From positions 467 through 64,466 of the forward strand of contig JAJTCK010000002.1 of assembly GCA_021323175.1 (NCBI GenBank): a stretch of 64,000 bases of DNA. The letters are read 5' to 3'. Shown here piece after piece: positions 1 through 64,000 of the stretch. Position numbers and translations under genes: made by a program. This stretch comes from Solirubrobacterales bacterium. GTDB lineage: Bacteria; Actinomycetota; Thermoleophilia; Solirubrobacterales; 70-9. The notes under the pieces are model-generated. The model made no database searches, was not told where the DNA came from, and was given only the letters and a program-made list of their open reading frames with translations. Numbering within the stretch: position 1 is the stretch's first letter; each line of letters starts with the position of its first letter.

Positions 1-955
1 GCCCGGGGAACACGGAGATGGCGGAGGGAGCTGCGATGCGCTCGCCGGGAAGCAGGCGCCAGCGGTCGCGGCGCTCCGCCCAGTACAGCCGCATCGAGGG
101 AGCGATCGCGTCGCACATCCAGAACATCGTCAGGAAGTCGCAGGCCTCGTCGAGCGAGAACCTGCGCTCCAGCACGCCGCCCGAGTCCGACCAGCGGCGG
201 TACTTCTCCAGCAGGTAAGCGGCCAGGCCGATGGGCGAATCGGTCAGGCCGGGAGAGAGCGAGTCGGGCGCGACCGACTGGATCAGGATGTGGTGCCCCT
301 CCCGTCGCAGCCAGCGCTGCGCGCGCTGGGCGTAGGCGATCTCAGCCTTGCTCATCGGCGGCTCCTCCAGGTCCACCGGCGTCGGCAGGACTCCGGGCGT
401 GCTGACGTACAGGGCCGAGACCCGGTCCGGCGCGTCGAACGCCATTCGCGCCGCGATGATTCCGCCCCAGTCGCCGCCGGCGACGGCGTAGCGCTCGAGG
501 CCCAGACCATCGCCGAGCAGCGCGCGCAGCCGCGTCGACATCCCTACGACGTTCAGCGGCGTCGCAGGCGGCTGCGACCAGGCGAAGCCAGGCAGCGAGG
601 GAACGATCGCCTGGCGGCCGGTCTGGGCGAGCAGCCTCGCGGCGGCCTCGTACTCGATCGGCCCGCTCGGCCAGCCGTGCAGCAACACGACCGGCTCGCT
701 GCTCGGCTCCCCGAGCATCAGGAAGTGGATTCCGTCCCAGGTCGAGCTGCCGAGCTCCTGCAGGCGCTGCAGCCGGGCGAAGTCGTAGCCGCTCTCCCAA
801 TGGCGACAGACGCGCTCGGCGACCCGCAGGTCGGTGCCGAGGGCCCACCCGGGGCTCACCGGCTGGTCCGGCCAGCGCGCAGAGTCCAACCGCCGCCTCA
901 GGTCGGCGACGCGCTCCTGCTCGAACCCGACCGGGAACGGCTCGGCGCCGCTCAC
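1..955 (-). CDS. Epoxide hydrolase-like alpha/beta hydrolase (N-terminal part; gene continues past window start)
   Basis: Own minus-strand translation from GTG at 955: VSGAEPFPVGFEQERVADLRRRLDSARWPDQP...VVLLHGWPSGPIEY...AVAGGDWGG. This shows an epoxide-hydrolase N-terminal domain, an HGWP oxyanion motif and an Asp nucleophile elbow. The GTG overlaps the cinA stop (GTGA). It is absent from the ORF track because it is truncated by the window edge. Confidence 0.7.
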   Translation of the reverse strand, partial: MSGAEPFPVGFEQERVADLRRRLDSARWPDQPVSPGWALGTDLRVAERVCRHWESGYDFARLQRLQELGSSTWDGIHFLMLGEPSSEPVVLLHGWPSGPIEYEAAARLLAQTGRQAIVPSLPGFAWSQPPATPLNVVGMSTRLRALLGDGLGLERYAVAGGDWGGIIAARMAFDAPDRVSALYVSTPGVLPTPVDLEEPPMSKAEIAYAQRAQRWLRREGHHILIQSVAPDSLSPGLTDSPIGLAAYLLEKYRRWSDSGGVLERRFSLDEACDFLTMFWMCDAIAPSMRLYWAERRDRWRLLPGERIAAPSAISVFPG

Positions 956-2274
956 CGCGGCGGCTCCCTGCCCTCCAGCAGGTACCGCAGCAGGTGCATG
1001 GCGACTACCACCGACCGGTCGCGGATGTCGGCGCGGTCACCGGGCAGCACGATGTCCCGCGGAAGCAGCTCTCCCGAGCGGCTCTTGACACAGAAGCAGA
1101 CGTAGCCGACCGGCTTCTCCTCGGTGCCGCCGCCGGGCCCCGCGATACCCGTCACCGAGCACGCGACGTCGGCGCCGAACCTCTCGAGCGCTCCGTCGGC
1201 CATCTGCTCGGCGACCTCGGGCGAGACTGCGCCGTGGCTCTCGATCAGGGCCGGATCCACTCCGAGCAGCTGGGCCTTGGCCTCGTTCGAGTACGCGACC
1301 ACACCGCCGCGGAAGTACTCGGATGCCCCGGCCCGCTCGGTCAAGCGCCCTGCGAGCAGCCCGCCCGTGCACGACTCCGCGACCGCGACGGTCCGCCCGT
1401 CCAGGGCCTTCGCGACGACCTCGCCGATGCTCTCGCCGGATTCGCTGTAGGTCCACCGGCCCAGGCGACGCTCGAGCCCGGCGCGGAGGCCCTCGGCGGC
1501 GGCCTCGTCACCGGCGCGGTGACGGACGTCGGTGATCAACTCGCCGCCGCGCAGGCAGGTGGTGATCTCCAAACGGTCGAGCCGCGCCCCATCCTCTCTT
1601 TCGATTTCGCGCAGGGCCTTGGCCAGCTCGGACTCCGGCAGGCCGAACATGCGGATCGAGAACGCCTCGTAGGGCTGCGCGCGGTCGAGGACCTTCCTGG
1701 CGGGGTCCGTGGCGAGCGCGCGCGGCCACATGTCGTGCAGCTCGCGTGGCGGCCCGGGCAGGACGATCACGAGCTGGTCGCCGGCCGGCACGACCAGCCC
1801 CGGGGCGGTCCCGGAGGGCACGATGGGCGTTGCGCCCTCGGGTACCATCGCCTGCTTGCGGTTCGCCTCGCGCAGGGCGTCCGCGTCGAATTTCATCCGC
1901 CGCGCGAATCCCTCCAGGATCGTATGGATCGTTTCCTCCATGCCCTCGTCGAGCACCATCTCCCGCCCGGCAAACCGTCCGACCATCTCGGCCGTCAAGT
2001 CGTCGGCCGTGGGCCCAAGGCCGCCGGTCGTGAAGATCAGGTCAGCGTCCTGGTCGCGCATCGCCTCCAGGGCGGACAGCAGGTCCGAGGGGCGGTCCGC
2101 CACGATCGCGATCTGGATCACCTCGACGCCGAGCTCCGCGAGCCGTGCCGAGATCCAGGGTCCGTTGCGGTCGGTGATGAATCCGCTCAGCACCTCGGTC
2201 CCCGTCACCAAGATTCCCGCCCGCACGCTGCTCGCCCCGTCGCTCACGCGGGCATTCTGACTGGTCGGAGCCAT
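952..2274 (-). CDS. cinA: CinA: competence/damage-inducible protein with MoCF-like N-domain and nicotinamide-nucleotide amidase (PncC) C-domain
   Basis: ORF 952..2415 trimmed to the ATG at 2274 (MAPTSQNARV..), which has a GGGGAG RBS upstream. Contains GILVTGTEVLSG..FTTGGLGPTADD and C-terminal AESCTGGLLA..TGIAGPGGG motifs. Confidence 0.85.
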   Translation of the reverse strand: MAPTSQNARVSDGASSVRAGILVTGTEVLSGFITDRNGPWISARLAELGVEVIQIAIVADRPSDLLSALEAMRDQDADLIFTTGGLGPTADDLTAEMVGRFAGREMVLDEGMEETIHTILEGFARRMKFDADALREANRKQAMVPEGATPIVPSGTAPGLVVPAGDQLVIVLPGPPRELHDMWPRALATDPARKVLDRAQPYEAFSIRMFGLPESELAKALREIEREDGARLDRLEITTCLRGGELITDVRHRAGDEAAAEGLRAGLERRLGRWTYSESGESIGEVVAKALDGRTVAVAESCTGGLLAGRLTERAGASEYFRGGVVAYSNEAKAQLLGVDPALIESHGAVSPEVAEQMADGALERFGADVACSVTGIAGPGGGTEEKPVGYVCFCVKSRSGELLPRDIVLPGDRADIRDRSVVVAMHLLRYLLEGREPPR

Positions 2275-2299
2275 CCGGCTCCCCTCGCGACGGGGGGCG

Positions 2300-2872
2300 T
2301 CAGAGCCCGAGGCTGCGCACGCCGGGCTCGTCCCAGCCCAGGTGGTGGGCCACCTCGTGGCGAACCGTGCGCTCGACCTGGGCCCGCAGCAGCTCAGGGC
2401 TGTGGCCGAAGTCACGCTCCAGTGTGTCCTGGTAGATCACGATCCGGTCCGGAAACGAGTCGCGCGCGACGGTGCCGCCCATGTAGTGGCCGTAGGCGCG
2501 GAACTCGTGACCGAGGTTGGACACGACCACCGGGGTCGTCTCGAGCACCCTCTGGAACTCCGGGGGCAGGCCGTCCAGCGCCTGGATCACCAGCTCGTCG
2601 AACTCACTCGGCGGGTAGTCGGGCGGCGGCAGCGAGGCGAGCAGCTCGCTGCGATCCACGAGCCGCCTGAAGTCCGGCTCCGGCATCTCGTCGCCGATGA
2701 GGACGGTGGTCACCCAGGCGGTGACGAGGATGATCGCCGCAGCCCCGAACAGCAGCGTCAGCAGGTCCTCCAGACCGGCCAGCGATGGAGGGTTGAGCAG
2801 GAAGAAGACGAGGCCGGTCAGCAATGCCGTGAGAGCGGCCGCTCGCAGGGGCGGTCCGAAGGCCTCCTTCAT
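2300..2872 (-). CDS. Zincin-like metallopeptidase family protein with N-terminal membrane segments
   Basis: ORF 2300..2872. Hydrophobic N-terminus and a C-terminal HEVAHHLG (HExxH) motif. Confidence 0.65.
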   Translation of the reverse strand: MKEAFGPPLRAAALTALLTGLVFFLLNPPSLAGLEDLLTLLFGAAAIILVTAWVTTVLIGDEMPEPDFRRLVDRSELLASLPPPDYPPSEFDELVIQALDGLPPEFQRVLETTPVVVSNLGHEFRAYGHYMGGTVARDSFPDRIVIYQDTLERDFGHSPELLRAQVERTVRHEVAHHLGWDEPGVRSLGL

Positions 2873-2914
2873 CCCACTCAGGGTAGAGGCGCCCGTCAGA
2901 GGCCCCTGGTTGGG

Positions 2915-5551
2915 TCAGGCTTCGGGGGAGCCCGCCAGCTCGGGCCGCTCGCCCGTCTCGTCCTCGGAGCGCGATGCGGCGGTGTCGGTCGGTTCGGCGG
3001 AGGCGCCGCCCATGACGCGCGGCAGGTCAGCCATCGAGACCAGGACCTGTCGGGGCTTCGAGCCCTCGTACCCGGAGATGATCCCGCGTCGCTCGAGCAT
3101 GTCGATAAGCCTGCCGGCGCGGGTGTAGCCGACGCGCAGCCGGCGCTGGATCATCGAGACGGACGCGGTCCCCGACTCGACGACGACCCGGGCGGCCTGC
3201 TCGAGCAGCTCGTCCTGGTCGGGGTCGAAGTCGTCGTCGCCCGACGCTGCCTCGCCCGACGGGTCGACCGCTTCCAGCAGCTCCTCGGCGAACTCCGGCT
3301 CGCCCTGCTCGGCCCAGTGCTCGGTGATCCTGGCGATCTCTGCCTCGGTCACGAACGCGCCTTGGATCCGCTGCAGCTTGCCCGTGCCGGCCGGGCGGAA
3401 GAGCATGTCCCCCTGACCCAGCAGGGTCTCCGCCCCGCCCTGGTCCAGGATCACTCGCGAATCGACCTGCGAGGAGACCGCGAACGCGATCCGCGCCGGG
3501 ATGTTCACCTTGATCGTTCCCGTGATGATGTCGGTGGAGGGACGCTGCGTCGCGAGCAACAGGTGGATGCCGACCGCGCGGGACTTCTGCGCGAGGCGGA
3601 TGATCGCGTCCTCGACCTCGGCCGGGGCGACCATCATCAGGTCGGCGAGCTCGTCGATCACGCAGAGGATGTGCGGCAGCGGCGGCTCTCCGGCCGCTTG
3701 GCGCGCCTTGTTCAGCTCGGCGAGGTTGCGTGCGCGGGCCTCCTCCATGACGCCGTATCGGCTCTCCATCTCGGCGATCAGGTTGCCCAGCACGTTGGCC
3801 GCCAGCCGCGGCGAGGTGACGACGGGGGTGAGCAGATGCGGGACGTTCTCATAGTGGTTCAGCTCGACGCGCTTGGGGTCCACCAGGACAAGCCGGACCT
3901 CGTTCGGCGAGGCGTGGAGCAGGATTGAGCTCAGGATCGCGTTGACGCTGCCTGACTTGCCCGAGCCGGTGGTGCCGGCGATCAGCGCATGCGGCATCTT
4001 CTGCAAGTCGGTCCAGATGGCGGCGCCGCTGATGTCCTTGCCGAGCCAGGCGACGAGCGGCGAGGCTCCCTGGGGACGGCCGCCGTAGATGTCGCCCAGG
4101 CGCACCAGGCGGCGGCGCTGGTTGGGCACCTCGACGCCGACGGCCTGCTTGCCGGGAATCGGCGCCAGGATGCGGATGTCGGTTGAGGCGAGCGCGTAGG
4201 CCAGATCGTCCTTCAGTGCTGTGATCTTCGAGACCTTGGTTCCGGGCGCAAGACGCAGCTCGTAGCGGCTGACGTGCGGGCCGACGACCGTGCCGACGAT
4301 CTGGGCCTGGACTCCGAAATGCCCGAGCGCCTCCAGCAGCGTCGTGCCGACGCCCTCGTGGTCCGCGTTGTCGGGCGCCTTCTCCGGGGCCCCCTGCTCC
4401 AGCACCGCCTCCGCCTCGGGCGCCTCGTAGTCCATCTCCTCCGACTCGGTCACCCCGTCGGGGGAGCGCCGTCGTCCCTGGGGGGTGAGCTTGACGGCTT
4501 CGCGATCATCGTGCACGTCCACGGCTTCTTCCGCGGGGGCGCGCGGGCCGGGCTCCTCCCCCCCTTCGCCCCCGCCCCCGGCCCCGGCTTCCTCGCCCGC
4601 CTTCGCGATCCTGATCGTCTCAGCGTCCTGTTCGGTGTCGGGCTCCTCCTCGATGCGGACCGCCTCGTCGAAGTTGGCGACGCCCGGCGCGCCGGGCTCG
4701 GCCGGCGGCGGGTCGGCGCGGCTGATCACGGGGGTCGCGTCGACAGGCTCGGGCGGGCCGAAGACCGGGTCGGTGTCGATCGGATCCGTGCCGATCAGGT
4801 CGGGGTCGGTCTTCCCTGCGCGGGACTCGCGCATCAGAGTCACGAAGTCGGCGGCTCCGTCGCGGGCCCGCGAGAACCCGCGCAGCGCAGCGGCGATCAT
4901 GTCGGAGACGGAGCGGCCCATGACCAGCAGGACACCGGCGACGACGAGGAGCACCGCGATGATGTGGGCGCCGATCCGCTGGAACAGGGTCGTGCTGGCC
5001 CAGTACAGGACCTCGCCGAGCGCGCCGCCGTGCTCGCTGAAGAACTCCGGGGCGAACAGCCTCTCGCGTGTTCCGTCGGGTCCGAATCCTGCGGTCTGCG
5101 CAGCCAGGGCCAGCAGCAGGCCGGCGGCGATCGCGAACACTCCGACCGCCAGGGCGCGCGGAGAGGGCAGCAGGGGCCTCAGGATCAGCCCGAGCCCGCC
5201 CAGGGCCAGCACCACCGGGAAGACGATCGAGCCACCCCCCACCGCGTGGTCCAGAGCCACCTCTGTGCCGTTTCCGACGGTCCCGCCGTTCCAGCCGAGG
5301 TAGATCACGTACCCGAGGTAGATCGCCAGCGCCAGGCACCCCAGGCCCAGCAGGTCCATACGGCGCTGGCGCGCCTCGTCGGCCGAGATCCGACGGCCGG
5401 CCGCGCGTGCGCGGCCGGGCGCGGGCGCCCGGCCCCCGCGCTCCTTGGCGCCGCCCGCACGGCTCAGCTTCGCTCGTGAGCGCGCAGGCGCTTTCTTGCG
5501 CCGCTTCGGGGGTTCCCGCTCGGGCGCGCCGAAGATCCTGTCTGCAAGCAT
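2915..5551 (-). CDS. ftsK: DNA translocase FtsK/SpoIIIE
   Basis: ORF 2915..5632. Has N-terminal TM helices, a Pro/acidic linker, Walker A GTTGSGKS, and a C-terminal gamma domain (SVSMIQRRLRVGYTRAGRLID). Start moved to the ATG at 5551 (MLADRIF), which has an AAGGGTGGG RBS. The upstream TTG extension uses low-GC3 codons. Confidence 0.93.
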   Translation of the reverse strand: MLADRIFGAPEREPPKRRKKAPARSRAKLSRAGGAKERGGRAPAPGRARAAGRRISADEARQRRMDLLGLGCLALAIYLGYVIYLGWNGGTVGNGTEVALDHAVGGGSIVFPVVLALGGLGLILRPLLPSPRALAVGVFAIAAGLLLALAAQTAGFGPDGTRERLFAPEFFSEHGGALGEVLYWASTTLFQRIGAHIIAVLLVVAGVLLVMGRSVSDMIAAALRGFSRARDGAADFVTLMRESRAGKTDPDLIGTDPIDTDPVFGPPEPVDATPVISRADPPPAEPGAPGVANFDEAVRIEEEPDTEQDAETIRIAKAGEEAGAGGGGEGGEEPGPRAPAEEAVDVHDDREAVKLTPQGRRRSPDGVTESEEMDYEAPEAEAVLEQGAPEKAPDNADHEGVGTTLLEALGHFGVQAQIVGTVVGPHVSRYELRLAPGTKVSKITALKDDLAYALASTDIRILAPIPGKQAVGVEVPNQRRRLVRLGDIYGGRPQGASPLVAWLGKDISGAAIWTDLQKMPHALIAGTTGSGKSGSVNAILSSILLHASPNEVRLVLVDPKRVELNHYENVPHLLTPVVTSPRLAANVLGNLIAEMESRYGVMEEARARNLAELNKARQAAGEPPLPHILCVIDELADLMMVAPAEVEDAIIRLAQKSRAVGIHLLLATQRPSTDIITGTIKVNIPARIAFAVSSQVDSRVILDQGGAETLLGQGDMLFRPAGTGKLQRIQGAFVTEAEIARITEHWAEQGEPEFAEELLEAVDPSGEAASGDDDFDPDQDELLEQAARVVVESGTASVSMIQRRLRVGYTRAGRLIDMLERRGIISGYEGSKPRQVLVSMADLPRVMGGASAEPTDTAASRSEDETGERPELAGSPEA

Positions 5552-5673
5552 CCGCCCACCCTTCGACGCGCGCGACGCGTCCCCTTCCGCGCACACTCCA
5601 CGCACGACCCGCCCCCATAAAACTTGGCTCAAGGATGGCGGGATTCCGGCCTTCCGCGCTTACCCTTTCGGTT

Positions 5674-6369
5674 ATGAACGACGCGATTCAGAGCGCGCGC
5701 GTGCTCGTCGTCGAGGACGACGAGGCCATCGCGGACGTCCTGCGACGCTCGCTGCGCGCCGAGGGACACGAGGTCGAGAGCGCCGCCGACGGGGTCGAGG
5801 CTCTGACCATCACCGAGCGCTTCTCCCCCGACCTGGTGATTCTGGACCTCGGGCTCCCGCGGCTCGACGGGATCGATGTCCTGAAGCGGCTGCGGATTGA
5901 CGGGGACGTCCCGATCCTCATCCTCACCGCCCGCACGGAGACCGACGAGCGTGTCCAGGGGCTCGACGCGGGGGCCGACGACTACCTGCCGAAGCCGTTC
6001 GAGCGCGCCGAGCTGCTCGCGCGGATTCGCGCGCTCCTGCGACGCCGCCCCCCGCGCGGAAGCGCCTCGATCGCGGTCGGCGACCTGCTGCTGAATCCGG
6101 ACTCCCGCGAGGTGAAGCGCGGAGGACGCGAGATCGAGCTGACCAACCGCGAGTTCGAACTGCTGGAGTACCTGGCCGAGAACCAGAAGCTAGTCGTCTC
6201 GCGCCAGCGGCTGCTCGAGGACGTCTGGGGATATGACCCCTTCGAGGAGACGAACACGATCGACGTCTTCATCTCCAACCTGCGTCGCAAGCTCGAGGCG
6301 GGTGACGAGCCGCGCATGCTCCACACGAAACGGGGCGCCGGCTACGTTCTGAAGCCGACCGAGGGCTGA
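5674..6369 (+). CDS. OmpR-family two-component response regulator
   Basis: C-terminal part of ORF 5068..6369 from ATG 5674 (MNDAIQSARVLVVEDD). Receiver domain with DLVILDLGLP, followed by a winged-helix domain (NREFELLEYL..RGAGY). Confidence 0.92.
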   Translation: MNDAIQSARVLVVEDDEAIADVLRRSLRAEGHEVESAADGVEALTITERFSPDLVILDLGLPRLDGIDVLKRLRIDGDVPILILTARTETDERVQGLDAGADDYLPKPFERAELLARIRALLRRRPPRGSASIAVGDLLLNPDSREVKRGGREIELTNREFELLEYLAENQKLVVSRQRLLEDVWGYDPFEETNTIDVFISNLRRKLEAGDEPRMLHTKRGAGYVLKPTEG

Positions 6370-7859
6370 TGTCGCGGCTCTCGTGGCCGGAGAGGATCCC
6401 GGTCCGGTGGCGGATCGCGGTCACCTGCGCCGGACTCACCTTCCTGATCCTCCTCTGCTTCGCCGGGGTGCTCGGCAGCCTGGTGTCCGACCGGATCCGG
6501 GACGACTTCAACGACGAGCTCCGAACCGGCGCCAGCTCACTGGCCGGCGAGCTGAGCTTTAACACCACCCTCGGCGAGACCGCCGAGACCCGTCGCCTGA
6601 ACGACTCGGCGATGGCCGGCGACGCGGTGATCCGGGTTGTGGACCGGCTCGGGCGACCGGTCAGCCCGAACGCCTCGACCAGCTTGTTCACCGACCTGGG
6701 CGCCCCCCGCGCGAACGTCGAGCACTTCGGCCGCTACGCGGTCGCGAGCGAGCCCATCCAGGGGACCGCCGCCTTCGTCCAGTACGCCAAGCCCTATGCG
6801 GACGTGGAGGCGACCGTGGACCGCCTGTGGCTCTTCCTGGGGGCCGGCGTGCTGGGCGGCACGGTGCTGGCGTTGCTGGCCGGCCTGGCCGTCGCCAACC
6901 GGGCGCTCAACCCGATCAGGGCCCTGACCTCGCAGGCTCGCGAGATCGAGGAAACCCGCGACCCATCCAGGCACATGCCGATCCCGGCGGCCGACGACGA
7001 GATCGGGGAGCTGGCCGAGACCATGGACGGCATGCTCGCCTCACTGGACGAGGCGCGCAGCGAACGAGAGCGCGCCTTCGAGCGCCAGCGCGAGTTCGTC
7101 GCCGACGCCTCTCACGAGCTGCGGACGCCCCTGACGAGCGTGCAGGCCAACCTGGAGCTGTTGCAGACCGCGCTCGGGAGCGCATCGGATGACGACCGCC
7201 ACGCCATCGACTCCGCGCTCGGCTCCACGCGACGGATGTCCCGGCTGGTCAGCGACCTGCTGCTGCTGGCGCGCGCCGACGCCGGACGCCGCTCGGCCCG
7301 CACTCACGCCGACCTGGCCGAGGTCGCTCGCACGGCGGTGGCCGAAGTCGCCCACCTTGCCGAGCGGCATGCCCTCCACTCTGGGGTCTCGAAGGAGGCC
7401 ATCCCGGTCGAGGGCAACCCCGACGAGCTGCACCGCCTCGCCCTCAACCTTCTCGAGAACGCCGTGCGCCACACCCCGCCCGGCTCGACCATCGAGCTGT
7501 ACGCGGGACGCGACGGCGACGAGGCCCTGCTGGAGGTCAGCGACGACGGCCCCGGAATCCCGCGGGAGATCCGTGATCAGGTCTTCGAGCGGTTCGTCCG
7601 GGGCGAGGGCCCCGCCGACACCGCCGCGCGGGGCGGCAGCGGGCTCGGGCTGGCGATCGTACGCGCGGTGGCCGCCTCCCACGGGGGGACCGTCGAGGCC
7701 GGGGAGTCGGACCGCGGTGGCGCCCGGCTCACGGTGCGGATTCCTTTACTCCGGATTGACTCCCCCGACGTAGTTTCAGATGCGGACGAGATAACGCCCG
7801 CGGGGGCCGCCCTCCCTCGGCCCCCGCGGGCCAGTTCCCGGCCGCCAGCGGGCCGCTGA
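6369..7859 (+). CDS. Sensor histidine kinase (2 TM, HAMP, HisKA, HATPase)
   Basis: ORF 6369..7859. H-box ADASHELRTPL, N-box LLENAVRHTP, G-boxes DDGPGI and GSGLGLAI. Start overlaps the regulator stop (TGATG). Confidence 0.92.
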   Translation: MSRLSWPERIPVRWRIAVTCAGLTFLILLCFAGVLGSLVSDRIRDDFNDELRTGASSLAGELSFNTTLGETAETRRLNDSAMAGDAVIRVVDRLGRPVSPNASTSLFTDLGAPRANVEHFGRYAVASEPIQGTAAFVQYAKPYADVEATVDRLWLFLGAGVLGGTVLALLAGLAVANRALNPIRALTSQAREIEETRDPSRHMPIPAADDEIGELAETMDGMLASLDEARSERERAFERQREFVADASHELRTPLTSVQANLELLQTALGSASDDDRHAIDSALGSTRRMSRLVSDLLLLARADAGRRSARTHADLAEVARTAVAEVAHLAERHALHSGVSKEAIPVEGNPDELHRLALNLLENAVRHTPPGSTIELYAGRDGDEALLEVSDDGPGIPREIRDQVFERFVRGEGPADTAARGGSGLGLAIVRAVAASHGGTVEAGESDRGGARLTVRIPLLRIDSPDVVSDADEITPAGAALPRPPRASSRPPAGR

Positions 7860-7942
7860 CTTCGGAGCGCCGGCTCGCGGCGCGACTGATGCGGGCGACC
7901 GCCTGTGACCACAACCTGGTGGCGAAGCCGGCGAAGAGCCGC

Positions 7943-9604
7943 TCACACCTCCACCACCACCGGCAGGACCAACGGGCGCCGGCGAAGCTCCTTCCACACG
8001 AACTCCGCCACGTCGTCGTGCAGGTCCTCCTGGAGCAGCGTGACCTCACGGACGTCGTCCTCGGCCGCCTCCTCGAGCGTCTCCGAGACGACCTCGCTCA
8101 GGTCGTCGCGCAGGCCGTCGGCCTCATCGGCGTCGGGCATGCCGCGGAAGATGATCTCGGGATCGGCCACCTGCGACCCGTCGTCGTTCGAGATCGTCGC
8201 CACGACGATCACGACGCCGTCGTCGCTCAGCTTGCGCCGGTCGCGCAGCGCGAACTCGTCCGGCTCACCGACTGCCACACCGTCCACGAAGATCATGCTG
8301 GCGTGGACGTCCTCGCCGAACGAGGCGCCGCCGCCGTCCAACTCCAGCGCCAGGCCGTTGCGGCCGGTGAAGATGTCGTCGCGTTCCATCCCGACCGCCT
8401 CCGCCAGGTCGCCGTGCAGCCGCATTCGCTTGTGGTCTCCGTGGAAGGGGAACACGTAGCGAGGCTTGGTCAGGTTCAGCATCAGCTTCATCTCCTCCTG
8501 CCAGCCGTGCCCCGAGGCGTGGATCGGGGCGTCGCGCGCGGTCACCACCGAGGCGCCGATCTGGTAGATCCGGTCGATCGTCTCGTTGACCGAGCGCTCA
8601 TTGCCCGGAATCGGCGTCGCCGAGAAGATCACCGTGTCGCCTGAGTGCAGCCGCACGTCGCGGTGGTCGTTGTGGGCCATCCTGCGCAGCGCCGAGAGTG
8701 GCTCGCCCTGGGAGCCCGTCGAGATCACGACGACCTTGTGATCGGGATGGTCCTCGATCTCCTTGGGCTGGATGAAGATGCCATCCGGTGCGTGCGCGAT
8801 GCCCAGGTTGTCGGCGATGTTGAAGTTCTTGCGCATGGATCGCCCCACCAGGGCGACCTTGCGGTCCAGCTGCGCGGCCGCGTCGATCGCCTGTTGGACG
8901 CGGTGGATGTTGGAGGCGAACGAGGTAACCACGATGCGTCCGGAGCAGCGCGAGAAGACCTCGAGCAGAGCCGGGCCCACGCTCGACTCCGACGGGGCGA
9001 TCCCGGGCCGGTCGGCGTTCGTGGAGTCCCCGCACAGGCACAGCAGCCCGTCGCGTCCCAACTCCGCCAGCCGCGAGACGTCCGCCGGCCGCCCGTCCAC
9101 CGGGGTCTGGTCGAACTTGTAGTCGCCGGTGATCAAGGCGGTCCCCACATCCGTGGAGACCACGACGGCGCGCGCGTCGGGGATCGAGTGGGACATGTGG
9201 ACCAGTTCCAGCCGGAAGGGCCCGGCCTGGACGCGTTCGCCGGCCGGCAGCTCCTGCAAAGGCGCGTCTCGCAGCTTGTGCTCGTCGAGCTTGGAGCGGA
9301 CCATGCCGATCGTCAGCAGCCCGCCGTAGATCTTGGGCGGCATCCCGATCTCGCGCAGGACATAGGGAAGCGCGCCGACGTGGTCCTCGTGGCCGTGGGT
9401 GAGCACGATGGCCTCGATGTCGTCGACGCGGTCGCGGAGCGTCGCGAAGTCAGGGAGGACCAGGTCGATCCCAAGCATCTCGGCGGTCGGGAACATCAGC
9501 CCCGTGTCGACGATGACGATGCGACCGTCGTACTCGACGACGGTCATGTTCTTGCCGATCTCGCCCAGGCCCCCCAGGGGCAGAATCCGCAGCTTCGAGC
9601 TCAA
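7943..9604 (-). CDS. rnj: Ribonuclease J
   Basis: ORF 7943..9604. LRILPLGGLGEIGKNM and THGHEDHVGALPY metallo-beta-lactamase/beta-CASP motifs. TTG start 2 nt after the dapA stop. Confidence 0.93.
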   Translation of the reverse strand: MSSKLRILPLGGLGEIGKNMTVVEYDGRIVIVDTGLMFPTAEMLGIDLVLPDFATLRDRVDDIEAIVLTHGHEDHVGALPYVLREIGMPPKIYGGLLTIGMVRSKLDEHKLRDAPLQELPAGERVQAGPFRLELVHMSHSIPDARAVVVSTDVGTALITGDYKFDQTPVDGRPADVSRLAELGRDGLLCLCGDSTNADRPGIAPSESSVGPALLEVFSRCSGRIVVTSFASNIHRVQQAIDAAAQLDRKVALVGRSMRKNFNIADNLGIAHAPDGIFIQPKEIEDHPDHKVVVISTGSQGEPLSALRRMAHNDHRDVRLHSGDTVIFSATPIPGNERSVNETIDRIYQIGASVVTARDAPIHASGHGWQEEMKLMLNLTKPRYVFPFHGDHKRMRLHGDLAEAVGMERDDIFTGRNGLALELDGGGASFGEDVHASMIFVDGVAVGEPDEFALRDRRKLSDDGVVIVVATISNDDGSQVADPEIIFRGMPDADEADGLRDDLSEVVSETLEEAAEDDVREVTLLQEDLHDDVAEFVWKELRRRPLVLPVVVEV

Positions 9605-9606
9605 GG

Positions 9607-10488
9607 TCAGGCAGCGCTCGCGGTCAGCATGCCCCGCGCCGCGAGCGCGGCTCGGATCGTCGCCCGCTGCTCGTCGTCGGCTTCGACCATCGGCAGGCGC
9701 ATCCGGGCCGAGGGGATCAGCTCGAGCATCTCCGCGGCGGCCTTGACGGGAATCGGGTTGGTGGTCACCGCCAGGGCGTCGTAGACGGGACGGATGCCCG
9801 CATCGATCTCCCTCGCCTTGTCCATGTCTCCCGCGCGGACGGCGTCATAGATCGCGCGCATCTCGGCTCCGACGACGTGCGAGGCGACCAGGATCCCGCC
9901 GTTGCCCCCCGCCTCGAGGCAGCGCAGGAAGATGTCGTCGTTGCCGGCCAGCACGTCGAGGCCCTCGACGGCGTCGATCTCGTCGTTGTTGGCCTGCTTG
10001 ACCGCGACGACGTTGTCGATCCGGCTCAACTCGGCGAGCAGGCCCGGGTCGATGTTGACCACCACGCGAGAGGGAATGTTGTAGACGATCAGCGGGGTGC
10101 CGTCGGCCGCGGCGGCGACCGCCTCATAGTGCGCCAGGATGCCGGACCGGTTGGGCTTGTTGTAGTACGGCGTCACGACCAGGACGGCGTCGGCCCCGGC
10201 CTCGACCGCGGCCCCGGTCAGGTGCTCGGAGTGGCGCGTGTCGTTGGTGCCGGTGCCGCAGATCACGACCGCGTCGGCTCCGATCTCCTCCTTGACTGCA
10301 CGCACCAGCTCGACGTCCTCGCTGTCGCTCAGGGTCGGCGACTCGCCAGTCGTGCCGGCCACCACGACCCCATGCGACCCGTGCTCGACGAGGTGCCGAG
10401 CCAGACGCCGCGCCGCGGCGACGTCCACCGAGCCGTCCTCTGCGAACGGCGTCACCATCGCGGTCAGGACTCCCTCCAGCTTCGCCAT
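9607..10488 (-). CDS. dapA: 4-hydroxy-tetrahydrodipicolinate synthase
   Basis: ORF 9607..10821 trimmed to ATG 10488 (MAKLEGVLTAMVTPF..VVVAGTTGESPTLS..YNIPSR). Conserved dapA-rnj adjacency. Confidence 0.92.
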   Translation of the reverse strand: MAKLEGVLTAMVTPFAEDGSVDVAAARRLARHLVEHGSHGVVVAGTTGESPTLSDSEDVELVRAVKEEIGADAVVICGTGTNDTRHSEHLTGAAVEAGADAVLVVTPYYNKPNRSGILAHYEAVAAAADGTPLIVYNIPSRVVVNIDPGLLAELSRIDNVVAVKQANNDEIDAVEGLDVLAGNDDIFLRCLEAGGNGGILVASHVVGAEMRAIYDAVRAGDMDKAREIDAGIRPVYDALAVTTNPIPVKAAAEMLELIPSARMRLPMVEADDEQRATIRAALAARGMLTASAA

Positions 10489-10498
10489 GCGGCTCAGG

Positions 10499-11980
10499 CT
10501 AGACGGTCTCGGCTGCCTCGCCGGCCCAGACCGTGGGGTGCCTGTCCGCCCATGGCAGGGCCTCCTCGAGCTGGCAGGCGACCCGGAGCAGGACGTCCTC
10601 GCGCCCCTGCGGCGCGACCAGCTGTACGCCGGTCGGCAGGCCGTCCTCGGTCGCGTACAGCGGCACCGAGATCGCGGGATGACCGGTGGCGTTGAATAGC
10701 GCGTTGAAGATCGCTGTCTTGCGGGCGCGCTCGATCGCCGACAGCGGGTCCGGCCCGGAGTCGTCGAAGGTGCCAAGCGCCGGCGCGGGCTCCCCCGTGG
10801 CCGGGGTGAGCAGCAGGTCATGGCCCTGCTGGAACCAGCCGCTGACCAGACGGGAGAGGCCCTGGTGGACGGCGACGGCGTTCAGATACTCGCCGGCGCT
10901 CTTCCGCCTGCCCTCCCGCGCGAGCGCCCACGTCAGCGGCTCGACGTCGTCGGGGCCGAGCCGCCGCCCGAGGATGTGACCGAACTGGTCGAGCGACGCG
11001 GCCTGCCCCGCCTGCCAGCGGGTCATGAACGATTCGATCAGGTCCTCTGGGCCACCGGCCTCGGTCGGCGGAACCTGCGGCGTGTCCTCGTCCAGCGAGT
11101 GCCCCAGCTGCTCCAACAGCTTCGCAGCCTTGCGCGCCGACTCCTGGACGCGGGGATCGACCTCCTGCTCGACGAAGGCGTCCACGGTGATCCCGATGCG
11201 GAGCTTGCCCGGGTCCGCTCCAATCTCGTCCGTGTACGGGCGCTCGGGCGCGGGCGCGAAGTAGGGATCGCCGGGGACGGCGCCGTGAACCTCCTCCAGG
11301 ACCGCGGCCACGTCGCGGACCGAGCGCGCCACCACGAGCTCCTCGGTCAGGCCCGACAGCGCGTCGCCGATCAGCGGGCCCTGGGTGGTGCGCTGGCGGG
11401 TCGGCTTCAGGCCCACCAGGCCGTTGTGGCTGGCCGGGATCCGGATTGAGCCGCCTCCGTCGTTCGCATGCGCGACCGGCACGATCCCGGCCGCGACCGC
11501 CGCGCCGGAGCCTCCGCTGGAGCCGCCGGCCGAGTGCCCTGGGTTCCAGGGGTTCCGCGTGGCGCCGTAGGCCCTGGGCTCGGTCGTCGGAAGGATGCCG
11601 AGCTCGGGGGTGTTCGTCTTGCCGATCGTCACGAATCCGGCGTCGCGGAAGCGCACACCAAGGTAGGTGTCCATCGGCAGCCTGAAGTCTGCGTCCTTCA
11701 GCGCCTGCATGCCCATGTGGTACGGCTGCCCGGCGAGCCCGGCTCCCAGGTCCTTCAGCAGGAACGGGACACCCCTGAACGGGCCATCGGGCAGTTCGCC
11801 GGCTGCCTGCTCGCGCGCCTCGTCGTAGAGCTCGTGGATGATCGCGTTGACCTCGGGGTTGACGCGCTCTGCCCGCTCGATGGCGGCGTCGACAAGCTCG
11901 ACCGGCGAGGCCGAGCCGCTTAGCACCAGCTCCCCCTGCGCGGTCGCGTCCATCCGGCTCGGGTCCTGGTCGCTCATCAT
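10499..11980 (-). CDS. Amidase-signature family amidase
   Basis: ORF 10499..12412 trimmed to ATGATG at 11980, with an AAGGAGGAG RBS. Contains GVPFLLKDL and GGSSGGSGAAVAAG..NDGGGSIRIPA amidase-signature motifs. Confidence 0.88.
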   Translation of the reverse strand: MMSDQDPSRMDATAQGELVLSGSASPVELVDAAIERAERVNPEVNAIIHELYDEAREQAAGELPDGPFRGVPFLLKDLGAGLAGQPYHMGMQALKDADFRLPMDTYLGVRFRDAGFVTIGKTNTPELGILPTTEPRAYGATRNPWNPGHSAGGSSGGSGAAVAAGIVPVAHANDGGGSIRIPASHNGLVGLKPTRQRTTQGPLIGDALSGLTEELVVARSVRDVAAVLEEVHGAVPGDPYFAPAPERPYTDEIGADPGKLRIGITVDAFVEQEVDPRVQESARKAAKLLEQLGHSLDEDTPQVPPTEAGGPEDLIESFMTRWQAGQAASLDQFGHILGRRLGPDDVEPLTWALAREGRRKSAGEYLNAVAVHQGLSRLVSGWFQQGHDLLLTPATGEPAPALGTFDDSGPDPLSAIERARKTAIFNALFNATGHPAISVPLYATEDGLPTGVQLVAPQGREDVLLRVACQLEEALPWADRHPTVWAGEAAETV

Positions 11981-12033
11981 CTCCTCCTTCTTCCTTGCGG
12001 CTTCGGCTCTGGGCCGCCCCGACGGCCCCGGGA

Positions 12034-12714
12034 TCACAACAGGTTCTCGAGCCCGACGACGAACCGCTCGGGCATCTCCCCCACTCTCCGCACCGCCAGC
12101 ACGACGCCGGGCATGAAGCTGTGGCGGTCGATCGAGTCGTGACGGATCGTCAGCGTCTGGCCCTCGCCGCCGAAGATGACCTCCTGGTGCGCGACGAGTC
12201 CGGGCAGGCGGATCGAGTGGATCGGCTGATGGACGTCGCCGCCCGCCTCCGCGATCAACTCCGCCGTCCGCTTCGCCGTTCCGGAAGGGGCATCGACCTT
12301 GCGGTCGTGGTGCAGCTCGACGATCTCGCACTGGGGCATGTGCTCGGCGGCCTGACGGGAGAGCTCCATCATCAGGACCGCACCGATCGCGAAGTTGGGC
12401 GCGACGAAGCACTTGGCGTCGCCTGGGGCCGCCTCCACCCGCTGACGCAGCTCGTCCAGATCGAAGCCGGTGGCGCCGACCACCGCATGAACCCCCGCCT
12501 CGACTGCGGCGGCGGCGTTTTGGAGGACGGACTCCGGAGTGCTGAACTCGACCAGCACGTCGGCCGCCTCGAGCGCCTCGGCCAGGGTCTCTTCCAGCCG
12601 CGGGTCGGCCCTGGCGGCCAGCTCCATCCCGTCCGCGGCCTCCACGGCCTCGCAGACGGTCTGCCCCATGCGTCCGGCCGCCCCGGACACGGCCACCTTG
12701 ATCGTGTCGGCCAT
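12034..12714 (-). CDS. dapB: 4-hydroxy-tetrahydrodipicolinate reductase
   Basis: ORF 12034..12819 trimmed to ATG 12714 (MADTIKVAVSGAAGRMG..ELHHDRKVDAPSGTA). Confidence 0.9.
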   Translation of the reverse strand: MADTIKVAVSGAAGRMGQTVCEAVEAADGMELAARADPRLEETLAEALEAADVLVEFSTPESVLQNAAAAVEAGVHAVVGATGFDLDELRQRVEAAPGDAKCFVAPNFAIGAVLMMELSRQAAEHMPQCEIVELHHDRKVDAPSGTAKRTAELIAEAGGDVHQPIHSIRLPGLVAHQEVIFGGEGQTLTIRHDSIDRHSFMPGVVLAVRRVGEMPERFVVGLENLL

Positions 12715-12778
12715 GGTCGCGAAGCCTAGTGCGAGAGCCCGATGTGGCTCGCCCCGCCGAATAGAGTCGCGGCCAGCG

Positions 12779-14194
12779 GTGGCGGCGCGAGCCCTCGACT
12801 TGGTCCGGCGCGAGTACATCCTGGTCTTGATCGCCGGTGGCTACGTCCTGTTCCGGGTGGCCGGGTTCGCGGAGGCCGAGCCCGAGACGTTCATCGATAC
12901 GAGCTCCTATGAGCGAACGGCTGATCAGCCCCTCACCAGCCAGGATTTCCTGGCGGGAGCCCGCGCGCCGACGCTCCCATTGCTCTACGGGATGGTGACG
13001 GGAGACGAGGCGAGGATCTGGATGCAGCTGGGGATCTCGATCGCATGCTGGCTGGCCCTGGCCGGGGTGGTCGCCGCGGCGATCCGAGACCGGGTCCTGC
13101 GGCCGCTCGCGTTCGGCGCCGTCCTCCTGTTCGCACTGGCCCCCGAGATCGTGTTGTGGGATGCGGCGCTACTGTCGGAGTCCGTTTCGTTGTCCCTGAC
13201 CGCGGCACTCGTCGCCGCCTGGATCCGGGCGCTGGGACATCCCTCCGCCTGGGCTTACGGGCTGGTCCTGGCCGTCTCGGCGGCCTGGGCACTCGTGCGT
13301 GACCCTCACGCCTACGTGGCTGCCGGAATCGGTCTGGCGCTGGCCGTGTCGATACTGCTCGTTCGCGTCGGCGGCGGTCCCCGCCGGATGTGCGCCGTGG
13401 CCTCGGCGGGGCTCGTCCTGATCGCAGCAATCGGCGTCTGGTCCGGGACGTCTCACTTCGCGCGCTGGGCGTATCCACTCCAGAACGTCTTCTCGCTGCG
13501 GATCGCGGACGAGCCCGGCCAGCTCGCCCACTTCCAGGACGCAGGGATGCCGGTCAGCCCGGAGCTCCTGGAGGCGATGCGGGTGCACCGGGAGACCGGC
13601 CAGATCGTGCTGGAGCACCCGCCCGGATACGACACCCCCGCCGCCCTCGAGCAAGCGACACCGTTTCACCGCTGGCTGCTGACCGAGGGACGCGGCGCGT
13701 ACACGCGATTTCTTCTCACCCACCCGGCCGTGGTGGCCGCGGGATTCGGCTACCTGGGCGAGACGCTGCTCGACCCCGAGCTGATCCACTTCACCCCGGA
13801 CTCCTCGGCCTGGGACGCCGAGCCCAGCGCCGCCGTCTACCCCAGGCGCAAGGTCCCGCTCCTCGTCCTGCTCCTAGGCGCGGTGACGGCCGCGCTCTGC
13901 GTCGGCCTTCGCAACGGCCCCCGCAGAGAGTGGTGGGCCCCGGCGTTCCTGATCGCATCCTCGGTTCCCTTCGCGATCCTGGTCCACCACGCCGGTGCCC
14001 TGGAGCCGGACCGCCATGGGCTGGTTCCCTCGGTCTTCTTGCGCCTGGGAGCGCTCCTCCTGCTCCTGTTCGCGATCGATCACCGGCTCCGCGCCAGAGC
14101 CGACGGACACGCGCCCGGCCCCCTACGACCGGCTGAGGGCAGCCGGGGTCGCGAATCCCGCCGCGCTCATGGCGAAGCGAGAGCGAGCTCGTAG
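12779..14194 (+). CDS. Polytopic integral membrane protein of unknown function
   Basis: ORF 12539..14194. The 5' part overlaps dapB, so the start was moved to GTG 12779 (TTG 12800 is an alternative). Many hydrophobic helices plus one soluble loop, with no recognisable catalytic motif. GC3-rich frame. Confidence 0.6.
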   Translation: MAARALDLVRREYILVLIAGGYVLFRVAGFAEAEPETFIDTSSYERTADQPLTSQDFLAGARAPTLPLLYGMVTGDEARIWMQLGISIACWLALAGVVAAAIRDRVLRPLAFGAVLLFALAPEIVLWDAALLSESVSLSLTAALVAAWIRALGHPSAWAYGLVLAVSAAWALVRDPHAYVAAGIGLALAVSILLVRVGGGPRRMCAVASAGLVLIAAIGVWSGTSHFARWAYPLQNVFSLRIADEPGQLAHFQDAGMPVSPELLEAMRVHRETGQIVLEHPPGYDTPAALEQATPFHRWLLTEGRGAYTRFLLTHPAVVAAGFGYLGETLLDPELIHFTPDSSAWDAEPSAAVYPRRKVPLLVLLLGAVTAALCVGLRNGPRREWWAPAFLIASSVPFAILVHHAGALEPDRHGLVPSVFLRLGALLLLLFAIDHRLRARADGHAPGPLRPAEGSRGRESRRAHGEARASS

Positions 14195-14202
14195 GGCGCG
14201 AC

Positions 14203-15504
14203 TCAGGCGGGAGCAGCGGCGAGGGACTCGTTGATAGGCGCCAGGGCGGCGCGGAAGCGGTCCTCGGAGGGAGCGATGGCCGCGGCGGCCAGCTGGTCGG
14301 GCGCGTAGAGCTCATCGGCCAGGGCAGCGACATCGTCGAGGGAGACGGCATCAACGCGGCCAATCATCTCGTCGAGCGTCAGCAGGTCGGTCCCGAACAG
14401 CACGGCTTTGCCGATGCGGGACATCCGGGCGGCGGTGGATTCCGACGAAAGCACGAGCCGCCCCTTGACGTGCTCCTTGGCGCGCGTGAGCTCTTCTTGG
14501 GTGATGCCCTCGGAGTGGATGGACGACAGCTCGGCGGCGATGACTTCGCACGCCTCCTCGATGTTGTCCTCGCGCGTCCCGACGTACAGGCCGATCAGAC
14601 CTCCGTCCGCGAACTGCTGCGTGTAGGACCCAACCGCGTACGCCAGACCCCGCTTCTCGCGGACCTCGCGAAAGAGCCGCGAGGAGGTGGACCCGCCGAA
14701 GACCGTGTCCAGGATCGCGAGGGCGTGGCGCCGGTCGTCCCCGCGCTGGATTCCCGGGCCGCCCAGGGTGACGTGGTACTGCTCGGTGTCCTTGCAGTGA
14801 AAGCCAACCCGGGCCTGCGGCTCGGGAGCGGCGCCGTCGCTGTGCTCTGCGCTCGGCGCGGGATCCCTGGACTCCACGTGCTGGCGGGTCAGCTCGACGA
14901 TCTCATCGTGGGACAGGTTGCCGGCGGCCGCCACGACGATGTTCGACGCCGTGTACCGTGCGCGGTGGTAGGCCTTGATGTCCGGAACCGGAATCGAGCT
15001 GATCACCTCGGCGGCGCCGAGGATGCGGCGTCCGAGCGGGTGCTCGCCGAAGATCGCCTCGTCGAGCACGTCGTGGACGCGGTCCGATGGCTCATCCTCG
15101 TACATGGCGATCTCCTCCAGGACGACCTCGCGCTCCGAGTCGATGTCGGGGTAGGTCGGTCCGAGGAGCATCTCGGCCAGCAGGTCGAAGGCCTGATCGG
15201 TGTGGGTGTCCAGGAGCCGGGCGTGCAGCTGGGTGGACTCCTTGCCGGTGGCGGCGTTCACCGAGGCGCCCATGCCGTCGAAGATCTCGGCGATCTCGAT
15301 TGCCGAGTGGCGCTCGGTGCCCTTGAAGAGCAGGTGTTCCAGGAAGTGCGAGACCCCGGCCTGAGCCGGGGTCTCGTCACGAGAACCTGTCCTCACCCAG
15401 AGCCCGAGGGCGACCGATCGCACCGACGGAACGGCCTCGGTGACAACTCGGATGCCCGAGCTCAGCTCGGTCACCTGGGCGCCCTGGGAGCCGGAGTCGC
15501 TCAA
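14203..15504 (-). CDS. M16-family zinc peptidase (PepR-like)
   Basis: ORF 14203..15504. Inverted zinc motif HFLEHLLFKGT. Start overlaps the pnp stop by 4 nt. The pnp-pepR pairing is typical of actinobacteria. Confidence 0.9.
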   Translation of the reverse strand: MSDSGSQGAQVTELSSGIRVVTEAVPSVRSVALGLWVRTGSRDETPAQAGVSHFLEHLLFKGTERHSAIEIAEIFDGMGASVNAATGKESTQLHARLLDTHTDQAFDLLAEMLLGPTYPDIDSEREVVLEEIAMYEDEPSDRVHDVLDEAIFGEHPLGRRILGAAEVISSIPVPDIKAYHRARYTASNIVVAAAGNLSHDEIVELTRQHVESRDPAPSAEHSDGAAPEPQARVGFHCKDTEQYHVTLGGPGIQRGDDRRHALAILDTVFGGSTSSRLFREVREKRGLAYAVGSYTQQFADGGLIGLYVGTREDNIEEACEVIAAELSSIHSEGITQEELTRAKEHVKGRLVLSSESTAARMSRIGKAVLFGTDLLTLDEMIGRVDAVSLDDVAALADELYAPDQLAAAAIAPSEDRFRAALAPINESLAAAPA

Positions 15505-17759
15505 CGGCGCTCTCTGCGGCCGCGATCGCCCCTGTCGCCACGGCCGCCGCGTCCGCCACGGTCGCCGCCACGACCCCGGTTGCCATCACGACGGGGCGGG
15601 CCGGGGTCACCGGTGCCGACCTTGGCCAGCTCCTCGGCGGACTTGCCCGACACGTCGGGATCCTCGGTCAGACGCAGGCCGATGCGGCCGCGCTCCTTGT
15701 CGATCTCGACCACGGTGACGTCGATCTCGTCGCCGCTGTTCAGCACGTCCTCGACCGCCCCGACCCGCTCACCGGGCTTGACGTTGGAGATGTGCAGCAG
15801 GCCGTCGGTGCCCTTGGTCAGCTCGATGAAGGCGCCGAAGTTGGTCGTCTTCACGACCTTGCCGGTCGTGTAACGGTCGCCGATCTCGGCCTCCTTGGTG
15901 ATCGACTCGATCTTGGCGACGCAGGCGTCGACGAGCTGGCCGGTGGGCGCGTAGACGCGCACCGAGCCGTCGTCCTCGACGTCGATCTGGGCCTCGAACT
16001 CCTCTGAGATCGCCCGGATCGTCTCGCCGCCCTTGCCGATCAGCGCGCCGATCTTCTCGGGGTCGATGTGGATGGTCGTGATCCGCGGCGCGTACTGCGA
16101 GAGCTCCTCGCGCGGCCCGTCGATCGCCTCGGCCATCTTGCCGAGGATGAACAGACGGCCCTTGCGAGCCTGCTCCAAGGCGTCGGTGAGGATCTCGAAC
16201 GTGACGCCCGTGATCTTGATGTCCATCTGCAGGGCGGTGATCCCGTCCTCGGACCCGGCGACCTTGAAGTCCATGTCGCCCAGGTGGTCTTCGACGCCCG
16301 CGATGTCGGTGAGCACGACGTAATCGTCGCCCTCCTTGATCAGGCCCATGGCCACGCCTGCGACGGGGTCCGAGACGGGGACCCCGCCGGCCTGCAGGGC
16401 CATCGAGGACGCGCAGACCGACCCCATCGACGAGGAGCCGTTTGATTCCAGCGTCTCGGAGACGACCCGCGTCACGTAGGGGAACTCCTCCAGGTCGGGG
16501 ATCGTCGGCTGCAGGGCGCGCTCGGCGAGCGCGCCGTGGCCTATGTCGCGGCGCTTCGGGCCGCGCATGAACCCCGCCTCCCCGACCGAGTACGGCGGGA
16601 AGTTGTAGTGATGCCAGAAGGTCTTGGTCTCCTGGAGGCCCAGGTTGTCGACCTTCATGTCCATGCGGGTCGTTCCGAGCGCGACCACGGAGAAGATCTG
16701 GGTCTCCCCCCGCGTGAACAGCGCCGACCCGTGGGTCCGGGGAGCGATGTCGACCTCGGTCTCGATCGGGCGGATCTCGTCGGTGGCGCGGCCGTCGGGA
16801 CGCTTCTTGTCGACGGCGATGCGCTTGCGAATGATGTCCTTCTCGATCTTCGCGAAGGCGGCCTTGACCTGGCTGGCACGCTCCCGGTCAGCCTCGTCGT
16901 CCTCACCGCCGGGGGCGAACTGCTCGAGTGCCTCCTCCTCGACGGCGTCGATTGCGTCCTGGCGCTCGAGCTTGGCGACGATCTGCGTCGCGTCGTCGAG
17001 CTTGCCGCCGAGCGCGCCCTGGATCAGGGACATCAGCTCCTCGTCGACCTGGGGCGCCTCGATCTGGATCTTTTCCTTGCCGACCTTGTCCTGGAGCTCC
17101 TGGAAGGCGGCGGTCAGCTTCTTGATCTCACCATGCGCGATATCCAGGGCGTCGAGGATGTCCTGCTCGCTGACGCCCGAGGCGCCGGCCTCGACCATGA
17201 GGATCGCCTCGTCGGTCCCAGCGACGATCAGGTCCAGGTCCAGGTCCTCGTGGGTCTCCTCGTCCGGGTTGACCACGAAGTCGCCCTCGAGCTTGCCGAT
17301 CCGGACCGAGCCGACGTGCTTGGCGACGGGGATCTCCGAGATCGCGAGCGCGGCGGATGCCCCGTTCATCGCGAGGATGTCGTAGGGGTTGACGTGATCC
17401 ACCGACATCGGGGTGGACACGAGCTGGGTCTCGCGGTGCCATCCCTTGGGGAACAGCGGGCGCAGCGGCCGGTCGATCATGCGAGCCGTGAGCGTCGCCT
17501 TCTCGCCCGCTCGCGCCTCGCGGCGGAAGAAGCTTCCGGGGATCTTGCCCGCGGCGTAGTGGCGCTCCTCGACGTCGACGGTAAGGGGTAGGAAATCCAC
17601 GTCGCGGTCGTTGCCGGCTGTGGCGGTGCAGAGGACCATCGTGTCGCCGGCGCGGACGACGACGGATCCGCTCGCCTGCTTGGCGAGCTTCCCGGTCTCG
17701 AAGGAGATCTCCTTGCCTCCAACCTCCGCCGAGACGCGGGTGACTTCGAACATGCTCAT
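15501..17759 (-). CDS. pnp: Polyribonucleotide nucleotidyltransferase (PNPase)
   Basis: ORF 15501..17759, 752 aa. Two RNase PH domains, KH and S1 domains, and an Arg/Gly-rich tail. GGAGGAG RBS. Confidence 0.97.
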
Positions 17760-17896
17760 CTCGTATGTACTCCTCCAGCCGCCCGGATGGCGGCTCTTTG
17801 CTTAAGAACTCTCGTTCTCTGTCCCGCGCGATGTTAGCGGCACTGCTGGCCTCCTTTTCCAACCTGCCTGCAATCTGCGCATGAAGCGCGACGTGC

Positions 17897-18391
17897 CTAT
17901 GTGGTCAACCCCCGCAGTCCCGCCTCGACCTCGCCCGGGAGCGGGGCGCCCTCAGCGAATGCGGCGGGCGTTCCTGCGACGCCGGCGCGGACGCCGCTGC
18001 GAAAGTCGCGCTGGACGCGCTCGGCGACCGCACCGGAGCGCCGGTCGGACTGGAAGCGGTCCAGGTCGAGCCCGAAGCGCTCGGCGCGCTCCCACAGGTG
18101 CGGGTCGTCCACCCTACCCCGCTCCGCGAACAGGGAGTCCGCCATCTCCCACAGGGCGCCCTGGCCCGCAGCGGCCTCTGCGGCTGCGTGCAGGGCCGGC
18201 GAGCGCGGGTGCTTGGAGGTCATCGGGAAGTGGCGGAAACACAGTTCCAGTGGCAGCTCGCGGATCCGCGGCCACACCGCGGCGCACGCCGGGCACGCGA
18301 GGTCGATGTAGACGATCGCCTCGGGGCCGCGCCCGGTGACGTGGTCGTCGGCCCGGAGCGGTGGGACCGCGGCGCTCGTCAGCTCATCCAT
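17897..18391 (-). CDS. DsbA-like thioredoxin-fold oxidoreductase
   Basis: ORF 17897..18460 trimmed to ATG 18391 (MDELTS). CPAC redox motif (IDLACPACA). Overlaps the upstream gene's stop by 8 nt. Confidence 0.75.
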   Translation of the reverse strand: MDELTSAAVPPLRADDHVTGRGPEAIVYIDLACPACAAVWPRIRELPLELCFRHFPMTSKHPRSPALHAAAEAAAGQGALWEMADSLFAERGRVDDPHLWERAERFGLDLDRFQSDRRSGAVAERVQRDFRSGVRAGVAGTPAAFAEGAPLPGEVEAGLRGLTT

Positions 18392-18776
18392 GCTCCACTC
18401 CGGCGGCGGCGAAAGCCTCCTCGGCGGAGTCGAACGGGCGGATCCGGACCAGCTTCCCATCCCTCATCTCCTGCACGTAGTGGATGACGCGGTCCACCTC
18501 GATTCCGCTGGCGCCGCCCCGTCCCCGGAACCGGACCCGTTCGATCAGCACGTCGTCGGAGTCGTGCAGGAGCTCCTCGCCCTCCAGTGTGAGCTCGTCC
18601 CAGGCACCCCTGAACGCGACCCACAGGTCCCTGACCTCGTCGTGGCCCAGGAACACCGTTTTCTCCGGGGGCAGATCCGGGAGGCGGAACGCGAGATGCC
18701 ACTCGACCTCCGGGTGGATCTCTGCGAGCCCGGCATCCAGGTCCCCCCGGCTGAAGGCCTCAAATCCGCGCCGCAT
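18384..18776 (-). CDS. SnoaL/NTF2-like fold protein
   Basis: ORF 18384..18776. MRRGFEAFSRGDLDAGLAEIHPEVEW is typical of ketosteroid-isomerase-like/SnoaL small proteins. Confidence 0.65.
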   Translation of the reverse strand: MRRGFEAFSRGDLDAGLAEIHPEVEWHLAFRLPDLPPEKTVFLGHDEVRDLWVAFRGAWDELTLEGEELLHDSDDVLIERVRFRGRGGASGIEVDRVIHYVQEMRDGKLVRIRPFDSAEEAFAAAGVEHG

Positions 18777-18823
18777 CGCCGCGGCGTTCGCGGAGATCCC
18801 CGCCTCACTCCCCCGTTCGGGGC

Positions 18824-19276
18824 TCAGGCGGCGAGGGCGTCGAATATCAGGTTCGCGCCCGGGATCTCCAGCGGTGTCGGGCTCGCGTGCGACCAGGCCA
18901 CGATACCCCGCTCATCCACCAGCACGAGCGAGCGGTTCCCGTGCCCGACCTTCTCGATCCAGGCGCCGTAGGCCCGCGACATCGCGCCCTTCGGATGGAA
19001 GTCGGACAGCAGGGGCATCGTCAGGTTCAGGCGCTCCCGGAAGGCCGCGTGGCAGTAGGGCGAGTCCACGCTGACGCCGACGAGGGTGGCGCCCCGCTGG
19101 TCCAGCTCGGCGAGCACCTCCTGGTAGAGGCTGAGCTGGTCGGTGCAGACCGGGCTGAAGTCCAAGGGGTAGAAGGCGATCACCAGCTTGCGGCCGGCGA
19201 AGTCGCCGAGCGATACGTCGCGCGCGTCCTGATCGGGAAGGGTGAAGGCCGGGGCCTGCGAGCCGGGCTCGATCAC
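18824..19276 (-). CDS. Peroxiredoxin (AhpC/TSA family)
   Basis: ORF 18824..19276. FYPLDFSPVCT peroxidatic-Cys motif. Confidence 0.88.
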   Translation of the reverse strand: MIEPGSQAPAFTLPDQDARDVSLGDFAGRKLVIAFYPLDFSPVCTDQLSLYQEVLAELDQRGATLVGVSVDSPYCHAAFRERLNLTMPLLSDFHPKGAMSRAYGAWIEKVGHGNRSLVLVDERGIVAWSHASPTPLEIPGANLIFDALAA

Positions 19277-19294
19277 GTGGCCCCCCCGCGTCGG

Positions 19295-19564
19295 CTAGCG
19301 GCGCAGGCCCAGCTCGGCGACCAGCGAGCGATAGCGCTCGAGGTCGCTGCTCTCGAGATAGCGGAGCAGCCGCCGGCGGCGCCCGACCATCTTCAGCAGC
19401 CCGACGCGCGAGTGGTGGTCCTTCGTGTGGGTGCGCAGGTGCTCGGTCAGGTCGTTGATCTGCTCGGTGAGCAGGGCGACCTGGACCTCGGCCGAGCCGG
19501 TGTCGCCGTCGTCACGCCCGTACTTGCCGATCAGCTCGGCTTTCCTGTCCTTGGGAAGGGGCAT
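19295..19564 (-). CDS. rpsO: 30S ribosomal protein S15
   Basis: ORF 19295..19564, 89 aa. [42 protein letters not shown]. Confidence 0.97.
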
Positions 19565-19628
19565 CTCGCTCGCGACAGGGTAGCGGCGCTCGCCGCGGAG
19601 CGGTGCGACGCGCCCTCTCCGTCGGCCG

Positions 19629-20549
19629 CTATGGCCGGTAGGTCGCGCAGATCGCGCGGGCGCGCTCGACGTCCTCTTTCATCGCCTCGATCAGCCGCTC
19701 GGCGCTGTCGAAGCGCCTCTCGCCGCGCAGGCGCTCCACGAAGGCGACTCGCAGGTTCTGGCCGTAGAGGTCGCCCCTGAAGTCGATCAGGTAGGACTCG
19801 ATCAGCAGGCCCCGACCCGTTTCGAAGGTCGGGCGGATCCCCACGTTCACCGCCGCCGGGTGACCGTTGGCGAATCCCACGTTCACCGCTGCCGGGTGAC
19901 CGTTGGCGAATGCGGCGTACACCCCGTGGCCCGGCACCACGAGCGCGTCGTCGGGGACGATGTTCGCGGTGGGGAAACCCAGCTCGCGACCGCGCTGGTC
20001 ACCGGTCACGACTTCGCTCTCCATCATGAACGGCGCGCCGAGGCAGCGCATGGCCTGCTCGACCTCGCCCGCGGCGACCAGGCCGCGCACCCGGGTCGAG
20101 GACACGGTCTCGCCGTCCACCTCCACCAGCGGGACGACCCGCGTCTCGAAACGCTCATCGGCGCGCAGCATCTCCACGTCCCCCTTTGCCTTCGCTCCGA
20201 ACCGGAAGTTCTCGCCCACGGAAACCCGCTTCGCTCCGAGCCGCTCCACAAGGACGGTCTCGACGAAGTCCTCCGCGCTGTGCTTCGAGAACTCCCGGTC
20301 GAAGGGGATCACCACGAGCTGCTCGACCCCGAGCCCGTCGATCACGTCTCGCTTCACCTCCGGGGTCATCAGGAGCTTCGGCGCCACCTCGGGATGGATC
20401 ACGGTCAGGGGGTGCGGGTCGAAGGTCAGCACCGTGTCGGCGTCGTCGATCACGGCCTGGTGGCCCAGGTGGACGCCGTCGAAGGTCCCGATCGCGACAT
20501 GGCGATCCCGCGGCTCGGCGTCGTGGAGTTGAGTGACCTTGATGCTCAT
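19629..20549 (-). CDS. ribF: Bifunctional riboflavin kinase / FMN adenylyltransferase
   Basis: ORF 19629..20804 trimmed to ATG 20549 ([31 protein letters not shown]). Contains an in-frame 12-aa tandem duplication (see repeat feature). Confidence 0.92.
19840..19911 (-). repeat. 36-bp x2 in-frame tandem duplication inside ribF ([12 protein letters not shown] x2)
   Basis: 19840..19875 and 19876..19911 are identical except for one C/T difference, which is a synonymous Ala codon. Confidence 0.9.
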
Positions 20550-20556
20550 GACCGGA

Positions 20557-21354
20557 CTACCCAGCGAGGACGACTTCAGGGCGGAGATTCTCGCCATCCT
20601 GGCGCGCGATTGCGATGACGTCCCCTCGGTGAGTGAGCCGGACGTGAGGTGTGGGGACGGCCTGAGCTTCGTGCTGTGGGACTGCCCGACCGTGCCCCAC
20701 GGCGATGGCCTCCTCGGCCGAGAGATCGAATGCCGGCAGGAAGGACATGAGCTCGTCGGTGCCGATCTCTCGCGTGCCTCGGTCCGGGAGCCGGTGAGGG
20801 CCAATCGCCGTGCGGCGAAGGGAGTCGCAATAGGCGTCCCCGAGCGTCTCGATCAGGGTGCGGATGTAGGTCCCCGACGAGCACTCGATCTCGAAGGTCG
20901 CGTGGTCCCTGTCGCTCTCGACCAGGTCCGCGCGGTGGACCGTGACAGTGCGCGTCGGCCGCTCCGCGTCCGTCTCGCCGCGGTGAGCCTTCCTGTAGAG
21001 GTGCTCGCCACCCACCTTGACCGCCGATGTAAGGGGGACCCGCTGGATGACCTCGCCGGTGGGCAGCTCCAGCCTGTCCGGCACTCGGCCGGTCTCGGTC
21101 AGCTCACCGTCGGGATCGCCGGTGGTCGAGCGCCAGCCCAGGCGGCCGGTTGCGAGATAGGTCTTGGGCAGTTCGAGCAGGAAGCGCTGCAGGCGGGTGG
21201 CTCTGCCCAGCAGCACTATCAGGAGGCCGGTGGCGAATGGGTCGAGGGTGCCCGCGTGGCCCACCCTGGCCTCTTCCCGCTCCCGCCTGATCCGCGCCAC
21301 CACGTCGTGCGACGTGAGACCGGCGGGCTTGTCCACCAGCAGTGCACCGGCCAA
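20557..21354 (-). CDS. truB: tRNA pseudouridine(55) synthase
   Basis: ORF 20557..21498. LVDKPAGLTSHDVV..GHAGTLDPFATGLL. Start moved to TTG 21354 (GGGAG RBS 6 nt upstream) because the longer ORF overlaps nrnA. Confidence 0.9.
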   Translation of the reverse strand: MAGALLVDKPAGLTSHDVVARIRREREEARVGHAGTLDPFATGLLIVLLGRATRLQRFLLELPKTYLATGRLGWRSTTGDPDGELTETGRVPDRLELPTGEVIQRVPLTSAVKVGGEHLYRKAHRGETDAERPTRTVTVHRADLVESDRDHATFEIECSSGTYIRTLIETLGDAYCDSLRRTAIGPHRLPDRGTREIGTDELMSFLPAFDLSAEEAIAVGHGRAVPQHEAQAVPTPHVRLTHRGDVIAIARQDGENLRPEVVLAG

Positions 21355-21367
21355 GGTGTGCTCCCGT

Positions 21368-22363
21368 CTAGATCTGCGCCGCGATCTGGGCGCGCAGGAA
21401 CTCGATGACCTCTTCGAAGGAGAGGTCCGTGCTGAAACCGGCGGCGCGCTGATGGCCGCCACCGCCCTGCTCGCGGGCAATCGCAGAGACGTCGACACGT
21501 CCGTCGGTCGAGCGCAGGCTGACCTTGCGGCTCGCCCTGCCCCGCTCCGGCTGGTCGCGGACGACGGCCGCGACGGCCGTCCCGTCGAGGGTCCGCAGAT
21601 AATCGATGACGCCCTCGGTCAGGACCTCGCTCGCACCCGTCGCCTCGTAGTCCGCGCTGGAGATGTAGGTGACGGCGAGGGCTCCGTCGTCCAGGATCCG
21701 GATCTTGTCGAGCGCGCGCGCGACGAGGCGAAGCTTTTCGATCGGCACGTGCTCGTAGAGCCGGCGATAGACGTCGCTGACGTTCACGCCGGCGTCCAGG
21801 AGGGCGGCCGCCACGAGGTGTGAGCGGGCCCGGGTGTTCTCGTACATGAACTTGCCCGTGTCGGTCACCAGTCCGACGTAGAGCGCGCTGGCCAGGTCCG
21901 GCGTCATCTCGACCCCGAGCCTGCCCGCCAGATCGAAGACGATCTCGGCGGTGCTGGAGGCCTCGACGTCGACCAGGTTCACCGTCCCGAACCTGGTGTT
22001 GTCGTGGTGGTGGTCGATGTTCAGGACCTTCTCGCGGTCGTGCTTCAGGAAGTCGACGGGCATGCGGTCGATGTTCCCGCAGTCGAGGAAGATCACGACG
22101 CGGTCGGCCATGTCAGCGGGCGGCTCGTGGAACACCTCCTCCAGCGGCATGAACCGGTACTCGACGGGCAGTGGGAACTCCTTCGCGGCCAGGAACATCA
22201 CCGAGTCCTTGCCGAGCGCCTGCAGAATCTGGTGGGTCGCGAGCAGGGAGCCGAGCGCGTCCCCGTCGGGGTTCTCGTGGGTGGTCAGCAGGAACCGCTG
22301 GCCCTCGCGGATCTCCTCGACGATGCGCTCCAGGTCCGTGGCGACGATCTGTGCTTCGGTCAT
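21368..22363 (-). CDS. nrnA: DHH/DHHA1 phosphoesterase (NrnA-type oligoribonuclease / pAp phosphatase)
   Basis: ORF 21368..22363. HENPDGDALGS, DHHHDN and GGGHQRAAG motifs. Lies in the conserved rbfA-nrnA-truB position. Confidence 0.88.
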   Translation of the reverse strand: MTEAQIVATDLERIVEEIREGQRFLLTTHENPDGDALGSLLATHQILQALGKDSVMFLAAKEFPLPVEYRFMPLEEVFHEPPADMADRVVIFLDCGNIDRMPVDFLKHDREKVLNIDHHHDNTRFGTVNLVDVEASSTAEIVFDLAGRLGVEMTPDLASALYVGLVTDTGKFMYENTRARSHLVAAALLDAGVNVSDVYRRLYEHVPIEKLRLVARALDKIRILDDGALAVTYISSADYEATGASEVLTEGVIDYLRTLDGTAVAAVVRDQPERGRASRKVSLRSTDGRVDVSAIAREQGGGGHQRAAGFSTDLSFEEVIEFLRAQIAAQI

Positions 22364-22698
22364 TCGTCCTCTTCGAGCAGCCGGGACAGGCGGGCGCCCC
22401 GCTCGATGCTCTCGTCGTATTCGAAGGTCAGCGTGGGCGTCCGCTTCATCCTCATCTCCGCGGCGATCCGCGCCTGCAGGAACCCGTGCGCGGAGCGCAG
22501 TCCCTCGAGGGCCGACTCGCGCTCCTCGGCCGACCCAAGCACACTGACGTAGACGCGGGCAGCGCGCAGGTCAGGTGAGGTGTCGACATCGGTCACGGTC
22601 ACGAAACCTATCCGCGGGTCCTTCATCTCGGTCGCAACCGCGGCAGCGAGTACCTCGCGAACAGCCTCGTTGACGCGCCGCATCCGTGCGGTGGTCAT
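22360..22698 (-). CDS. rbfA: Ribosome-binding factor A
   Basis: ORF 22360..22698. RVNEAVREVL..DPRIGFVTVTDVDTSPDLRAARVYVS. Confidence 0.93.
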   Translation of the reverse strand: MTTARMRRVNEAVREVLAAAVATEMKDPRIGFVTVTDVDTSPDLRAARVYVSVLGSAEERESALEGLRSAHGFLQARIAAEMRMKRTPTLTFEYDESIERGARLSRLLEEDE

Positions 22699-22759
22699 CC
22701 CCCGCGTGACGTTAACAGGCCCTCATACCGTGACCCCGACTCATCTGGGGCGCGTGTAC

Positions 22760-23056
22760 CTATCCGCGGATGTCCTGAAGGCTCAGCAGCTCGCGCGAGA
22801 AGCTGCAGCCCTCCGGGCACCCGCTCTCGATCAGCCGCTCCAGCTCGTCCGCGCGGTTCCCCACGTCGGGGCCTCCGACCAGTGCGCACACAAGAGTCGC
22901 CCGCTGCCACTTGTCGTGCCCGTCGGACTCGTAAACGGTCGCGCCGAAGCGGCGCAGCCTGTCCCTGAGGGACCTGACGAGCTTGCGCTTCCCCTTGAGG
23001 TCGTGCACCTCTCCGAAATGGAGCCGGGCCTCGATGATGCAGACGAAGGTGCTCAC
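22760..23056 (-). CDS. DUF503 (YlxP-like) protein
   Basis: ORF 22760..23056, 98 aa. LHFGEVHDLKGKRKLVRSLRDRL. Typical infB-DUF503-rbfA position. Confidence 0.8.
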   Translation of the reverse strand: MSTFVCIIEARLHFGEVHDLKGKRKLVRSLRDRLRRFGATVYESDGHDKWQRATLVCALVGGPDVGNRADELERLIESGCPEGCSFSRELLSLQDIRG

Positions 23057-23101
23057 GGCTCGATTCTGCCACCGCGATCCTTCCGCGCCACCGACCCCGA
23101 G

Positions 23102-25420
23102 CTATTCGAGGGTCTTCTCGACCTGCCTCACCTCGAAGAACTCCAGCACGTCCCCCTCCTTCACGTCGGCAAAGCCTTCGAGCACGATCCCGCACTCCAT
23201 CCCGGCCTCCACCTCGGCGACGTCGTCCTTGAAGCGTCGCAGAGACCCGACCCTGCCGGTCCAGACGATCGTGCCGTCCCGGACGAGACGGGTCTGGGCG
23301 TTGCGGGTGACCTTGCCGTCGTTGACCTGGCAGCCCGCGATGGTCCCGACTCGCGAGGCCTTGAAGGTCTGAAGGACCTCGGCGCTGCCCAGGGTCTGCT
23401 CGACCTCCTCGGGTTCCAGCAGGCCTTCCATCGCGCCGCGAAGCTCCTCGGTGACCTTGTAGATGACGGTGTAGGTGCGGATGTCCACACCCTCGCGCTC
23501 GGCGGCGCGGCGAGCCTCGACCAGCGGACGGACGTTGAAACCGACGATGACCGCGTCGGAGGCAGAGGCGAGCATCACGTCGGACTCGTTGATCCCGCCT
23601 GTCTGAGCGTGGATGACGTTCACCGGGACCTGCTCCTGCGGCAGCTTCGCGATCTCGTCCTCGAGCGCCTCCAGGGAGCCGGCGACGTCGGCCTTCAGCA
23701 CGATGTTGAGCTCGTTCAGCTCACCCTCGCGGGCGCGCTGGAAGACTTCGTCCAGGGTGACCTTGCGGGCCTGGCGGCGGGCCAGCTGCTCGGATTTGAG
23801 CCGGGTCTCGCGTTCCTGCGCCAGCTGGCGGGCGCGCCGCTCGTTCTCGACGACCTGCATGTGCTCGCCGGCCTCGCAGACCCCGTCGAAGCCCAGGACC
23901 TCGACGGGCATGCCCGGTGTCGCAGAATCCACACGCTCGCCGCGATGGTCGAGCATGGCCCGGACCTTGCCCCAGACGGCGCCCGCGACGACCGCGTCAC
24001 CGACCTTGAGCGTGCCGCGCTGTACCAGCACGCCCGTGACCGGGCCGCGCCCGGGGTCTAGCTCGGATTCGATCACGGTCCCGGACGCCTCGGCGTCGGG
24101 GTTGGCTGCCAGCTCCTCCAGGTCGGTGACAAGCACGATCATCTCCAGCAGGTTGTCCAGACCCTGCCGGGTCTTCGCGGACACGTCGGCATAGACGGTT
24201 TCTCCGCCCCACTCCTCCGGGTTCAGGTCGTGGCTCGCGAGCTCGGTGCGGACGCGGTTCGGGTCCGCGCCCTCCTTGTCCACCTTGTTGACCGCGACCA
24301 GGACGGGGACGTCGGCGGCTCGGGCGTGGTCGATCGCCTCCACCGTCTGCGGCATCACGCCGTCGTCGGCGGCGACGACGATCACTGCGATGTCGGTGAC
24401 CTTCGCGCCGCGCGCACGCATGGCGGTGAAGGCCTGGTGACCCGGCGTGTCGAGGAAGGTGATGGTCTTGCCGTCGTGGTTCACCTGGTAGGCGCCGATG
24501 TGCTGGGTAATCCCGCCGGCCTCTCCGGCGGCGACCTCGGTCTCTCGAATCGCGTCCAGGAGAGAGGTCTTGCCGTGGTCCACGTGACCCATGACGGTGA
24601 CCACAGGGGGGCGGTCCCTCAGATCGGCGTCGACGTCCTCATTCGCCGGGACCTCGACCTCCTCCTCGGCCGCCGTGAGGATCTCGATCTTGCGGTCGAA
24701 CTTCTTCGCGATCGCCTCGACGGAGTCGTCGGTGAGGGTCTGCGTCAGGGTGGCCATCTCGCCACCCTCCATCAGCGCCTTGATGACCTCGGCGCTGCCG
24801 AGCCCCAGGCTCTCGGCCACTTCGCGAACCGTGGCGCCGGAGTTGACGCGGATCGCCGGTGTCTCCTCCGGGGTCAGGGGAGCCTTGATCTCGGGCTCTT
24901 CCAGCAGCGGCCTGCGGCGGCGGCCACCACGCCGGCGCGGCGGGCGCGGCGGCGGCTGGTTCTTGGCGATGTGGTCCCTGCGGGCGGCCTGGGAATCGAT
25001 CACGACCCGGCGGCGCTTCTTGCCGCCGCTCTTGGCGGCGCCGTCACCGCTGCGCGCGGGTACCGGTCGAACGCCCTCGGCCTTCGCGTCTGAGGCGCTC
25101 TGCGGGGCCGGCTTGGCTTGTCCAGGCGGCGCCTGCTCCTGGGCGGTCTTCGCCGACTGGGCCGCCTGTGCGGCCTTGCCGTCCGTCCTGGGCTTTTCCA
25201 CTGACTTCGCCTTCGGCTTGGCCTTGGTCTCGGCCGGGGGCGCCTTCGTCGCGGTTCCGCCGCTTCCCTCGCCGCCCTTGAGCGCGGCCAGGGCCTGGGA
25301 CTCCTCCACGCTTGACTGGGCCGCCTTGGCGTCGATGCCGGCGGCCTTCAGCTTCACGAGCAGTTCCTTGCTCGTCAGGCCCTGGGCCTTTGCGATCTCA
25401 TGGACTCGCTTCTTCGCCAC
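23102..25420 (-). CDS. infB: Translation initiation factor IF-2
   Basis: ORF 23102..25420, 772 aa. [17 protein letters not shown] and NKVD GTPase motifs. The GTG start has an AGGAG RBS that contains the nusA stop codon. Confidence 0.97.
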
Positions 25421-25426
25421 GGTCTC

Positions 25427-27208
25427 CTACGACCCCTCGCCTTTCTGTTCCGCCGCCTTCACAGCGGCCTCGTCCTGGTCGACGATGCCCTCGCGCTCGC
25501 TGACCAGCTCGGTTTCGGGCTCGGCGGCCGGCTCCTCGGCGTCGTCGCTCGAGGATTCATCCGAGCTGGTCTCTCCCATCGCGTCGTCGGCCGAGTCGTC
25601 CTCGTCGGCATCGGCAGTGTCATCGTCGGACGCAGCGGGCGCGCTGGCGGGCTGGGGGACTCCGCCCTCGGCCGCCTCGGCCTCTGCGATCCCCGCCGCT
25701 CCTGTTTCCGCCGCGTCTTCAGCCTGCGCTTCGGCCGCATCGGCCACCTGGCTCGCGGCCGCGGCCTCGGCGGCGGCCTGGGCCTCGTCGAACTCGGCCT
25801 CGGCGCGCTGGACGAGCGCTGCCACCTCCGAGTCATCGGCATCGGGGTCGGCCAGCTTCGTGACCTCCTCGTCGCCGAGCGGATTCAACACGGCCACCTG
25901 GCTGGTCGAGAACGGGGTCAGGGCCTGGTGCTGGGGCAGCCCGCAGTAACGCGAGCCCTCGAGCGCGGCGTTCGGGCAGCGGCGCCCGGTGGTGAGCACG
26001 GCCGCGCAGCGCCCGTCAGAGATCTCCTCGCCCTCGTACTCGATGTCTTCCTCCTGCTGGGAGAACTCGGTCTCGGAGGTGATGTCCACCTTCCACCCGG
26101 TCAGCCGGGCGGCGAGGCGGGCGTTCTGGCCGTCGCGGCCGATCGCCAGCGAGAGCTGGTCGTCCGGGACGATCACCGTCGCCTCCTTGGTCTCGTCGTC
26201 GACCAGGACCTCCCGGACTCGGGCCGGCGAGAGCGCCTTGGCGACGAAGCGGGCGGGCTCGTCGTTGTAGGGAATGATGTCGATCTTCTCGCCGCGCAGC
26301 TCGCTGACGACCATGCGGACGCGCGAGCCTCGGGGGCCGACACAGGCTCCGACCGGATCGACTCCGTCGGCGTGCGAGATCACGGCGATCTTCGAGCGCC
26401 AGCCGGGCTCGCGGGCGACGCCTGTGATCTCAACCAGCTTGTCGGCGATCTCGGGAACCTCGAGCTCGAACAGCTTCTTGATCAGCTCGGGATTACGGCG
26501 GCTGACGACGATGCTGGGGCCCTTGTTCTCGGCGGAGACGTCGGTGATGACGGCCTTGACCCGCATGCCGTGGTCGTAGCGCTCGTTGTAGACCTGCTCG
26601 GAACGGGGCAGCAGCGCTTCGACCCGCTCGCGCAGCTGGACCAGCGTGTAGCGGTTGTCGGACTGCTGGATGATCCCCGTGATCAGCTCGCCGACGCGGT
26701 CCTTGTATTCCTCGTACATCATCCCGCGCTCGGCCTCGCGGATCCGCTGAAGGATCACCTGCTTGGCGGTCTGGGCGGCGATGCGCCCGAAGTCGTCGGG
26801 GGTGACGTCCTTGGTGTCCAGCTGGTCCATGTAGGGCACCAGGCGCTCCTGCTCGACCTCGGGCTCCTCGGCCTCGCGGCGCTCGCCGGTCTCGGGATCC
26901 ACGGTGGGGCCGGTCTGCTGGATCTCCGGCACGGGCTCGCCGGCGGCCTCGGCGGCCTCCGCGGCCTGGAGCTGCTCCTCGAACTGCTCGTCCAGCAGCC
27001 TCTGCTCCAGGTCGTCGGGCACCATCAGCTCAAAGACGCGGAAGTCGGCGGTGTTGTGGTCCAGCTCGACCTTCGCGTACTTGGCTGCGCCTGGGGTCTT
27101 CTTGTAGGCCGAGAGCAGCGCGTCGGAGAGCGCGTCCATCAGGGTGTCGGCGTCGATCCCCTTCTCCTGCTCGAGCGCCCTGACGGCGTCAACGATGTCC
27201 TGGGTCAC
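25427..27208 (-). CDS. nusA: Transcription termination/antitermination factor NusA with a long C-terminal extension
   Basis: ORF 25427..27208, 593 aa. NTD, S1 and two KH domains ([27 protein letters not shown]), then a Cys/His motif and an acidic tail. GTG start overlaps the rimP stop (GTGA). Confidence 0.95.
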
Positions 27209-27693
27209 GCCGGACCACCTCCATTCGAGTGTTCGTCGTCGTCCGCGCTCCCAATTCCAGGCGCGTCCGCCAGCAGGTTCGAGCGGCGAACCGAGGCGAG
27301 CGGGATGATCACGGTCTCCTCGTGGGTGGCGACCGCGACGCTGTCGTCGCCGGCGCCCTCCAGGAGTCCTGTGAAGCTCTTCCGGCCCTCGATCTCCTCG
27401 TGGGTCTTGACCCGGACTCGGTGGCCGACGAAGCGCTCAAAGTGCTCCGGCTTGGTCAGCGGGCGCTCCGGGCCGGGAGAGGCGACCTCGAGAGACCACT
27501 CCTCGTTAAGGTCGGGAAGCAGCCGCGTGACGCTCTCGCACAGGGCCAGGTCCACCCCGCCCTCCCGGTCGATCACCAGGCGCAGCCTCTCGGCGGCGGG
27601 GCGCTCGAGCGCGAGCAACTCGACGTCGGGCTTCGCCTCGGCGAGCCTGTCCTCCACCTTCCCCTGGATCTGTCGCAGCTGTGCGTCGCTCAA
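27205..27693 (-). CDS. rimP: Ribosome maturation factor RimP
   Basis: ORF 27205..27933 trimmed to TTG 27693 (GAGGAG RBS). The upstream part of the ORF has low GC3 and contains a promoter-like element and a terminator. SPGPERPL motif. Confidence 0.85.
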   Translation of the reverse strand: MSDAQLRQIQGKVEDRLAEAKPDVELLALERPAAERLRLVIDREGGVDLALCESVTRLLPDLNEEWSLEVASPGPERPLTKPEHFERFVGHRVRVKTHEEIEGRKSFTGLLEGAGDDSVAVATHEETVIIPLASVRRSNLLADAPGIGSADDDEHSNGGGPA

Positions 27694-27722
27694 TTCTTCT
27701 CCTCTGACCCGGACGCGGACCC

Positions 27723-27747
27723 AAAAAAAGGCGGGCGCTCGCCCACC
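27723..27747 (-). terminator. Intrinsic terminator in the rimP-nusA-infB leader (or dtd terminator)
   Basis: Minus strand reads GGTGGGCG-AG-CGCCCGCC followed by TTTTTTT. It ends 30 nt upstream of the rimP start. Confidence 0.7.
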
Positions 27748-27787
27748 TTTCGACACGCTTCCGGTGCGAAAAAAGGTTCCGCGAGCG

Positions 27788-27816
27788 AGTATAGCCCCGG
27801 CTTTGGCTCCCGCCAA
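27788..27816 (-). promoter_or_regulatory. Candidate sigma-70-type promoter of the rimP-nusA-infB operon
   Basis: Minus strand: TTGGCG (27816..27811), 17-nt spacer, TATACT (27793..27788). Judged by eye only. Confidence 0.4.
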
Positions 27817-27936
27817 GGGACGCCGGCGGTTGCGACGGCTCCGAAAACCGGCTCCGAAAAGACGGATCGGAGGGTGGCTGTCCGGGTCAGCGGCGTGTGC
27901 CCCAGGCGGGCCGCCGCATCGCAGCGTCCTCATGGG

Positions 27937-28356
27937 TCAGCCCTCCAGCATCACCGTGACCGGCCCATCGTTGATCAGGGCGACGCCCATGCACGCGCCG
28001 AACACCCCCTTCATCGCGCCCGTCCGCTCGCAGAACCGGTCGTACAGCCGCTCGGCCTGCTCACCCGGCGCCGCATTCACGTAGCTGGGCCGGTTGCCCT
28101 TGCGGGTGTCCCCGTACAGGGTGAACTGGCTGACGCAGAGGATCTCGCGATCTTTCCCGAGCGGCTCGTTCATCCGGCCCTCGGCGTCATCGAAGATCCG
28201 CAGCTTCAGGACCTTGTCGGCGAGCTTGTCCGCAGTGGCGTCCGTGTCCTCGACCGAGACTCCGAGCAGGACCAGCATCCCGGGCCCGATCTGCGCCACG
28301 CGATCGCCATCGACGTCGACCGCGGCCTGGCTCACGCGCTGGACCAGCGCCCTCAT
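27937..28356 (-). CDS. dtd: D-aminoacyl-tRNA deacylase
   Basis: ORF 27937..28356. MRALVQRV..LLGV..SQFTLYGDTRKGNRPS. Confidence 0.93.
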   Translation of the reverse strand: MRALVQRVSQAAVDVDGDRVAQIGPGMLVLLGVSVEDTDATADKLADKVLKLRIFDDAEGRMNEPLGKDREILCVSQFTLYGDTRKGNRPSYVNAAPGEQAERLYDRFCERTGAMKGVFGACMGVALINDGPVTVMLEG

Positions 28357-28395
28357 CTCAAGCGGTCGCCGGTGTGCCCACGGAGAGCCGTGCGG

Positions 28396-28794
28396 CTAGC
28401 CCGCCTGGGCGGCGAGCTGCTCTCGGTACTGGCGGTAGTCGCGACGCTCGGGGCGGAGGTTCGACGCGAGGGCCAGGTGGTGGCGGGCTCTCTTCGTCTC
28501 GCCGGTCTTCGACAGGGCTCGGCCCAGGCAGAAGTGGGCGAAGTCGTTGACGGGGTGGGTCTCGACGACAGCCTCGAACTCGGCGGCGGCCTCGGCGTAG
28601 TGGCGGCTGCGAAAGAGGGCGCGGCCCAGGGCCTCGCGGACGGAGGTCTTCTCGGGCGCCTGCCGAGCGGCCTCCTTCAGCGGGACCGCGGCCTCGGCGA
28701 AGGAGCCGTCCTCGAGCAGCTCCATGCCGCGCCTGTAGAGGCTGTAGAGGGACTCATCGACCTGGTCGGATTCGATCCGCTGTCGATCACTCAT
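28396..28794 (-). CDS. Tetratricopeptide-repeat protein
   Basis: ORF 28396..28896 trimmed to ATG 28794 (MSDRQRIES). Repeated A/Y/F-rich helical TPR-like pattern (YAEAAAEFEAVV..FCLGRAL). Confidence 0.65.
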   Translation of the reverse strand: MSDRQRIESDQVDESLYSLYRRGMELLEDGSFAEAAVPLKEAARQAPEKTSVREALGRALFRSRHYAEAAAEFEAVVETHPVNDFAHFCLGRALSKTGETKRARHHLALASNLRPERRDYRQYREQLAAQAG

Positions 28795-28831
28795 GTGGCC
28801 AAGTCTACGAGGGCGCCACGGCTCGCCCGCC

Positions 28832-30109
28832 CTACTCGGACGCGCTCTGCTCGGCGGCGCGGGCCCGGATCGCCTCGACCCGGTCGAGGATCGCATCCGC
28901 GACGGACTCCTTGGATGCGAGCGGCACCGGGCGATCGCCGTCGGCCTCGACTATCACGACCTCGTTCTCGGAGCTCTCGAAGCCGATCTCGGAACGCGAG
29001 ACGTCGTTGAAGACGATGGCGTCGACCCCCTTGCGCCGCAGCTTGGCGCGGGCCCGCTCCAGCCCGCCCTTCTCACCGGCGCTCGGGTCGCCGGAGGTTG
29101 TCTCGGCGGCGAACCCGATCAGGGTCTGCCCCTCCCGGCGGCCGCCGCCCAGCGTGGCCAGGATGTCGTCGGTCGGCTCCAGGTCCAGCTCGATCGAGCC
29201 CTCGCGGGCGATCTTGCTGTCGGCCGAGACGCTCGGCCGGAAGTCAGCCGGGGCGGCCGCCATCAGCAGGACATCGGTCGAGCCGAACTCGGCCTCCATC
29301 GCGGAGGCCAGCTCGGCGGCGGTCTCGACGTCCACCCGGCGCACCCCGGCGGGAGCCGGCAGGGTGACGTTGGCGGCGACCAGGGTCACATCGGCGCCGC
29401 GGGCGGCAGCGCGCTCTGCGAGCGCCAGCCCCATCCGACCGCTGGAGCGGTTGCCGATGAAGCGGACCGGGTCGATCGGCTCGCGGGTCCCGCCGGCCGA
29501 GACGAGGACCCGGAGGCCGTCCCAGGGGCCGCTCGGGCCGGGGAGCACGGACTCGATCGCGTCCAGGAGCCGTCGCGGGTCGGGCAGGCGGCCCACCCCG
29601 TGCTCGCCGCGGGACGCCAGCGCCCCCTCCTCCGGCTCGATCACCGTGATGCCGCGCTCTCGAAGCGTTCTCAGGTTGGCCTGGGTCGCGGCGTCCCGGT
29701 ACATCCGGTCGTTCATCGCGGGTGCGACGAGGCGGGGCGCCGAGCAGGCCAGGAACGACGTGGTGACCATCGACTCGGCCATCCCCGCCGCCAGCTTCGC
29801 GACCGTGTTCGCGGACGCCGGGGCGACGAGGTAGGCGTCCGCGTTGGCGACCACCTCCAGGTGGCCGATCGGGTCGTGCTCGGGAGCGGGGTCGCCTGGG
29901 AACGATCCTCGCAACGGGTCGCGCTCGAAGTCGCCGGTCAGCACTGGGGCCCCGACGATTCCCTCGAATGAGGCGGCGCCCACGAAGCGCCCCGCGGAGT
30001 GGGTCATGAGGACGCGAACCGCGTGGCCCTCGCTCGTGGCCAGGCGGGCCAACTCGAGCGCCTTGTACGCCGCGATGCCGCCGCTGACCCCGAGCAGGAT
30101 GCGGGCCAT
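28832..30109 (-). CDS. coaBC: Bifunctional phosphopantothenoylcysteine decarboxylase / phosphopantothenate-cysteine ligase
   Basis: ORF 28832..30109. ILLGVSGGIAAYKA, PAMN..M, and FIGNRSSGRMG in the C-terminal domain. Confidence 0.93.
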   Translation of the reverse strand: MARILLGVSGGIAAYKALELARLATSEGHAVRVLMTHSAGRFVGAASFEGIVGAPVLTGDFERDPLRGSFPGDPAPEHDPIGHLEVVANADAYLVAPASANTVAKLAAGMAESMVTTSFLACSAPRLVAPAMNDRMYRDAATQANLRTLRERGITVIEPEEGALASRGEHGVGRLPDPRRLLDAIESVLPGPSGPWDGLRVLVSAGGTREPIDPVRFIGNRSSGRMGLALAERAAARGADVTLVAANVTLPAPAGVRRVDVETAAELASAMEAEFGSTDVLLMAAAPADFRPSVSADSKIAREGSIELDLEPTDDILATLGGGRREGQTLIGFAAETTSGDPSAGEKGGLERARAKLRRKGVDAIVFNDVSRSEIGFESSENEVVIVEADGDRPVPLASKESVADAILDRVEAIRARAAEQSASE

Positions 30110-30175
30110 CAGCTGACTCCGAGCGGAATCCGGGTCATCGGCCCCTCCTCAGGGGCGGCCCCAGCGCCGGACGGG

Positions 30176-30409
30176 CTAGGACTTGTACTCGTACTCGATC
30201 TTGCCCGCCGCCAGCTCCTCGAGAGAGATCGTGAGGTAGTTGCTGCCGCTCTCGGTCTCCACCATCGGCGGGGTGTACTCGCCGTAGGCGCCCTCGGAAA
30301 GGGAGTGGTAGTAGGCGTTGATCTGACGGGCGCGCTTTGCAGCCACGATCACCGCGGCGTAGTGCGAGTCCGTCTGATCGAGAAGCTTGTCGACGCGGGG
30401 CTTGATCAT
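30176..30409 (-). CDS. rpoZ: DNA-directed RNA polymerase subunit omega
   Basis: ORF 30176..30409, 77 aa. YAAVIVAAKRARQIN. Confidence 0.9.
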   Translation of the reverse strand: MIKPRVDKLLDQTDSHYAAVIVAAKRARQINAYYHSLSEGAYGEYTPPMVETESGSNYLTISLEELAAGKIEYEYKS

Positions 30410-30415
30410 CCGCGC

Positions 30416-30985
30416 TCAGTGTAGGGATAGCTGCGATCGAACGAGTTTCTCCAGTTCCGCGGCGGCCTCCTGCACATCGTCGTTCACCACCACGTGGGGG
30501 AAGTCGACCTGCGCCTCGAGCTCGACCTCCGCCCGGCGCAGCCGCTTCTCGATCTCCTCCTCCGAGTCCGTGGCGCGGGTGACCAGACGCTCCCGCAGCA
30601 CCCCCGGATCGGGCGGAGCGATGAAGATCTGGATGGCCTCGGGCATCGCCTGGCGGACCTGGCTCGCTCCCTGGACCTCGATCTCGAGCACGACCGACCG
30701 GCCCTGATCGAGGCGCTTGATCACCGCGGAGCGAAGCGTCCCGTAGCGGTTGCCGGAGTAGGTCGCGAACTCCAGGAAGTGGTCGCCGTCCACCCGGCGC
30801 TGGAATTCGTCCTCGGTGAGGAAGTGGTAATCGCGTCCGTCCTGCTCGCCGGCTCTGGGGTCCCGGGTGGTCGCCGAGACTGACAGCTCGAGCTCCGGGA
30901 CGGCCGCGAGCAGCCTCTTGATCAGCGTCCCCTTTCCGACCCCGGACGGGCCGGTGATCACGAACACCTTCCCCCGGTCGGACAC
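30416..30985 (-). CDS. gmk: Guanylate kinase
   Basis: ORF 30416..31129. ITGPSGVGKGTL..SATTRDPRAGEQDGRDYHF. Start set to GTG 30985 to avoid overlapping mihF; this start is uncertain. Confidence 0.88.
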   Translation of the reverse strand: MSDRGKVFVITGPSGVGKGTLIKRLLAAVPELELSVSATTRDPRAGEQDGRDYHFLTEDEFQRRVDGDHFLEFATYSGNRYGTLRSAVIKRLDQGRSVVLEIEVQGASQVRQAMPEAIQIFIAPPDPGVLRERLVTRATDSEEEIEKRLRRAEVELEAQVDFPHVVVNDDVQEAAAELEKLVRSQLSLH

Positions 30986-31047
30986 CCCGCGGACCCTAGC
31001 TAGAGGGGTGGAGCGAAACGCGCGGAGATCGCTGCGCCGCTGGCGCG

Positions 31048-31389
31048 CTACCTGCGCAAGAGCGCGACGAGCTCGGACCGCTGCCGCTCGGAGAGCCCGC
31101 CGATCGTCTTGCTCGGCGAGATGCGGCACTGGTTGAGGATCCGGTTCGTCTTGACCCGGCCGTACTTCGGGACCGCCATCAGCATGTCGATGACCTTGGC
31201 GGTGAGGACGTACTCGGGCGGGTCGAGGAGGAGGGTCTGGATCTTGACATTCTCGCCCTTCAGGTCCCGTTTCAGCTGAGCCCGCTTCGACCGGATGTCG
31301 TTGGCCCTCTTGAGTGCTTCCATCCTCTGGTCCGGTGACCTCTCCGGGGCTGCGTTAGCGGGGTTCGAGGACTGGACCGGGACCGACAT
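31048..31389 (-). CDS. mihF: Actinobacterial integration host factor mIHF
   Basis: ORF 31048..31389. ALKRANDIRSKRAQLKRDLK..VPKYGRVKTNRIL. Lies in the conserved mihF-gmk-rpoZ-coaBC order. Confidence 0.9.
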   Translation of the reverse strand: MSVPVQSSNPANAAPERSPDQRMEALKRANDIRSKRAQLKRDLKGENVKIQTLLLDPPEYVLTAKVIDMLMAVPKYGRVKTNRILNQCRISPSKTIGGLSERQRSELVALLRR

Positions 31390-31397
31390 TCGCGGGG

Positions 31398-31426
31398 AGT
31401 ATATGACCGCCCCCGGGGCGTGGAAA
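31398..31426 (-). promoter_or_regulatory. Candidate promoter giving a (near-)leaderless mihF mRNA
   Basis: Minus strand: TTTCCA (31426..31421), 17-nt spacer, TATACT (31403..31398). Only 8 nt separate the -10 box from the ATG. Confidence 0.35.
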
Positions 31427-31455
31427 GAGAACTGCGGCTTTTGCGAAGAAATCCT

Positions 31456-32331
31456 TCAGCCGCTGGACGACAGACCAAACCGGGCCGAGAGCTCCGACGC
31501 TATCCGCCGGCCGGCCGCCGGATCCCGGAAGCTCTCGGTGCCGACCGCCACCACCGCCGCGCCGGCCTCAAGCAGGTCGGCGGCGTCACCCCCGCTCGCA
31601 ACTCCCCCCATCCCGACGACGGCGATCGAGACCGCCGCGGCGACCTCGCTGACCTGGAGCAGGGCGATTGCGCGTACCGCGGGTCCGGACAGGCCTCCGC
31701 TGCCCCCACCCAGCCACGGGCCGGCACCGCCCGGGTCCATCGCCGTCGCCCGCAGCGTGTTGATCAGCGAGATTGCGTCGGCACCCCCCGACTCGGCCGC
31801 GATCGCCACCGGGACTGGGGGCGCATTCGGGGTGAGCTTCACGATCAGCGGCTTGTCGGTCAGCGGCCGCACCGCGTCCAGCAGCGACCGGGTCTCGTCC
31901 GGCGACTCTCCGACGATCGTCCCCGACTCCACGTTGGGGCAAGAGACGTTCAGCTCCAGGGCCGCGACCTCTTCGCGCTCGGCCACCCCGGAGACAAGCC
32001 GCCGGAACTGGTCATGGCTGGTCCCCATCACCGAGACGACCAGCGGAACCGGCAACTCCCCCAGCCGGGGCAGGTCCTCGGCGAGGAAGCCGTCCAATCC
32101 CTTGTTCGGAAGCCCGATGGAGTTGATCAGCCCCGACGGCGTCTCCCACAGGCGGGGCGGCGGGTTGCCCGAGCGCGGCTCCGGGGTGATCGTCTTCGAG
32201 ACGAACGCGGAGAAGGGGAACCGCTCGAGCAGCGCGTCGCCGAACGCCCTCTGCGCCGCGATCGCATCGAAGGTTCCAGACCCGTTCACCACGGGGTGGG
32301 CAAGCTCGATGCCGCACAGGTCGGTCGCCAT
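31456..32331 (-). CDS. pyrD: Dihydroorotate dehydrogenase, class 1B catalytic subunit
   Basis: ORF 31456..32493 trimmed to ATG 32331 ([28 protein letters not shown]). Start shares one base with the pyrK stop (TGATG). Confidence 0.92.
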   Translation of the reverse strand: MATDLCGIELAHPVVNGSGTFDAIAAQRAFGDALLERFPFSAFVSKTITPEPRSGNPPPRLWETPSGLINSIGLPNKGLDGFLAEDLPRLGELPVPLVVSVMGTSHDQFRRLVSGVAEREEVAALELNVSCPNVESGTIVGESPDETRSLLDAVRPLTDKPLIVKLTPNAPPVPVAIAAESGGADAISLINTLRATAMDPGGAGPWLGGGSGGLSGPAVRAIALLQVSEVAAAVSIAVVGMGGVASGGDAADLLEAGAAVVAVGTESFRDPAAGRRIASELSARFGLSSSG

Positions 32332-33221
32332 CAGTGCCCGCCGCCCGGTACCAGCGCGGTGGCGAGGTCCGCTCCCCTCACCACCGGCCCGTCCACGCAG
32401 AGCCGCATGTAGCCCCCCTCCGCCAGCGGGACCGCGCAGCCGAAGCACGCCCCGAACCCACAGGCCATCGGCGCCTCCATCGCGAGCTCGCACGCGACCC
32501 CGCGCTCAGCGCACAGCAGGCGCACCGCCTCCAGCATCGCCGGCGGCCCGCACGCGTAAACGACGGCCCCGTCGGCGTCGTCGCCTCGCAGCATCACTTC
32601 GAGCAACTCCGTCACGTAGCCGCGGTGGCCCTGGTGACCGTCCTCGCTTGCGACCTTCAACTCGCTGCACCTGAACAGATCCAGGCCGCCGGAGCGCTCG
32701 CGGTCGCGGAAGCCCAGCAACACCCGGGTCGGGACGCCCGCCGCGGCGAGGCGGCGACGCCAGAGGGCGAGCGGGGCGATCCCGATCCCTCCTCCGACGA
32801 GGATCGCGCCGTGCGCCCCGGGGACCGCCTCCCTTGGAACCCCGAACGGGCGCCCCAGGGGGCCATGGACCCATAGCCGCTCCCCCTCCTGCAGGGAGCA
32901 GAGCCGACCGGTCCCAGGCCCGACCCCCTGGACCAGGAAGTCCAACCGGACCCGATCGCCCTCGGGATCGCTGTCGGCGACCGAGAAGGCGCGGGCCAGA
33001 TAGGGCCTGCCGTCCTCGGCGGCCCAGCCCGACTCCGCGGCCAGCATGTAGAACTGGCCCGCGGCGGGATCGGGGCCTTCGGGGTCGACGGCAGAGAAGA
33101 TCCGGTAGCCGCCCGAGGCGATGTTGCGCGTGACCCGGCAAGCCCGACGCCCGAACGGCGCGAGCGGCCGCCCATCGTCCAGGGTGGGCCCCTGCTCGGC
33201 GATTCCGGGCTTCCCGCTCAC
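32331..33221 (-). CDS. pyrK: Dihydroorotate dehydrogenase electron-transfer subunit (FAD/2Fe-2S)
   Basis: ORF 32331..33221. C-terminal [19 protein letters not shown] cluster motif. Start overlaps the carB stop by 4 nt. Confidence 0.9.
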
Positions 33222-36200
33222 GCCCCCGAGGCTCCGGAGGCCCGGGAGGACTCCGGCACGCGGGCGGCCGGCGGCGTCCCGTCGCCCGCGTGCAGCTCCT
33301 GGAGGGAGACCACCTCGGCCTCCCCGCTTCCCTGGGCGAAGATCGCCCGGGCGGCCGCCGAGGCTCCCGTCATCGTCGTGACGCAGGGGATCCCGTGCCG
33401 CACCGCCTCGGAGCGGATCTCGTATCCGTCACTGCGCGCGCCCGATCCGGTCGGCGTGTTGATCACCAGGTCCACCTGACCGGAGCGGATGCAGTCCACG
33501 ACGTTGGGCGAGCCCTCTCCGATCTTCTTGATCATCCGCACCGGCACCCCCATCCGCGAAATCGCCTGGGAGGTCCCCGAGGTCGCGATCACTTCGAACC
33601 CGAGGTCGTGGAACCTGGTCGCGAGCTGGGTGGCGGCCGGCTTGTCCGAGTCCGTGACGCTGATGAAGATGGTCCCCTCGCCCGGGAGCGATACGCCCGC
33701 CGCGGCCTGCGCCTTGCCGAATGCCGTCGGGAAGTCGGCGGCGATCCCCATGACCTCGCCGGTGCTGCGCATCTCCGGTCCCAGGACGGCGTCCGCGCCC
33801 GCGAATCGCGCGAACGGCAGGACCGCCTCCTTGACGCTGACGTGGTCCGGCGACTCGGTCGGCAGCTCCTGTTCGGACAGCCCCTCCCCCAGCATCAGGC
33901 GGCAGGCGATCTTCGCGAGGGGCGTCCCGATCGCCTTGCTGACGAACGGCACGGTCCGCGAGGCGCGCGGGTTCGCCTCGATCACGAAGAGGCGGCCGTC
34001 CGAGACGGCGTACTGAACGTTGATCAGTCCGATCACCCCGAGCTCGAGCGCGATCCGCCTGGTCGTCTCGCGGATTTCGTCCAGCATCTCCTCGCCCAGG
34101 CTCATCGGCGGGATCACGCAGGCGGAGTCGCCCGAGTGGACGCCGGCCTCCTCGACGTGCTGCATCACCGCCGCGACGTAGCAGTCCTCGCCATCGGCGA
34201 GCGCGTCCACGTCCACCTCGATTGCGTTCTCCAGAAACCTGTCGAGCAGCAGCGGGTGCTCCTGATCCGCCTTCACGTTGGCCTCGAGGTACGAAGACAG
34301 CCCCTCGCCCGAGTAGCAGATCTCCATCGCGCGGCCCCCGAGCACGTAGGAGGGGCGGACAAGGAGGGGGAAGCCGACGTCGCCGGCGATCGAGACCGCC
34401 TCGTCCGCCGAGAGCGCCGTGCCGTAGGGCGGATGCTCGATCTCGAGGCGCCTCAGCAGGGCGCCGAAGCGGCCGCGGTCCTCGGCCAGGTCGATCGCGT
34501 CGACCGGCGTGCCGAGCAGGCGCACGCCCGCCTCCTCCAGGGACCGCGCCAGCCGCAGGGGCGTCTGGCCGCCGAACTGCACGATCAGACCCTCGGGACT
34601 CTCCTGCGCGGCGACGGCGAGCACGTCCTCCGCGGTCAGCGGCTCGAAGTACAGACGGTCCGAAGTGTCGTAGTCGGTGGAGACGGTCTCCGGGTTGCAG
34701 TTCACCATCACCGCGTCGCGGCCGGACTCGCGGACGGTCATGGCGGCGTGGACGCAGCAGTAGTCGAACTCGATCCCCTGGCCGATCCGGTTCGGACCGG
34801 AGCCGAGGATCATCACCGACGCCCTGTCCCCCCTGTCAACTTCGCTGAAGGTTGCCGAGTCAGCCGCGCCTTCGCCCGACAGCCCCGGAGGCCAAGCGGA
34901 GGAGGTGTCGGCTGTTGGAGGCCGCTCATGGGCGGAGTAGAAGTAGGGCGTCCGGGCCTCGAACTCAGCCGCGCAGGTGTCCACGGCGCGGAAGCCTCGC
35001 TCCAGGCCGTCGGTCCCATCGCCCTCGGTGGCTAGCAGCCGCAGCTCGCGCAGGAACCAGGGATCGATGTTCGTCGCCGCCCTGACCTCCTCGAGCTCGA
35101 CTCCCCGCTCGAAGGCGGCCCCGATCAGGTCGAATCGGTCATCGGACGGGACCGCGAGCCGCTCCAGCAGCTCGCCCGTCGAGGCCGGGATCTCTGCGGC
35201 CTCATCGAGCTCCCGCGAGCGCATCGCCTTCGCGAACGACTCCCTGAAGGTCCGGCCGATGGACATCGCCTCGCCCACCGACTTCATGTGCGTGGTGAGC
35301 TGGCCTTCGGCCCCCGGGAACTTCTCGAAGGCGAAGCGCGGGACCTTGGTCACGACGTAGTCGATGGTCGGCTCGAACGAGGCCGGCGTCGCCTTGGTGA
35401 TGTCGTTGGGGATCTCCTCGAGGGCATAGCCGACCGCGAGCTTCGCGGCGATCTTCGCGATCGGGAATCCGGTTGCCTTCGAGGCGAGCGCCGAGGATCT
35501 GGACACACGCGGGTTCATCTCGATCACGACGATCTCGCCGCTTTCCGGGTTGACGGCGAACTGGACGTTCGAGCCACCCGTTTCGACGCCGACCGCCCGG
35601 ATCACACGGATCGCCTGGTCGCGCAGCTCCTGGTAGAGGGGGTCGGACAGCGTCTGCACCGGGGCGACGGTGACGGAATCGCCGGTGTGCACCCCCATCG
35701 GGTCCACGTTCTCGATCGAGCAGACGATCACCACGTTGTCATTGCGGTCCCGCATCACCTCCAGCTCGAACTCGCCCCAGCCGAGCACCGACTCCTCGAC
35801 GAGCACCTGGTTGATCGGACTCGCCGCGAGCCCCTCGCTGACCACCTGGCGCAGCTCAGTCTCGGTGTTGCCGACTCCTCCCCCCTGGCCGCCCAGGGTG
35901 AACGCCGGCCGCACGATCGCCGGCAGCGCGATCTCACCCGCCCCGATCGCCCGCTCGAGCTCCTCGATCGAACCGATGATCATCGACCACGGCACCCGCA
36001 GACCGGCCCCTTCCATCGTCCGGCGAAACGCCTCGCGGTCCTCGGCGCGATGGATCGCGTCGTAGTCGGCCCCGATCAGCTCGACCCCGAAGCGCTTGAG
36101 GGTGCCGTCGTCGTGCAGCGCCTTCGCAAGGTTCAGCGCGGTCTGCCCCCCGAGGGTCGGGAGCAGCGCGTCGGGGCGCTCCTTCTCGATCACCTGGGCG

Positions 36201-36421
36201 ACGGGGCCGGGCAGCAGGGGCTCGACGTAGGTCCGGTCGGCGAACTCGGGGTCGGTCATGATCGTCGCCGGGTTCGAGTTGACCAGGACCACCTCGTAGG
36301 CGTCGGCCAGCAGCACCTTGCAGGCCTGGACGCCCGAGTAGTCGAACTCCGCGGCCTGGCCGATCACGATCGGGCCGGATCCGAGCAGCAGGATCTTCCG
36401 GATGTCGTCGCGACGCGGCAT
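33218..36421 (-). CDS. carB: Carbamoyl-phosphate synthase large subunit
   Basis: ORF 33218..36676 trimmed to ATG 36421 ([30 protein letters not shown]). Two ATP-grasp halves and an MGS-like C-terminus. Confidence 0.97.
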
Positions 36422-36549
36422 CAGCCCGTCTGCTCCGCCTGGAAGAACTCCGCGATCGCCTCCATGCCCTCCTGCGCATCCAGGCGGTTGACGACCTCGA
36501 GGTTCCGCGACCGCATGGACCCGCCGGCTCCGGTGGCCGCCGCCGTCAC
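36421..36549 (-). CDS. Candidate 42-codon micro-ORF between carA and carB
   Basis: Own translation: (V/M)[41 protein letters not shown]. The GTG overlaps the carA stop (GTGA) and its TGA overlaps the carB ATG (TGATG). 40 of 42 third positions are G/C, against 22 of 42 in the carB-frame extension. Too short for the ORF track. Confidence 0.55.
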
Positions 36550-37658
36550 TTGGCCAGCTCCAGGAAGCGGTCGAACAGGTAGCGGGCGTCGTGCGGTCCC
36601 GGCCCGGCCTCCGGGTGGTACTGGACGGTGCAGCCCGGCACGTCCTTGAGGACCAGCCCCTCGACAGTGCGGTCATACAGGTTCAGGTGGGACAGCTCGG
36701 CATCGCCGAAGTCGGTGCTCCAGCGCACCGGCTCGTCGCCTTCGATCGTGCCCTCCCCCCCGGGCCCGCTGACGGCGAACCCGTGGTTCTGCGAGGTGAT
36801 GTCGATCCGGCCGGTGTCCAGGTCCTTGACCGGATGGTTGGCGCCCCTGTGGCCGAACGGCAGCTTGAACGTCTCCAGCCCGACCGCCCGGCAGAGGAGT
36901 TGGTGGCCCAGGCAGATGCCGATGACTGGCTTCTTGCCGACAACGTCTCGGACGGTGTCAACGACGTAGTCCAGTGCTCCGGGGTCCCCGGGGCCGTTGG
37001 CGAGGAAGACCAGGTCGGGGTCGCGCGCCATCACGTCCTCGGCGGACGCTTCGCAGGGCAGCAGGGTCAGGTGGCAGCCGCGCTCGCGCAGCTGGCGGAC
37101 GATGCTGAGCTTGATCCCGGTGTCGATGGCCACGATGTGCGGGCCGTCCCCATCGAACTCGATCGGCTCCGCCGGCGTGACGCTGCGGGCAAAATCGGCT
37201 CCCTCCATCGGCGGCTCGACGGCGATCGCATCGCTCGCCTCTTCGGGGCTGACCTCGGTGGAGAAGACACCGCCGCGCATCGCGCCGCGGTCTCGGATGT
37301 GGCGGACGAGGCGGCGCGTATCGATTCCGGTGATCGCCGGTACGCCGCAGTCCACGAGGCAGTCGAGCCAGCCACCCTCCGAGCTGGCGGCGTCGTCGTC
37401 GTTCTTGGCCTCGCGCATGATCACGCCACGGGCGTGGACGCGGTCCGACTCCATCGCCTGCTCCGAGACGCCGTAGTTGCCGATCATCGGGTAGGTGAAG
37501 GTGATGATCTGTCCGGCGTAGGAGGGATCGGTGACCGCCTCCTGGTATCCGGTCATCGAGGTGTTGAAGACGACCTCGCCGGTGGCCGAGCCGGGACCGC
37601 CGCAGAGCTCGCCGTCGAAGCGGGCCCCATCCTCGAGCAGGACGAAACCGGCGGCCAT
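36546..37658 (-). CDS. carA: Carbamoyl-phosphate synthase small (glutaminase) subunit
   Basis: ORF 36546..37928 trimmed to ATG 37658 ([33 protein letters not shown]). Start shares a base with the upstream stop. Confidence 0.95.
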
Positions 37659-38224
37659 CACGCGACCCCCTCGGGCGTCGGGGCGTATTCCAGGATCAGC
37701 TTCTGGACCGTCTTGAACTCGTCGGTGCCCGCCCGGCCGAGCAGTTCGAACAGCGCGGTCTCGACGCTGCTGACCACGGCTCCCGCCGCCTCCATCTTGT
37801 GGAGCCCGATCCGCTTCGAGTCGGGAAAGCGCGACGCGACGGCGTCCTCGACCACATGGACCTCGGTGCCGCCCGCGAGCAGGTCGAGGACGGTCTGATT
37901 GACGCAGACATGGGTCTCGATTCCGCACACGACCGCCTGATCGCGGCCGGCGAGGTCGAAGCCCTCGGCCTCGGCTGCCGAGAACACATTCTTCTCCAAG
38001 GGCTCGACGCCCTCGGGCAGGGTCTCAACCACCTCGGGGGCGGTCGTCCCCAGGCCCTTCGGGTACTGCTCTGTGATGAACACCGGCACCCCCATCGCCT
38101 CGGCACCTCGGACCAAGGTGGCGGTCGCCTTCGCCACTCGCTCGAAATCCGGCACCGCCTTGCGAAAGCCCTCCTGGACGTCGACGACGACGAGCGCGGA
38201 CCGCTCCCGGTCCAGCCGGGTCAC
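37658..38224 (-). CDS. Isochorismatase-family hydrolase embedded in the pyr operon
   Basis: ORF 37658..38368 trimmed to GTG 38224, which overlaps the pyrC stop (GTGA). ALVVVDVQEGF (Asp) and VCGIETHVCV (Cys) are consistent with the Asp-Lys-Cys triad. Confidence 0.8.
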   Translation of the reverse strand: MTRLDRERSALVVVDVQEGFRKAVPDFERVAKATATLVRGAEAMGVPVFITEQYPKGLGTTAPEVVETLPEGVEPLEKNVFSAAEAEGFDLAGRDQAVVCGIETHVCVNQTVLDLLAGGTEVHVVEDAVASRFPDSKRIGLHKMEAAGAVVSSVETALFELLGRAGTDEFKTVQKLILEYAPTPEGVA

Positions 38225-39588
38225 CCAGCAGCTCCGATCGCGAAGCTGCGCTGGCGGAAGGCGACCTGGCCGCCGGCCACGGTCATCATCACGCGGCCGG
38301 TCAGCGTGCGGCCGGCGAAGCAGGAGTTGGGCGAGCGGCTCTCGTAGCCGCCGGCGCCGACCTCCCACTCGTGCTCGAGGTCGATCAGCGCCATGTTCGC
38401 CGGCTCCCCGGGGGCGATCCGCGGAGCAGGGATGCCGAAGGACTCGCCGCCCTGGGTCATCCGGCGAACCAGCAGCTCCATGGAGATCACGCCGGGCAGG
38501 ACGAGGTCGGTGTGCAGGACCGCGAAAGCCTGCTCGAGCCCGGTCACGCCCATCGCTGCCTGCTCGAAGGGCACCTCCTTCTCCTCGGGGGCGTGGGGAG
38601 CGTGGTCGGTCGCGACGCAGTCGATCGTGCCCTCGCGCAGGCCCTCGATCAGCGCCTGGCGATCGTCCTCGGTGCGCAGCGGTGGGTTCATCTTGAACCG
38701 CGAGTCCAGGCTCCTGACCTCCTCGTCGGTGAGGGTCAGGTGGTGCGGGCTCGCCTCGCAGGTGACTTGGACCTCCGCCGCCTTGGCGCGAGCGATCTCC
38801 TCGACCGACGCGCGGGCGGACAGGTGCTGGATGTGGATCCTCGCTCTTTCATAAAGGGCGAGAGAGCAGTCGCGCGCGATCATCGTGGACTCTGACACCG
38901 CCGGCACCCCGGTGAGGCCCAGGACGGCGGAGACCTCGCCCTCGTGCATCACCCCGGCGGCCGAGAGCTCGGGGTCCTCCTCATGGAGCGCGATCACGCC
39001 GCCGGCGAGCCGCTGGTATTGCAGCGCCCGGCGCAGCACGCGCGCGCTGCGGATGGGAAGCCCGTCGTCGGAGAAACCGATCGCCCCCGCCTCGCGCAGC
39101 TCGGCCATCTCGGTCAGCTCCCGGCCGGCCATGCCCTGGGTCACGTTGGCGACGAACCCCACCGGCACCGACGCCTCGGTCAGCGCCTTGTCCCTGACCG
39201 AGCCCAGCACCGCCGCGGAGTCGACCGGCGGCTCTGTGTTCGCCATCGCGATCACCGCGCAATAGCCGCCGGCTGCGGCGGCCCGCGTGCCGGTCTCCAG
39301 GTCCTCCTCGTGCTCGTGACCGGGGACGCGGAAGTGCACGTGAGGGTCGACGAACGCGGGCGCCAGCATCATCCCCTCGGCCTCGACGACCTCCGCCCGC
39401 TCGGGCGCCTCGACCGACCCGCTCTCACCGATCTCCGCGACCTCTCCCGCGCGGACCAGGACGTCGCGGGTGGCGTCCAGGTCCGAGCGTGGGTCGAGCA
39501 CCCGAGCACCCCGGATCAGGACCTGCGCCGGATCGCCCGGGCGGTGCAGCAGCCAGGAGGGGCCGTTCTGCGGGGCAGGGGCCGTCAT
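38221..39588 (-). CDS. pyrC: Dihydroorotase
   Basis: ORF 38221..39588. FVDPHVHFRVPG and ATDHAPH motifs. Start overlaps the pyrB stop. Confidence 0.93.
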   Translation of the reverse strand: MTAPAPQNGPSWLLHRPGDPAQVLIRGARVLDPRSDLDATRDVLVRAGEVAEIGESGSVEAPERAEVVEAEGMMLAPAFVDPHVHFRVPGHEHEEDLETGTRAAAAGGYCAVIAMANTEPPVDSAAVLGSVRDKALTEASVPVGFVANVTQGMAGRELTEMAELREAGAIGFSDDGLPIRSARVLRRALQYQRLAGGVIALHEEDPELSAAGVMHEGEVSAVLGLTGVPAVSESTMIARDCSLALYERARIHIQHLSARASVEEIARAKAAEVQVTCEASPHHLTLTDEEVRSLDSRFKMNPPLRTEDDRQALIEGLREGTIDCVATDHAPHAPEEKEVPFEQAAMGVTGLEQAFAVLHTDLVLPGVISMELLVRRMTQGGESFGIPAPRIAPGEPANMALIDLEHEWEVGAGGYESRSPNSCFAGRTLTGRVMMTVAGGQVAFRQRSFAIGAAG

Positions 39589-40550
39589 GCCGGTTGCCCG
39601 ATCCTTGGTGGTGCGTCCGCGGACATGGGGCCGCCCTTAGGCCTGGCGCGGTCGCTCCCGGTCAGCAGCTCGTAGAGGATCGCCATGCGAACGACCAGCC
39701 CGCTCTCGACCTGTTCTGTGATCAGGGACTGGGAGGAGTCGATCACCTCGGGGGCCAGCTCGACTCCTCGGTTGACGGGCCCGGGGTGCATCAGCAGCTG
39801 GCGCGGCCCCAGCCGGCGGGAGTCGATCTGGTAGCGCGCCGCGTACTCGCGCAGGGAGGGCACGAAGCTCTCGCTCATGCGCTCATGCTGCATCCGCAGC
39901 GCGTAGACCACGTCCGCCTCGGCCAGGCCGTCGAGGTCGTAGGTGACATTCGCGCCCGTCGCCTCGGCGATCCCGCGCGGGATCAGCGTCGGCGGGCCGC
40001 AGAGGGTGACGTGGGCGCCCATTAGGCCGAAGGCCATCAGGCAGGAGCGTGCGACCCGGCTGTGCAGCACGTCGCCGACGATCCAGATCCTGGTGCCTTC
40101 GAGCGACCCGAGCCGGCGGCGGAGGGTGAAGACGTCCAGCAGCGCCTGGCTCGGATGCTCGTGCTTGCCGTCTCCGGCGTTGATGACCGAGGCATCCGTC
40201 CACCCGGCCACGAGGTGCGCGGCGCCCGCCTGTGGCGCCCGGATGATTATCGCCGCGGGGTCATAGGCGGTGAGCGTCGCGATCGTGTCCTTCAGGCTCT
40301 CGCCCTTGTCCACCGCCGATCCCGCGGCCTTGATGCTGACCACGTCGGCGGAAAGGCGCTTGGCGGCGAGCTCGAATGAGGAGCTGGTGCGGGTGCTCGA
40401 CTCGTAGAAGAGGCTGACGATCGTGCGGCCGCGCAGGGTCGGCACCTTCTTGATGTCGCGGCGTCCGACCTCGGCGAAGCTCTCGGCGCGGTCGAGCAGC
40501 CTCTCGGCCTGCTCGCGGGTGAGGTTCTCGACTCCCAGCAGGTGCTTCAT
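39585..40550 (-). CDS. pyrB: Aspartate carbamoyltransferase catalytic subunit
   Basis: ORF 39585..40550. FYESSTRTSSSFE, HPSQAL and HPGPVNRG motifs. Confidence 0.96.
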   Translation of the reverse strand: MKHLLGVENLTREQAERLLDRAESFAEVGRRDIKKVPTLRGRTIVSLFYESSTRTSSSFELAAKRLSADVVSIKAAGSAVDKGESLKDTIATLTAYDPAAIIIRAPQAGAAHLVAGWTDASVINAGDGKHEHPSQALLDVFTLRRRLGSLEGTRIWIVGDVLHSRVARSCLMAFGLMGAHVTLCGPPTLIPRGIAEATGANVTYDLDGLAEADVVYALRMQHERMSESFVPSLREYAARYQIDSRRLGPRQLLMHPGPVNRGVELAPEVIDSSQSLITEQVESGLVVRMAILYELLTGSDRARPKGGPMSADAPPRIGQPA

Positions 40551-41140
40551 CGTTCCTCCTCGCTCTCGGCGCCCGCGGACGCGGCCGGCGACGCCTCGGC
40601 GGGCGCCGGGACGATCGCCACCTCGTCGGCGCCGTCCACCTCCTCGAGCCGGACGTTCACTCGCTCACCGGGTGCGGTCGGCAGGTTCTTGCCGACGTAG
40701 TCCGGCCGGATCGGAAGCTCGCGGTGGCCCCGGTCCACGAGGACCGCGAGCTGCACCCTGGAAGGGCGCCCGTAGTCGAAGAGGGCGTCGATTCCGGCGC
40801 GGACGGTGCGCCCCGTGTAGAGCACGTCGTCCACGAGGATCACGGTCCGCCCGTCCAGGTCGAAATCCAGGTGCGACGCGTGGACCACTGGCGCCTGCAG
40901 CGGCTCGCGGCGCTCCAGGTCGTCCCGGTAGAAGGAGATGTCGATGTCGCCCAGGGGGACCTGGGAGCCGCCCAGCTCGCCTACAAGTGCGTGCAGCCGC
41001 TCCGACAGCACAGCGCCGCGAGTATGGATGCCGACGAGGGCGACCTGGTCGGCGCCGGGGTTCTTCTCGACGATCTCGTGGGCAATGCGCACAAGCGCCT
41101 TGCGCAGATCGTCGTGGCTGAGCACGACCTTGTCGTCCAT
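40547..41140 (-). CDS. pyrR: PyrR bifunctional pyr operon regulator / uracil phosphoribosyltransferase
   Basis: ORF 40547..41161 trimmed to ATG 41140 (MDDKVVLSHDDL..VILVDDVLYTGRT). AAGGAG RBS. Confidence 0.92.
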   Translation of the reverse strand: MDDKVVLSHDDLRKALVRIAHEIVEKNPGADQVALVGIHTRGAVLSERLHALVGELGGSQVPLGDIDISFYRDDLERREPLQAPVVHASHLDFDLDGRTVILVDDVLYTGRTVRAGIDALFDYGRPSRVQLAVLVDRGHRELPIRPDYVGKNLPTAPGERVNVRLEEVDGADEVAIVPAPAEASPAASAGAESEEER

Positions 41141-41146
41141 TCCGCT

Positions 41147-41178
41147 CCTTCCCGGCCTCACGGGACCGTGGTTAAAGG
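41147..41178 (-). promoter_or_regulatory. Probable PyrR-binding RNA hairpin overlapping the pyrR RBS
   Basis: Minus strand: CCUUUAACCACGGUCCCGUGAGGCCGGGAAGG. The core GGUCC-CGUGA-GGCC has the same bulged-U stem plus pentaloop architecture as the Bacillus AGUCC-AGAGA-GGCU binding loop. The lower stem CCUUU/AAGG sequesters the AAGGAG Shine-Dalgarno. Confidence 0.55.
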
Positions 41179-41283
41179 TGCTGCGGCCAGCCTAGCAGCG
41201 GTCCGAGCGGCAGCCGGGCCGAAAAGGACCGCTGGGTGCGGGAATCCGGGCGAGACGCGGCGCGCGGCGACGCTCCCGCAGCG

Positions 41284-42123
41284 TCAACCGATGGCCATGA
41301 TCGCGATGACCGCCAGCAGGCCGAGCGGCGTCGCGTAGATGCTCATCCTCGAGAAAAGCCGCTCGAACGGGCCCCTGTACTTGACGCTCTCCATCAGGAT
41401 CAGCGCCACGACATGGGCGATGTTGATCAGGAAGAAGCCCCCGGCGATCAGGAACACCCACGTGCACGGCCCCACCTCGTCGCGGAACTCGTTCGCGGAG
41501 TGGCCCGTCGCGTCGGGGCAGGCGCTGGCCAGGATCAGCATCGCGATCGTGGCGAAGGCCCCGATCAGCAGGCCGAGGCCGTCGCGCGAGCGGATCGGAG
41601 GGAAGTTCTCCGAAAACCGCCTGCCCTCATCGGCGCGCTGGGCGCCGGCCGGAGCCATGCGGCGTTCGGCTACCTGCTCCCGCCCGTTCTGCGCGTGAAC
41701 GCGCAGTTCGGTGACGGGCGGGCTGACGTTGGCGCGCACGCGGTCCAGTAGCTGCTTCTCGCCGTAGACGGAGTCCTCTAGATCGGCGTGGTCCACCAGG
41801 ATGATCCGGCCGAAGTCGAACTTCTGAAGCTCGTCGCTGATGGCCTGCACGGGGTCGGAGTCCCCCACCTCTCCCCTCGCCTCGATGCCAGCGGCTCCAA
41901 GGGCCTGGAGCGAGCGCTCGAGCCGCTCGCGCGCCGGCGGGATCGCGTCGTCGACATCCCCCATGGTGTACTTCAGCGCCGAATCTACGAGGGCCGGCGC
42001 GACCACGAAGGCGCGCGCATCGCCGTCGCCGGCCGCGCGGCGGACCTCCTGGGCCACCGCCTCAGCGGCATCGTCGGTGATCGCCTCGGCGGTGACCACG
42101 AGCACGGGAAATCCCTCTGCCAT
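41284..42123 (-). CDS. Hypothetical protein: soluble alpha/beta N-domain (USP-like impression) plus 3 C-terminal TM helices
   Basis: ORF 41284..42123 in a GC3-rich frame. No catalytic motif recognised. C-terminal hydrophobic segments: LLIGAFATIAMLILA, WVFLIAGGFFLINIAHVVALILM, ATPLGLLAVIAIMAIG. Confidence 0.6.
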   Translation of the reverse strand: MAEGFPVLVVTAEAITDDAAEAVAQEVRRAAGDGDARAFVVAPALVDSALKYTMGDVDDAIPPARERLERSLQALGAAGIEARGEVGDSDPVQAISDELQKFDFGRIILVDHADLEDSVYGEKQLLDRVRANVSPPVTELRVHAQNGREQVAERRMAPAGAQRADEGRRFSENFPPIRSRDGLGLLIGAFATIAMLILASACPDATGHSANEFRDEVGPCTWVFLIAGGFFLINIAHVVALILMESVKYRGPFERLFSRMSIYATPLGLLAVIAIMAIG

Positions 42124-42169
42124 GGGCAGGGGCTACCCCGATTCGAATCCGGCGAACCCGTGGGCCGGA

Positions 42170-43147
42170 CTACGCGGGCGAGCGTTGCTCAGCCCGGTCC
42201 TCCTTGGCTCCGCTCTCCACCAAACGGGGCACACCCCGCTCCGGAAAGGGAATCTCGACGAGGTCGAAATCCCGCACCGCATGGGACTCGGGGAAGGTCT
42301 CGCGAGCTTCGTCCAGGACGGCGCCGACGTGGTAGCGAGAGGAGATGTGGACGAGCGCCAGCATCTTCACCTTCGCCTCGACCGCGAGCTTTGCCGCCTG
42401 GCTCGCCGTCGTATGGCCGGTCTCGGCCGCGCGCGCGGACTCCTCGTCCGCGAAGGTTCCGTCATGGACCAGCAGCTGGGCTTCGTGTGCAGCGATCCGG
42501 GTCATCTCGCACGGCGCGGTGTCGCCGGTGAGCACGACCTTGCGGCCGGGCCGCGCCTCGCCGAGGACCTGGTCGGGGCGCACCTCTCCGTCAGCCCCCG
42601 GCACGGTCTCTCCGCGCTGTAGCCGCCCGAAGTCCTGGACGTCTTTGACGCCCAGCGATCTCGCCGCGTCGGTGTCGAACCGGCCCGGGCGCTCGGCCTC
42701 GACGAAGGCATAGCCGTTGGCCGGCATGAGGTGCTCGACCTCGAAGGCCTGCATCTCGAATCCCGCGTCGGTGTGGGCGAGGCTGTCGCCGGGTGCCAGC
42801 TCCACCAGCTCGACCTGGTAGCGAATCTTGCCGAAGACCCGGCGAAGGGCGTCGAAGAGGCCGCGCAGCCCGAGCGGCCCGGCGATCCGCAGCGGCGCCT
42901 GCCGGTCCAGGAGGTCATACGTCTTGAGCAGGCCGGGGAGCCCCAGGTAGTGGTCAGCATGCAGGTGGGTGATCAGGATCTCGTCGACCTGGACGAGCCC
43001 CGTCGAGTGCATCATCTGCCGCTGTGCCCCCTCTCCGCAGTCGATGAGCACCCGCTCGCCACCCGCGCGGATCAGCACGCAGGCCGTTGCGCGGCGCGCG
43101 GTGGGCACCGAGCCGCCGGTGCCGTAGAAGACGACCGAGAGGTCCAT
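42170..43147 (-). CDS. rnz: Ribonuclease Z (MBL fold)
   Basis: ORF 42170..43147. FYGTGGSVP..LIDCGEG..ITHLHADHYLGLPGLL. Confidence 0.88.
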   Translation of the reverse strand: MDLSVVFYGTGGSVPTARRATACVLIRAGGERVLIDCGEGAQRQMMHSTGLVQVDEILITHLHADHYLGLPGLLKTYDLLDRQAPLRIAGPLGLRGLFDALRRVFGKIRYQVELVELAPGDSLAHTDAGFEMQAFEVEHLMPANGYAFVEAERPGRFDTDAARSLGVKDVQDFGRLQRGETVPGADGEVRPDQVLGEARPGRKVVLTGDTAPCEMTRIAAHEAQLLVHDGTFADEESARAAETGHTTASQAAKLAVEAKVKMLALVHISSRYHVGAVLDEARETFPESHAVRDFDLVEIPFPERGVPRLVESGAKEDRAEQRSPA

Positions 43148-43200
43148 GCGGCAAGCCTAGGGGCCGCGCGCGACCCGAGGATGGGCGGCCGGAGCGACGA

Positions 43201-43229
43201 GGGCGGGGCCCCAAATGGAGCCCCGCCCC
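43201..43229. terminator. Strong GC hairpin downstream of the Amt-like gene (no U-tract)
   Basis: GGGCGGGGCCCC-AAAT-GGAGCCCCGCCC: a 12-bp stem including one G-U pair and a 4-nt loop, between 43255 (stop) and the rnz start. Confidence 0.4.
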
Positions 43230-43254
43230 CGGTACGCAGGTCAGCAGCGTGCGG

Positions 43255-44670
43255 CTAGGTCCTCGTCGGCTGCCTGTCGGCCGGTGCTCCGCGCGCCCCG
43301 TTCGTGTGGGTCTCGTACTCGTCGGGGAGCTCCCAGAGGACATTGTCCAGGCCCTCGGCCTGGTGCTCGTCCGACACCCGCATCCCGAACGTCTTGTTGA
43401 AGATGAATCCCAGAACCGCCGCCGTGAGCATGCCTGCCCCGAAGCAGACCGCGATCCCGATCAGCTGCCACCAGAGCGTGATCTCGGCGTGCTGGAAGGC
43501 GTAGTCGCCCTCGGTGATGCCGAAGTAGCCGCCCTTGGCGGTCCCCCAATCGATCAGCCCGACCATGATCAGCCCATAGGTGCCGGCCGTGGCGAACACC
43601 GGGAGCAGCTTGTGATCGTCCACGTTCTTGCGGCCGAGGAACTCGTACACGGCGTACGAGAGGAACGGTGCGCCCGCGGAGACCAGGAACATCTGCCACG
43701 GCTCGTACACGTCCATCGCCGCCGCCCCCGCCACGTATCCGGCGAACGGGCCGAGCAGCAGGTAGCTGTACTTCCTGGTCCGGTAGGCGATGATCGCGCC
43801 GGTCAGCGCGCCGCCGGCCCACGAGAGGCCGTAGTTGTTGAACGCGATGCCGACGCTCGTGTCCGCCATCGTCACCGAGACGGCGAGCGCTTCGGGATCG
43901 AAGAAGAACAGGCACGACAGGATCACCATGGGCAGGCCCGCGAAGATCAGCAGCGCGCCTGTCGACAGAGTCCAGAGGTTGCCCGTGCGGTACTCGGCGA
44001 CCTTCGAATGCGCCTCGAACATGCCGGGTCGTTTGCCCAGCATGCGCACGAACACCAGTGCCATGCCAGCCGGGAACAGATAGACGAACCCGACTCCGAA
44101 GAAGTCGTGGAAGCCCTCGTTCGTGAGCGGTCCTACCGAGCCCCAGGTCAGGTAGCTCAGCAGCGAGGAAACGATCGTGGCCACGAAGCAGGTGATGAAG
44201 TAGGCCGAGGCCTTCATCCGCTCCGAGACCGCGAAGTGCAGCAGGATGTTCACGATTCCCGCGAACACCGCCAGGAAGAAGATGAAGATCTGGAAGTTGT
44301 TCAGGCCCGGGAAGACATCCGGTGACACGTTCTGTGCCAGGTCGTTGGCCAGCGTGCCGCCGAGCCACCAGTCTTCGATCGACTGGCCGAGCGGGTTCGC
44401 GACCTCGAAGGCATCGTTGTACTGCCAGTTCCAGAGCGCGAAGCCGATCCCGAAGTAGGTGGCGAACCCGATGAAGAAGCCGACGAGCTTCTCGATCGTG
44501 GAGTTGAACACGTTGAGACGTCTCACGCTGGCCGCGTCCAGCATCACGAGTCCGACCACGACCATCAGCGCTCCCACGGTTCCTGACGCATAGACGAGGT
44601 TCTGCGTCAGCATGTTCGTGGTCACCTGCTCGGGGAAGATCTCCCCGGCTTGGGCAAGCAAGTTCAGCAT
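43255..44670 (-). CDS. Divergent Amt/MEP/Rh-fold transporter lacking the twin-His pore motif
   Basis: ORF 43255..44670. Amt-like N-terminal LVMLDAASVRRLNVFNST (compare PG.A.FY.G.VR.KNV.N) and C-terminal EGLD motifs. By-eye alignment to E. coli AmtB puts Tyr at His168, Ala/Thr at His318, and no GWFGFN motif. GGAGAGG RBS. Confidence 0.7.
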   Translation of the reverse strand: MLNLLAQAGEIFPEQVTTNMLTQNLVYASGTVGALMVVVGLVMLDAASVRRLNVFNSTIEKLVGFFIGFATYFGIGFALWNWQYNDAFEVANPLGQSIEDWWLGGTLANDLAQNVSPDVFPGLNNFQIFIFFLAVFAGIVNILLHFAVSERMKASAYFITCFVATIVSSLLSYLTWGSVGPLTNEGFHDFFGVGFVYLFPAGMALVFVRMLGKRPGMFEAHSKVAEYRTGNLWTLSTGALLIFAGLPMVILSCLFFFDPEALAVSVTMADTSVGIAFNNYGLSWAGGALTGAIIAYRTRKYSYLLLGPFAGYVAGAAAMDVYEPWQMFLVSAGAPFLSYAVYEFLGRKNVDDHKLLPVFATAGTYGLIMVGLIDWGTAKGGYFGITEGDYAFQHAEITLWWQLIGIAVCFGAGMLTAAVLGFIFNKTFGMRVSDEHQAEGLDNVLWELPDEYETHTNGARGAPADRQPTRT

Positions 44671-44910
44671 GACCTCTCCTTTCGGATGGGCGTCCGGACT
44701 ACCGGCCGGTTGCCCACACGTGTCTCCCTCTGTTCCGAATTCGGGCTCTCACCCGTGAGGCGCGCTGGTTATACCCATTCGTTCAGCCGGAAGTCAAGTC
44801 GGAAATGCCACTATCTTCGAAAGGAAGGGAGTGCGACCTTTACTTCCGACCCAGGGTCAGGCAGAATCGATTTTTGTACAGATTTGTCCAGGAGGAGGGA
44901 GCGAGGCCGT

Positions 44911-46314
44911 ATGACCGAGAAGATGTGGGGGTCCGAGCCGTTCTGGGGGCTCGACTACGACTGGGATCCGGATTGGGTCCTGACCGACCGTCAGAAGGAG
45001 CTCCGCGAGACCCTGATCGGGCTCTGCGAGACCGAGATGCGGGCCAACGCGAAGCGCTCGGACGACGAGCTGCTCTACCCGCGCCGCAACTTCGAGCTCC
45101 TCGCCGAGAACGGCTTCCTCAGCCTGACCGTGCCCGAGGAGTACGGCGGCCTGGGCCAGAACCACGTCGGCTTCGCGATGGTCTGCGAGACGCTCGCCCG
45201 CTACGGCTGCGCCTCGACCGCGATGTGTTACGTGATGCACATCGGCGCGGTCGCGACGATCATGCTCCGCCCCACCGACGCGCTGGTCGACAAGTACATC
45301 CGCCCCCTCAACGAGGAGGTGCGAATCGGGACCCTCTCCTACTCGGATCCCGAGACCGGCTCACACTTCTGGTACCCCGTCAGCTCGAACGCCCAGAAGT
45401 CCAACGGCGGCTACAAGGTCAACAAGAAGGCGAGCTGGACGACCTCCGGCGGTTTCGCCGACTTCTACGTGGTGCAGACGACCAGCCCCGACTTCAGCGG
45501 ATACGACGACCTGTCCGTCTTCGTCATCGACGGCGACGACGTGCAGGCCCAGCCCTCGCTGTGGGACGCCCTCGGCTTGCGCGGCAACCAGTCCGGCCCG
45601 ATCCAGGTCGAGGACATCGAGATCCCCGACGACCAGGTCGTTGGCCCGCTCGGGGACGGCGCCAACTCCAACGACGAGGCGGTCGACCCCTGGTTCCTGG
45701 TGGGCTCGTCCTCGGTCTGGAACGGCATCACGCTCGGGGCGATCGACATCGCCAAGCGGCACACGACGCGCAAGAAGCACGTGGACGTCGGCATGCGGGT
45801 CGCGGACTACCCCACCATCCAGGACTACGTCGGCGAGGCAGTCATGGACACGAACGCCTGCCGGGTGTTCGTGTACTCGGTCGCACAGGCGATGGACAAG
45901 GCGACCGACGACAACACCAGGGTCCTGAAGCCGGGCGAGACCGCCCGCGCCGACTATCTCCACTGGGCGTGGCAGATCAAGTTCGAGGCGGCCAAGAACA
46001 CCGCACACCACGTGGACAAGATGCTGCACGCATGCGGCGGGTCCGGGTACAAGAAGGACATGGAGCTGGAGCGCTACGTGCGCGACGCGAAAGCCGGATG
46101 GGTGATGGGGCCGACCAACGAGGTGCTGCGCCAGTTCGTCGGCAAGGCGGTCCTGAACGGGTTCGATTCGCTCGACTACTGGAACCAGACCTACAACCGC
46201 CGCGTCGTGGAGAACGAGGTCAAGAAGCTCGACTCGACCGCCAAGCGAGAGCTGGCCGAGCAGCTCGTCGAGCAAGCTGACAAGGCCGAGGGCACCGAGC
46301 CGGCGAAGGCCTAG
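44911..46314 (+). CDS. Acyl-CoA dehydrogenase-fold flavoprotein (possible two-component flavin-dependent oxygenase)
   Basis: ORF 44650..46314 trimmed to ATG 44911 (MTEKMWGSEP). ACAD-like segments FLSLTVPEEYGGLG, KKASWTTSGG, GGSGY..RYVRDAK. The MCAD Y-E-G-T catalytic-Glu position reads M-G-P-T. About 40-aa charged C-terminal tail. Confidence 0.8.
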   Translation: MTEKMWGSEPFWGLDYDWDPDWVLTDRQKELRETLIGLCETEMRANAKRSDDELLYPRRNFELLAENGFLSLTVPEEYGGLGQNHVGFAMVCETLARYGCASTAMCYVMHIGAVATIMLRPTDALVDKYIRPLNEEVRIGTLSYSDPETGSHFWYPVSSNAQKSNGGYKVNKKASWTTSGGFADFYVVQTTSPDFSGYDDLSVFVIDGDDVQAQPSLWDALGLRGNQSGPIQVEDIEIPDDQVVGPLGDGANSNDEAVDPWFLVGSSSVWNGITLGAIDIAKRHTTRKKHVDVGMRVADYPTIQDYVGEAVMDTNACRVFVYSVAQAMDKATDDNTRVLKPGETARADYLHWAWQIKFEAAKNTAHHVDKMLHACGGSGYKKDMELERYVRDAKAGWVMGPTNEVLRQFVGKAVLNGFDSLDYWNQTYNRRVVENEVKKLDSTAKRELAEQLVEQADKAEGTEPAKA

Positions 46315-46318
46315 GACC

Positions 46319-48652
46319 ATGGCCGCCGCAACGCGCCCCGTCGTGATCGGCAATGGCCTGTTGCCGATCGACCGCTCGCTGGAGTCGCACTGGGTCCGCC
46401 CCGGTGCGGCTACCGCGGTGCGGCTGCGGCCTGACGACCTGCTCACGGTGTTGAACCGGGACGGCGGACAGATCGCCGAGCTCACCGTCCTCGACGCCGA
46501 GGGCGGCGAGGACGCCGCCGCGATCGGCGCCCGGGCCGACGGCGACGCGACGGTCCTCCGTGGGCTCTCGGGCAACGGGGGCGCCGAAGGGTTCCTTGGC
46601 CAGCTCCACACGAGCGGGCTGATCCCCGATGAGGCCAAGGCGCTGCGGCTGTTCGCCGCGGATACCCCTCGGGGCGCCACCGAGACATTCACGGTCGAGC
46701 GCGAGGCGACCGCGATCGTCGCCGCGCCGGGAGGCCGGGTGGTGGAAGGCGACTGGCCGGCATCGCCGCTGATGGTCGAGGTCAAGCGCGCGACGCCGCG
46801 TGCGTTCGACGAGGTCGAGCTGCCGCCGCCGCTGGCCGAGCCGCGGCTGGACTTCCGCGTCGACAAGGCGAGCGCACTCGCCTACGAGGTGCAGGCAGGC
46901 GAGTACATCCAGATCATCGACGTCCGGGGCAAGCAGTGCTCGGACTTCCTCGCGTTCAACCAGAGCAAGCTCGAGCGCGGCATCGAGCGCGGCCTGGACT
47001 CGACCACGACTCGCTCCCTGATGGGCTCGGCCTACCCGACCCCCGGCCTGTATCGCAAGAGCTTCGACATCGACCAGGACCCGCTGGTGGAGGTGGTCCA
47101 CGACACCGTCGGCCGCCACGACAACTTCGGGCTCGCCTGCTTCGCCAAGTACTACGAGGACCTGGGCTACCCGGGGCACGTCAACTGCAGCGACAACTTC
47201 AACGGGGAGCTGGTCCCGCGGGGGGTCGAGGCGCGGGCCGGATGGAACGCGCTCAACCTCTTCTACAACACCACCTTCGACACGGCCAACGCTCTGATCG
47301 CCGACGAACCGTGGTCACGGCCCGGCGACTACGTGCTGATGCGCGCTTCGAACCACCTGCTCTGCGCCTCATCCGCATGCCCCGACGACATCGACCCCGC
47401 CAACGGCTGGGAGATCACAGACATCCACGTCCGCGTGTACCGGCCCGAGAACCGGTTCTCGCTGGCGATCGCCCATCGCGTCACACCGGAGGCCGACCCC
47501 GTCATGACCAAAGAGACCGCCTTCCACGCCCGCACCTCCGCCCTGACGGGCGACATGGTCGAGTACCGGGGCTACTGGCTGCCCGACTGCTTCCCCGGCG
47601 AAGGGTCAATCGGCGAGTACTGGGCGTGTCGCGAGAAGGCGGTAATCATGGACCTCTCCCCGCTCCGCAAGTGGGAGGTCCTGGGCCCCGATGCGGAGAT
47701 GCTGATCCAGCGCGCGATCACACGCGACGCTCGCAAGCTGTCCGTGGGCCAGGTCACCTACACCGCGGTGTGCAACGAGACCGGCGGGATGCTCGACGAC
47801 GCCACCGTCTATCGCCTCGGCGACGACAACTTCCGCTTCGTGGCCGGGGACGAGTACACCGGCGTGCACCTGAACAAGCTCGCTGACACCGAGGGGCTGA
47901 AGGTCTTCGTGAAGCCCTCGACCGAGCAGCTTCACAACGTCGCCGTCCAGGGGCCCGAGAGCCGCGAGATCCTGAAGAAGATCGTGTGGACCCCGCCCGA
48001 CCAGCCGGCCCTCGAGGACCTGAAGTGGTTCCGCCTCCTGATCGGGCGGATCGGCGACTACGACGGCACGCCGATCGTCGTCTCGCGGACCGGCTACACC
48101 GGCGAGCTGGGATACGAGGTGTGGTGCCATCCCGACGACGGCCCCGCCGTCTGGGACGCGATCTGGAAGGCCGGCGAGGGACACGGGCTGCAGCCGCTCG
48201 GGCTGTCGGCGCTCGACATGCTCCGGATCGAATCCGGCCTGATCTTCGCGGGCTACGAGTTCGACGACCAGGTGGACCCGTTCGAGGCCGGGATCGGCTT
48301 TGCCGTGGCCCTGGACTCGGAGGACGACTTCGTCGGCAAGCAGGCTCTGATCGAGCGCTCCGAGCACCCCCAGCGCAGGCTGGTCGGCCTGGAGCTCGAG
48401 GGCCGGGAGACCGCTGGCCACGGCGACTGCGTGCACGTGCCCGGCGAGCGCGCCTCGGTCGGCGTCGTCACCAGCGGCACGCGCAGCCCGGTCCTGCGCA
48501 AGAACATCGCGCTCTGCCGGATGGCCGTCCAGCACACCGAGACCGGCACAGCGATCGAGGTCGGCAAGCTCGATGGGGAGCAGAAGCGAATTCCGGCGCA
48601 GGTCGTCCCGATCCCCTTCTATGACCCGAAGAAGGAGCGTCCGCGGTCATAG
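46319..48652 (+). CDS. DUF1989-like N-terminal region fused to a GcvT-type aminomethyltransferase/THF-binding domain (TMAO-demethylase-like architecture)
   Basis: ORF 46319..48652, 777 aa. The central region carries Cys residues (GLAC, HVNC, LLCASSAC). The C-terminal half has GcvT-like motifs (MDLSPLRKWEVLGPDA, SRTGYTGELGYEV, LDMLRIESGL). Start is 4 nt after the ACAD-fold stop. Confidence 0.8.
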   Translation: MAAATRPVVIGNGLLPIDRSLESHWVRPGAATAVRLRPDDLLTVLNRDGGQIAELTVLDAEGGEDAAAIGARADGDATVLRGLSGNGGAEGFLGQLHTSGLIPDEAKALRLFAADTPRGATETFTVEREATAIVAAPGGRVVEGDWPASPLMVEVKRATPRAFDEVELPPPLAEPRLDFRVDKASALAYEVQAGEYIQIIDVRGKQCSDFLAFNQSKLERGIERGLDSTTTRSLMGSAYPTPGLYRKSFDIDQDPLVEVVHDTVGRHDNFGLACFAKYYEDLGYPGHVNCSDNFNGELVPRGVEARAGWNALNLFYNTTFDTANALIADEPWSRPGDYVLMRASNHLLCASSACPDDIDPANGWEITDIHVRVYRPENRFSLAIAHRVTPEADPVMTKETAFHARTSALTGDMVEYRGYWLPDCFPGEGSIGEYWACREKAVIMDLSPLRKWEVLGPDAEMLIQRAITRDARKLSVGQVTYTAVCNETGGMLDDATVYRLGDDNFRFVAGDEYTGVHLNKLADTEGLKVFVKPSTEQLHNVAVQGPESREILKKIVWTPPDQPALEDLKWFRLLIGRIGDYDGTPIVVSRTGYTGELGYEVWCHPDDGPAVWDAIWKAGEGHGLQPLGLSALDMLRIESGLIFAGYEFDDQVDPFEAGIGFAVALDSEDDFVGKQALIERSEHPQRRLVGLELEGRETAGHGDCVHVPGERASVGVVTSGTRSPVLRKNIALCRMAVQHTETGTAIEVGKLDGEQKRIPAQVVPIPFYDPKKERPRS

Positions 48653-48658
48653 GCTTTC

Positions 48659-48726
48659 GGCCGTGAAGGTCAAGCGATTCACGGTCCTGCCGGGTCATGA
48701 CCCGGAGTTGCTCGGGCCGGGCCCGG
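48659..48726. terminator. Cluster of three GC-rich palindromes between convergent genes (putative bidirectional terminators)
   Basis: CCGTGAA-n10-TTCACGG (48661..48684), CGGGTCATGACCCG (48691..48704) and CCGGGCCCGG (48717..48726). Confidence 0.35.
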
Positions 48727-48733
48727 TCGCGCT

Positions 48734-49357
48734 CTAGGTCAACTCGGCGCCGGAGGCGAGGCCTCCGTACTGGCCGCCGTGGAACAGCAGGGGCTGGGCG
48801 TTCCCCTCGTAGCACGCATCCTCGACCCGCCCCAGGAAGAGGGAGTGATCGCCTCCCCAGTAGGACTTGGCGACCTTGCTGACGAACTGGGCGGCCGAAC
48901 CGGCGACTACCGGGGTCTCGTGGACGATTTCGAAACTGGGTTCGTCGCGGCCGTCCCCTGGCCTGCCGGCGAACTGGTCCGAGAGATCGCGCTGCCCGGC
49001 GGCGAGCACTGAGACGCCGAAGCGCTGTCCCTCGTAGAGCAGCGAGCACATCTTGGTGCGGCGGTCCACCGAGATCAGGACCAGCGGAGGCTCCAGGCTG
49101 ACGGACATGAAGGCGTTCGCGGTCATCCCGTGGACCTGGTCACCGACCTTCGTCGTGATCACTGTGACACCGGTGGCGAACATCCCGAGCGTCTGGCGCA
49201 GCGCCTTGGCGGGATCGTCGCCCTCGATCTCGAGGGCCGCCTCGTCGGATGGATCGGGCGGTCCCTGACCGATCCCGTCAGGACCCGTCCCGACCCAGGC
49301 CGCGACCTCGGCCAGCTTCAGGTCGAACTCGGGCGGCTGGGCGTCAGGCTCGGTCAC
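48734..49357 (-). CDS. HpaC-like NAD(P)H-flavin reductase (split-barrel flavin reductase domain)
   Basis: ORF 48734..49534. FATGVTVITT..HGMTANAFMSVSLEPPLVLISV..GDHSLFLGRV. The ORF's 5' end is the antisense of the tRNA gene, so the start was moved to GTG 49357 (GTG 49390 is an alternative). Confidence 0.82.
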   Translation of the reverse strand: MTEPDAQPPEFDLKLAEVAAWVGTGPDGIGQGPPDPSDEAALEIEGDDPAKALRQTLGMFATGVTVITTKVGDQVHGMTANAFMSVSLEPPLVLISVDRRTKMCSLLYEGQRFGVSVLAAGQRDLSDQFAGRPGDGRDEPSFEIVHETPVVAGSAAQFVSKVAKSYWGGDHSLFLGRVEDACYEGNAQPLLFHGGQYGGLASGAELT

Positions 49358-49431
49358 AGGTGCATTATCCCCCGTATCAAGCGCTCGCACGCCCAGTCCG
49401 TCCACGTTTCGCGAGTAACCTGACCAGGCTC

Positions 49432-49505
49432 GCGCCCGTAGCTCAGCTGGATAGAGCGCCGCCCTCCGGAGGCGGAGGCCACAGGTTCGAATCCTGTCGG
49501 GCGCG
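49432..49505 (+). tRNA. tRNA-Arg (anticodon CCG)
   Basis: Hand-folded cloverleaf: acceptor GCGCCCG/CGGGCGC, D-arm GCTC-AGCTGGATA-GAGC, anticodon stem CCGCC/GGCGG with loop CTCCGGA, T-arm ACAGG-TTCGAAT-CCTGT. 74 nt, with no encoded CCA. Confidence 0.93.
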
Positions 49506-49535
49506 CTGCGCCGCGTCGGCCTGGCGGAGCGCACC

Positions 49536-50507
49536 TCAGGCAGGAGCCGGCGCGCGCGCCTCGGGGTTGGCCCGGTACCACTCGATGGTCCGGCCGAGCC
49601 CCTCCCGCAGCTCGACCTGCGGTTTCCAGCCGGTCAACCCACGCAGCTTGGCCGAGTCCAGGAACTGGCGATCAATCTCGCCCCGCGGATTGCCCCTCCC
49701 GCGAAAGTCGGGCGTCACCTCGGCGCCGGCCACCTCGCACACCAACTCGACCACCTCGCCGACCGTGTTCGGCCGGCCCCACCCCGCATTGAACGCCTCA
49801 CCCCGGCCACGGCCGGCCGAGACGGCGTCGGCCACCGCCAGGTAGGCGGACGCGACGTCCTCGACGTACAGGAAGTCGCGCTCGGGGCTGCCGTCGGAGC
49901 GGATCACCGGACGGCGTCCTTCGAGCACCGCGCTGACCGCCTCGGGGACCAGCCGCGAGAAGTTGAGGTCCCCGCCTCCGTAGATGTTCGCGAACCGGGT
50001 GACGGCGACCGGCAGGCCGAACGAGTGCCAGTAGGACCTGGAGATCAGGTCCGCGGCGGCCTTGGACACGTCGTAGGGAAAGGCAGGCTCGAGCGCGGCG
50101 TCCTCGGTGTACGGAAGCGCCTCATGGCGGCCGTAGGCCTTGTCCGACGATGCCACCACCACGGTACCCACGTCCGCCGCACGAGCCGCCTCGAGCAGGT
50201 TCCACGTCCCCTCCACGTTGATCCGGAAGGTGGCCACCGGCGAGGCCATGGCATCGCCGACGATCGCTTGGGCCGCGAGATGGAAGACCACGTCCGGCGC
50301 GTGCGACGACACCACGGCGGACAGCCGCTCGGCGTCCCTGACGTCGGCCGCCTCCTGTCGCACATCCGTCTCGATCCCGAGCAGGGCGAGCCCCGACGGC
50401 CGGCCGGTCTGGCGATCGAGGCCGACGACCTCCTCTCCGCGCTCCAAAAGCGCCCGGGCGAGCCACGAGCCCCCGAAGCCGCGGGCCCCCGTGACTAGGG
50501 CCTTCAT
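49536..50507 (-). CDS. rfbG: NAD-dependent sugar-nucleotide 4,6-dehydratase (CDP-glucose 4,6-dehydratase-like SDR)
   Basis: ORF 49536..50507. VTGARGFGGSWL Rossmann motif and YDVSK catalytic motif. Adjacent to a cytidylyltransferase gene. Confidence 0.78.
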   Translation of the reverse strand: MKALVTGARGFGGSWLARALLERGEEVVGLDRQTGRPSGLALLGIETDVRQEAADVRDAERLSAVVSSHAPDVVFHLAAQAIVGDAMASPVATFRINVEGTWNLLEAARAADVGTVVVASSDKAYGRHEALPYTEDAALEPAFPYDVSKAAADLISRSYWHSFGLPVAVTRFANIYGGGDLNFSRLVPEAVSAVLEGRRPVIRSDGSPERDFLYVEDVASAYLAVADAVSAGRGRGEAFNAGWGRPNTVGEVVELVCEVAGAEVTPDFRGRGNPRGEIDRQFLDSAKLRGLTGWKPQVELREGLGRTIEWYRANPEARAPAPA

Positions 50508-50517
50508 CGCACCCGAC

Positions 50518-51255
50518 TCACGCCACGGGCTCCTCGGCCCATACCCGCCACGGCGGCTCTCCGGAAGCCCAGAGGTCGTTCAGGATCACCGCGTCCTTGT
50601 AGGTGTCCATGCAGTCCCAGAAGCCACCATGCCGGTACGCGCGCAGCTGCCCGTCCGCTGCGAGACGCTCGAGCGGCTCGCGCTCGAGCACGCTGTCGGT
50701 CTCCAGGTAGGACAGCGCGCCCGGCTCGAAGCAGAAGAACCCCGCGTTGATCCACCGCTCCAGCCGCGGCTTCTCCTCGAACTCGGCGACCCGCCCCTCG
50801 TCATCAAGCGCGGCGACCCCGAACTGAAGGGTTGGCTGCACGACCGTGACCGTCGCGAGCGCGCCGCCGTCTTCGTGCTCGGCCAGCAGCCGGGCGAGGT
50901 CTATGTCGGCCACGCCGTCGGCGTAGGTGGTGCAGAACGGCTCGTCCCGCAGCTCGTCCTCGAGCAGCTTGATTCGTCCCCCCGTCGGCGTGTCGAGGCC
51001 CGTATCGAGGCACCGGGCCTCGACCCCCCTTCCCCACTCGGTGGCATCCAGCCACTCGCGGATCTGATCGCCCTTGTATCCGGTCGCGAGCAGGAAGCGG
51101 CGGAAGCCCTGGGCCGCGTAGATCGAGATCACGTGCCACAGGATCGGCCGGGCACCGATCTCGACAAGCGCCTTGGGAATCGACTCGGTGCGCTCCCGCA
51201 GGCGGGTGCCTCTCCCGCCGCAGAGAATCACCACAGGAGTTCGCGCGGGATCCAC
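50518..51255 (-). CDS. rfbF: Glucose-1-phosphate cytidylyltransferase
   Basis: ORF 50518..51255. VVILCGGRGTRLRE..PKALVEIG..PILWHVI..GYKG. Confidence 0.85.
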   Translation of the reverse strand: MDPARTPVVILCGGRGTRLRERTESIPKALVEIGARPILWHVISIYAAQGFRRFLLATGYKGDQIREWLDATEWGRGVEARCLDTGLDTPTGGRIKLLEDELRDEPFCTTYADGVADIDLARLLAEHEDGGALATVTVVQPTLQFGVAALDDEGRVAEFEEKPRLERWINAGFFCFEPGALSYLETDSVLEREPLERLAADGQLRAYRHGGFWDCMDTYKDAVILNDLWASGEPPWRVWAEEPVA

Positions 51256-51312
51256 CTGCGGAAGCCTAGGAGAGGCCGCGCGCGCCGCGTCGGCCGAAGG
51301 CGGTCGCGCTCG

Positions 51313-51588
51313 TCACTCCCCGCCGGCGACCGCGGGCAGGATTGTGACCTCGTCGCCGTCGTTGACGGACGTCTCGAGACCGTCCTGAAAGCGGATGTCC
51401 TCGCCGTCGACGTAGACGTTGACGAAGCGGCGCAGGTCCCCGTCCTGTGTGATGCGCTCGCGCAGGCCGTCGTGCTGGTCGAAAACCGCGTCGAGCGCCT
51501 CGCCGACGGTGGACCCCTCCACCTCGAGCTCTCCCTCGCCGCCGGTGGCGGTTCGCAGCTGCGCTGGGATCTTCACGGTGATACTCAT
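51313..51588 (-). CDS. MoaD/ThiS-family sulfur-carrier protein (C-terminus ..AVAGG-E)
   Basis: ORF 51313..51588, 91 aa. Beta-grasp-like sequence ending in Gly-Gly followed by one extra Glu, checked codon by codon (GTC GCC GGC GGG GAG TGA). Confidence 0.8.
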   Translation of the reverse strand: MSITVKIPAQLRTATGGEGELEVEGSTVGEALDAVFDQHDGLRERITQDGDLRRFVNVYVDGEDIRFQDGLETSVNDGDEVTILPAVAGGE

Positions 51589-51612
51589 CTCAGCGGATCC
51601 TAATTCAGGCGG

Positions 51613-52845
51613 CTATGCGACGACCTCGGCCGCGAACTCCCTCTCGAAGTCCGCGAGCGTCGGGTCGATCTCGTGCATGCGGAACGATTCGCGTGCGGCG
51701 TCGAGCGTCTTCAGCCCCTCGCCCGTGATGTAGACGACGACTCGCTCGTCGCTGTCGATGTCACCGCGCCGCGCGAGCTTCTCCAGCACCCCCATCGTGA
51801 CCCCGCCTGCGGTCTCGGTGAAGATGCCGGTCGTCTCGGCGAGCAGGCGGATCCCCGCCGTGATCTCGTCGTCGGTGACGGATTCGATCGAGCCGCCGGT
51901 GCTGCGCGCGAGATCCAGTGCGTATGGACCGTCGGCGGGATCGCCGATCGCCAGGCTCTTCGCGATCGTGTCCGGCCGCTGCGGCTTGCAGACGCTCGTG
52001 CCGTCGGCGAAGGCCGTCGCGACCGGCGAGCAGCCCTCGGCCTGAGCCCCGCAAAACGTCGGCAGCTCACCCTCGACCAGGCCCAACTCCAGCCATTCGG
52101 TGATCCCGCGTCCAAGCTTGGTGAACATGGACCCCGAAGCGATCGGCCCGACTATCCGGTCGGGGATCTGCCAGCCGAGCTGCTCGATCGTCTCGTAGGC
52201 GAGGGTCTTGGAGCCCTCTGCGTAGTACGGGCGCAGGTTCACGTTGACGAACGCCCACGGCCGCTCGGCCGACAGCTCCGTGCAGAGCCTGTTGACGTCG
52301 TCGTAGTTGCCCCGGATCCCGACCAGGTTCGTCCCGTAGATCCCGGTCGCAAGCAGCTTCTGCTCCTCGAGGTCCGCGGGCACGAAGACGTAGGACGACA
52401 GGCCGGCGGCAGCGGCGTGCGCGGCCACGGCGTTCGCCAGGTTCCCGGTGGACGCGCAGGCGACCGTTTCGAACCCGAGCTCTTTGGCCTTGGCGACGGC
52501 GACGGCGACGACGCGGTCCTTGAACGAATGGGTCGGGTTCGCCGCGTCGTTCTTGATCCAGACCTCGCCCATTCCCAGCCGCTCGGCCAAGCGGTCTGCG
52601 CGAACCAGCGGGGTCAGCCCGGGCTCGAGCGGATCGCCGGGCCGCTCCCCCTCGAACGGGAGGAAGTCCGAGTACCGCCAGATACCGCGAGAGCCGGCTT
52701 GGATCTTGCGCTTGGCCTCCTCGGCGTCCATGCCCGAGTTGTCGTACGCGACCTCCAGCGGGCCGAAGCAGGTCTCGCAGAAGAAAGCGGCCCCGAGCTC
52801 GTAGCCCGCTCCGCACTCCTTGCAGTTGAGGGATCTGACAGCCAC
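51613..52845 (-). CDS. Threonine-synthase-family PLP enzyme with N-terminal zinc ribbon (candidate homocysteine synthase of MetM type)
   Basis: ORF 51613..53001 trimmed to GTG 52845, 9 nt after an AAGGAG RBS, because the upstream part is the riboswitch. CKECG..CETC ribbon and PLP-lysine motif NPTHSFKDRV. Confidence 0.85.
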   Translation of the reverse strand: MAVRSLNCKECGAGYELGAAFFCETCFGPLEVAYDNSGMDAEEAKRKIQAGSRGIWRYSDFLPFEGERPGDPLEPGLTPLVRADRLAERLGMGEVWIKNDAANPTHSFKDRVVAVAVAKAKELGFETVACASTGNLANAVAAHAAAAGLSSYVFVPADLEEQKLLATGIYGTNLVGIRGNYDDVNRLCTELSAERPWAFVNVNLRPYYAEGSKTLAYETIEQLGWQIPDRIVGPIASGSMFTKLGRGITEWLELGLVEGELPTFCGAQAEGCSPVATAFADGTSVCKPQRPDTIAKSLAIGDPADGPYALDLARSTGGSIESVTDDEITAGIRLLAETTGIFTETAGGVTMGVLEKLARRGDIDSDERVVVYITGEGLKTLDAARESFRMHEIDPTLADFEREFAAEVVA

Positions 52846-52865
52846 TCGAAGAATCTCCTTGGAAC

Positions 52866-53032
52866 GAAAAAACCTCCGCCTGGTCAGTGGGCGGAGGTTC
52901 CGGGAGGAAACTCTTCCCACATCTCCCAGGCCTGATGCGACGCCTGCTGGATTTGGCACCTCTCCTCGAACCGAAGTTCGAGGTGGTTGCCGGGGCTTCA
53001 TCGGGCCAGTCCCTCCACCCCTCTTGATGTGG
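52866..53032 (-). promoter_or_regulatory. SAM-I (S-box) riboswitch with intrinsic terminator expression platform
   Basis: Minus strand: CCACAUCAAGAGGGGUGGAGGGACUGGCCCGAUGAAGCCCCGGCAACC..GGUGCCAAAUCCAGCAG..GGGAGAUGUGG. The aptamer spans 52917..53032 with P1 CCACAUC/GAUGUGG. It is followed by AACCUCCGCC-CACUGACCA-GGCGGAGGUU plus a U5 run (52866..52899). Confidence 0.93.
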
Positions 53033-53051
53033 TGCAGCTATGTGGCGCGGG

Positions 53052-53060
53052 ACTATACCA
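53052..53060 (-). promoter_or_regulatory. Candidate extended -10 promoter for the riboswitch transcript
   Basis: Minus strand TGGTATAGT (TGn + TATAGT) about 20 nt upstream of P1. The -35 region is poor. Confidence 0.35.
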
Positions 53061-53188
53061 GCGCCTCCATCCATGACCGACGGGTTTCCGGCATCCACAT
53101 CGCGGTCCACCGCTTGCGAGCGCCCCCCTCTGCTCCCGTAAAGTTGCAGCCGAGATGGAAGACGCGACCACACAGCAGGAGCCGGCCG

Positions 53189-54196
53189 ATGCCGAACCTC
53201 CCTCGTCCCAGGCTGCGCAGGAACCCGCGCGCCGGCGGCCCGGTGGTCGACTCCGAGCTCGCTGAGCCCCGTACCCCCCAGGTCGAGGAGATCGCCGCCG
53301 AGGGACTGCGGTGGGTCAACATCGAGCGGCCGAGCGCCGTCGAGCAGGGCTGGCTGGCGGAGAACTTCGACTTCCACCCCCTTGACTTCGAGGACGTCCT
53401 CTCGCGCAACCAGCGACCGAAGATCGACAAGTACGACGACTATCTCTTCATCGTCCTGCACTTCCCGGTGTTCGACCGTAACGCCGGCCGCCTGGGCACT
53501 GGCGAGCTCGACATCTTCGTCGCGCCCGGCCTCCTGATCACGCTTCCGAACCAGCCGATCCAGCCCGTCGAGTACCTGTTCGAGCGCTGCCGGCAGAAGG
53601 AGGAGCTGCGCGACCAGCTCTTCTCGCGCGGCTCCGGCTATCTCCTCTACCGGATCGTGGACGACGGGTTCGACTACTGCTTCCCGATGCTGCGAAAGAT
53701 CGGCAACAAGCTCGACGCGCTGGAGGAGGAGATCTTCGAAGGACGTTCCGAGGAGATCGTGCGCGACATCTCCAACGTCAAGCAGGAGATCATCAACTTC
53801 CGGAAGGTGATCCGGCCCCAGCGCCCGGTCCTGCGCGACCTCGAGCGGGTCAAGGACCGCTACCTGGCTCCCGAGATCGACCTGGAGATCTACTTCGACG
53901 ACATCGTCGATGCCCATGAGCGGATCTGGGACATGCTCGAGAACTACAAGGAGGTGATCGAGGCATACGAGGACACGAACGAGTCGGTGATCTCCCACCG
54001 CGTCAACGACATCCTGCGCGTGCTCACCTCGATCAGCGTGATCGTCCTCCCCCTCACCCTGCTCGCGAGCATCTGGGGGATGAACGTCGGTGTCCCTGGC
54101 GAGGGTGAAGACGCTCCCTTCTGGATCATCGTCGGCTCGATGGTGGCGCTGCTGGTCGGCATGGTCACCTACTTCCGCCGGCGCGGCTGGCTCTAG
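53189..54196 (+). CDS. corA: Magnesium/cobalt transporter CorA
   Basis: ORF 52820..54196. C-terminal WGMNV (GMN) motif between two TM helices. The 5' part overlaps the riboswitch/thrC-like gene, so the start was set to ATG 53189 (GTG 53243 is an alternative). Confidence 0.88.
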   Translation: MPNLPRPRLRRNPRAGGPVVDSELAEPRTPQVEEIAAEGLRWVNIERPSAVEQGWLAENFDFHPLDFEDVLSRNQRPKIDKYDDYLFIVLHFPVFDRNAGRLGTGELDIFVAPGLLITLPNQPIQPVEYLFERCRQKEELRDQLFSRGSGYLLYRIVDDGFDYCFPMLRKIGNKLDALEEEIFEGRSEEIVRDISNVKQEIINFRKVIRPQRPVLRDLERVKDRYLAPEIDLEIYFDDIVDAHERIWDMLENYKEVIEAYEDTNESVISHRVNDILRVLTSISVIVLPLTLLASIWGMNVGVPGEGEDAPFWIIVGSMVALLVGMVTYFRRRGWL

Positions 54197-54226
54197 CCGA
54201 CGCCCGAGCTTGGGAACAGTCAGGTC

Positions 54227-54745
54227 ATGACTGAGACCGCCGCACCCATCACGATCGAGGACCTGCCGAGCGACTCGCTGGAGGAGATCCGAGAGATCTG
54301 GCTCGAGCTGCACGAGCACCACATCAGCACCGACCCGACGCGCGCGGCCGTCGCGCGCCCACGCACCGCCGAGCAGGCCTGGCGATTTCGCCGCCCCGCG
54401 ATGGAGCGATGGCTTCGAGAGCCGGGCGCATTCGCTCTCGTCGCCCGGGACGCGGCCGCCCCAGTGGGGTTTGCGGTCGCGACCGTCAAGGACGCACCCG
54501 GGACCTGGGACGTCGGCGACCGGATCGGCGTGCTGGAGATCCTCGCCATCGCCGCGGGCCGGCGCAGGCAGGGCGTCGGCGGGATGCTCACCAGCGAGGT
54601 GTCGCGGCGCCTGGCGGCGGACGGCATCTCGATGATGCAGATCGAGGTGCTCGCGACCAACGAGGAGGCCTCCCGGTTCTACGAGCGGATGGGGGCGGCT
54701 GAGTCCTCCCGCCTGTACTGGCTGCTGACGAAGGACGACGACTGA
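54227..54745 (+). CDS. GNAT-family N-acetyltransferase
   Basis: ORF 54227..54745. Acetyl-CoA motif A RRRQGVGGML. Confidence 0.8.
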   Translation: MTETAAPITIEDLPSDSLEEIREIWLELHEHHISTDPTRAAVARPRTAEQAWRFRRPAMERWLREPGAFALVARDAAAPVGFAVATVKDAPGTWDVGDRIGVLEILAIAAGRRRQGVGGMLTSEVSRRLAADGISMMQIEVLATNEEASRFYERMGAAESSRLYWLLTKDDD

Positions 54746-54772
54746 GGTAGCCGCGATGCCTTCGGGCCTACG

Positions 54773-55273
54773 ATGCGTGGTGTGGCCAACGACCGTATCT
54801 GGGCGCCCTGGCGGCTCGACTACGTGAAGGACGCGAGCAAGGACAGCGCCGACGAATGCATCTTCTGCGTCAAGCCCGCCGAGGGTGACGACCAGGCGAA
54901 CCTGATCGTCCATCGCGGCAGTCGCTGCTTCGTGATCCTCAACAAGTACCCGTACACGAACGGACACCTGATGGTGGCGCCCTATGAGCACGTGGGGACG
55001 CTGCCCCGGCTCGACCGCGAGACGGTGGCCGAGATGATGCTCCTGGCCCAGGAGTCGATGACGATCCTCGAGCACACGTATTCCCCCCACGGCTACAACG
55101 TCGGCTTCAACCAGGGGCGCGTCGCCGGCGCCGGGGTGGAGCACCACATCCACATGCACGTGGTCCCGCGCTGGGGCGGCGACACGAACTTCATGCCGGT
55201 GCTGGCCGACACGCGCGTCATGCCCCAGACGCTGGAGCAGAGCTACGACGCGCTCGCCGGTTCGTTCGGCTGA
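54773..55273 (+). CDS. HIT-family protein (Ap4A phosphorylase / GalT-like branch)
   Basis: ORF 54773..55273. CIFC.., NKYPYTNGHLMV, and histidine triad HHIHMHVVPRW. Confidence 0.82.
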   Translation: MRGVANDRIWAPWRLDYVKDASKDSADECIFCVKPAEGDDQANLIVHRGSRCFVILNKYPYTNGHLMVAPYEHVGTLPRLDRETVAEMMLLAQESMTILEHTYSPHGYNVGFNQGRVAGAGVEHHIHMHVVPRWGGDTNFMPVLADTRVMPQTLEQSYDALAGSFG

Positions 55274-55336
55274 CGCGCGCGGGACCAGCGAACCAAGCAG
55301 GGGCGGCGGAGTCCGAGCCCTTAACCTGCGCCACCG

Positions 55337-56716
55337 ATGGCGGCCCCAGTCCCTCCCCCTGACTCAATCTTCAAGGCCTATGACGTCCGGGGCCTCCACG
55401 GCGAGGAGTTGGACGGCGACACCGCGTACTCCATCGGCCGGGCGTTCGCCCGGGTGCTGGCGGGTCTGCGCGGCAAGTCGCCCGGTGACCTTGTCATCGG
55501 CTTGGGCCACGACATGCGCCTCAGCTCGCCCGAGATGGCATCACGCGCGCGCGATGGCATGGTCGCGGAGGGCGTCCGGGTCCTCGACGCCGGCCGCATA
55601 GCGACCGAGCAGCTGTACTTCCTGGTCGGCTGGCGCGACCTGGATGGAGGTGCGATGGTCACGGCTTCGCACAATCCCAGGGCCTACACGGGCATCAAGC
55701 TCATGCGGGAGCAGGCCCTCGCCCTTTCCGGAGAAGCCGGAATCGGGGATGTGCGCGCCGAGATCAGGGCCGGCCTGCCCGAGCCGCCCGGCGGCGGCTC
55801 GGTCGAGGAGGTGCGCGTCGACGAGGAGTTCCGCTCCCGGGTTCTCGGCTTCGTCGATCCGGAGCGAATCAAGCCGCTGCGGGTGCTGGCCTATGGCAGC
55901 GACGGCATGGCCGGCCCGATGGTCGGGCCGATCCTCGAATCCCTGGGCCTCGAGCTGCGAACCGCGTCGTGGGAGCCCGACGGTGAATTCCCCGAGCTGG
56001 GGCCCAACCCGATGCTCGCGGAGAACCAGGCCGAGATCGTCGCGCGCATACGCGAGGACGAGGTCGACCTGGCGATCGCCTGGGACGGTGATGCCGACCG
56101 CTGTTTCTTCTTCGACTCGCAGGCGCGGTTCTGCGATGGCGACTTCGTCTGCGCCCTCCTGGCCCGGGCCCTGCTCGAGAAGGAGCCGGGCGCGATGGTG
56201 CTGTATGACCCGCGCTCAAGCCGCGCCGTGCCGGACACGGTCGCCGCGGCGGGCGGCCGCTCGGGACTCAGCCGCGTCGGGCACGCGTTCTTCAAGATCC
56301 GCATGCGCGAGGAGGGCGCCGTCTTCGGCGGCGAGGTCTCCGGCCATTACTACTTCAGGGACTTCTTCTGCGCGGACTCGGGCTCGATTCCGGCCCTGTT
56401 GGTGCTCGAGCTCGTCTCGGCGACCGGCCGCTCACTGAGTGAGCTGATGGACGACTTCCGCTCCCGCTACTTCATCTCGGGCGAGATCAACTCCGAGGTG
56501 GCCGACCAGCAGGCGAAGCTGGCCCAGATCGAGGAGCGCTACTCCGACGCGGCAATCACGCGCCTCGACGGAATCTCGGTGGACTACACGGACTGGCACT
56601 TCAACGTCCGGCCCTCCAACACCGAGCCCCTGCTGCGACTGACCCTGGAGTCCCTCGTCTCGCCCGAGGACATGGAGGCCAAGCGCGACGAGATCCTGGG
56701 CCTGATCCGCGCATGA
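55337..56716 (+). CDS. manB: Phosphomannomutase/phosphoglucomutase
   Basis: ORF 55337..56716. Phosphoserine loop TASHNP, metal loop DGDADR, and sugar loop GGEVSGH. Confidence 0.9.
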   Translation: MAAPVPPPDSIFKAYDVRGLHGEELDGDTAYSIGRAFARVLAGLRGKSPGDLVIGLGHDMRLSSPEMASRARDGMVAEGVRVLDAGRIATEQLYFLVGWRDLDGGAMVTASHNPRAYTGIKLMREQALALSGEAGIGDVRAEIRAGLPEPPGGGSVEEVRVDEEFRSRVLGFVDPERIKPLRVLAYGSDGMAGPMVGPILESLGLELRTASWEPDGEFPELGPNPMLAENQAEIVARIREDEVDLAIAWDGDADRCFFFDSQARFCDGDFVCALLARALLEKEPGAMVLYDPRSSRAVPDTVAAAGGRSGLSRVGHAFFKIRMREEGAVFGGEVSGHYYFRDFFCADSGSIPALLVLELVSATGRSLSELMDDFRSRYFISGEINSEVADQQAKLAQIEERYSDAAITRLDGISVDYTDWHFNVRPSNTEPLLRLTLESLVSPEDMEAKRDEILGLIRA

Positions 56717-57777
56717 CCGACCCCGTGGGCGAGTCGGTCTGGAAGCGGATCGACGAGGCCGCGATCAAGGTCCTGCGGATCCCGACCCCGTTCCAGGTCG
56801 GCCGGGTCAACTGCTACCTGGTAGAGGACGATCCGCTGACGCTGATCGACGCAGGGCCCAACTCCGGCAAGGCGCTGGACGAGCTCGAGCACCAGCTACA
56901 GGCGCTGGGCCACTCGGTCGAGGAAATCCAGCTGGTGATCGTCACCCACCAGCACATCGACCACCTGGGCCTGGTGGACATCATCGCCAGGCGCTCGGGA
57001 GCCGAGGTCGCGGCGCTCGACCTGGCGGTCGACTTCCTGGCCAACTTCGGAGAGGACGCCGAGCGCGACGACCGCGAGGCCGCCGATCTGATGCGGCGCC
57101 ACGGCATCTCCGAAGATGTCGTCACCGCGCTGCAGCAGGTGACCGGCAGCTTCCGCGCGTGGGGCTCGAAGGTGACCGTCACACGGCCGGTGAGCGACGG
57201 TGAGCTCATGCAGCTGCGGGACCGGGCCCTCGCGGTCCAGTACCGCCCCGGCCACAGCCCCTCAGACACATGCTTCTGGGACGCGGACCGGCGGATCCTG
57301 ATCGCCGCCGACCATCTGATCGGGCACATCTCGTCCAATCCCCTGATCTCGCGGCCACTCGACGGCTCCGACCGGCGCCGGCAGGCCCTGGTCGAGTACA
57401 TCGGCTCCCTGCAGAAGACCAGGGAGCTGCCGGCCGAGGTCGTCCTCTCCGGGCACGGGGAGCCCATCACCGGCCACGCCGAGTTGATCACGCAGCGGTT
57501 CGCCCTGCACCAGAGGCGCGCGGCGAAGCTGTACGGGCTGATCTCCGAGCGCCCTCAGACCGGACACGAATTGGCACAGCGGCTCTGGGGAGACGTCGCG
57601 GTTACGCAGGCGTTCCTGACCCTGTCCGAGGTGATCGGCCACGTCGACCTGCTGATCAACGCCGGGCACGTCCGCGAGCTAGACGAGGACGGCGTGCTCC
57701 GCTTCGAGGCCATCTCCACGACGCCGGCCGACGAGCTCGGGGATCTGATTCCCGGCGGAAGCCAGGTCACTGGCTAG
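56713..57777 (+). CDS. MBL-fold metallo-hydrolase with C-terminal winged-helix-like domain
   Basis: ORF 56713..57777. VTHQHIDHLG motif. Start overlaps the manB stop by 4 nt. Confidence 0.8.
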   Translation: MTDPVGESVWKRIDEAAIKVLRIPTPFQVGRVNCYLVEDDPLTLIDAGPNSGKALDELEHQLQALGHSVEEIQLVIVTHQHIDHLGLVDIIARRSGAEVAALDLAVDFLANFGEDAERDDREAADLMRRHGISEDVVTALQQVTGSFRAWGSKVTVTRPVSDGELMQLRDRALAVQYRPGHSPSDTCFWDADRRILIAADHLIGHISSNPLISRPLDGSDRRRQALVEYIGSLQKTRELPAEVVLSGHGEPITGHAELITQRFALHQRRAAKLYGLISERPQTGHELAQRLWGDVAVTQAFLTLSEVIGHVDLLINAGHVRELDEDGVLRFEAISTTPADELGDLIPGGSQVTG

Positions 57778-57793
57778 GGTTAGACCCCTCCCC

Positions 57794-58810
57794 GTGTCTC
57801 CCACCCTTTCGCCCAGCGCGCCCGCCTCGTTTCCCACCCCGGCACAGCCGCTGACGCCGGACGCCGCCAAGAAGCGGATGCTGATCATCGTCAACCCGTA
57901 CGCGACGACGGTTTCTGACCGGCTGAAGAACCTGGTGGTCTATGCGCTCCAGTCGCGCTACGAGGTCCACGCCGTGGATACGGAGGCGTCGGAGCACGCG
58001 ATAGAGATCGGGCGGGACGCCAGCCACGGCGAGTACGACATCGTCGTCGCCTTCGGGGGCGACGGCACTCTGAACGAGGTCGCCAACGGACTGGCCGGCA
58101 CCGAGGTCCCGGTGTCGGTGTTGCCGGGGGGCTCCACCAACGTCGTCGCCCGGACGCTCGGTATCCCGAATGACGTCGTCGACGCGACCGAGCACCTGAT
58201 CGCGCTGGCCGACGACTTCCGCCCACGCAAGATCGATTTGGGCAGGATCAACGGCCGCCACTTCGTTTTCGCCTGCGGGATGGGCCTGGATGCCACGGTC
58301 GTCAGGCGCGTCGACGCCCATCCGAGGATGAAGGCGCGCGGCGGCCAGTGGTACTTCACCTGGGCGGCGATCTCGGGCTTCTACAGGCAGTACCTGCGCA
58401 ACTCGGTGCGCATGGCGACGGAGCTCGAGGGCACCCGCCTGGAGGGGATCACCACGATCCTGCAGAACTCAGACCCCTTCACCTACTTCGGCCGCCGCCC
58501 GGTCCGGGTCTGCGAGGGCGCGGCGTTCGACAACGGGACGCTGTCACTGGCCGTGCTGCGACGGGCGACTCAGCGGGACATGCCGACTGTGGCGGGAAGG
58601 GTGCTCGGGACCGGCGAGCGGACCCGGCCCGCCTCGCATCGCCAGATCGACCATGCCGAGGGGGTGACCGAGGCGCTGGTCCACTCGATCGACTTGGACG
58701 CGGACGGCGCCCCGCGCCGCTTCCCCGTCCAGGTCGACGGGGACTACATCGGGGACTTCGCCGAGCTGCGCGCGAGCATCGATCCACGCGCCCTGACCAT
58801 CGTCGCCTAG
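57794..58810 (+). CDS. Diacylglycerol/lipid kinase family protein (YegS/DagK-like)
   Basis: ORF 57794..58810. IIVNP.., AFGGDGTLNEV and LPGGSTN motifs. The true start could be the internal MLIIVNP. Confidence 0.82.
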   Translation: MSPTLSPSAPASFPTPAQPLTPDAAKKRMLIIVNPYATTVSDRLKNLVVYALQSRYEVHAVDTEASEHAIEIGRDASHGEYDIVVAFGGDGTLNEVANGLAGTEVPVSVLPGGSTNVVARTLGIPNDVVDATEHLIALADDFRPRKIDLGRINGRHFVFACGMGLDATVVRRVDAHPRMKARGGQWYFTWAAISGFYRQYLRNSVRMATELEGTRLEGITTILQNSDPFTYFGRRPVRVCEGAAFDNGTLSLAVLRRATQRDMPTVAGRVLGTGERTRPASHRQIDHAEGVTEALVHSIDLDADGAPRRFPVQVDGDYIGDFAELRASIDPRALTIVA

Positions 58811-58819
58811 CCCGCCGGC

Positions 58820-59251
58820 GTGGCGTCCGATCCCGACTGCAGCTTCTGCAGGATCGCCGCGGGCGAGGAGCCGGCCGAGATCGTGTTCGAGGACGACGCC
58901 TCGATCGCCTTCCTCGACGACCGCCCGCTCTTCCACGGGCACAGCCTGCTGATCCCCCGCGAGCATCACGTCACCCTGGCCGACCTGCCCGACGATCTGG
59001 TCGCGTCGCTGTTCGTCCGCGCCCGGCTCCTCTCGCGAGCGATTCCCGAGGCAATGGACAAGCCCGGGTCGTTCGTGGCGCTCAACAACGTCGTCAGCCA
59101 GAGCGTCCCTCACCTGCACGTCCATGTCGTGCCGCGCCGCAAGAAGGACGGGCTCCGCGGGTTTTTCTGGCCGCGCACCAAGTACGAGTCCGCCGCGGAG
59201 CTGAGGCGGGTCGGCAAGCGCGTTCGCGACGCGGTCGCGCGACTGGACTAG
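58820..59251 (+). CDS. HIT-family (Hint-like) nucleotide hydrolase/transferase
   Basis: ORF 58820..59251. CSFCRI.. and histidine triad HLHVHVVPR. Confidence 0.85.
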   Translation: MASDPDCSFCRIAAGEEPAEIVFEDDASIAFLDDRPLFHGHSLLIPREHHVTLADLPDDLVASLFVRARLLSRAIPEAMDKPGSFVALNNVVSQSVPHLHVHVVPRRKKDGLRGFFWPRTKYESAAELRRVGKRVRDAVARLD

Positions 59252-59255
59252 CCGG

Positions 59256-59945
59256 CTACTTCAGCGAGAGCTTGACGGTGTCGGGTGCACCGAACCGCAC
59301 CGACCCCGTGACCTTGATGCTCGCCTTCTTCTTCTTGGCGAGCTTGGCCTTGCCTGACTTGCTGAGCCTGATCGTGACCTTGCGGCTTTGTCCGGCCGCC
59401 AGGTCGAACACGGCGGTCCTGCCCAGCGTCGCCTTGCCGAGCTTGGCCACGAGCTTCACCCCGGCGCTCGCGGTGGCGGCGCTCACCGTCACGGTGACCT
59501 TGCCCTTCTTCGCGACCTTCTTCAGCTTGCCGCCCTTGCCGGCTACGTCGATGTCGGGACGGGCCACCGGGCTGCCGGCTCCAGATACGTTGAGTGTCGC
59601 CTGCATGCTCAGCGGGTGGATGCTGCACCAGAAGCTGTAGGTGCCGGTCGTCAGGTATTGAGTCCCGTCGACGGTGGTCGTGCCTCCATTGATCGTCGGA
59701 CTTGAGAACAGCTCGCGTCCATCGGGACCCTTGGTCCGGGCGGTGACGTTGTGGCTGTTGACCCCGTTGTTGAGCAGGGTCGGCCGCTCTCCCTGGTCCA
59801 TCGCATAGCTCGGCGCGTCGAAGACGTCGTCGGTCGCGACGATCTGGTCGGCTGCGAGGGCGCTTCCGGCCCCGAGGGCGAACAGGAGCGCGCCTGCAAC
59901 GACGGCGGCCGTAAAGACCCTGCGTGCTGTCCCTGGCTTCAGCAT
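59256..59945 (-). CDS. Secreted type-1 (blue) copper cupredoxin with Lys-rich C-terminal beta-rich domain
   Basis: ORF 59256..59945. Signal peptide ..ALGAGSALAAD. Copper ligands SHNV...FWCSIHPLSM (His..Cys-x2-His-x4-Met). Preferred over the overlapping ORF 59248..59976, which is Arg-rich junk. Confidence 0.8.
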   Translation of the reverse strand: MLKPGTARRVFTAAVVAGALLFALGAGSALAADQIVATDDVFDAPSYAMDQGERPTLLNNGVNSHNVTARTKGPDGRELFSSPTINGGTTTVDGTQYLTTGTYSFWCSIHPLSMQATLNVSGAGSPVARPDIDVAGKGGKLKKVAKKGKVTVTVSAATASAGVKLVAKLGKATLGRTAVFDLAAGQSRKVTIRLSKSGKAKLAKKKKASIKVTGSVRFGAPDTVKLSLK

Positions 59946-59954
59946 GCGCGCGCG

Positions 59955-59983
59955 ACGATAGCGGGACGTTGACCAACGGTCAA
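59955..59983 (-). promoter_or_regulatory. Candidate promoter giving a near-leaderless cupredoxin mRNA
   Basis: Minus strand: TTGACC (59983..59978), 17-nt spacer, TATCGT (59960..59955), with 9 nt to the ATG. The -35 hexamer is one arm of the palindrome TTGACC-n3-GGTCAA (59969..59983). Confidence 0.4.
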
Positions 59984-60015
59984 GGACGATCGCCGCTCCT
60001 GGGAAACCCTGAGGC

Positions 60016-62274
60016 TCAGGCGCCGGGGGTGACGCGGTACGCGTCGAAGACCGACTCGAGGTTGCGCAGGCGCGAGATGCACTGCTTCAGCTGGTCGGTG
60101 TCCCCGACCTCGACCACGAACCGGTTCTTAACCATCGGGTGCTTGGTCGTGCAGCGGGCCTCGAGGATGTTGACGCCGCCCTCGGCGAACGTGCGCGAGA
60201 GGTCCTCGAGCAGCCGCGTCCGGTCCCAGGCGTCCACCTGGAGCTCGACCCGATACCCGGTCTCGTTGTCGCCCTCCCAGCTCACCTCGGTGAAGCGCTC
60301 CGGTGCCTTCTTCAGGGCGGCGACGTTGCGGCAGTCGGCGCGGTGCACGGTGATCCCACGGCCAAGGGACACGTAGCCGACGACCTCGTCGCCGGGGACC
60401 GGGCGGCAGCACTTTGCCAGGCGGACGGCTACCGAGTCCACCCCCTTGACGCTGATCCCGAAGCTCGTCGCCTCCTTGACCCGCTTGCGGGACTCATCCC
60501 CGCCCTTGATCAGTCCCTCGGCCGGCTCCTCCTCGACGGCCTCGCCCCGCTTCAGCCGCTGGATCACCTTGTTGGCGACGACCTTCGTGGAGATCTTGGA
60601 CTGGCCGAGCGCGATGTAGAAGTCGTCGGCCTTGCGGAAGCCCATCTCGCGGATCACGTCCACCAGCAGAGGAGAGCCGGCGACCTTGGAGTGCGGAAGC
60701 CCACGTTTCTTCAGTGCCTCGGCCAGCGCCTCGCGGCCGTGGCGCTCGGCGTCCTCGCGACCCTCGCGCTGGAACCAGGCGCGGATCTTGTTGCGTGCTC
60801 GCGAGGTGCGGACGAGCTGCAGCCAGTCGCGTGAGGGCCCGCGGCCTTGCTTGGCGGTCATCACCTCGACGATGTCGCCGCTGCGAAGCGTGTAGTGGAG
60901 CGGCACGATCTTGCCGTTCACCTTGGCACCGACGCAGCGGTGCCCGACGTCGGTGTGGATGGAGTACGCGAAGTCGAGTGGCGTGGAGCCGGCAGACAGG
61001 TTCTTGACCTCGCCCTTGGGCGTGAAGACGAAGACCTCATCCTCGAACAGGTCGACCTTCAGCGCCTCCAGGAACTGCTTGGGGTCCGCCTCCTTCTCGT
61101 TCTCCAACAGCTGGCGCAGCCAGGTCATCTTCTCGCGGCCAGGCTCGCCGGCCGAGGAGCCCTCCTTGTAGATGACGTGAGCGGCGATCCCGTACTCGGC
61201 CAGGTCGTGCATCTCCTGGGTGCGGATCTGAATCTCGAGCGGGCGGCCCTCGGGTCCGATCACCGTCGTATGCAGCGCCTGGTACATGTTCGCCTTGGGC
61301 ATCGCGATGAAGTCCTTGAAGCGGCCAGGCAGCGGCTTCCAGAGCGAGTGGATGATCCCGATGGCGCCGTAGCAGTCCTTCACGGACCCGACCAGGACTC
61401 GCATCGCGGTCAGGTCGAAGATCTCGTTGAACTCCCGCCCCTTACGGGTCATCTTGGTGTAGATCGAGTAGAAGTGCTTGGCCCGGCCTGAGATCTCGGC
61501 CTCGATCCCGACCTGCTTAAGCTCCTGCTCCAGGAACGTGCCGGCGTCGGTCACGTAGCTCTCGCGCTCCGCGCGCTGCTGGGCGACGAGCTCCTTGATC
61601 TCGTCGTACTTGCGCGGGTGAAGAGTCGCGAAGGACAGGTCCTCGAGCTCCCACTTGATCGCGTGGATCCCGAGGCGATGGGCGAGCGGGGCGAATATCT
61701 CGATCGTCTCGCGCGCCTTCTCCTGCTGCTTCTGCTTGGGCAGCGCCCCGAGCGTCCGCATGTTGTGGAGGCGGTCGGCCAGCTTGATCAGGATGACCCT
61801 GACGTCGGTGGCCATCGCCACCATCATCTTCCGGTAGTTCTCGGCCTGGCGCTCGTCGCGGCTCTTGAACGTGATCTCGGTCAGCTTGGTGACGCCGTCC
61901 ACCAGCTGGGCGATCTCGTCGCCGAAACGCTCACGCACCTCTTCCAGGCTCGCGCTGGTGTCCTCGACGGTGTCGTGCAGGAGCGCCGCGCACAGCGTCG
62001 CAGTATCCAGCCGCAGCCCGGCGCAGATCCGCGCGACGCCGAGGGGGTGGGTGATGAAATCCTCGCCGGACTTGCGCTCCTGCCCGGCGTGGCTCTCGCA
62101 GGCGAAGGCGAAGGCGCGCTCGATCTCCGGGCGGTCGATCGCCTCTGCCAGCTCGGCCTTGTGCTCCTCGATCACCGCGAACAGGTCACCGAGGAGGGCC
62201 CGCTGCTCCTCGCTCAGCCCGCGCGTGATCGCGTCTGCGCGCGCGGCCTTGCTCCCACGCGGCGGCTCGCCCAC
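60016..62274 (-). CDS. rel: Bifunctional (p)ppGpp synthetase/hydrolase Rel (RSH)
   Basis: ORF 60016..62619. HD domain (HPLGVA..LHDTVEDT), synthetase, TGS and ACT-like C-terminus. Start set to GTG 62274 to avoid overlapping recJ; this start is uncertain. Confidence 0.93.
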   Translation of the reverse strand: MGEPPRGSKAARADAITRGLSEEQRALLGDLFAVIEEHKAELAEAIDRPEIERAFAFACESHAGQERKSGEDFITHPLGVARICAGLRLDTATLCAALLHDTVEDTSASLEEVRERFGDEIAQLVDGVTKLTEITFKSRDERQAENYRKMMVAMATDVRVILIKLADRLHNMRTLGALPKQKQQEKARETIEIFAPLAHRLGIHAIKWELEDLSFATLHPRKYDEIKELVAQQRAERESYVTDAGTFLEQELKQVGIEAEISGRAKHFYSIYTKMTRKGREFNEIFDLTAMRVLVGSVKDCYGAIGIIHSLWKPLPGRFKDFIAMPKANMYQALHTTVIGPEGRPLEIQIRTQEMHDLAEYGIAAHVIYKEGSSAGEPGREKMTWLRQLLENEKEADPKQFLEALKVDLFEDEVFVFTPKGEVKNLSAGSTPLDFAYSIHTDVGHRCVGAKVNGKIVPLHYTLRSGDIVEVMTAKQGRGPSRDWLQLVRTSRARNKIRAWFQREGREDAERHGREALAEALKKRGLPHSKVAGSPLLVDVIREMGFRKADDFYIALGQSKISTKVVANKVIQRLKRGEAVEEEPAEGLIKGGDESRKRVKEATSFGISVKGVDSVAVRLAKCCRPVPGDEVVGYVSLGRGITVHRADCRNVAALKKAPERFTEVSWEGDNETGYRVELQVDAWDRTRLLEDLSRTFAEGGVNILEARCTTKHPMVKNRFVVEVGDTDQLKQCISRLRNLESVFDAYRVTPGA

Positions 62275-62303
62275 CCGCAGGTGGCCGCGGCGGTCGCCGT
62301 CCT

Positions 62304-64000
62304 TCAGCTGCTGGATCTCTTGCTTTGCAGGTATCGCCTTGCCTCCTCGTGCCGGTCGGCGCACGCCACGTACAGGCGTGAACGCTCCAGCCGCGTGTGC
62401 TCCGAGGATACGACTCGCAGGGCTCGTGGACCGGAATCGGCGCTCCATTCGCACAACCCCAAATCCACGAGGACCGCCACGCACCGGGCGGCGATCTCGG
62501 GAGTGCGAGGATGGTCCCCTACGCCGGCGAGCAGGTGCATCAGCGGTTCGCCGCTCCCTTGCCCACCGGCCTTCGCCAGCAGCCGCCAGACCTGCTCGGC
62601 CGGTCCGCGCGGCTCCCACTCGAGCTCGAGGCAGCGCTCGGATAGCTCGGCTTCGGCCGGCCCCCAGGCCAGGTGCATGAAGCCGGCGACGGGGCCGGAA
62701 GCAATGGCCCCGCTGCGGCCGAGCCGGGCGAGCGCCTCGAGCTGGGCGAACGGAGGCGGGTCCACCAGTACGACGTGCTGGAAGCTCGCCGCGGCGCCCG
62801 GACGCCGGGCGAGTGCGCCCCAGTCGCTCAGCACCAGCCCCGGGCCGGGGCCCTCCGAAAGCTCCGCTTCGGCGTCCTCGCCGCCCGTGCCCGGCTTGCC
62901 GAGCGCGGCGTCAAGAGCCTCCTCCCCGCAGCGGCAGCATGCGACCTTCGGGGAGCCGGCGCCGAACCGGCGGGGGTCGGCGGCCGACCCCGCCAGGGCA
63001 CGGCGCCGGGATGCGTCGATGCACAAGGCCAGCACTGACTCGCCGCTGGAAACCAGCTCGGCCAGGGCCGCCACCGCGGCCCCGCCGCGCCGGTCCACCT
63101 GCTCGCGCCTGGGACCTTCGGGGCCGCGCCGGCCGAGCGCCGCGGGAAAGCCCTCCTCCGCCCTGGCAGTCTCGGCGTCGAAGCGCCTCCACCACTCCTC
63201 CTCGGCCGGGGGGCAGCCGCCGTCGGCGCAGCCGGGGGCCTCCTCCGCCTCGCCCCCCGCGAAGGGGTAGAGCTCGCGCAACACGACCCGGGGCTGAACC
63301 GCGCCATTCCAGCGGTCCACCTCGAGGCTCACCGACAGGTCCAGGGGCTGATCCTCGCAGCCGGCGAGGCCGCCGTTGACGCCGAACGCGACCCCGATCG
63401 CGCGCCCTGCTCCGCTCTCCAGGTCGAAGCGTGAGTGCTTGCCCCCCTCGCCCAGGGGGCGCACGCTGCGGAGCTTCGCCGAGGGGACGACCAGCCTGGG
63501 CCCCGGATTGCCCTGGCCGAACGGTGCGAGGCGCTCGAGCTGCTCGGCCAGGTCCATGCCGATTCCCTCCCGGCCGACGCCGACCAGGGCGTCCACGCGC
63601 TCGGTGCGGACGAGATCGGCGGGATCCAGCGACTCGGCGGCGTGGGCAATGAACGCGTCGCGGAATGAGTCGATCCTGTCCGCGCGGAGCTCGAGCCCAG
63701 CGGCCGCCCGGTGCCCTCCGTAGCGCACGAGGTGATCCGCGCAGGCGTCCAGCCCGCCGATCAGGTCGAACCCCGGAACGCTGCGGGCCGACCCCCGCGC
63801 GGTCTCGCCATCCACGGCCAGCAGCACAACGGGGCGCCAGTGCGAGTCGGCCAGGCGGGAGGCGGCGATGCCGACCACACCCGGATGCCATCCCTCGCCC
63901 GCCAGCACCAGCGCCGGCGCCTCCGCCTGCTCGGGCGGCAGCGCGGCCCGAGCGGCCTCGGCGCCGGCGGCGACCGCGCGCTCGGTCGAGCGGCGCTCGG
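62304..64000 (-). CDS. recJ: Single-stranded-DNA-specific exonuclease RecJ (5' end beyond window), with long C-terminal extension
   Basis: ORF 62304..63908, with the frame staying open to 64000. DHHA1 motif GGHRAAAG, GQGNP, and an OB-like segment, followed by about 320 further residues. Confidence 0.85.
   Translation of the reverse strand, partial: ERRSTERAVAAGAEAARAALPPEQAEAPALVLAGEGWHPGVVGIAASRLADSHWRPVVLLAVDGETARGSARSVPGFDLIGGLDACADHLVRYGGHRAAAGLELRADRIDSFRDAFIAHAAESLDPADLVRTERVDALVGVGREGIGMDLAEQLERLAPFGQGNPGPRLVVPSAKLRSVRPLGEGGKHSRFDLESGAGRAIGVAFGVNGGLAGCEDQPLDLSVSLEVDRWNGAVQPRVVLRELYPFAGGEAEEAPGCADGGCPPAEEEWWRRFDAETARAEEGFPAALGRRGPEGPRREQVDRRGGAAVAALAELVSSGESVLALCIDASRRRALAGSAADPRRFGAGSPKVACCRCGEEALDAALGKPGTGGEDAEAELSEGPGPGLVLSDWGALARRPGAAASFQHVVLVDPPPFAQLEALARLGRSGAIASGPVAGFMHLAWGPAEAELSERCLELEWEPRGPAEQVWRLLAKAGGQGSGEPLMHLLAGVGDHPRTPEIAARCVAVLVDLGLCEWSADSGPRALRVVSSEHTRLERSRLYVACADRHEEARRYLQSKRSSS

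Follow-up and report, generated by a model that had tools for sequence, protein, structure and literature searches.

The carA-carB junction in the pyr operon of the window, the 64,000-nucleotide stretch of Solirubrobacterales DNA that was analyzed, is filled by a 42-codon micro-ORF that, judged by sequence comparison, is probably best classed as a gene relic and a putative translational relay. Our preferred reading, in which we place somewhat better than even confidence, is that this ORF is what is left of an accessory SnoaL-like gene whose translation was probably kept because it couples carB to carA. A SnoaL_2/NTF2-like gene would once have been wedged between carA and carB, overlapping both (NTGA at the carA stop; TGATG or ATGCCTAG at the carB start). 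In the lineage of the window, large deletions of ~46 and ~67 to 69 codons together with small indels, all multiples of three, would then have left the leader and first helix (codons 1 to 23), a mid-gene piece (codons 25 to 42), and the original stop/start overlap. Such a peptide would be unable to fold as a SnoaL domain, and the act of translation is the part that was probably retained.

The features of the operon and of the junction, in the order in which they are transcribed, are as follows.

41161-40547, minus strand: pyrR, first gene listed of the pyr operon
40550-39585, minus strand: pyrB, after pyrR
39588-38221, minus strand: pyrC, after pyrB
38224-37658, minus strand: isochorismatase-family gene, between pyrC and carA
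36546..37658, minus strand: carA, CPSase small subunit, 370 aa (Pfam CPSase_sm_chain and GATase)
36558..36561, minus strand: GGAG within carA codons (L-E-L-A), 8 nt before the GTG, seen in the sequence
36548-36546, minus strand: carA stop, TGA
36421..36549, minus strand: bridging ORF, 42 codons, GTG to TGA, from the sequence and from gene callers
36549-36547, minus strand: start of the ORF, GTG, within AAGTGA, a 4-nt overlap with the carA stop
36514..36516, minus strand: internal ATG, codon 12, matching in position the internal Met of intact relatives
36423-36421, minus strand: stop of the ORF, TGA, within TGATG, a 1-nt overlap with the carB ATG
36421-36419, minus strand: carB ATG, sharing the A of the ORF's TGA
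33218..36421, minus strand: carB, CPSase large subunit, 1067 aa (Pfam; conserved MPRRDDI start in all relatives)
minus strand, 3' of carB in the pyr operon: pyrK-like gene, then pyrD

The earlier note had described an ORF that occupies the whole carA-carB gap and overlaps the carA stop (AAGTGA) and the carB start (TGATG), and the coordinates bear this out: the gap measures 124 nt and the ORF comprises 42 sense codons. The overlaps at its two ends (GTGA, 36549-36546; TGATG, 36423-36419) are identical in five conspecific sequences, and a carA of 370 aa is also called in the conspecific contigs. The same note held that every other pyr junction is an overlap of 1 to 4 nt. This is true of the four upstream junctions (pyrR/pyrB, pyrB/pyrC, and pyrC/isochorismatase, 4 nt each; isochorismatase/carA, 1 nt) but depends on the choice of start at carB/pyrK, where the overlap is 4 nt only with GTG at 33221 and one gene caller starts the pyrK-like gene 42 nt downstream. 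The isochorismatase-family gene (37658-38224) is a further accessory gene set within the coupled operon, with overlaps of 4 nt and 1 nt, and is also found in the conspecific contigs. The carB product is short at 1067 aa, with the Pfam oligomerization domain CPSase_L_D3 matched only over profile positions 1 to 44 of 80; this domain may be truncated in the lineage of the window.

In composition the micro-ORF looks like a gene. G/C occurs at 30, 21, and 40 of its 42 first, second, and third codon positions (0.71/0.50/0.95), a profile indistinguishable from those of carA (0.70/0.46/0.91) and carB (0.69/0.48/0.93), and this spread among positions (chi-square P = 2e-5) was matched by 0 of 20,000 nucleotide permutations. 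The 40 of 42 G/C third positions reported at first sight from the letters are therefore confirmed as typical of the genes around them, while the count of 22 of 42 given for the carB frame becomes 21 of 42 on recounting. An internal ATG at codon 12 (36516-36514), preceded by a GGAG that ends 11 nt upstream and giving a 31-aa product, is present as described. The Met it encodes stands in the context GGSM in the window and GGPM in L077, a relative with an intact SnoaL gene, and it may be the true start of the intact SnoaL relatives. Gene callers report the ORF as an unnamed protein in the ENA, NCBI, and JGI assemblies, and the JGI call (P0006, 31 aa) begins at the internal ATG. For the start at the carA stop, the GGAG at 36558..36561 is the likely Shine-Dalgarno (SD) sequence, and the CTGGAGCTGGC context of this region is conserved among relatives. 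That a frame of this length is open is in itself unremarkable here, because 46 to 49% of shuffled gaps remain open over the length of the ORF in this 73% GC DNA; the nonrandom parts are the codon periodicity and the double overlap.

Coding-type GC periodicity, a double overlap, prediction by gene callers, and five conspecific sequences without stops or indels (at a shallow time depth) are all what one would expect of a functional micro-protein of 42 or 31 aa acting with carbamoyl-phosphate synthetase. We nevertheless regard such a protein as very improbable, first on account of its range. Among 5.8 billion proteins, the peptide matched its own 90% cluster, which has four variants, and a single further protein at 88% identity, making two 90% clusters that all belong to one Solirubrobacterales species with five near-identical assemblies. 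The contigs that carry homologues have the same operon and, since their carA and carB are 99.1 to 99.9% identical to those of the window, represent a single species. A six-frame tblastn search of 400 genomes of the same family gave chance-level matches only, in unrelated ORFs of ~310 aa (best E, 0.0016 per genome). No family was matched in a search of Pfam and NCBIfam with the peptide, an exact-pattern scan of metagenome contigs for spacer length variants found none, and a protein-guided metagenome scan returned two loci only.

The variation within the species points the same way. Comparing the window with L073 to L076 (five conspecific sequences in all), we found seven variable sites in the ORF (36489, 36479, 36467, 36462, 36446, 36440, and 36439, minus strand), comprising one synonymous and six nonsynonymous changes (N21H, D24V, G28D, E30K, F35S, and Q37P), four of which (F35S, Q37P, G28D, and E30K) are radical. 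The ratio of nonsynonymous to synonymous changes is 6:1 in the ORF versus 10:18 in carA and carB together (Fisher P = 0.03), and variants are ~5 times denser (7 in 126 nt versus 28 in 2,610 nt; P = 8e-4). The residues of the peptide are thus not under amino acid constraint. A conserved small protein would reach beyond one species and show purifying selection on its residues; the micro-ORF does neither, and the undescribed small protein that had been suggested between the CPSase subunits is not supported, given this range, the 6:1 ratio, and descent from SnoaL fragments, to which we return below. All of the variable sites lie in the 3' half of the ORF (36439-36489), and the first 60 nt (36490-36549) are invariant in the five sequences, a clustering with a probability of (66/126)^7, or ~0.01; the invariance of the 5' half may be accidental or may mean that the initiation region is constrained.

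In 113 other genomes from the family and the order we mapped both the end of carA and the start of carB, and we scored a junction as bridged where one ORF, or several in a chain, spans the interval from the carA stop to the carB start. The junctions are distributed by gap length as follows.

Gap of at most 6 nt: 43 junctions, direct overlap or near contact
Gap of 7 to 29 nt: 0 junctions
Gap of 30 to 350 nt: 22 junctions, remnant-sized, 18 bridged
Gap of 351 to 560 nt: 34 junctions, nearly all with a single ORF of ~135 to 165 aa, 31 bridged
Gap of 561 to 700 nt: 9 junctions, with a GNAT acetyltransferase-like ORF of ~203 aa, 8 bridged
Gap of more than 700 nt: 5 junctions, with two successive genes, 5 bridged

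The two genes thus either overlap or touch (≤6 nt) or stand at least 30 nt apart with an insert between them. The shortest class, typically with spacings of -8, -1, or +4, includes all sampled genomes from other families of the order. Three states recur among relatives: the two genes overlap by 1 to 8 nt, they flank an intact SnoaL_2 (PF12680) or GNAT gene that overlaps both of them, or they are separated by a short remnant. The commonest insert is a SnoaL_2/NTF2-like protein of ~140 aa, annotated as "ketosteroid isomerase-like," and inserts nearly always start at NTGA on the carA stop and end at TGATG or with a stop within the first carB codons. Those of 390 to 530 nt (ORFs of ~135 to 165 aa) match SnoaL_2 PF12680 (E, 1e-5 to 7e-10), which was recognized in 31 of 35 subclade junction proteins; five of seven intact junction genes of relatives score at least 27 bits to it. 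Within the genus of the window, five species present five states: no gap (L003), the 42-codon ORF (window), an intact L077-type SnoaL gene (L004), a SnoaL gene of another kind that has an AGGAGG of its own (L002), and a 23-codon stump (L006). Relatives that lack the gap entirely, which had been named in advance as evidence against a small protein, do occur: 43 of 113 junctions have no gap, and others are filled by unrelated content; gapless congeners, a different 23-codon remnant, and intact SnoaL genes are not what a micro-protein would leave in its own genus. Twelve family loci with a BLAST HSP across the gap were considered as conserved spacers and rejected, their gap sequences being unrelated to that of the window.

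In this family the carA-carB junction is a hotspot for insertion and holds SnoaL-like genes, GNAT genes of ~203 aa, GNAT+SnoaL pairs, and tandem SnoaL pairs, nearly all chained via stop/start overlaps. GNAT inserts occur at L087, L104, L130, L136, L138, L141, L145, and L155, and two-gene inserts at L084, L117, L131, L140, and L148. At L161 (G361) a GNAT insert reads on in frame into carB with no intervening stop, either as a GNAT-CarB fusion or through an assembly indel. The 460-nt gap of L083 (G403) holds no recognizable protein-like sequence, yet contains a 154-codon ORF from GTGA at the carA stop to TGATG at the carB start. One genome, G018, has two carA-carB pairs on contigs C8 and C6, one gapless and one with a gap of ~400 nt.

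The closest intact SnoaL gene to the ORF of the window is that of L077, and two blocks of the ORF match it, both in the L077 frame.

36481..36549, minus strand: relic block 1, codons 1 to 23, leader and first helix, corresponding to L077 codons 1 to 33
36424..36477, minus strand: relic block 2, codons 25 to 42, corresponding to L077 codons 80 to 95, with a 2-codon insertion in the window

Block 1 gives in-frame blastn HSPs to L077 at q1-23 and q37-70 (76%; E, 3e-4) and a protein-level match over 11 residues, with RERNLEISRRL in the alignment. The core of block 2 is identical to L077 at 25 of 27 nt, in frame (blastn E, 1.3e-6), and its translation aligns as QEGMEAIAE[FF]QAEQTG in the window with QEDMEAIAD--EAIQSD in L077; block matches were compared for 34 subclade proteins, and some subclade members read EAVQTG at the tail. 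When the ORF was shuffled by codon, the best HSP score against L077 was reached once in 2,000 trials, and the chain of two in-frame HSPs in 0 of 2,000. This in-frame match to two separate pieces of one gene indicates that the ORF is the residue of at least two large in-frame deletions, with small in-frame indels besides. The deletion map is approximate, because the middle block has a weaker alternative placement at codons 40 to 56, where "EFFQAE" resembles the N-terminal FDEFFHPE. At L004, GGCT lies on both edges of deletion 2 (TACGGCTTGGAG ... GCCGGCTGATG), and a microhomology deletion at edges of this type would yield exactly the ...ACGGGCTGATG of the window.

For so short a mosaic the informative homology test is at the DNA level, and protein profiles are weak: the relic scores 3.6 to 6.7 bits against broad and subclade HMMs (shuffle P, 0.002 to 0.01), and the ORF does not reach the gathering score of SnoaL_2 PF12680 (0 Pfam families). 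Descent from this family is read instead from the shared junction, the shared start and stop overlaps, and the DNA HSPs to L077. SnoaL_2/NTF2-like (PF12680) is thus the family of the ancestor of the micro-ORF, with intact copies at the same junction in relatives, but only ~40 of ~150 residues are kept, in two nonadjacent parts; where the complete alpha+beta cone domain has ~100 to 130 residues, 42 remain, the beta-sheet part is deleted, and the fold is impossible. An ORF spliced from nonadjacent SnoaL fragments also argues against a functional micro-protein. Other stumps in the family have comparable origins: that of L006 (23 codons) matches the C terminus of the same SnoaL gene (12.9 bits), that of L010 is an N-terminal half, that of L032 is the C-terminal end of a GNAT insert, and by eye that of L037 looks like a SnoaL C terminus.

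Could the gap instead hold a noncoding element (attenuator, PyrR site, terminator, promoter, or repeat), or could it be an N-terminal extension of carB? Ahead of its start the carB frame stays open over 84 codons, back to 36676, and repeat-like elements do occur at the junction in some relatives (L034 and L147). Against an extension, however, stand the carB-frame third-position count given above and the conserved MPRRDDI at which all relatives start carB. The gap matched no Rfam family at E values up to 1, folds no better than its shuffles (z = +0.89), contains no promoter-like or terminator-like site that we could find, and is single-copy in its genome, all of which makes an element or an extension less probable still than a functional peptide. 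In L034 (G360) the gap holds two tandem copies of a hairpin-rich repeat unit (GGCCGAGACACGCAGTGTCTCGGCAGAGGCAGGTAAGGCGGCG...) and in L147 (G305), from another genus, one related unit; both junctions are unbridged, and the unit looks like a small mobile REP/MIRU-like element.

If the ORF is a relic, its translation could still be without consequence, a remnant of recent deletion that is open, overlapped, and periodic for want of time to decay. In favor of this neutral reading, nearly half of shuffled gaps stay open over such a length, the peptide evolves neutrally, the relic is young because it is confined to one species, and bridging has exceptions. For the window taken by itself, the probability that two to four indels would all be in frame by chance is ~0.01 to 0.1. 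What weighs against it is that the two large deletions and the small indels each keep the ancestral frame, together with the state of the junction across the family. Taking 21 remnant-sized gaps (window included, near-duplicates collapsed) and shuffling each for an expectation, we found that 17 have an ORF that begins at the carA stop and closes at the carB start or slightly within it, compared with 9.9 expected (Poisson-binomial P of about 1.5e-4, a value that, like the other P values here, overstates independence in that the genomes are related). The lengths of all 21 are 0 or 1 mod 3, with none 2 mod 3, and no junction among 113 has a gap of 7 to 29 nt, also unexpected if remnants simply decayed. 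We therefore consider a translated relic without a selected role to be a less likely alternative.

The pattern is not free of exceptions. None of 36 gaps in an earlier sample was 2 mod 3; wider sampling softened this, while it still holds for remnant-sized gaps, the exceptions being an 8-nt start overlap (L139), a broken junction (L144), a fusion to carB (L161), and a two-gene insert (L131). Four remnant gaps are unbridged (L034, L114, L147, and L160), and the SnoaL copies of L115 and L116 are frameshifted to pseudogenes. Frameshifts at some junctions may be MAG indel errors, as L127 is frameshifted within carB itself. The excess of bridged remnants (17 of 21) suggests selection for unbroken translation, that is, for the coupling of carB, rather than for the peptide, and on our preferred reading of a coupling-maintaining relic the frame would have been kept by selection with coupling as the benefit.

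On this reading, ribosomes that end carA would restart at the GTG, or initiation would take place at the internal ATG; either way the 124-nt spacer would be translated as far as the carB ATG, at whose A termination would be followed by reinitiation. Such a relay would maintain the coupling of carB to carA and could, in addition, prevent an untranslated stretch from being exposed to polarity. Starting on the upstream stop and stopping on the downstream start, the micro-ORF has the overlaps of a relay ORF, and the idea that it preserves continuous coupling along the operon gains support from the comparative statistics and from known termination-reinitiation biology (PMC10666635). The carB of the window has a weak and distant SD-like match, its best anti-SD pairing being -5.8 kcal/mol centred 18 nt upstream; where carA overlaps carB directly in the order, the median is -5.6 kcal/mol, with 2% at -8 or stronger. 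Coupling predicts a stronger SD at unbridged junctions, and this was not seen (8 versus 60 junctions; Mann-Whitney P = 0.70, possibly underpowered), an absence of compensation that speaks for the neutral alternative.

Several known systems resemble this arrangement in part. Termination-reinitiation occurs at ATGA and TGATG overlaps (PMC6728339, PMC10666635), coupling breaks down when ~20 nt or more separate the upstream stop from the start that follows it (PMC10666635), and genes for subunits of one heteromeric complex are enriched in short overlaps (PMC10666635). The micro-ORF shares the -4 and -1 overlaps, and the genes that flank it encode two subunits of one heteromeric enzyme; here, though, the relay would run via an intervening ORF that probably has no function of its own. 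Closer in form are the ORFs of MIRUs (mycobacterial interspersed repetitive units), which are coupled at -4, and the short ORFs recognized as solely delivering a ribosome (review PMC12548453, citing Supply et al. 1997 and Shell et al. 2015). Like these "delivery" uORFs, the micro-ORF is a short ORF at an operon junction whose ends overlap the neighboring stop and start and whose proposed role is to hand ribosomes over downstream rather than to make a functional peptide. MIRUs, however, are mobile and repeated and each carries an ORF with it, whereas the micro-ORF is single-copy and would have arisen by in-frame erosion of a resident gene: in a search of G000 for MIRU-like dispersed copies, the junction region and the peptide matched themselves only, the one extra DNA match being the carB internal repeat. 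ORFs between the CPSase genes have been described before: Xanthomonas citri has a 444-bp ORF between carA and carB, overlapping carA by 1 nt, and Pseudomonas aeruginosa has the order carA-orf-carB-greA; both ORFs are cotranscribed with carA and carB, and the paper describes them as unrelated to each other (PMC4619228). These are likened to the ORF of the window by position, as small extra ORFs between carA and carB, but they come from different phyla and are full-length ORFs, not relics.

For annotation, the point is that a micro-ORF overlapped at both ends and perfectly periodic in its codons can be the relic of a gene and not a small protein, and a ribosome-profiling signal on such an ORF would be no proof of peptide function. 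There is no new implication for pyrimidine or arginine metabolism. Intervening ORFs between carA and carB and short ORFs that deliver ribosomes are already known, and the family-wide pattern is the part worth pursuing. It raises a broader idea that we hold tentatively, at a little under an even chance: that the decay of genes inserted into a coupled junction is channelled by translation, such that only frame-keeping or overlap-restoring deletions survive and "coupling relics" accumulate that resemble micro-genes while being selected only for being translated. If channelled decay is general, a share of the doubly overlapped micro-ORFs in GC-rich genomes would be coupling relics. The carA-carB junction of this family forms a natural series that begins with direct overlap, continues with intact inserts of the SnoaL or GNAT kind, and ends with in-frame stumps (14 to 83 codons) and a few frameshifted copies; it could show the limits that coupling sets on gene loss within operons.

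Follow-up and report, generated by a model that had tools for sequence, protein, structure and literature searches.

Three adjacent genes, for an ACAD-fold flavoprotein, a TMAO demethylase (Tdm) and a flavin reductase, look like a previously undescribed route of trimethylamine (TMA) consumption in abundant soil and freshwater actinobacteria; no prior description of this module was found in the literature. The genes lie in a stretch of 64,000 nt from a Solirubrobacterales bacterium, which was analyzed as a whole (the window; Table 1). The conversion of TMA to TMAO is normally catalyzed by an FMO-type monooxygenase, Tmm. Here, this enzyme seems to be replaced, upstream of a genuine Tdm, by a proposed ACAD-fold oxygenase together with a dedicated flavin reductase. 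We lean toward the explanation that this two-component monooxygenase N-oxygenates imported TMA and that Tdm then demethylates the TMAO.

Table 1 Features of the locus (positions refer to the window)
Feature	Positions	Strand	Length (aa)	Remarks
RNase Z (rnz)	42170-43147			TIGR02651 score 298.9 vs cut-off 292.95
Amt-like channel	43255-44670	-	471	Pfam Ammonium_transp, E = 6e-35
Divergent intergenic region, Amt-like/ACAD	44671-44910	.		Lower G+C
Putative operator-like repeat TGTACAGATTTGTCCA	44875-44890	+		Consensus TGTACA-N4-TGTAC[AG]
ACAD-fold flavoprotein	44911-46314	+	467	All three ACAD Pfam domains (N, M, C)
Tdm	46319-48652	+	777	DUF1989 + GCV_T + GCV_T_C; NF053776
Convergent spacer, Tdm/reductase	48653-48733	.		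Inverted repeats
HpaC/StyB-type NAD(P)H:flavin reductase	48734-49357	-	207	Pfam Flavin_Reduct, E = 1.7e-35
tRNA-Arg(CCG)	49432-49506

An earlier, sequence-only reading had described four genes between rnz and tRNA-Arg. The four open reading frames and both flanking genes were recovered at those positions with the architecture described, including the start of the DUF1989-GcvT fusion 4 nt past the ACAD stop codon and the convergent orientation of the HpaC-like reductase. For the latter, GTG at 49357 is the sensible start because a longer ORF to 49534 would overlap the tRNA gene. [quoted passage not shown] There is also no candidate enzyme in the window for the step from dimethylamine (DMA) to methylamine; in the preferred explanation, DMA must be handled elsewhere. 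The impression of an accessory module could not be established. The GC dip is modest (lowest value 0.634, at 44-46 kb), and the order rnz ... ACAD-Tdm-reductase ... epimerase-ThrC is common to the window and the Solirubrobacterales MAGs L001-L003.

The conserved unit is three genes, not four. A check of the entire module for co-occurrence had been suggested, with a lack of co-conservation of the four genes as a refutation. ACAD, Tdm and reductase are co-conserved in two divergent clades, whereas co-conservation of all four genes fails on the Amt-like gene. The slot upstream of the ACAD gene is occupied by an APC permease in 52 of 71 loci and by the Amt-like gene in 5; the latter can be exchanged and lies outside the conserved core of the module. 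Of 70 Thermoleophilia loci, 68 have Tdm as the next gene after ACAD. A flavin reductase homologue is likewise encoded in 68, no more than 4 kb away in 61 loci and, in 38, immediately behind Tdm with the same orientation. The second clade (60-66% identical) keeps Tdm and the reductase near the ACAD gene, in shuffled orders and orientations. The Tdm-linked ACAD clades are jointly monophyletic in an NJ tree, and the linkage of the three genes is tight and ancient. N-methylglutamate-pathway and serine-cycle genes often adjoin the trio, and genes of the GS-III/GmaS-like, MgsABC-like, DAO, FchA, SGAT-like, malyl-CoA-lyase-like and SHMT types are neighbors in many loci. No FMO-type Tmm turned up in the related loci, of which about 2.2 Mb were searched.

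Judged from its sequence, gene 3 is a true Tdm orthologue and should encode a genuine TMAO demethylase; the previous label of a Tdm architecture fits the domain layout but was too weak. The protein scores 1142.4 on the NF053776 equivalog model, just above the cut-off of 1100, and matches Paracoccus TDM (PDB 9q59) end to end with 879 bits. Residues D220, F327 and D367 of the Paracoccus active site, with roles as given in PMC13619132, align with D209, Y316 and D356.

In the ACAD-fold protein, the position of the MCAD-type catalytic Glu is Gly400, in line with the earlier claim that this residue is missing. The IVD-type position is Trp261, and both known catalytic glutamates are thus lost. The AF2 model (pLDDT = 90.8) superimposes on genuine ACADs with a TM of about 0.9, nearer than to known ACAD-fold oxygenases, and the sequence profile gives 154 bits to genuine ACADs vs 65-75 bits to nitrososynthases/TdsC. 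The best NCBIfam match is the Rv1679/FadE16 family (225 bits vs a cut-off of 600). As genuine ACADs are closer than any known ACAD-fold oxygenase, the assignment as an oxygenase rests on context, not homology. The family forms a discrete clade with 83-95% identity across Thermoleophilia and has its own N- and C-terminal extensions. In pairwise alignments, the ACAD FAD-binding motifs appear largely kept, as does the second ACAD signature motif. Many flavin-as-substrate oxygenases differ in the former respect, and both the closeness to genuine ACADs and the retained FAD-binding motifs were counted against our preferred explanation.

The closeness to genuine ACADs in sequence and structure and the apparently intact second signature motif would suit an FAD-bound dehydrogenase, oxidase or reductase. 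Its reaction could be the oxidation of a C-N bond in an amine through hydride transfer, the reduction of a substrate for which the flavin reductase provides the electrons, or the turnover of a CoA thioester that has no connection with Tdm. We regard such a function as highly improbable, since the catalytic base is absent at both known positions, no ETF genes occur in any of the 160 loci, no conserved CoA-metabolism genes were found near the ACAD-fold gene across the loci surveyed and an NAD(P)H:flavin reductase is associated with it, even by gene fusion. The lost glutamates and the absence of ETF from the 160 loci argue against a dehydrogenase. The need for electron input follows from the reductase linkage, from a 4-nt overlap of the ACAD gene with a Flavin_Reduct gene in a sister clade and from fusions to Fre-like FAD_binding_6 and NAD_binding_1 domains in two relatives (P0125 and P0149). 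We therefore propose the ACAD-fold protein as the oxygenase component that N-oxygenates TMA to TMAO and the reductase, with HpaC_Thermus, StyB, FerA and HsaB as its best NCBIfam matches (all under cut-off), as its supplier of reduced flavin.

The nearest sister ACAD clades are paired with a Cupin_7 protein in place of Tdm, and polyamine-type transporters and spermidine-synthesis genes are nearby. This pairing bears on the ancestral chemistry of the family and was likewise counted against the preferred explanation. Clade-specific ACAD substitutions cluster in residues 105-106 and 262-270, which we take to be helices E and G by analogy with ACAD structures; these helices line the ACAD substrate pocket. 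Together with the narrow margin of Tdm over its cut-off and the Tyr at Paracoccus F327, the sister clades and the presumed pocket substitutions would be consistent with another tertiary amine or N-oxide as substrate, or with an auxiliary role of ACAD and reductase, TMA not being the physiological substrate. Longer N,N-dimethylalkylamines and choline- or carnitine-derived amines are candidate substrates, and detoxification of N-methylhydroxylamine or another side product is a candidate auxiliary role. We consider this improbable because the context is C1 metabolism throughout (N-methylglutamate pathway, SHMT, FchA, serine-cycle genes, dmmDABC), an authentic TMA dehydrogenase accompanies the linked transporters and the Tdm of one related locus, L144, scores 1284 on the Tdm model.

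In L144, a single locus among 160, the order is dmmD / ACAD-reductase-tdm-permease-dmmA-dmmB-dmmC, and ACAD and reductase stand where tmm would be expected in a cluster that otherwise has the canonical tdm-permease-dmmDABC content. As Tdm and Dmm are both encoded, the sole step of the known pathway without an enzyme is that from TMA to TMAO. The dependence of this decisive argument on 1 of 160 loci counts against the best explanation. The suggested methylated-amine route, with an ACAD-fold stand-in for Tmm before a THF-coupled Tdm, is thus partly supported: by co-conservation, C1 context, the L144 slot and the link of the altered Amt family to TMA and DMA genes in other genomes, but not for the Amt-like gene as a member of the core.

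In the preferred mechanism, the HpaC-type reductase would reduce free flavin with NAD(P)H, and the ACAD-fold protein would take the reduced flavin, form a C4a-hydroperoxyflavin with O2 and oxygenate the TMA nitrogen. Tdm, presumably translationally coupled to the ACAD gene, would convert TMAO to DMA and formaldehyde, as its orthology suggests, and its GcvT domain would capture the formaldehyde as methylene-THF. For the downstream steps, many relatives encode the N-methylglutamate pathway and serine cycle alongside, and one encodes DmmDABC. The ACAD-fold two-component Dms1-3 convert DMS to DMSO and DMSO2 (PMC13352529), and this oxygenation of a small methylated heteroatom is a chemical precedent for that of TMA.

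ACAD and reductase may instead act after Tdm as a DMA oxidizer replacing DmmDABC, or iteratively, N-oxygenating both TMA and DMA. Dmm genes are missing from 159 of 160 related loci, and the methylamine (N-methylglutamate) pathway is next door in 29 of 52 fully flanked Thermoleophilia loci, so that an activity from DMA to methylamine is needed; no conserved oxidoreductase for it besides the trio is evident in loci other than L144. With a methylamine pathway adjoining and no DMA enzyme, it would be more economical if ACAD and reductase handled DMA, and the enzyme count would fit a TMAO-importing organism exactly and without a gap. In the iterative version, Tdm would demethylate both TMAO and N,N-dimethylhydroxylamine, and three proteins would suffice from TMA via DMA to methylamine. 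We judge a role in DMA oxidation possible but unlikely. L144 has dmmDABC with ACAD, reductase and Tdm in one apparent operon, which argues against redundancy with Dmm, and in other contexts the Amt-like importers have TMA dehydrogenase as a genomic neighbor. Moreover, the reaction of flavin hydroperoxide with secondary amines is N-hydroxylation, not demethylation. Methylocella mutants without dmm genes reportedly retain Tmm and Tdm. These mutants no longer grow on DMA (PMC5520151). Hence, Tmm and Tdm seem not to substitute for Dmm in Methylocella.

The Amt-like protein scores 139 bits on TIGR00836 (cut-off 343) and has no PDB sequence match (phmmer), and its AF2 model has a TM of 0.82-0.85 to Amt1, AmtB and Amt-1. 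The remodeled pore that had been claimed is real: H168 to Tyr, H318 to Phe, F215 to Val/Ile and W212 to Leu are (near-)invariant in 120 family members, which retain F107, W148 and D160. Methylophaga, Methylophilaceae, Woeseia and Gaiellaceae have relatives with 63-69% identity. In each of the five other contexts that were sampled, the neighbors of the Amt-like gene are an authentic trimethylamine dehydrogenase (1574 bits to PDB 1djn), TMADH-like and ETF genes, dmmDABC or gmaS/mgsABC-like genes. The protein is probably an importer of TMA or other methylated amines, for which a wider hydrophobic pore without the twin-His would be better suited than for ammonium; in most relatives, uptake would fall to the APC permease. 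If the amine and not the N-oxide is imported, Tdm is fed only if some enzyme makes TMAO. Sensor-type Sd-Amt1 and 6eu6 are among the best structural matches, the residues for external recruitment, W148 and D160, are kept along with one Phe of the gate and the end product of the pathway is ammonium, all of which would suit an exporter or scavenger of catabolic NH4+, or a sensor. These functions are clearly unlikely, as the twin-His used by Amt/Mep/Rh for ammonium conduction is missing, a Pfam search found no fused signaling domain, loci such as L081 of Methylophaga, L047 and L172 have a canonical amt besides the Amt-like gene (plus glnK in L081) and the gene alternates with the APC permease upstream of ACAD.

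The divergent intergenic region presumably holds the promoters of both the Amt-like and the ACAD genes; it has no match to the sigma-70 consensus or an Rfam family. The operator-like repeat ends 20 nt ahead of the ACAD start codon and occurs once in the window (0.09 matches expected by chance). When up to 3 mismatches are allowed, 58 of 80 sequences (79 of the related loci and the window) have it 32-57 nt before the ACAD start, compared with matches in only about 1% of random 120-nt windows. Inverted repeats lie in the spacer between Tdm and reductase, one with a 7-bp stem (48661-48684) and one forming a 16-bp palindrome (48690-48705). The spacer is likely a bidirectional terminator region, in which no T-tract terminator was called.

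The closest known system is Tmm-Tdm-DmmDABC with TmoP/TmoXWV of Methylocella silvestris, Ruegeria pomeroyi, Paracoccus and SAR11. Its Tdm is orthologous, the principle of N-oxygenation before a THF-coupled demethylation is common, a permease is clustered with the catabolic genes in both and relatives of the window share downstream GmaS/MgsABC-like genes, with dmmDABC in L144. Here, however, FMO-type Tmm seems to be replaced by a non-homologous ACAD-fold protein with a separate flavin reductase, uptake would be by an Amt-fold channel or APC permease instead of the TmoXWV ABC transporter and DmmDABC is nearly always missing.

Group D ACAD-fold flavin monooxygenases comprise Dms1-3 and MsuC (methyl-sulfur oxygenation), DszC/TdsC, the nitrososynthases ORF36/KijD3/DnmZ and isobutylamine N-hydroxylase. 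The window protein resembles them in its ACAD fold, in lacking the catalytic Glu, in having its own NAD(P)H:flavin reductase partner and in its proposed chemistry, the oxygenation of small substrates at a heteroatom (N or S), whereas in sequence and fold it groups with genuine ACADs and the uncharacterized Rv1679/FadE16 family. No report of a tertiary-amine N-oxide as product of ACAD-fold enzymes was found in the literature.

With AmtB/Amt/Mep/Rh, the Amt-like protein has the eleven-helix fold and the F107, W148 and D160 equivalents in common. It differs in both pore histidines, the inner gate Phe and W212, falls far under the NCBIfam amt cut-offs, and its gene is not paired with glnK and has its genomic links to enzymes of TMA/DMA catabolism, not to nitrogen-regulation genes. 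The Paracoccus TMAO demethylase (PDB 9q59/9q5a; eLife 2026, PMC13619132) shares the three-domain layout and the D220 and D367 equivalents with the window Tdm, and several Cys/His-containing segments around the catalytic core, which may include Zn ligands, are conserved in the alignment. The two differ at F327, which is Tyr in the window, and in the genomic partner, which is ACAD and reductase here instead of Tmm.

The ORF map gives exactly the four genes of the sequence-only reading, and the flanking genes are also as claimed there, namely RNase Z and tRNA-Arg(CCG) (see table). The longest ORF of the flavin reductase would cross the tRNA gene, and the GTG at 49357 is therefore a reasonable start. 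The G+C content dips to 63% near the divergent promoter region and is otherwise unremarkable. Neither a riboswitch nor a sigma-70 promoter was found within the module. The convergent stop codons of gene 3 and the reductase gene flank a perfect palindrome of 16 bp, CCGGGTCATGACCCGG, which is adjoined by a 7-bp stem-loop; the palindrome is a putative terminator or protein-binding site. Outside the module, a SAM riboswitch (RF00162, 87 bits) is located directly 5' of a gene for a ThrC-family PLP enzyme (TIGR00260, 280 bits). The mechanical ORF of this gene (51613-53001) overlaps the riboswitch, and hence its real start should be further downstream. Control by SAM suggests that the enzyme is a ThrC paralogue of the methionine pathway (MetM-like) and not a threonine synthase.

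Coordinates of the features in the window and in related loci (L numbers)
Stretch	Feature	Position	Strand	Remark
Window	RNase Z	42170-43147		flank; score above its TIGRFAM cut-off
Window	Amt-family gene	43255-44670	-	
Window	TGTACA-N4-TGTAC[AG] repeat	44875-44890		only copy in the window
Window	ACAD-fold gene	44911-46314	+	
Window	DUF1989-GcvT fusion (Tdm)	46319-48652	+	start 4 nt past the ACAD stop codon
Window	7-bp stem-loop	48661-48684		
Window	16-bp palindrome	48690-48705		
Window	Flavin_Reduct gene	48734-49357	-	convergent with Tdm
Window	tRNA-Arg(CCG)	49432-49506		flank
Window	ThrC-family PLP enzyme	51613-~52900	-	
Window	SAM riboswitch	52916-53033	-	
L144	DmmD-like GcvT	6476-7714	-	
L144	ACAD	8001-9392	+	
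L144	Flavin_Reduct	9491-10033	+	
L144	Tdm	10034-12337	+	1284 bits on the Tdm model
L144	APC permease	12521-14257	+	
L144	DmmA	14251-14856	+	
L144	DmmB	14865-15809	+	
L144	DmmC	15842-16888	+	
L001	truncated APC permease	8794-9270		importer slot
L002	frameshifted Amt-like gene	8056-9592		importer slot
L016	BVMO/FMO-class flavoprotein	18106-19705		
L035	BVMO/FMO-class flavoprotein	16673-18128		
L081 (Methylophaga)	Cupin_3/EutQ-like gene	9254-9595		just upstream of Amt-like gene
L083 (Methylophilaceae)	region of Cupin_3/EutQ-like gene and 49-aa ORF	8941-10007		just upstream of Amt-like gene
L085	ACAD coupled to Cupin_7	10001-12483		
L086	ACAD coupled to Cupin_7	10001-11841		
L088	ACAD coupled to Cupin_7	8971-10787		

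Gene 3 is predicted from its sequence to be a real demethylase (Tdm) of trimethylamine N-oxide (TMAO). Its architecture is complete, with an N-terminal region, the DUF1989 catalytic core and a GcvT domain for THF binding with the C-terminal barrel (Pfam: DUF1989 at residues 181-347, GCV_T at 403-662, GCV_T_C at 686-769). The protein scores 1142.4 on NF053776, the NCBI equivalog model for TMAO demethylase, against a cut-off of 1100, and the cryo-EM structure of Paracoccus TDM (PDB 9q59) matches with 879 bits over residues 20-777. Near the Zn site of the Paracoccus enzyme, D220, F327 and D367 make contacts to substrate and product (PMC13619132). Both aspartates are conserved in the window protein (D209 and D356), and F327 is replaced by Y316, which is a conservative change. 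The predicted reaction, held with good confidence, is the conversion of TMAO to dimethylamine (DMA) and formaldehyde, the latter channelled to THF. The equivalog score and the full-length alignment with Paracoccus TDM would thus fix one reaction of the module.

To follow the conservation of the genes, we scanned one genome per GTDB species with the ACAD-fold protein, which gave 576 matching stretches. The best 80 of these are 83-95% identical, and all belong to soil and lake MAGs of Thermoleophilia (Solirubrobacterales, Thermoleophilaceae, and Gaiellales). Among the loci of these 80 with enough DNA, Tdm is located directly downstream of the ACAD gene on the same strand in 68 of 70, and a Flavin_Reduct homologue is also present in 68 of 70. 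The reductase gene is at most 4 kb away in 61 loci of the best 80, and in 38 it follows Tdm directly on the same strand, as a three-gene operon. The trio in the window keeps the rnz ... epimerase-ThrC position found in the Solirubrobacterales MAGs L001-L003. Two further small conserved proteins without a Pfam match are encoded between an APC permease gene and the ACAD gene in loci L004-L070 and are absent from the window: c4 (~150 aa, by look zinc-ribbon-like with two transmembrane helices; tblastn match in 43 of 52 fully flanked loci) and c7 (~162 aa; 35 of 52).

A second Tdm-linked clade (clade B, related to protein P0123) was recovered in 263 metagenome loci; its ACAD-fold protein is 60-66% identical to that of the window, and Tdm is 55-67% identical. 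Tdm and a flavin reductase are nearby in several orders and orientations, for example reductase-ACAD ... SHMT-Tdm, ACAD-Tdm-reductase, or ACAD with a convergent Tdm and then the reductase; Tdm is present in 15 of the 21 clade B loci that are flanked by 3 kb or more on each side. Both Tdm-linked ACAD clades are jointly monophyletic in a neighbour-joining tree. Chance adjacency of the trio is ruled out by the near-constant arrangement in the first clade and the shuffled order in the second. Because the linkage persists through rearrangement at such divergence, there is strong evidence that the ACAD-fold protein, Tdm, and the reductase work together.

The Amt-like gene does not share this conservation, and the expected co-conservation of all four genes fails at this point: it precedes the ACAD gene in no more than 5 of 71 loci, with a further, frameshifted copy in L002, and an APC permease gene takes this place in 52 of 71. 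The Amt-like gene is outside the conserved core and is an exchangeable, putative importer. The methylated-amine route with an ACAD-fold oxygenase, as originally proposed, keeps its core, given the conserved trio and the locus L144 described below, but its boundaries have to be redrawn to three genes and an exchangeable importer. Among the closest relatives, L001 has a truncated APC permease gene in the importer slot, and in L003 the slot is empty. These defects and the frameshift in L002, also a closest relative, could be assembly indels of the MAGs or real decay; whichever the cause, within the module it is the importer that is labile.

Of 80 sequences (79 related loci and the window), 58 carry a repeat of the form TGTACA-N4-TGTAC[AG] on the upstream side of the ACAD gene, 32-57 nt from its start. 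Among random windows, only about 1% match. We regard the repeat as a putative operator.

The surroundings of the trio point to the metabolism of methylated amines. In the Thermoleophilaceae loci, the trio is inside a gene set resembling a methylotrophy island: a type-III glutamine-synthetase-like gene (GmaS candidate), GATase, GXGXG, and Glu_synthase genes (MgsABC-like set), DAO-family oxidoreductases, the methenyl-THF cyclohydrolase FchA, a class-V aminotransferase with a malyl-CoA-lyase-like gene, a phosphoribulokinase with a LysR regulator, and a PhyH-family dioxygenase. Of 52 fully flanked loci, 29 have N-methylglutamate-pathway genes at most 10 kb away from the trio, and clade B loci add SHMT. 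None of the island genes, including the N-methylglutamate pathway, was found within the 64-kb window. The most informative locus, L144, is the only one of the 160 related loci with dmmDABC. It has the same set as the tmm-tdm-permease-dmmDABC clusters of Methylocella and Paracoccus, but with ACAD and reductase genes in the place of tmm, the gene for the FMO-type trimethylamine (TMA) monooxygenase. L144 covers the steps from TMAO to DMA and from DMA to methylamine, and therefore the step from TMA to TMAO is the sole one without an enzyme. We consider it very probable that the module serves methylated-amine catabolism.

As the sequence-only reading had stated, the window has no FMO-type tmm: an ORF with the FxGxxxHxxx[YF] fingerprint was not found. 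FMO-type Tmm was also missing from ~2.2 Mb of related loci. ORFs with an FMO fingerprint in L016, L023, and L035 (Thermoleophilaceae), the only class-B enzymes in the related loci, were rejected as Tmm since they are BVMO-like and score 68 versus 675 on NF058570. These BVMO/FMO-class flavoproteins carry FxGxxxHxxxW and are encoded 7-8 kb from the trio. In clade B, a recurrent block is located upstream of reductase-ACAD (L114, L116, L117, L160, L161, and L162), consisting of genes for a membrane FA_desaturase-like di-iron protein, a HAL/PAL-like protein of the aromatic-amino-acid-lyase family, and a cold-shock protein. We know of no role for this block in methylamine metabolism. For the step from DMA to methylamine outside L144, no enzyme stands out, and the candidates are the PhyH and DAO enzymes, the FA_desaturase-like enzyme of clade B, or ACAD and Tdm acting twice.

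The ACAD-fold protein matches the Pfam ACAD N, M, and C domains, and its AF2 model (pLDDT 90.8) aligns with SCAD, IVD, and bacterial ACADs at a Foldseek TMt of ~0.9. The active site argues against a genuine acyl-CoA dehydrogenase. The position of the MCAD-type catalytic Glu (Y-E-G-T) is G400, within V-M-G-P-T-N-E-V, in agreement with the initial observation that this residue is lacking, and the position of the IVD-type helix-G Glu is W261. The motif G/A-P-[ST]-N-E-V is present in every ACAD-family relative examined. ACAD signature 1 (...E-x2-G-[ST]-D...) is not matched, as the sequence reads S-D-P-E-T-G-S-H and ends with G-S-H instead of G-S-D. The window and 160 related loci contain no ETF homologue, a result that covers the gene neighbourhood. 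With both catalytic Glu gone, ETF and CoA genes not conserved nearby, and a reductase always linked, a genuine acyl-CoA dehydrogenase was rejected as the primary reading; the protein is predicted not to be a working dehydrogenase of a known kind.

Assignment to a known N-oxygenase by homology was not supported, as profile and fold searches put genuine ACADs first (154 bits, versus 50-75 bits for the characterised group D relatives DszC, HpaB-like C2, nitrososynthases, and MsuC/SfnB). Its nearest relatives in sequence and fold are true ACADs and not the known oxygenases, for which the closest scores are 65-75 bits. Hence, if it is an oxygenase, it would be an independent lineage within the ACAD fold. 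The best NCBIfam family is Rv1679/FadE16, at 225 against a cut-off of 600, and a full-text literature search found no functional data on this family. When 1.84 billion cluster representatives were searched all-against-all with HMMER, a discrete family emerged, with full-length relatives at 62%, 45%, 43%, 41%, and 36% identity, below which generic ACADs follow at ~35%.

The reductase gene, a candidate for the HpaC/StyB-type short-chain flavin reductases, has a Pfam Flavin_Reduct match (E = 1.7e-35), and all NCBIfam equivalogs are below cut-off (best HpaC_Thermus, 127.7 versus 200). In L085, an alphaproteobacterial locus of a sister clade, the ACAD and Flavin_Reduct genes overlap by 4 nt. Two ACAD-family proteins, P0125 (770 aa) and P0149 (882 aa), are C-terminally fused to FAD_binding_6 and NAD_binding_1 domains, which is the architecture of Fre/LuxG flavin reductases and is also cytochrome-b5-reductase-like. 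Both sequences look low-GC and may be of eukaryotic origin. No genomic locus of P0125 was confirmed in the metagenome scan, none was recovered for P0149 either, and no record was found for the genomic context of the Methyloligella homologue P0495. The linked reductase, the overlap in L085, and the fusions thus indicate an oxygenase that needs reduced flavin.

The closest ACAD sister clades (43-60% identical; Alphaproteobacteria, Gaiellales, and unknown) pair with Cupin_7 and AraC regulators and not with Tdm. Cupin_7 is translationally coupled to the ACAD gene in L085, L086, and L088, and in P0391 both are fused. An AraC regulator is often present and a Flavin_Reduct gene sometimes; polyamine-type ABC transporters, spermidine-synthesis genes, or a DMGDH-like gene are near. 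These loci are an uncharacterised two- or three-component system. Fifteen positions distinguish Tdm-linked from cupin-linked clades and cluster at residues 105-106, 142, 158, 221-223, and 262-270. By analogy with ACAD structures, these segments may line the acyl pocket, which would be consistent with a substrate switch.

The Amt-like protein belongs to the Amt fold and family (PF00909, E = 6e-35; AF2 model with TM 0.82-0.85 to Sd-Amt1, AmtB, and Af-Amt-1), and its TIGR00836 score is 139 versus a cut-off of 343. It is so divergent that phmmer found no PDB sequence. For the pore, the alignment of 120 family members included E. coli AmtB, whose sequence was checked at seven literature positions, and canonical Amt proteins encoded in the same loci. 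The twin-His residues H168 and H318 are replaced by invariant Tyr and Phe, respectively, and F215 of the gate by Val (115) or Ile (5), so that the remodelled pore noticed initially holds for 120 of 120 members. W212 is replaced by an invariant Leu, F107 and D160 are kept throughout, and W148 is kept in 118 of 120.

A role in ammonium release or sensing is a less probable reading of this protein. No P-II gene is beside it in the window, and the canonical glnK-amt pairs of L081 and of the loci with clusters c15/c19 are distinct from the Amt-like gene. All five gene contexts examined elsewhere support the prediction of a methylated-amine channel. The Amt-like gene is beside dmmDABC in Methylophaga, which has a separate glnK-amt pair; in a Methylophilaceae bacterium it immediately precedes the genes for an APC permease, an authentic trimethylamine dehydrogenase (1574 bits to PDB 1djn/2tmd), and ETF; it is beside TMADH-like and ETF genes in Woeseia and in a Gaiellaceae-like contig, and after amt-GS-mgsABC in L172. 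If the amine rather than TMAO is imported, Tdm needs an N-oxygenase, as in our main reading. The APC permease cluster c2 is 29% identical to the Methylophilaceae APC and not orthologous to it; the clade B permease d10 appears much closer by eye, as judged from one shared motif stretch. Small Cupin_3/EutQ-like genes precede the Amt-like gene in L081 and L083, and in L083 a 49-aa ORF overlaps its start. In the Woeseia locus L170, four Lyase_aromatic genes follow it.

We propose that the ACAD-fold oxygenase and the reductase would perform the conversion of TMA to TMAO ahead of Tdm, and we slightly favour the view that the pair is specifically a TMA N-oxygenase. Nitrososynthases and isobutylamine N-hydroxylase N-oxygenate amines. 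The chemistry also has a precedent in the ACAD-fold two-component enzymes Dms1-3, which oxygenate small methylated sulfur compounds (DMS to DMSO to DMSO2; PMC13352529). A more far-reaching possibility, which we regard as improbable, is that the ACAD oxygenase acts on TMA and then on DMA and is self-sufficient with the reductase and Tdm from TMA to methylamine, with the twin-His-less Amt clade as the first dedicated channel for tertiary and secondary methylamines. Tdm would then rearrange and cleave both N-oxygenated products, without Tmm or DmmDABC. If this were true, the organisms with clade B genes and a whole guild of Thermoleophilia in soil and freshwater would escape tmm/dmm surveys of methylated-amine turnover.

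Methylated amines rank among the major sources of carbon and nitrogen and give rise to climate-active gases and aerosols, and estimates of TMA oxidisers rely on the marker genes tmm, tdm, dmm, and gmaS. Surveys based on tmm would undercount these organisms if the Tmm step can be carried out by an unrelated two-component enzyme, as we propose. Tertiary-amine N-oxygenation would also join ACAD-fold chemistry, and the large, uncharacterised Rv1679/FadE16-like family would gain a first functional handle. A new catalyst from TMA to TMAO would be of interest for biocatalysis and biosensing. The twin-His-less Amt clade beside the classical trimethylamine dehydrogenase of Methylophilus-type bacteria is a natural experiment on Amt substrate selectivity. 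A full-text literature search gave no prior description in which an ACAD-like protein is linked to tdm or a twin-His-less Amt serves as a channel for methylamine.

Compared with known systems, the ACAD-fold protein resembles group D two-component flavin monooxygenases in combining an ACAD fold without the dehydrogenase base with an NAD(P)H:flavin reductase partner, but its sequence relationship to characterised members is low. It has no FMO domains, and its proposed likeness to Tmm is a functional analogy and not membership. The Amt-like family shares the fold, the Pfam family, and F107 with Amt/Mep/Rh ammonium channels but differs in lacking the twin-His pore and F215 of the double Phe gate. 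The module is best seen as a known pathway in a variant form that uses a non-orthologous enzyme together with a new Amt subfamily.

Follow-up and report, generated by a model that had tools for sequence, protein, structure and literature searches.

In fungal Mep1/3, one of the paired pore histidines of the Amt family is replaced by Glu, and these Glu-His variants still carry ammonium. Mutants of E. coli AmtB at H168 and H318 (PDB 2npc-2npk), including changes to Phe or Ala, alter one site and leave the rest of the pore canonical. The twin-His is treated as a signature of the Amt/Mep/Rh family and as its mechanistic core (PMC10433425, PMC9040831), and a 2023 review of Amt proteins calls it "highly conserved" and mentions dimethylamine (DMA) and trimethylamine (TMA) nowhere (PMC10433425). 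In AmtB, the twin-His is needed for the selective deprotonation mechanism, and double-His variants either no longer transport ammonium and methylammonium in vivo or become unselective channels (PMC3647058, PMC9040831). Neither an Amt carrying TMA or DMA nor a natural clade without the twin-His was found in the openly accessible literature that was searched.

TMA is a climate-active precursor and serves as a source of carbon and nitrogen in marine and soil environments. So far, only TmaT, a member of the BCCT family, and the unvalidated MttP have been implicated in microbial TMA transport (PMC11708041, 2024). In Rhodobacteraceae, an "amt" gene and a solute-binding protein have been drawn, unanalyzed, as recurrent in clusters for the use of TMA, DMA, and monomethylamine (MMA; Zecher et al., 2020; PMC7574528).

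The window considered here is a 64,000-nucleotide stretch of DNA from a Solirubrobacterales bacterium of the class Thermoleophilia, and it contains a gene for a His-less Amt-family protein that was given the name Amt-YF in this analysis (Table 1). The ORF is real, and its ATG start sits 7 bases past an AGGAG ribosome-binding site. PF00909 (Ammonium_transp) is the sole Pfam match of Amt-YF, with 121.1 bits (E = 6e-35, residues 31-444) against a gathering score of 23.2. Scores with the curated models are far lower than their cut-offs, at 139.3 for TIGR00836 ("amt"), less than half the cut-off of 343.3, 76 for the marine subtype TIGR03644 (cut-off 514), and 22.9 for the AmtB equivalog NF007947 (cut-off 657). 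Sources label the protein "ammonium transporter," and among the NCBI curated models there is no NCBIfam model specific to its clade. Since a literature description is also lacking, the family is uncharacterized within the literature searched.

A phmmer search of Amt-YF against the PDB returned marginal matches only (E = 0.11), and a fold search was used instead. The AlphaFold2 model, built on 34 orthologues, displays eleven long helices (pLDDT 79.9, pTM 0.84), and its best Foldseek matches in the PDB are Sd-Amt1 (8qj3/8qj4), Archaeoglobus fulgidus Amt-1, E. coli AmtB, and Ks-Amt5 (6eu6), with target-normalized TM-scores of 0.78-0.84 and an rmsd of 4-5 Å to the known Amts. Past TM11, the protein ends in a short tail of ~30 residues that is predicted to be disordered, with no signaling domain. 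Because of the PF00909 match, the missed curated cut-offs, and the fold found with AlphaFold2 and Foldseek, Amt-YF is a genuine yet very divergent member of the Amt fold. This agrees with the first-pass annotation, which had assigned the protein to the family by an N-terminal block and a C-terminal EGLD motif, both of which align with AmtB.

Table 1. Features of the Amt-YF locus, in window coordinates.
Feature	Coordinates	Strand	Details
Amt-YF gene	43255..44670	-	471 aa, 11 predicted TM helices; PF00909, AlphaFold2, Foldseek
Phe359 codon (AmtB His318 position)	43594..43596	-	hhalign, L-INS-i table, codon check
LPMVILSC, residues 246-253, in place of AmtB WFGFNAGS (S2 site and inner Phe gate)	43912..43935	-	
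Tyr197 codon (AmtB His168 position)	44080..44082	-	hhalign, L-INS-i table, codon check
Retained recruitment stretch, Trp176 (AmtB W148) to Asp189 (AmtB D160)	44104..44145	-	
Phe132 and Phe136 (AmtB F103, F107), retained	44263-44277	-	
Divergent intergenic region between Amt-YF and the ACAD-fold-Tdm operon	44671..44910	.	240 bp, GC 0.575
ACAD-fold protein, putative oxygenase component partnering Tdm	44911..46314	+	Pfam ACAD N, M, and C domains
Tdm (TMAO demethylase) architecture	46319..48652	+	DUF1989 + GCV_T + GCV_T_C
Flavin reductase	48734..49534	-	PF01613; true start probably later than 49534

For comparison of the pore, the E. coli AmtB sequence was taken from NC_000913 and mature AmtB numbering was used. 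Residues were allotted to the S1 and S2 sites, the Phe gate, and the pore according to the AmtB structures and the 2023 review (PMC10433425). The register comes from a HMMER pairwise alignment to Sd-Amt1, a MAFFT (L-INS-i) alignment with AmtB and the three other Amts of the host, and an hhalign comparison of a 34-sequence Amt-YF profile with a 12-sequence canonical profile (probability 100%, E = 3.5e-40, 403 aligned columns). All three alignments agree on the pore positions, and neither histidine is restored. The replacement of His168 by Tyr, read by eye in the first-pass annotation, is borne out as Tyr197 in all three. His318 is gone as well, though the Ala or Thr proposed in its place was rejected by HMMER, MAFFT, and hhalign in favor of Phe359, a one-residue deletion after DDH having been overlooked. 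Likewise, the AmtB motif GWFGFNAGS is indeed lost, but its counterpart is GLPMVILSC rather than AGLPMVILS, one residue out of the earlier register.

Within the LPMVILSC stretch, which is invariant or nearly so across the core family, Trp212 becomes Leu246, Phe215 becomes Val249, Asn216 becomes Ile250, and Ser219 becomes Cys253. Elsewhere in the pore, Ala162 is replaced by Phe191, Gln104 by Leu133, Ser263 by Leu306, and Thr273 by Ala316. Phe103 (Phe132), the outer gate Phe107 (Phe136), Trp148 (Trp176), and Asp160 (Asp189) are kept and nearly invariant. Of the S1 recruitment site, W148, F103, and F107 remain, as does D160, with Cys at S219. At the Phe gate and S2 site, F107 persists, with Val at F215, Leu at W212, and Tyr at H168, which leaves the canonical set there incomplete. 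The earlier claim that the Phe-gate and Trp recruitment motifs had been lost is correct for the inner gate and the S2 residues; loss of the recruitment Trp is rejected, as W148 is W176, and F107, F103, and D160 are retained with it. The polar residues of the S2 site and pore are all exchanged for apolar ones, with one Tyr hydroxyl as the only hydrogen-bonding group left. As judged by alignment, the outer binding site survives, and from the inner gate downward all polar positions have been made apolar.

Ten substitutions (Q104L, A162F, H168Y, W212L, F215V, N216I, S219C, S263L, T273A, and H318F) are identical in 34/34 aligned orthologues, and orthologues that are 60-90% identical occur in Thermoleophilia and in Alpha-, Beta-, and Gammaproteobacteria. 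Amt-YF is under purifying selection, with pairwise dN/dS of 0.03-0.25 among orthologues; a decayed or pseudogenized Amt was rejected on these values, on the identities, and on the intact frame. A 90% cluster database holds 812 matches, the best 120 of which are all at least 63% identical, and 111 relatives occur in GTDB species genomes. A search of 1.84 billion representative proteins shows sharp limits to the family: ~14 full-length 50% clusters are 29-45% identical, and beyond these distant clusters the canonical Amts come only at E ~1e-10. In a maximum-likelihood tree, Amt-YF and the distant clusters form a single Tyr-clade on a long branch (support 100), sister to the His-containing "marine-type" Amts; within the Tyr-clade, the Tyr/Phe orthologues are a crown group (support 100). 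The His168 position is Tyr in 12/13 distant clusters, and the His318 position is a small residue in these clusters, with Gly, Ala, Thr, Leu, or Asn seen; one distant cluster, P0152, keeps both histidines. The rooted tree hints at transfer from Actinomycetota to Proteobacteria, a direction that is not claimable given that actinobacterial monophyly is not rejected (AU test, p = 0.35). Core orthologues are present in 4/201 genomes of the window's class and in 0/17 other genomes of its family, so Amt-YF is a patchy accessory gene; Tdm is found in 14 of the same 201 genomes.

In the window, Amt-YF is divergent from the ACAD-fold gene, which is followed by the DUF1989-GcvT fusion, with the flavin reductase beyond. 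The same divergent arrangement is present at loci L010 and L011. At L010, the ACAD-fold gene next to Tdm and Amt-YF is conserved, and the same module includes a flavin reductase homologue of 196 aa. In a Thermoleophilaceae MAG, the module has the N-methylglutamate (NMG) pathway downstream, and the intergenic region of the window shares a TGTACAA-type motif with the orthologous Thermoleophilaceae locus. Farther afield, Amt-YF orthologues stand beside TMA dehydrogenase (TMADH) and ETF in Methylophilaceae and beside dmmDABC in Methylophaga, and in Rhodobacteraceae the gene order is amt, GntR/FCD, solute-binding protein, tmm. Thus, the neighborhoods of Amt-YF span three non-homologous routes of TMA oxidation.

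Catabolic genes (Tmm, TMADH, Tdm, DmmDABC, and the NMG pathway) were counted within 10 kb of Amt-YF by reference-protein BLAST, as naive ORF clustering gave many antisense artefacts in high-GC loci. At least one methylated-amine catabolic gene is linked in 48/81 loci, or in 30/39 after collapse to genus or label, and because many contigs are short these counts are lower bounds. By gene, the 81 loci include Tmm in 25, Dmm subunits in ~21, Tdm in 11, TMADH in 6, and NMG in 6. Adjacency is spread across the TMA, DMA, and MMA steps, with no single substrate singled out. A P-II gene (glnK) adjoins Amt-YF in 0/81 loci, and the two P-II genes that do occur within 10 kb precede a canonical amtB. Against a methylated-amine channel, the neighbors at several Gaiellaceae loci are only loosely C1-related, and Tdm was not matched in 2/4 Thermoleophilia carriers of Amt-YF.

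Co-occurrence extends to genomes where the genes are unlinked. In five such genomes (Leisingera, Roseovarius, Aminobacter, an Oceanospirillaceae MAG, and a Thiotrichaceae MAG), Tmm is encoded elsewhere in four (70-82% identity) and TMADH in the fifth (77%), and DmmC is found in 2/5. Among 121 evenly sampled Rhodobacteraceae genomes, 4 carry Amt-YF and 32 carry Tmm, and all four genomes with Amt-YF are among those with Tmm (hypergeometric P ~0.004, relatedness not corrected for); in 3/4, the two genes lie 0.3-8 kb apart. Since 28/32 Tmm-positive Rhodobacteraceae lack Amt-YF, the protein is dispensable for TMA use, which speaks against the methylated-amine reading.

The 2.3-Mb MAG of the host (93.6% complete) encodes three further PF00909 proteins. 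Two are canonical Amts that adjoin P-II (glnK) genes, and the third (G000:C165:10357-11586) is of the "marine-type," has both histidines, and lies 1.9 kb upstream of gmaS-mgsABC and a DAO-family gene, the monomethylamine pathway. Ammonium uptake in the host is already covered by these other Amts, and monomethylamine uptake is probably provided for as well, therefore leaving tertiary and secondary amines for the Tdm-linked Amt-YF. Canonical Tmm is not present in the host MAG; an FMO-like gene considered as its orthologue was rejected, being ~33% identical over parts and in an unrelated context.

A methylated-amine reading of Amt-YF is thus well supported by comparative genomics, and the protein would be a facilitator for TMA and/or DMA rather than for ammonium, a reading held with slightly better than even confidence. 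On first reading, a role as a standard ammonium channel had been judged unlikely and carriage of methylated amines possible, and both the neighborhoods across phyla and the co-occurrence with TMA-oxidizing enzymes point the same way. In the proposed mechanism, a protonated amine (TMA-H+ or DMA-H+) would be caught by cation-pi contacts at the site formed by Trp176, Phe132, Phe136, and Asp189. As the twin-His proton relay is absent, the deprotonation mechanism for NH4+ would be unavailable, and a more hydrophobic substrate could pass through the all-apolar conduit, whether in its free-base form or as an organic cation with little hydration, the latter possibly stabilized by Tyr197, Phe359, and Phe191. 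Uptake would be pulled by immediate cytoplasmic oxidation, with the ACAD-fold oxygenase, flavin reductase, and Tdm as likely partners in the window organism and Tmm, TMADH, or DmmDABC in other hosts. Tyr and Phe are bulkier than His, which argues against a wide enough pore; the channel could be blocked in the way that the sensor Ks-Amt5 is. Trp212 and Phe215 are lost, however, and the predicted model departs from known Amts by an rmsd of 4-5 Å, which argues that the helices may have moved.

Retention of W148, F107, and D160, membership of the Amt superfamily, and the source annotation would also suit an ammonia or ammonium channel that works by an altered mechanism, such as passage of NH3 gas, and serves nitrogen handling in methylamine users. 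Such a channel is improbable given that the TIGR00836 score (139 vs 343) is far under the curated cut-off, that the S2-site and proton-relay residues are all lost, and that AmtB double-His variants are without ammonium transport in vivo (PMC3647058), in addition to the three other Amts of the host and the absence of glnK linkage. It is likewise unlikely that Amt-YF acts as an efflux valve, releasing either DMA, in the absence of a DMA monooxygenase, or excess NH3/NH4+ from methylamine catabolism. Channels are intrinsically bidirectional, methylamine-grown Rhodobacteraceae excrete ammonium (PMC7574528), and DmmC (PF11927) was not matched in the host MAG, so an enzyme to process the DMA that Tdm produces may be lacking. 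However, this absence is weak, as the same PF11927 search matched no control genome and the MAG is incomplete, and Amt-YF directly adjoins the DMA-consuming dmmDABC in at least four lineages (L013, L032, L064, and L080). An all-apolar pore without the twin-His also fits NH4+ poorly.

The first-pass annotation had raised a sensor as an alternative, and Amt-YF could be a non-conducting transceptor that detects methylated amines and passes the signal to a neighboring regulator, in the manner of Sd-Amt1 and Ks-Amt5. Sensor Amts (8qj4/8qj3 and 6eu6) are its best structural matches, bulky aromatic pore residues occlude Ks-Amt5 (PMC10433425), and adjacent regulators are frequent, among them GntR/FCD (24 loci) and a Methylophaga two-component system. 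Even so, a sensing role is rather doubtful and less favored than transport: Amt-YF has no fused signaling domain beyond its short, predicted disordered tail, the twin-His is present in the sensor Amts known so far, and the regulator family varies by lineage and is absent in the window, leaving no conserved sensor-transducer pair. Another alternative is that the substrate of Amt-YF is some unrelated small solute, hydrophobic or cationic (such as a different amine, a quaternary ammonium compound, or a pyridine), and that its methylamine neighborhood is secondary. Substrate range does appear to vary within the clade, as a Tyr-clade protein of 35% identity, encoded in another Thermoleophilia genome (G128), lies beside isochorismatase and Amdase-family (NicF/NicE-like) genes, at a locus that also holds a class-III aminotransferase and a Pot-type ABC system. 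The crown clade that holds Amt-YF is nevertheless specifically and repeatedly tied to TMA, DMA, and MMA genes, which makes an unrelated solute highly unlikely.

The G128 locus, a single example, suggests that the whole Tyr-clade may carry organic nitrogen compounds. A broader proposal is that Amt-YF founds an Amt-fold clade for organic amines (TMA/DMA here, pyridine-type in sister branches) with an all-hydrophobic pore and no twin-His deprotonation, a plausible idea held at a little less than even confidence. If true, Amt-YF would be the first protein of the Amt family to have a substrate other than ammonium, and it would supply the TMA importer still missing in methylotrophs, roseobacters, and soil Thermoleophilia; its recognition would correct a systematic mis-annotation as "ammonium transporter." A selected, cross-phylum clade without the twin-His or a polar pore lining constitutes a natural experiment on the selectivity of the Amt fold. 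As a candidate TMA channel in the tmm, tmd, tdm, and dmm clusters of Methylophaga, Methylophilaceae, Rhodobacteraceae, Aminobacter, Hyphomicrobium, and Thermoleophilia, it is testable in cultured strains.

Amt-YF shares with canonical Amts such as AmtB and A. fulgidus Amt-1 the 11-TM fold, the G..R.KN block, the ER motif, and the EGLD motif, as well as D160, W148, F103, and F107. Unlike them, it is apolar at the twin-His, W212, F215, N216, S219, T273, and Q104, has two conserved periplasmic insertions (residues ~88-122 and 254-270), and has no glnK partner. Its nearest His-containing relatives, the "marine-type" (TIGR03644-like) Amts, have in common with it the FHD motif, S219C, and the loop insertions, and some stand in tandem with Amt-YF; in contrast, they keep His168, His318, and Phe215, and the host paralogue is tied to the NMG pathway rather than to Tdm. 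The sensors Sd-Amt1 and Ks-Amt5 are the closest structures and provide precedents for an Amt fold repurposed from bulk ammonium transport, whereas both sensors retain the twin-His together with the ammonium site and carry fused HAMP-GGDEF or histidine-kinase modules, Amt-YF being stand-alone. As with Mep1/3 and the AmtB mutants, Amt-YF departs from His-His, but in its case the whole pore lining has co-evolved. Finally, TMA, the proposed substrate of Amt-YF, is shared with TmaT and MttP, and TmaT too depends on aromatic residues for TMA binding (PMC11708041). In fold and family, TmaT (a Na+ symporter) and MttP are unrelated to Amt-YF, which has no BCCT Pfam match and would resemble TmaT in proposed function alone.

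Close to Amt-YF, the His-less Amt-family protein, six loci encode a marine-type Amt, either in tandem or 2-7 kb away, and in Sulfitobacter the tandem genes are separated by 243-245 bp. Their pairing suggests that Amt-YF and marine-type Amt have complementary substrate ranges. The host genome (G000) also encodes a marine-type Amt, which retains the twin-His pore and carries the substitutions F103A, W212F, N216Y, and S219C (E. coli AmtB numbering). It is adjoined by a divergent GAF/PucR regulator, and gmaS-mgsA-mgsB-mgsC and a DAO-family gene lie 1.9 kb downstream. This marine-type Amt is likely a monomethylamine importer serving the N-methylglutamate pathway.

The surroundings of Amt-YF vary with lineage. 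In 22 Rhodobacteraceae loci, a Peripla_BP_6 solute-binding protein is encoded between Amt-YF/GntR and tmm (TMA monooxygenase), with no ABC permease or ATPase near it. Possible roles of this orphan protein are to bind TMA in the periplasm or to act as a sensor alongside the channel or regulator. In addition, Amt-YF and the spacing of neighboring genes are identical in a Devosia MAG (L081) and Ponticoccus litoralis (L083); the contig labeled "Devosia" may come from Rhodobacteraceae and have been mis-binned. In Gaiellaceae, Amt-YF is divergent from a gene whose product joins a flavin reductase to a cyclic-nucleotide-binding domain. Also encoded nearby are a DAO-family oxidoreductase, GlcD/GlcF-like proteins, formate-THF ligase, and a Peptidase_C26 protein, and this set of genes may represent a different, uncharacterized amine-oxidation route.

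In the window, the spacer between Amt-YF and the divergent ACAD-fold gene (44671-44910) shares a TGTACAA(A) motif with a Thermoleophilaceae locus (L011:9820-10000), where it is repeated as GTACAAACTTGTACAAGCGATTTGTAT. The motif resembles a GntR/FadR-type operator; no regulator gene is adjacent to the spacer within the window. Across 43255-46314, GC content is 0.638 in Amt-YF, 0.575 in the spacer, and 0.66 in the ACAD-fold gene; all three values fall below the window mean of 0.695, which is compatible with horizontal acquisition or membrane-protein composition.

Coordinates of Amt genes and associated features
Feature	Position	Strand	Remarks
Peripla_BP_6 protein	L083:12411-13730	-	also L036, L040, L046, and about 18 other Rhodobacteraceae loci
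Host marine-type Amt	G000:C165:10357-11586		with downstream genes, L096:5265-15077
Amt-YF/marine-type Amt pairs	L064:11614-12978; L077:1686-2732		also L012, L014, L023, L031
Flavin reductase fusion	L015:232-1263	-	also L014, L031
Host FMO-like protein	G000:C160:18168-19607 = L097:6169-7608		479 aa; 266 bits to PF00743
Distant Tyr-clade Amt locus	L098:8019-10313 (G128:C3)
glnK-linked Glu-His Amt	G000:C137:6155-7333 = L001:1429-2733	-	Glu at AmtB His168, Phe at AmtB Trp148

The host FMO-like protein, flanked by DsbD-like, hydrolase, and thioredoxin genes, was ruled out as a Tmm orthologue at about 33% identity. In another Thermoleophilia genome (G128), a distant Amt (35% identity) of the wider clade with Tyr at the His168 position is divergent from an isochorismatase-family gene and adjoined by Amdase-family, class-III aminotransferase, and Pot-like ABC genes. 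The setting is thereby of a nicotinate/pyridine or polyamine type. Lastly, in one of the two glnK-linked canonical Amts of the host, Glu takes the place of His168 and Phe that of Trp148, so that the pore is naturally Glu-His, as in fungal Mep1/3.

Follow-up and report, generated by a model that had tools for sequence, protein, structure and literature searches.

Methylated amines are an important reservoir of nitrogen and one-carbon units and give rise to climate-active aerosols. In proteobacteria, the genes for their breakdown are found in tdm-tmm-dmmDABC clusters (PMC11446756). Tmm is a class B flavin monooxygenase of the single-component type, in which a lone polypeptide draws directly on NADPH. 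DmmDABC, described from Ruegeria pomeroyi (PMC5520151), carries out the next step after Tdm in the canonical pathway. Tdm, the TMAO demethylase, is already known as an enzyme. Paracoccus TDM structures have been obtained by cryo-EM (9Q59, 9Q5A, and 9Q5L; eLife 2026, PMC13619132), the N-terminal domain of that protein is required for assembly and solubility, and known Tdm enzymes have Km values for TMAO of 1.3 to 3.9 mM (PMC13619132). Homologs of tdm number in the thousands, and the gene described here is ordinary in itself.

This tdm gene lies in a 64-kb stretch of DNA (the window) from an actinobacterium (Solirubrobacterales-like), a host unlike Paracoccus, and its neighbor is a putative oxygenase of the acyl-CoA dehydrogenase (ACAD) fold, whereas known tdm systems contain tmm and dmmDABC. 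A preliminary description of the DNA had presented the 777-aa open reading frame at 46319..48652 (+ strand, ATG start) as a DUF1989-GcvT fusion with the architecture and length of Tdm. The reading frame is real, its translation contains all of the motifs then quoted (SRTGYTGELGYEV, LDMLRIESGL, GLAC, HVNC, and LLCASSAC), and Pfam matches DUF1989 at residues 181 to 347 (E = 5e−42), GCV_T at 403 to 662 (E = 3e−66), and GCV_T_C at 686 to 769 (E = 1e−17). The score of the whole protein against NF053776 was 1142.4 bits versus an equivalog cutoff of 1100, covering profile positions 11 to 762 of 763. The margin over this cutoff is narrow. Residues 20 to 777 aligned with 9q59 chain residues 31 to 787 (E = 2.7e−263, 52% identity, 753 aligned residues), and Pfam and this alignment together place the protein within the three-part architecture and the ~760- to 790-aa range of Tdm, as in Methylocella silvestris Tdm (NF053776), which is similar in architecture and length. 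The Tdm assignment is supported because architecture, length, equivalog cutoff, 52% identity, the three-Cys Zn site, and the tetrahydrofolate (THF) site all hold, and judging from its sequence we regard the protein as a genuine full-length Tdm ortholog.

The N-terminal domain (aa 1 to 180; 46319..46858, + strand) is poorly conserved, aligns with 9q59 from residue 20 (PMC13619132), and is missing from cyanobacterial Tdm homologs. The N-terminal ~170 aa had been described as a region with no obvious assignment; the region is real, but it is this domain of Tdm. The DUF1989 catalytic core follows (aa 181 to 347; 46859..47359, + strand; Pfam and 9q59 alignment). Four cysteines had been named in it, and three of these, C274 (GLAC, 47138 to 47140), C290 (HVNC, 47186 to 47188), and C354 (the last Cys of LLCASSAC, 47378 to 47380), align on the + strand with the Zn ligands C285, C301, and C365 of Paracoccus TDM, leaving the full metal site of the characterized enzyme in place. 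The remaining one, C349, is also conserved, but in the Paracoccus structure it does not serve as a Zn ligand. The substrate residues D209, Y316, and D356 (+ strand) correspond to Paracoccus D220, F327, and D367; C354 and D356 lie just past the Pfam end of DUF1989, at 47378 to 47386. The GcvT-type THF domain (47525..48625, + strand; Pfam GCV_T and GCV_T_C) carries R469, F571, F661, and K772 at the positions of Paracoccus R480, F582, F672, and K782. Paracoccus TDM and the protein in the window thus have in common architecture, similar length, the Zn site, both catalytic aspartates, and the THF residues. They differ at F327, which is Tyr here, and at W476, which contacts the N-terminal domain and is Arg here. 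The Zn cysteines, D209, and D356 are invariant in 64/64 actinobacterial sequences, and the four THF-site residues are all invariant. At position 316, 49 of the 64 sequences carry Tyr and the other 15 carry Phe. If the catalytic mechanism is transferred by homology from the Paracoccus structure, the DUF1989 core would bind the N-oxide oxygen of TMAO at its Zn(Cys)3 site, TMAO would be converted to dimethylamine (DMA) and formaldehyde, and the C-terminal GcvT domain would trap the formaldehyde as 5,10-methylene-THF.

The ACAD-fold neighbor pointed out in the preliminary description is a real gene (467 aa; 44911..46314, + strand) that deserved attention, as a functional partner of tdm rather than an incidental one. 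Its ATG is preceded by a Shine-Dalgarno-like run, AGGAGGAGGGAG, and its TAG stop is separated from the tdm ATG by a 4-nt gap in the same orientation; the two would form a two-gene operon with tdm in second place. About 150 to 160 related loci, which include 80 from genomes as well as others from metagenomes, were surveyed over ±6 to 10 kb around tdm. Almost all of the 80 genome loci, and the majority of the metagenome loci, have the ACAD-fold gene immediately 5′ of tdm, reverse look-ups were consistent with this adjacency, and the ACAD-fold protein is the more conserved of the two, with 79 to 93% identity across the related loci versus 61 to 88% for Tdm. What had been called unusual for an actinobacterial genome is instead how these genes are normally arranged in Thermoleophilia, Gaiellales, and related Actinomycetota. 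The pair is also found in cyanobacteria (ACAD-fold protein 65% identical, Tdm 47 to 49%). In Leptolyngbya, the corresponding place beside the pair is taken by an unrelated Amt (25% identical). A small open reading frame after the cyanobacterial tdm was considered as a hidden flavin reductase, but it resembles neither the reductase nor u141 or u148. We conclude that the ACAD-fold gene is a conserved functional partner of tdm, a pairing of which no description was found in the searchable literature, where most subscription journals are missing.

Pfam and a predicted structure (pLDDT 89.7) place the partner in the ACAD fold, and sources annotate the gene as "acyl-CoA dehydrogenase family." It could be an ordinary acyl-CoA dehydrogenase that lies next to tdm incidentally, and its best PDB and Foldseek matches are indeed true ACADs. 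Foldseek matched the model to ACAD-fold structures in the PDB with TM scores of 0.72 by query and 0.88 to 0.91 by target; the predicted structure is confident, but the fold search is nondiscriminating because it gives similar scores to true ACADs and to an ACAD-fold monooxygenase, and it was dropped as an arbiter. Both catalytic-base positions lack Glu: the protein has G400 at the position of MCAD E376 and W261 at that of IVD E254, and across a 58-member family alignment these positions are G/A (MCAD type) and W/F/Y (IVD type). All NCBIfam ACAD cutoffs failed, the best equivalog being Rv1679/FadE16 with 224 bits versus a cutoff of 600. An incidental neighbor would also have to stay adjacent in about 150 loci from two phyla and co-occur with a PF01613 flavin reductase, which is present in 68 of 75 loci with the ACAD-fold gene and in 0 of 14 without it, and relatives of the protein are fused to a reductase. 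An ordinary dehydrogenase is extremely improbable. The residues and gene content point instead to a two-component flavin monooxygenase, of which this protein would be the oxygenase.

Further systems likened to the partner are the group D ACAD-fold monooxygenases (DszC, SfnB, HsaA, HPA hydroxylase C2, the sulfonamide monooxygenase SadA/SadC, and DnmZ), with which it shares the ACAD fold, the lack of the catalytic Glu, and a separate PF01613-type reductase. Group D enzymes are known to include N-oxygenases, for example, the amino-sugar N-oxygenase DnmZ (nitrososynthases). The matches of the partner to this group are weak, with 73 bits for SfnB, 67 bits for HsaA, 49 bits for DszC, and an E value of 9e−12 for DnmZ. 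The partner is nearer to true ACADs (about 22 to 25% identity) than to any characterized oxygenase and belongs to a tight family of its own, marked by 75 invariant columns and ~50 additional residues at the C terminus. Trp and His residues are among the invariant positions (W154, W176, W218, W270, W352, H110, H152, and H290). The closest outgroup consists of proteins of marine invertebrates (crustaceans, including hadal amphipods, corals, and brachiopods), those of Homarus and Hirondellea among them, that are fused to an FNR-type NAD(P)H reductase. We assign a probability of roughly 0.8 to the Tdm identity and the functional link to a two-component monooxygenase taken jointly, a figure that leaves the substrate of the partner aside.

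The reductase in the window is a PF01613 protein of 207 aa (HpaC/StyB-like; JGI gene call) at 48734..49357 on the − strand, convergent with tdm, and would supply reduced flavin to the ACAD-fold oxygenase. On the other side, an Amt-family channel (471 aa; 43255..44670, − strand) is transcribed divergently, away from the ACAD-tdm pair; it scores 139 bits against TIGR00836 versus a cutoff of 343 and possibly serves (methyl)amine or ammonium uptake. The 240 bp between amt and the ACAD-tdm operon (44671..44910) are less GC rich than their flanks and are presumed to be a regulatory region. No sigma-70 consensus match was found in 44671..44910, and scanning 44500..49600 for promoter and terminator consensus sequences gave no hits. 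The Amt channel, oxygenase, Tdm, and reductase genes are the only methylamine-related genes in the 64-kb window. Neither tmm nor dmm was found anywhere in it, which extends the earlier remark that both were absent beside tdm, and tblastn with a true actinobacterial Tmm gave no match in the window or in 78 ACAD-containing genome loci. The best reading of these four genes is a compact Tmm-independent module for trimethylamine (TMA) oxidation that would convert TMA to DMA and methylene-THF. The role of the partner would then be N-oxygenation of TMA to TMAO in place of class B Tmm, to which we give slightly less than an even chance. In the window and in picocyanobacteria, such a module would end at dimethylamine and yield no nitrogen unless genes elsewhere complete the pathway.

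Tmm and the partner have no sequence or fold relationship, and the partner, unlike the single NADPH-dependent polypeptide of Tmm, has the ACAD fold and a separate flavin reductase. Nevertheless, Tmm takes the same place beside tdm in similar islands, and the two almost exclude each other. Locus counts were 74 with the ACAD-fold gene only, 7 with Tmm only, 1 with both, and 7 with neither; as for the reductase counts, co-occurrence Fisher tests on them overstate independence owing to the phylogenetic relatedness of the loci. A true Tmm (NF058570, 787 bits, cutoff 675) adjoins tdm exactly where the ACAD-fold gene and reductase are missing, islands that are otherwise syntenic differ only in having the ACAD/reductase or the Tmm module, and the ACAD and Tmm states are interspersed on the Tdm tree. 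Among the 80 genome loci complementarity was strict, but three metagenome contigs (L115, L119, and L145) depart from it, with ACAD, tdm, and tmm lined up one after another. Because of these contigs, we say that the ACAD/reductase pair most likely replaces Tmm; such a row fits a nonredundant role better than replacement. Since the view was limited to ±6 to 10 kb around tdm, tmm or dmm may be present elsewhere in these genomes. A P450 was considered as a third module in loci with neither ACAD nor Tmm, but this idea was abandoned because the P450 is found together with Tmm as well (L161) and a fragment of it lies behind an ACAD-type locus (L101).

The islands of relatives associate tdm with methylamine catabolism: they contain genes for GmaS, MgsABC, SoxA/B-type Mgd, a TMAO-permease-like APC transporter, and FTHFS, and in some cases Tmm. 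These are C1/methylamine genes rather than genes for longer carbon skeletons, which speaks against the idea that the Tdm-like enzyme and oxygenase act on some other tertiary amine or N-oxide, such as a dimethylalkylamine or a choline-derived amine. The barely exceeded NF053776 cutoff (1142 versus 1100), the Tyr at pocket position F327, and an uncharacterized oxygenase family would be in keeping with another substrate. However, the TMAO-bound structure has identical residues at all remaining pocket and Zn positions, and Tyr 327 is also present in the Tdm proteins that adjoin a true Tmm (L078 and L081). Another amine or N-oxide as the substrate is quite improbable.

The rows of ACAD, tdm, and tmm can also be read as consecutive steps, with the ACAD/reductase pair acting after Tdm as a dimethylamine monooxygenase (DMA to methylamine and formaldehyde) that replaces DmmDABC while TMAO enters via the permease. 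The ACAD-fold protein itself bears no relationship to the subunits of Dmm. The TMAO-permease-like APC transporter in most ACAD-type islands would agree with such a role. Among the recurrent neighbors in about 160 loci (±10 kb), no NCBIfam or Pfam match pointed to Dmm, whereas the proteobacterial clusters are tdm-tmm-dmmDABC; two neighbors considered as Dmm subunits, m1 and m2, were rejected, m1 being an EamA transporter and m2 having no match. Yet a DMA monooxygenase predicts no negative association with Tmm, and Tmm is present in 1 of 75 ACAD loci versus 7 of 14 others. It would also leave the loci with Tmm or with neither gene lacking a DMA enzyme, though these loci have the same DAO flavoprotein as ACAD-type loci. 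Furthermore, flavin hydroperoxide does not normally hydroxylate unactivated methyl C-H bonds, and an N-hydroxylation route would probably be needed. We consider the DMA reaction unlikely as the role of the pair.

Less likely still is an iterative pair, in which the oxygenase N-oxygenates TMA, DMA, and perhaps methylamine, and Tdm strips a methyl group from each resulting N-oxide or hydroxylamine, taking TMA to ammonia and three methylene-THF with two enzymes. This would explain the minimal modules of the window and picocyanobacteria that are without other methylamine genes, the very tight 1:1 coupling across phyla, the adjacent Amt channels, and the loci in which Tmm occasionally co-occurs. 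Cleavage of the N-O bond of N,N-dimethylhydroxylamine with the help of Zn, giving an imine, may be chemically analogous to the TMAO reaction, but most islands keep the full N-methylglutamate pathway for methylamine, and at least the last step is not needed there. No mention of Tdm activity on hydroxylamines was found in PMC12560246.

TMA oxidation by the ACAD-fold partner thus remains the preferred reading, and it is the partner that matters, as the tdm gene itself adds little, being a clear ortholog of an enzyme with a solved structure. We tentatively propose, at somewhat longer odds than the N-oxygenation role in the window itself, that the ACAD-fold protein and its flavin reductase represent a new methylated-amine N-oxygenase family, a second, nonhomologous TMA monooxygenase feeding Tdm in Thermoleophilia and Gaiellales, which are abundant Actinomycetota of soil, and in cyanobacteria. 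The question is directly testable because the proteins are easily expressed and belong to a compact family with high conservation. Surveys of methylamine consumers rest on the marker genes tmm, tdm, and dmm, and if Thermoleophilia, Gaiellales, and some cyanobacteria use the ACAD-fold enzyme for TMA (or DMA), these surveys miss them; annotation pipelines would likewise be mislabeling the gene as an acyl-CoA dehydrogenase. If the proposal is true, the reductase-fused animal relatives would be candidate self-sufficient TMAO synthases, and these marine-invertebrate fusions would raise the question of how these animals make TMAO, an osmolyte and piezolyte.

The 777-amino-acid protein encoded at window positions 46319 to 48652 (+ strand, ATG start), where the preliminary description had placed it, is by homology an ortholog of the TMAO demethylase Tdm. 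The ORF has coding-type codon-position GC (GC3 of 0.91; window GC of ~70%), and every motif that had been quoted is present in its translation. The proposed DUF1989 plus GcvT architecture was borne out by Pfam, which matched DUF1989 (aa 181 to 347, E value of 5e-42), GCV_T (aa 403 to 662, 3e-66), and GCV_T_C (aa 686 to 769, 1e-17). Its attribution to TMAO demethylase also holds: the protein scored 1142.4 bits against NF053776, the NCBIfam TMAO demethylase equivalog (curated cutoff, 1100 bits), covering profile positions 11 to 762 of 763, and the nearest solved structure is the Paracoccus TDM cryo-EM structure 9Q59 (E value of 2.7e-263, aa 20 to 777 aligned, 52% identity over 753 aligned positions). 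In this alignment, C274, C290, and C354 match the metal ligands of the Paracoccus 3Cys:Zn site (C285, C301, and C365), D209, Y316, and D356 correspond to its pocket residues (D220, F327, and D367), and R469, F571, F661, and K772 correspond to its THF-site residues (R480, F582, F672, and K782) (PMC13619132). All of these positions are invariant across 64 actinobacterial sequences except position 316, which is Phe in Paracoccus TDM but Tyr in the window protein; of the 64 sequences, 49 have Tyr and 15 have Phe there, and both enzymes that adjoin a true Tmm have Tyr. The N-terminal ~170 residues, correctly set apart in the preliminary description but left without an assignment, are the N-terminal domain of Tdm, a poorly conserved part that is required for solubility and assembly of Paracoccus TDM (PMC13619132). 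The assignment as a Tdm ortholog rests on the NF053776 score, the 9Q59 alignment, the retained functional residues, and this N-terminal domain. By homology, the Zn site would convert TMAO to dimethylamine and formaldehyde, and the formaldehyde would then be handed to THF.

The enzyme Tdm is known and its structure has been solved; the window protein, taken alone, is an ordinary further member of its family. At least 7,988 homologs were found at E values of ≤1e-20, and the best 120 of these are all ≥71% identical and all three-domain proteins. Identical proteins are recorded in two JGI metagenomes. The closest genome loci are from Solirubrobacterales MAGs, one of which (L047) is syntenic with the window and encodes an 88% identical Tdm.

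The surroundings of tdm depart from the canonical cluster in one respect, which had been pointed out beforehand: the gene adjoins an ACAD-fold gene, not tmm, the gene for the classical class B trimethylamine monooxygenase. The ACAD-fold gene (44911 to 46314, + strand) lies directly upstream, with its TAG stop codon four bases ahead of the tdm ATG, and no tmm, GmaS, Mgs, DAO, PhyH, or APC permease gene was found in the 64-kb window. An Amt-family channel gene (43255 to 44670, − strand) is divergent from this pair, and a PF01613 flavin reductase gene (48734 to 49357, − strand; domain matches and JGI call) is convergent with tdm. Housekeeping genes flank this group: pyrR, pyrB, and RNase Z lie at one end, and nucleotide-sugar genes with a ThiS/PALP pair lie at the other. 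The 81-bp gap between tdm and the reductase gene holds a perfect 16-nt palindrome, CCGGGTCATGACCCGG (48690 to 48705), and no T-tract terminator was found in it. At 51313 to 53001 (− strand), a ThiS-like small protein (PF02597, JGI call on an identical contig) is encoded immediately 5′ of the gene for a PALP enzyme scoring 280 bits against TIGR00260, the threonine synthase equivalog (cutoff, 167), a pair resembling CysO/CysM-type thiocarboxylate-dependent biosynthesis with its sulfur carrier and PLP enzyme. Between pyrR and RNase Z, a 279-aa ORF (41284 to 42123, − strand) with coding-type GC3 (0.90) and no Pfam or NCBIfam match is kept only in an identical metagenome contig and is absent from L047.

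The ACAD-fold neighbor is a conserved partner of tdm. Among 80 genome loci with Tdm relatives, all from Actinomycetota MAGs, it lies directly 5′ of tdm wherever that flank is present, the exceptions being L078 and L081, and identity to the window proteins is 79 to 93% for the ACAD-fold protein and 61 to 88% for Tdm. The reverse search from ACAD homologs found tdm next in each case where the contig permits. Co-occurrence was counted at loci with adequate flanks, out of 160 genome and metagenome loci covered for 6 to 10 kb on each side of tdm; the flavin reductase is present at 68 of 75 loci with the ACAD-fold gene versus 0 of 14 without it, counts from mutually related loci on which Fisher tests do not compare independent samples. 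Gene calls at these loci are crude (GC3 based), and the key statements rest on tblastn. Several actinobacterial loci carry, next to tdm, a reductase with an attached cyclic-nucleotide-binding domain (PF01613 plus PF00027, 325 to 333 aa; L083:13113-14114, L084:11769-12746, and L085 to L087), a fusion suggesting that reduced-flavin supply may be under cNMP control. A Thermoleophilia-type island, GmaS-MgsABC-APC permease-ACAD-tdm-reductase, occurs in a MAG titled Bifidobacterium breve (L022, CAMDBT010000005.1); its ACAD-fold protein is 84% identical to that of the window, and the bin is probably mislabeled or contaminated.

The partner has the ACAD fold by Pfam, and its AlphaFold2 model (pLDDT of 89.7) matched ACAD-fold structures in Foldseek with TM scores of 0.72 by query and 0.88 to 0.91 by target, with no solved structure more than ~25% identical. 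It does not reach the cutoff of any ACAD equivalog (best score, 224 bits versus 600). The MCAD-type catalytic Glu position holds Gly ("VMGPTN") and the IVD-type position Trp; across a 58-member family alignment, these positions are G/A and W/F/Y, respectively. When 1.84 billion cluster representatives were searched exhaustively, the family proved compact: its core is ≥62% identical to the window protein, and beyond the core come only a few full-length clusters at 36 to 45% and then generic ACADs at ~35% or less. In three outgroup clusters, the ACAD-fold domain is fused to an FNR-type NAD(P)H reductase (FAD_binding_6 plus NAD_binding_1). Because the partner lacks a catalytic base, has an obligate reductase neighbor, and has relatives fused to reductases, we infer that it is the oxygenase component of a two-component flavin monooxygenase of an uncharacterized family.

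The same gene pair was found in cyanobacteria, namely Leptolyngbya sp. NK1-12 and picocyanobacteria-like contigs; there, the ACAD-fold protein is 65% and the adjacent Tdm 47 to 49% identical to those of the window. The Leptolyngbya locus again has a divergent Amt gene, plus PhyH, GmaS, DAO, and MgsABC. In one Hyphomicrobiaceae case, a family member (62% identical) has no tdm beside it. The cyanobacterial Tdm homologs (607 to 619 aa; L170:9465-11324 and L171:9421-11244) lack the entire N-terminal domain that deletion experiments found essential for solubility in Paracoccus (PMC13619132). Each cyanobacterial tdm is followed by a conserved ORF of 156 to 168 aa with no Pfam match (39% identity between the two), whose product might stand in for the domain that these Tdm homologs lack.

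Loci related to that of the window are islands of methylated-amine genes. A TMAO-permease-like APC transporter is encoded at 51 of 82 analyzed loci, and GmaS, MgsA, MgsB, MgsC, SoxA/SoxB-type Mgd genes, a DAO flavoprotein, an IclR regulator, and FTHFS recur, often with PhyH and sometimes with serine-cycle-like genes or PRK/CbbR. Two conserved small proteins have no Pfam or NCBIfam match: u141 (L067:6415-6861; 33 loci), always encoded beside the APC transporter, and u148 (L033:19533-20018; 21 loci), always after MgsC. Some Thermoleophilia islands (L010, L017, L039, L054, and others) combine phosphoribulokinase and a CbbR regulator with malyl-CoA-lyase-like and serine-glyoxylate-aminotransferase-like genes and formate-THF ligase, a possible sign that these uncultured actinobacteria assimilate C1 units methylotrophically or autotrophically. 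A PhyH-family Fe/2-oxoglutarate dioxygenase gene, usually right after tdm, is found at 23 of 59 ACAD-type loci (L073:3750-4655 and 22 others) versus 0 of 10 Tmm-type or neither-type loci, and in Leptolyngbya (L170:4149-5060, 44% identical); a role as an N-demethylase for dimethylamine is possible.

The islands share a core of tdm, IclR, DAO, APC permease, and u141, beside which tdm is accompanied by the ACAD-fold and reductase genes, by tmm, or by neither. L078 (Euzebyaceae) and L081 (Acidimicrobiia), the sole genome loci without the ACAD-fold and reductase genes, have a gene for a true Tmm immediately following tdm (NF058570, 787 bits versus a cutoff of 675), and Tmm was found neither in the flanks of any ACAD-containing genome locus nor in the 64-kb window. 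A metagenome scan seeded with Tmm-linked Tdm brought out these three types of island; the adequately flanked loci among the 160 genome and metagenome loci comprise 74 with ACAD only, 7 with Tmm only, 1 with both, and 7 with neither. In a neighbor-joining Tdm tree (no support values), these states are interspersed, and the loci that carry both modules are placed between a Tmm clade and an ACAD clade. This alternation, together with the counts and the interspersed states, favors nonorthologous replacement of Tmm by the partner. N-oxygenation of a tertiary amine is a usual reaction for a flavin hydroperoxide, and N-oxygenases with the ACAD fold are known, among them DnmZ, which matches the partner at an E value of 9e-12. 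Oxidation of trimethylamine to TMAO is thus our leading proposal for the partner, with a probability of about 0.45. The main counterevidence is three contigs (L115, L119, and L145) with ACAD, tdm, and tmm in a row. These contigs, and the fact that no dmm-like neighbor was found within 6 to 10 kb on each side of tdm, keep alive the reading of the partner as a dimethylamine monooxygenase, which we consider rather unlikely. More speculative still, the partner and Tdm might act iteratively, which would account for minimal modules such as those of the window and of picocyanobacteria, in which no other methylamine genes accompany the pair. Some other function takes up the remaining probability.

The canonical cluster has tdm-tmm-dmmDABC with mgsABC-gmaS-mgdABCD (PMC11446756; PMC5520151); here, an uncharacterized ACAD-fold two-component oxygenase takes the place beside tdm that tmm and dmmDABC have there. 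A survey from 2015 reported Tmm in Gram-positive methylotrophs, with no classical tdm adjoining it (PMC5023230), and no description of the ACAD-fold/tdm pairing was found in the full-text literature searched. What appears to be new is therefore the module that pairs tdm with a putative ACAD-fold oxygenase; the enzyme type of the 777-aa ORF was already known.

Marine invertebrates encode ACAD-fold/FNR-type NAD(P)H reductase fusions of ~770 aa (P0245, P0261, P0269, and P0391 to P0454). These are the nearest outgroup of the partner, 45% identical to the window protein and ~55% identical to the cyanobacterial ones, and they carry the invariant residues of its family. Their hosts include crustaceans (lobster, shrimps, crabs, crayfish, krill, barnacles, stomatopods, and amphipods, including the hadal Hirondellea gigas), Lingula, corals, the annelid Owenia, and a chiton. 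TMAO has been measured in crustaceans, with higher levels in hadal amphipods, and its synthesis has been ascribed to FMOs by analogy with vertebrates (PMC9511220). The fusions are, from their sequences, candidate self-sufficient amine oxygenases in TMAO-containing animals, and TMAO synthesis by these proteins is a putative lead for marine invertebrates.
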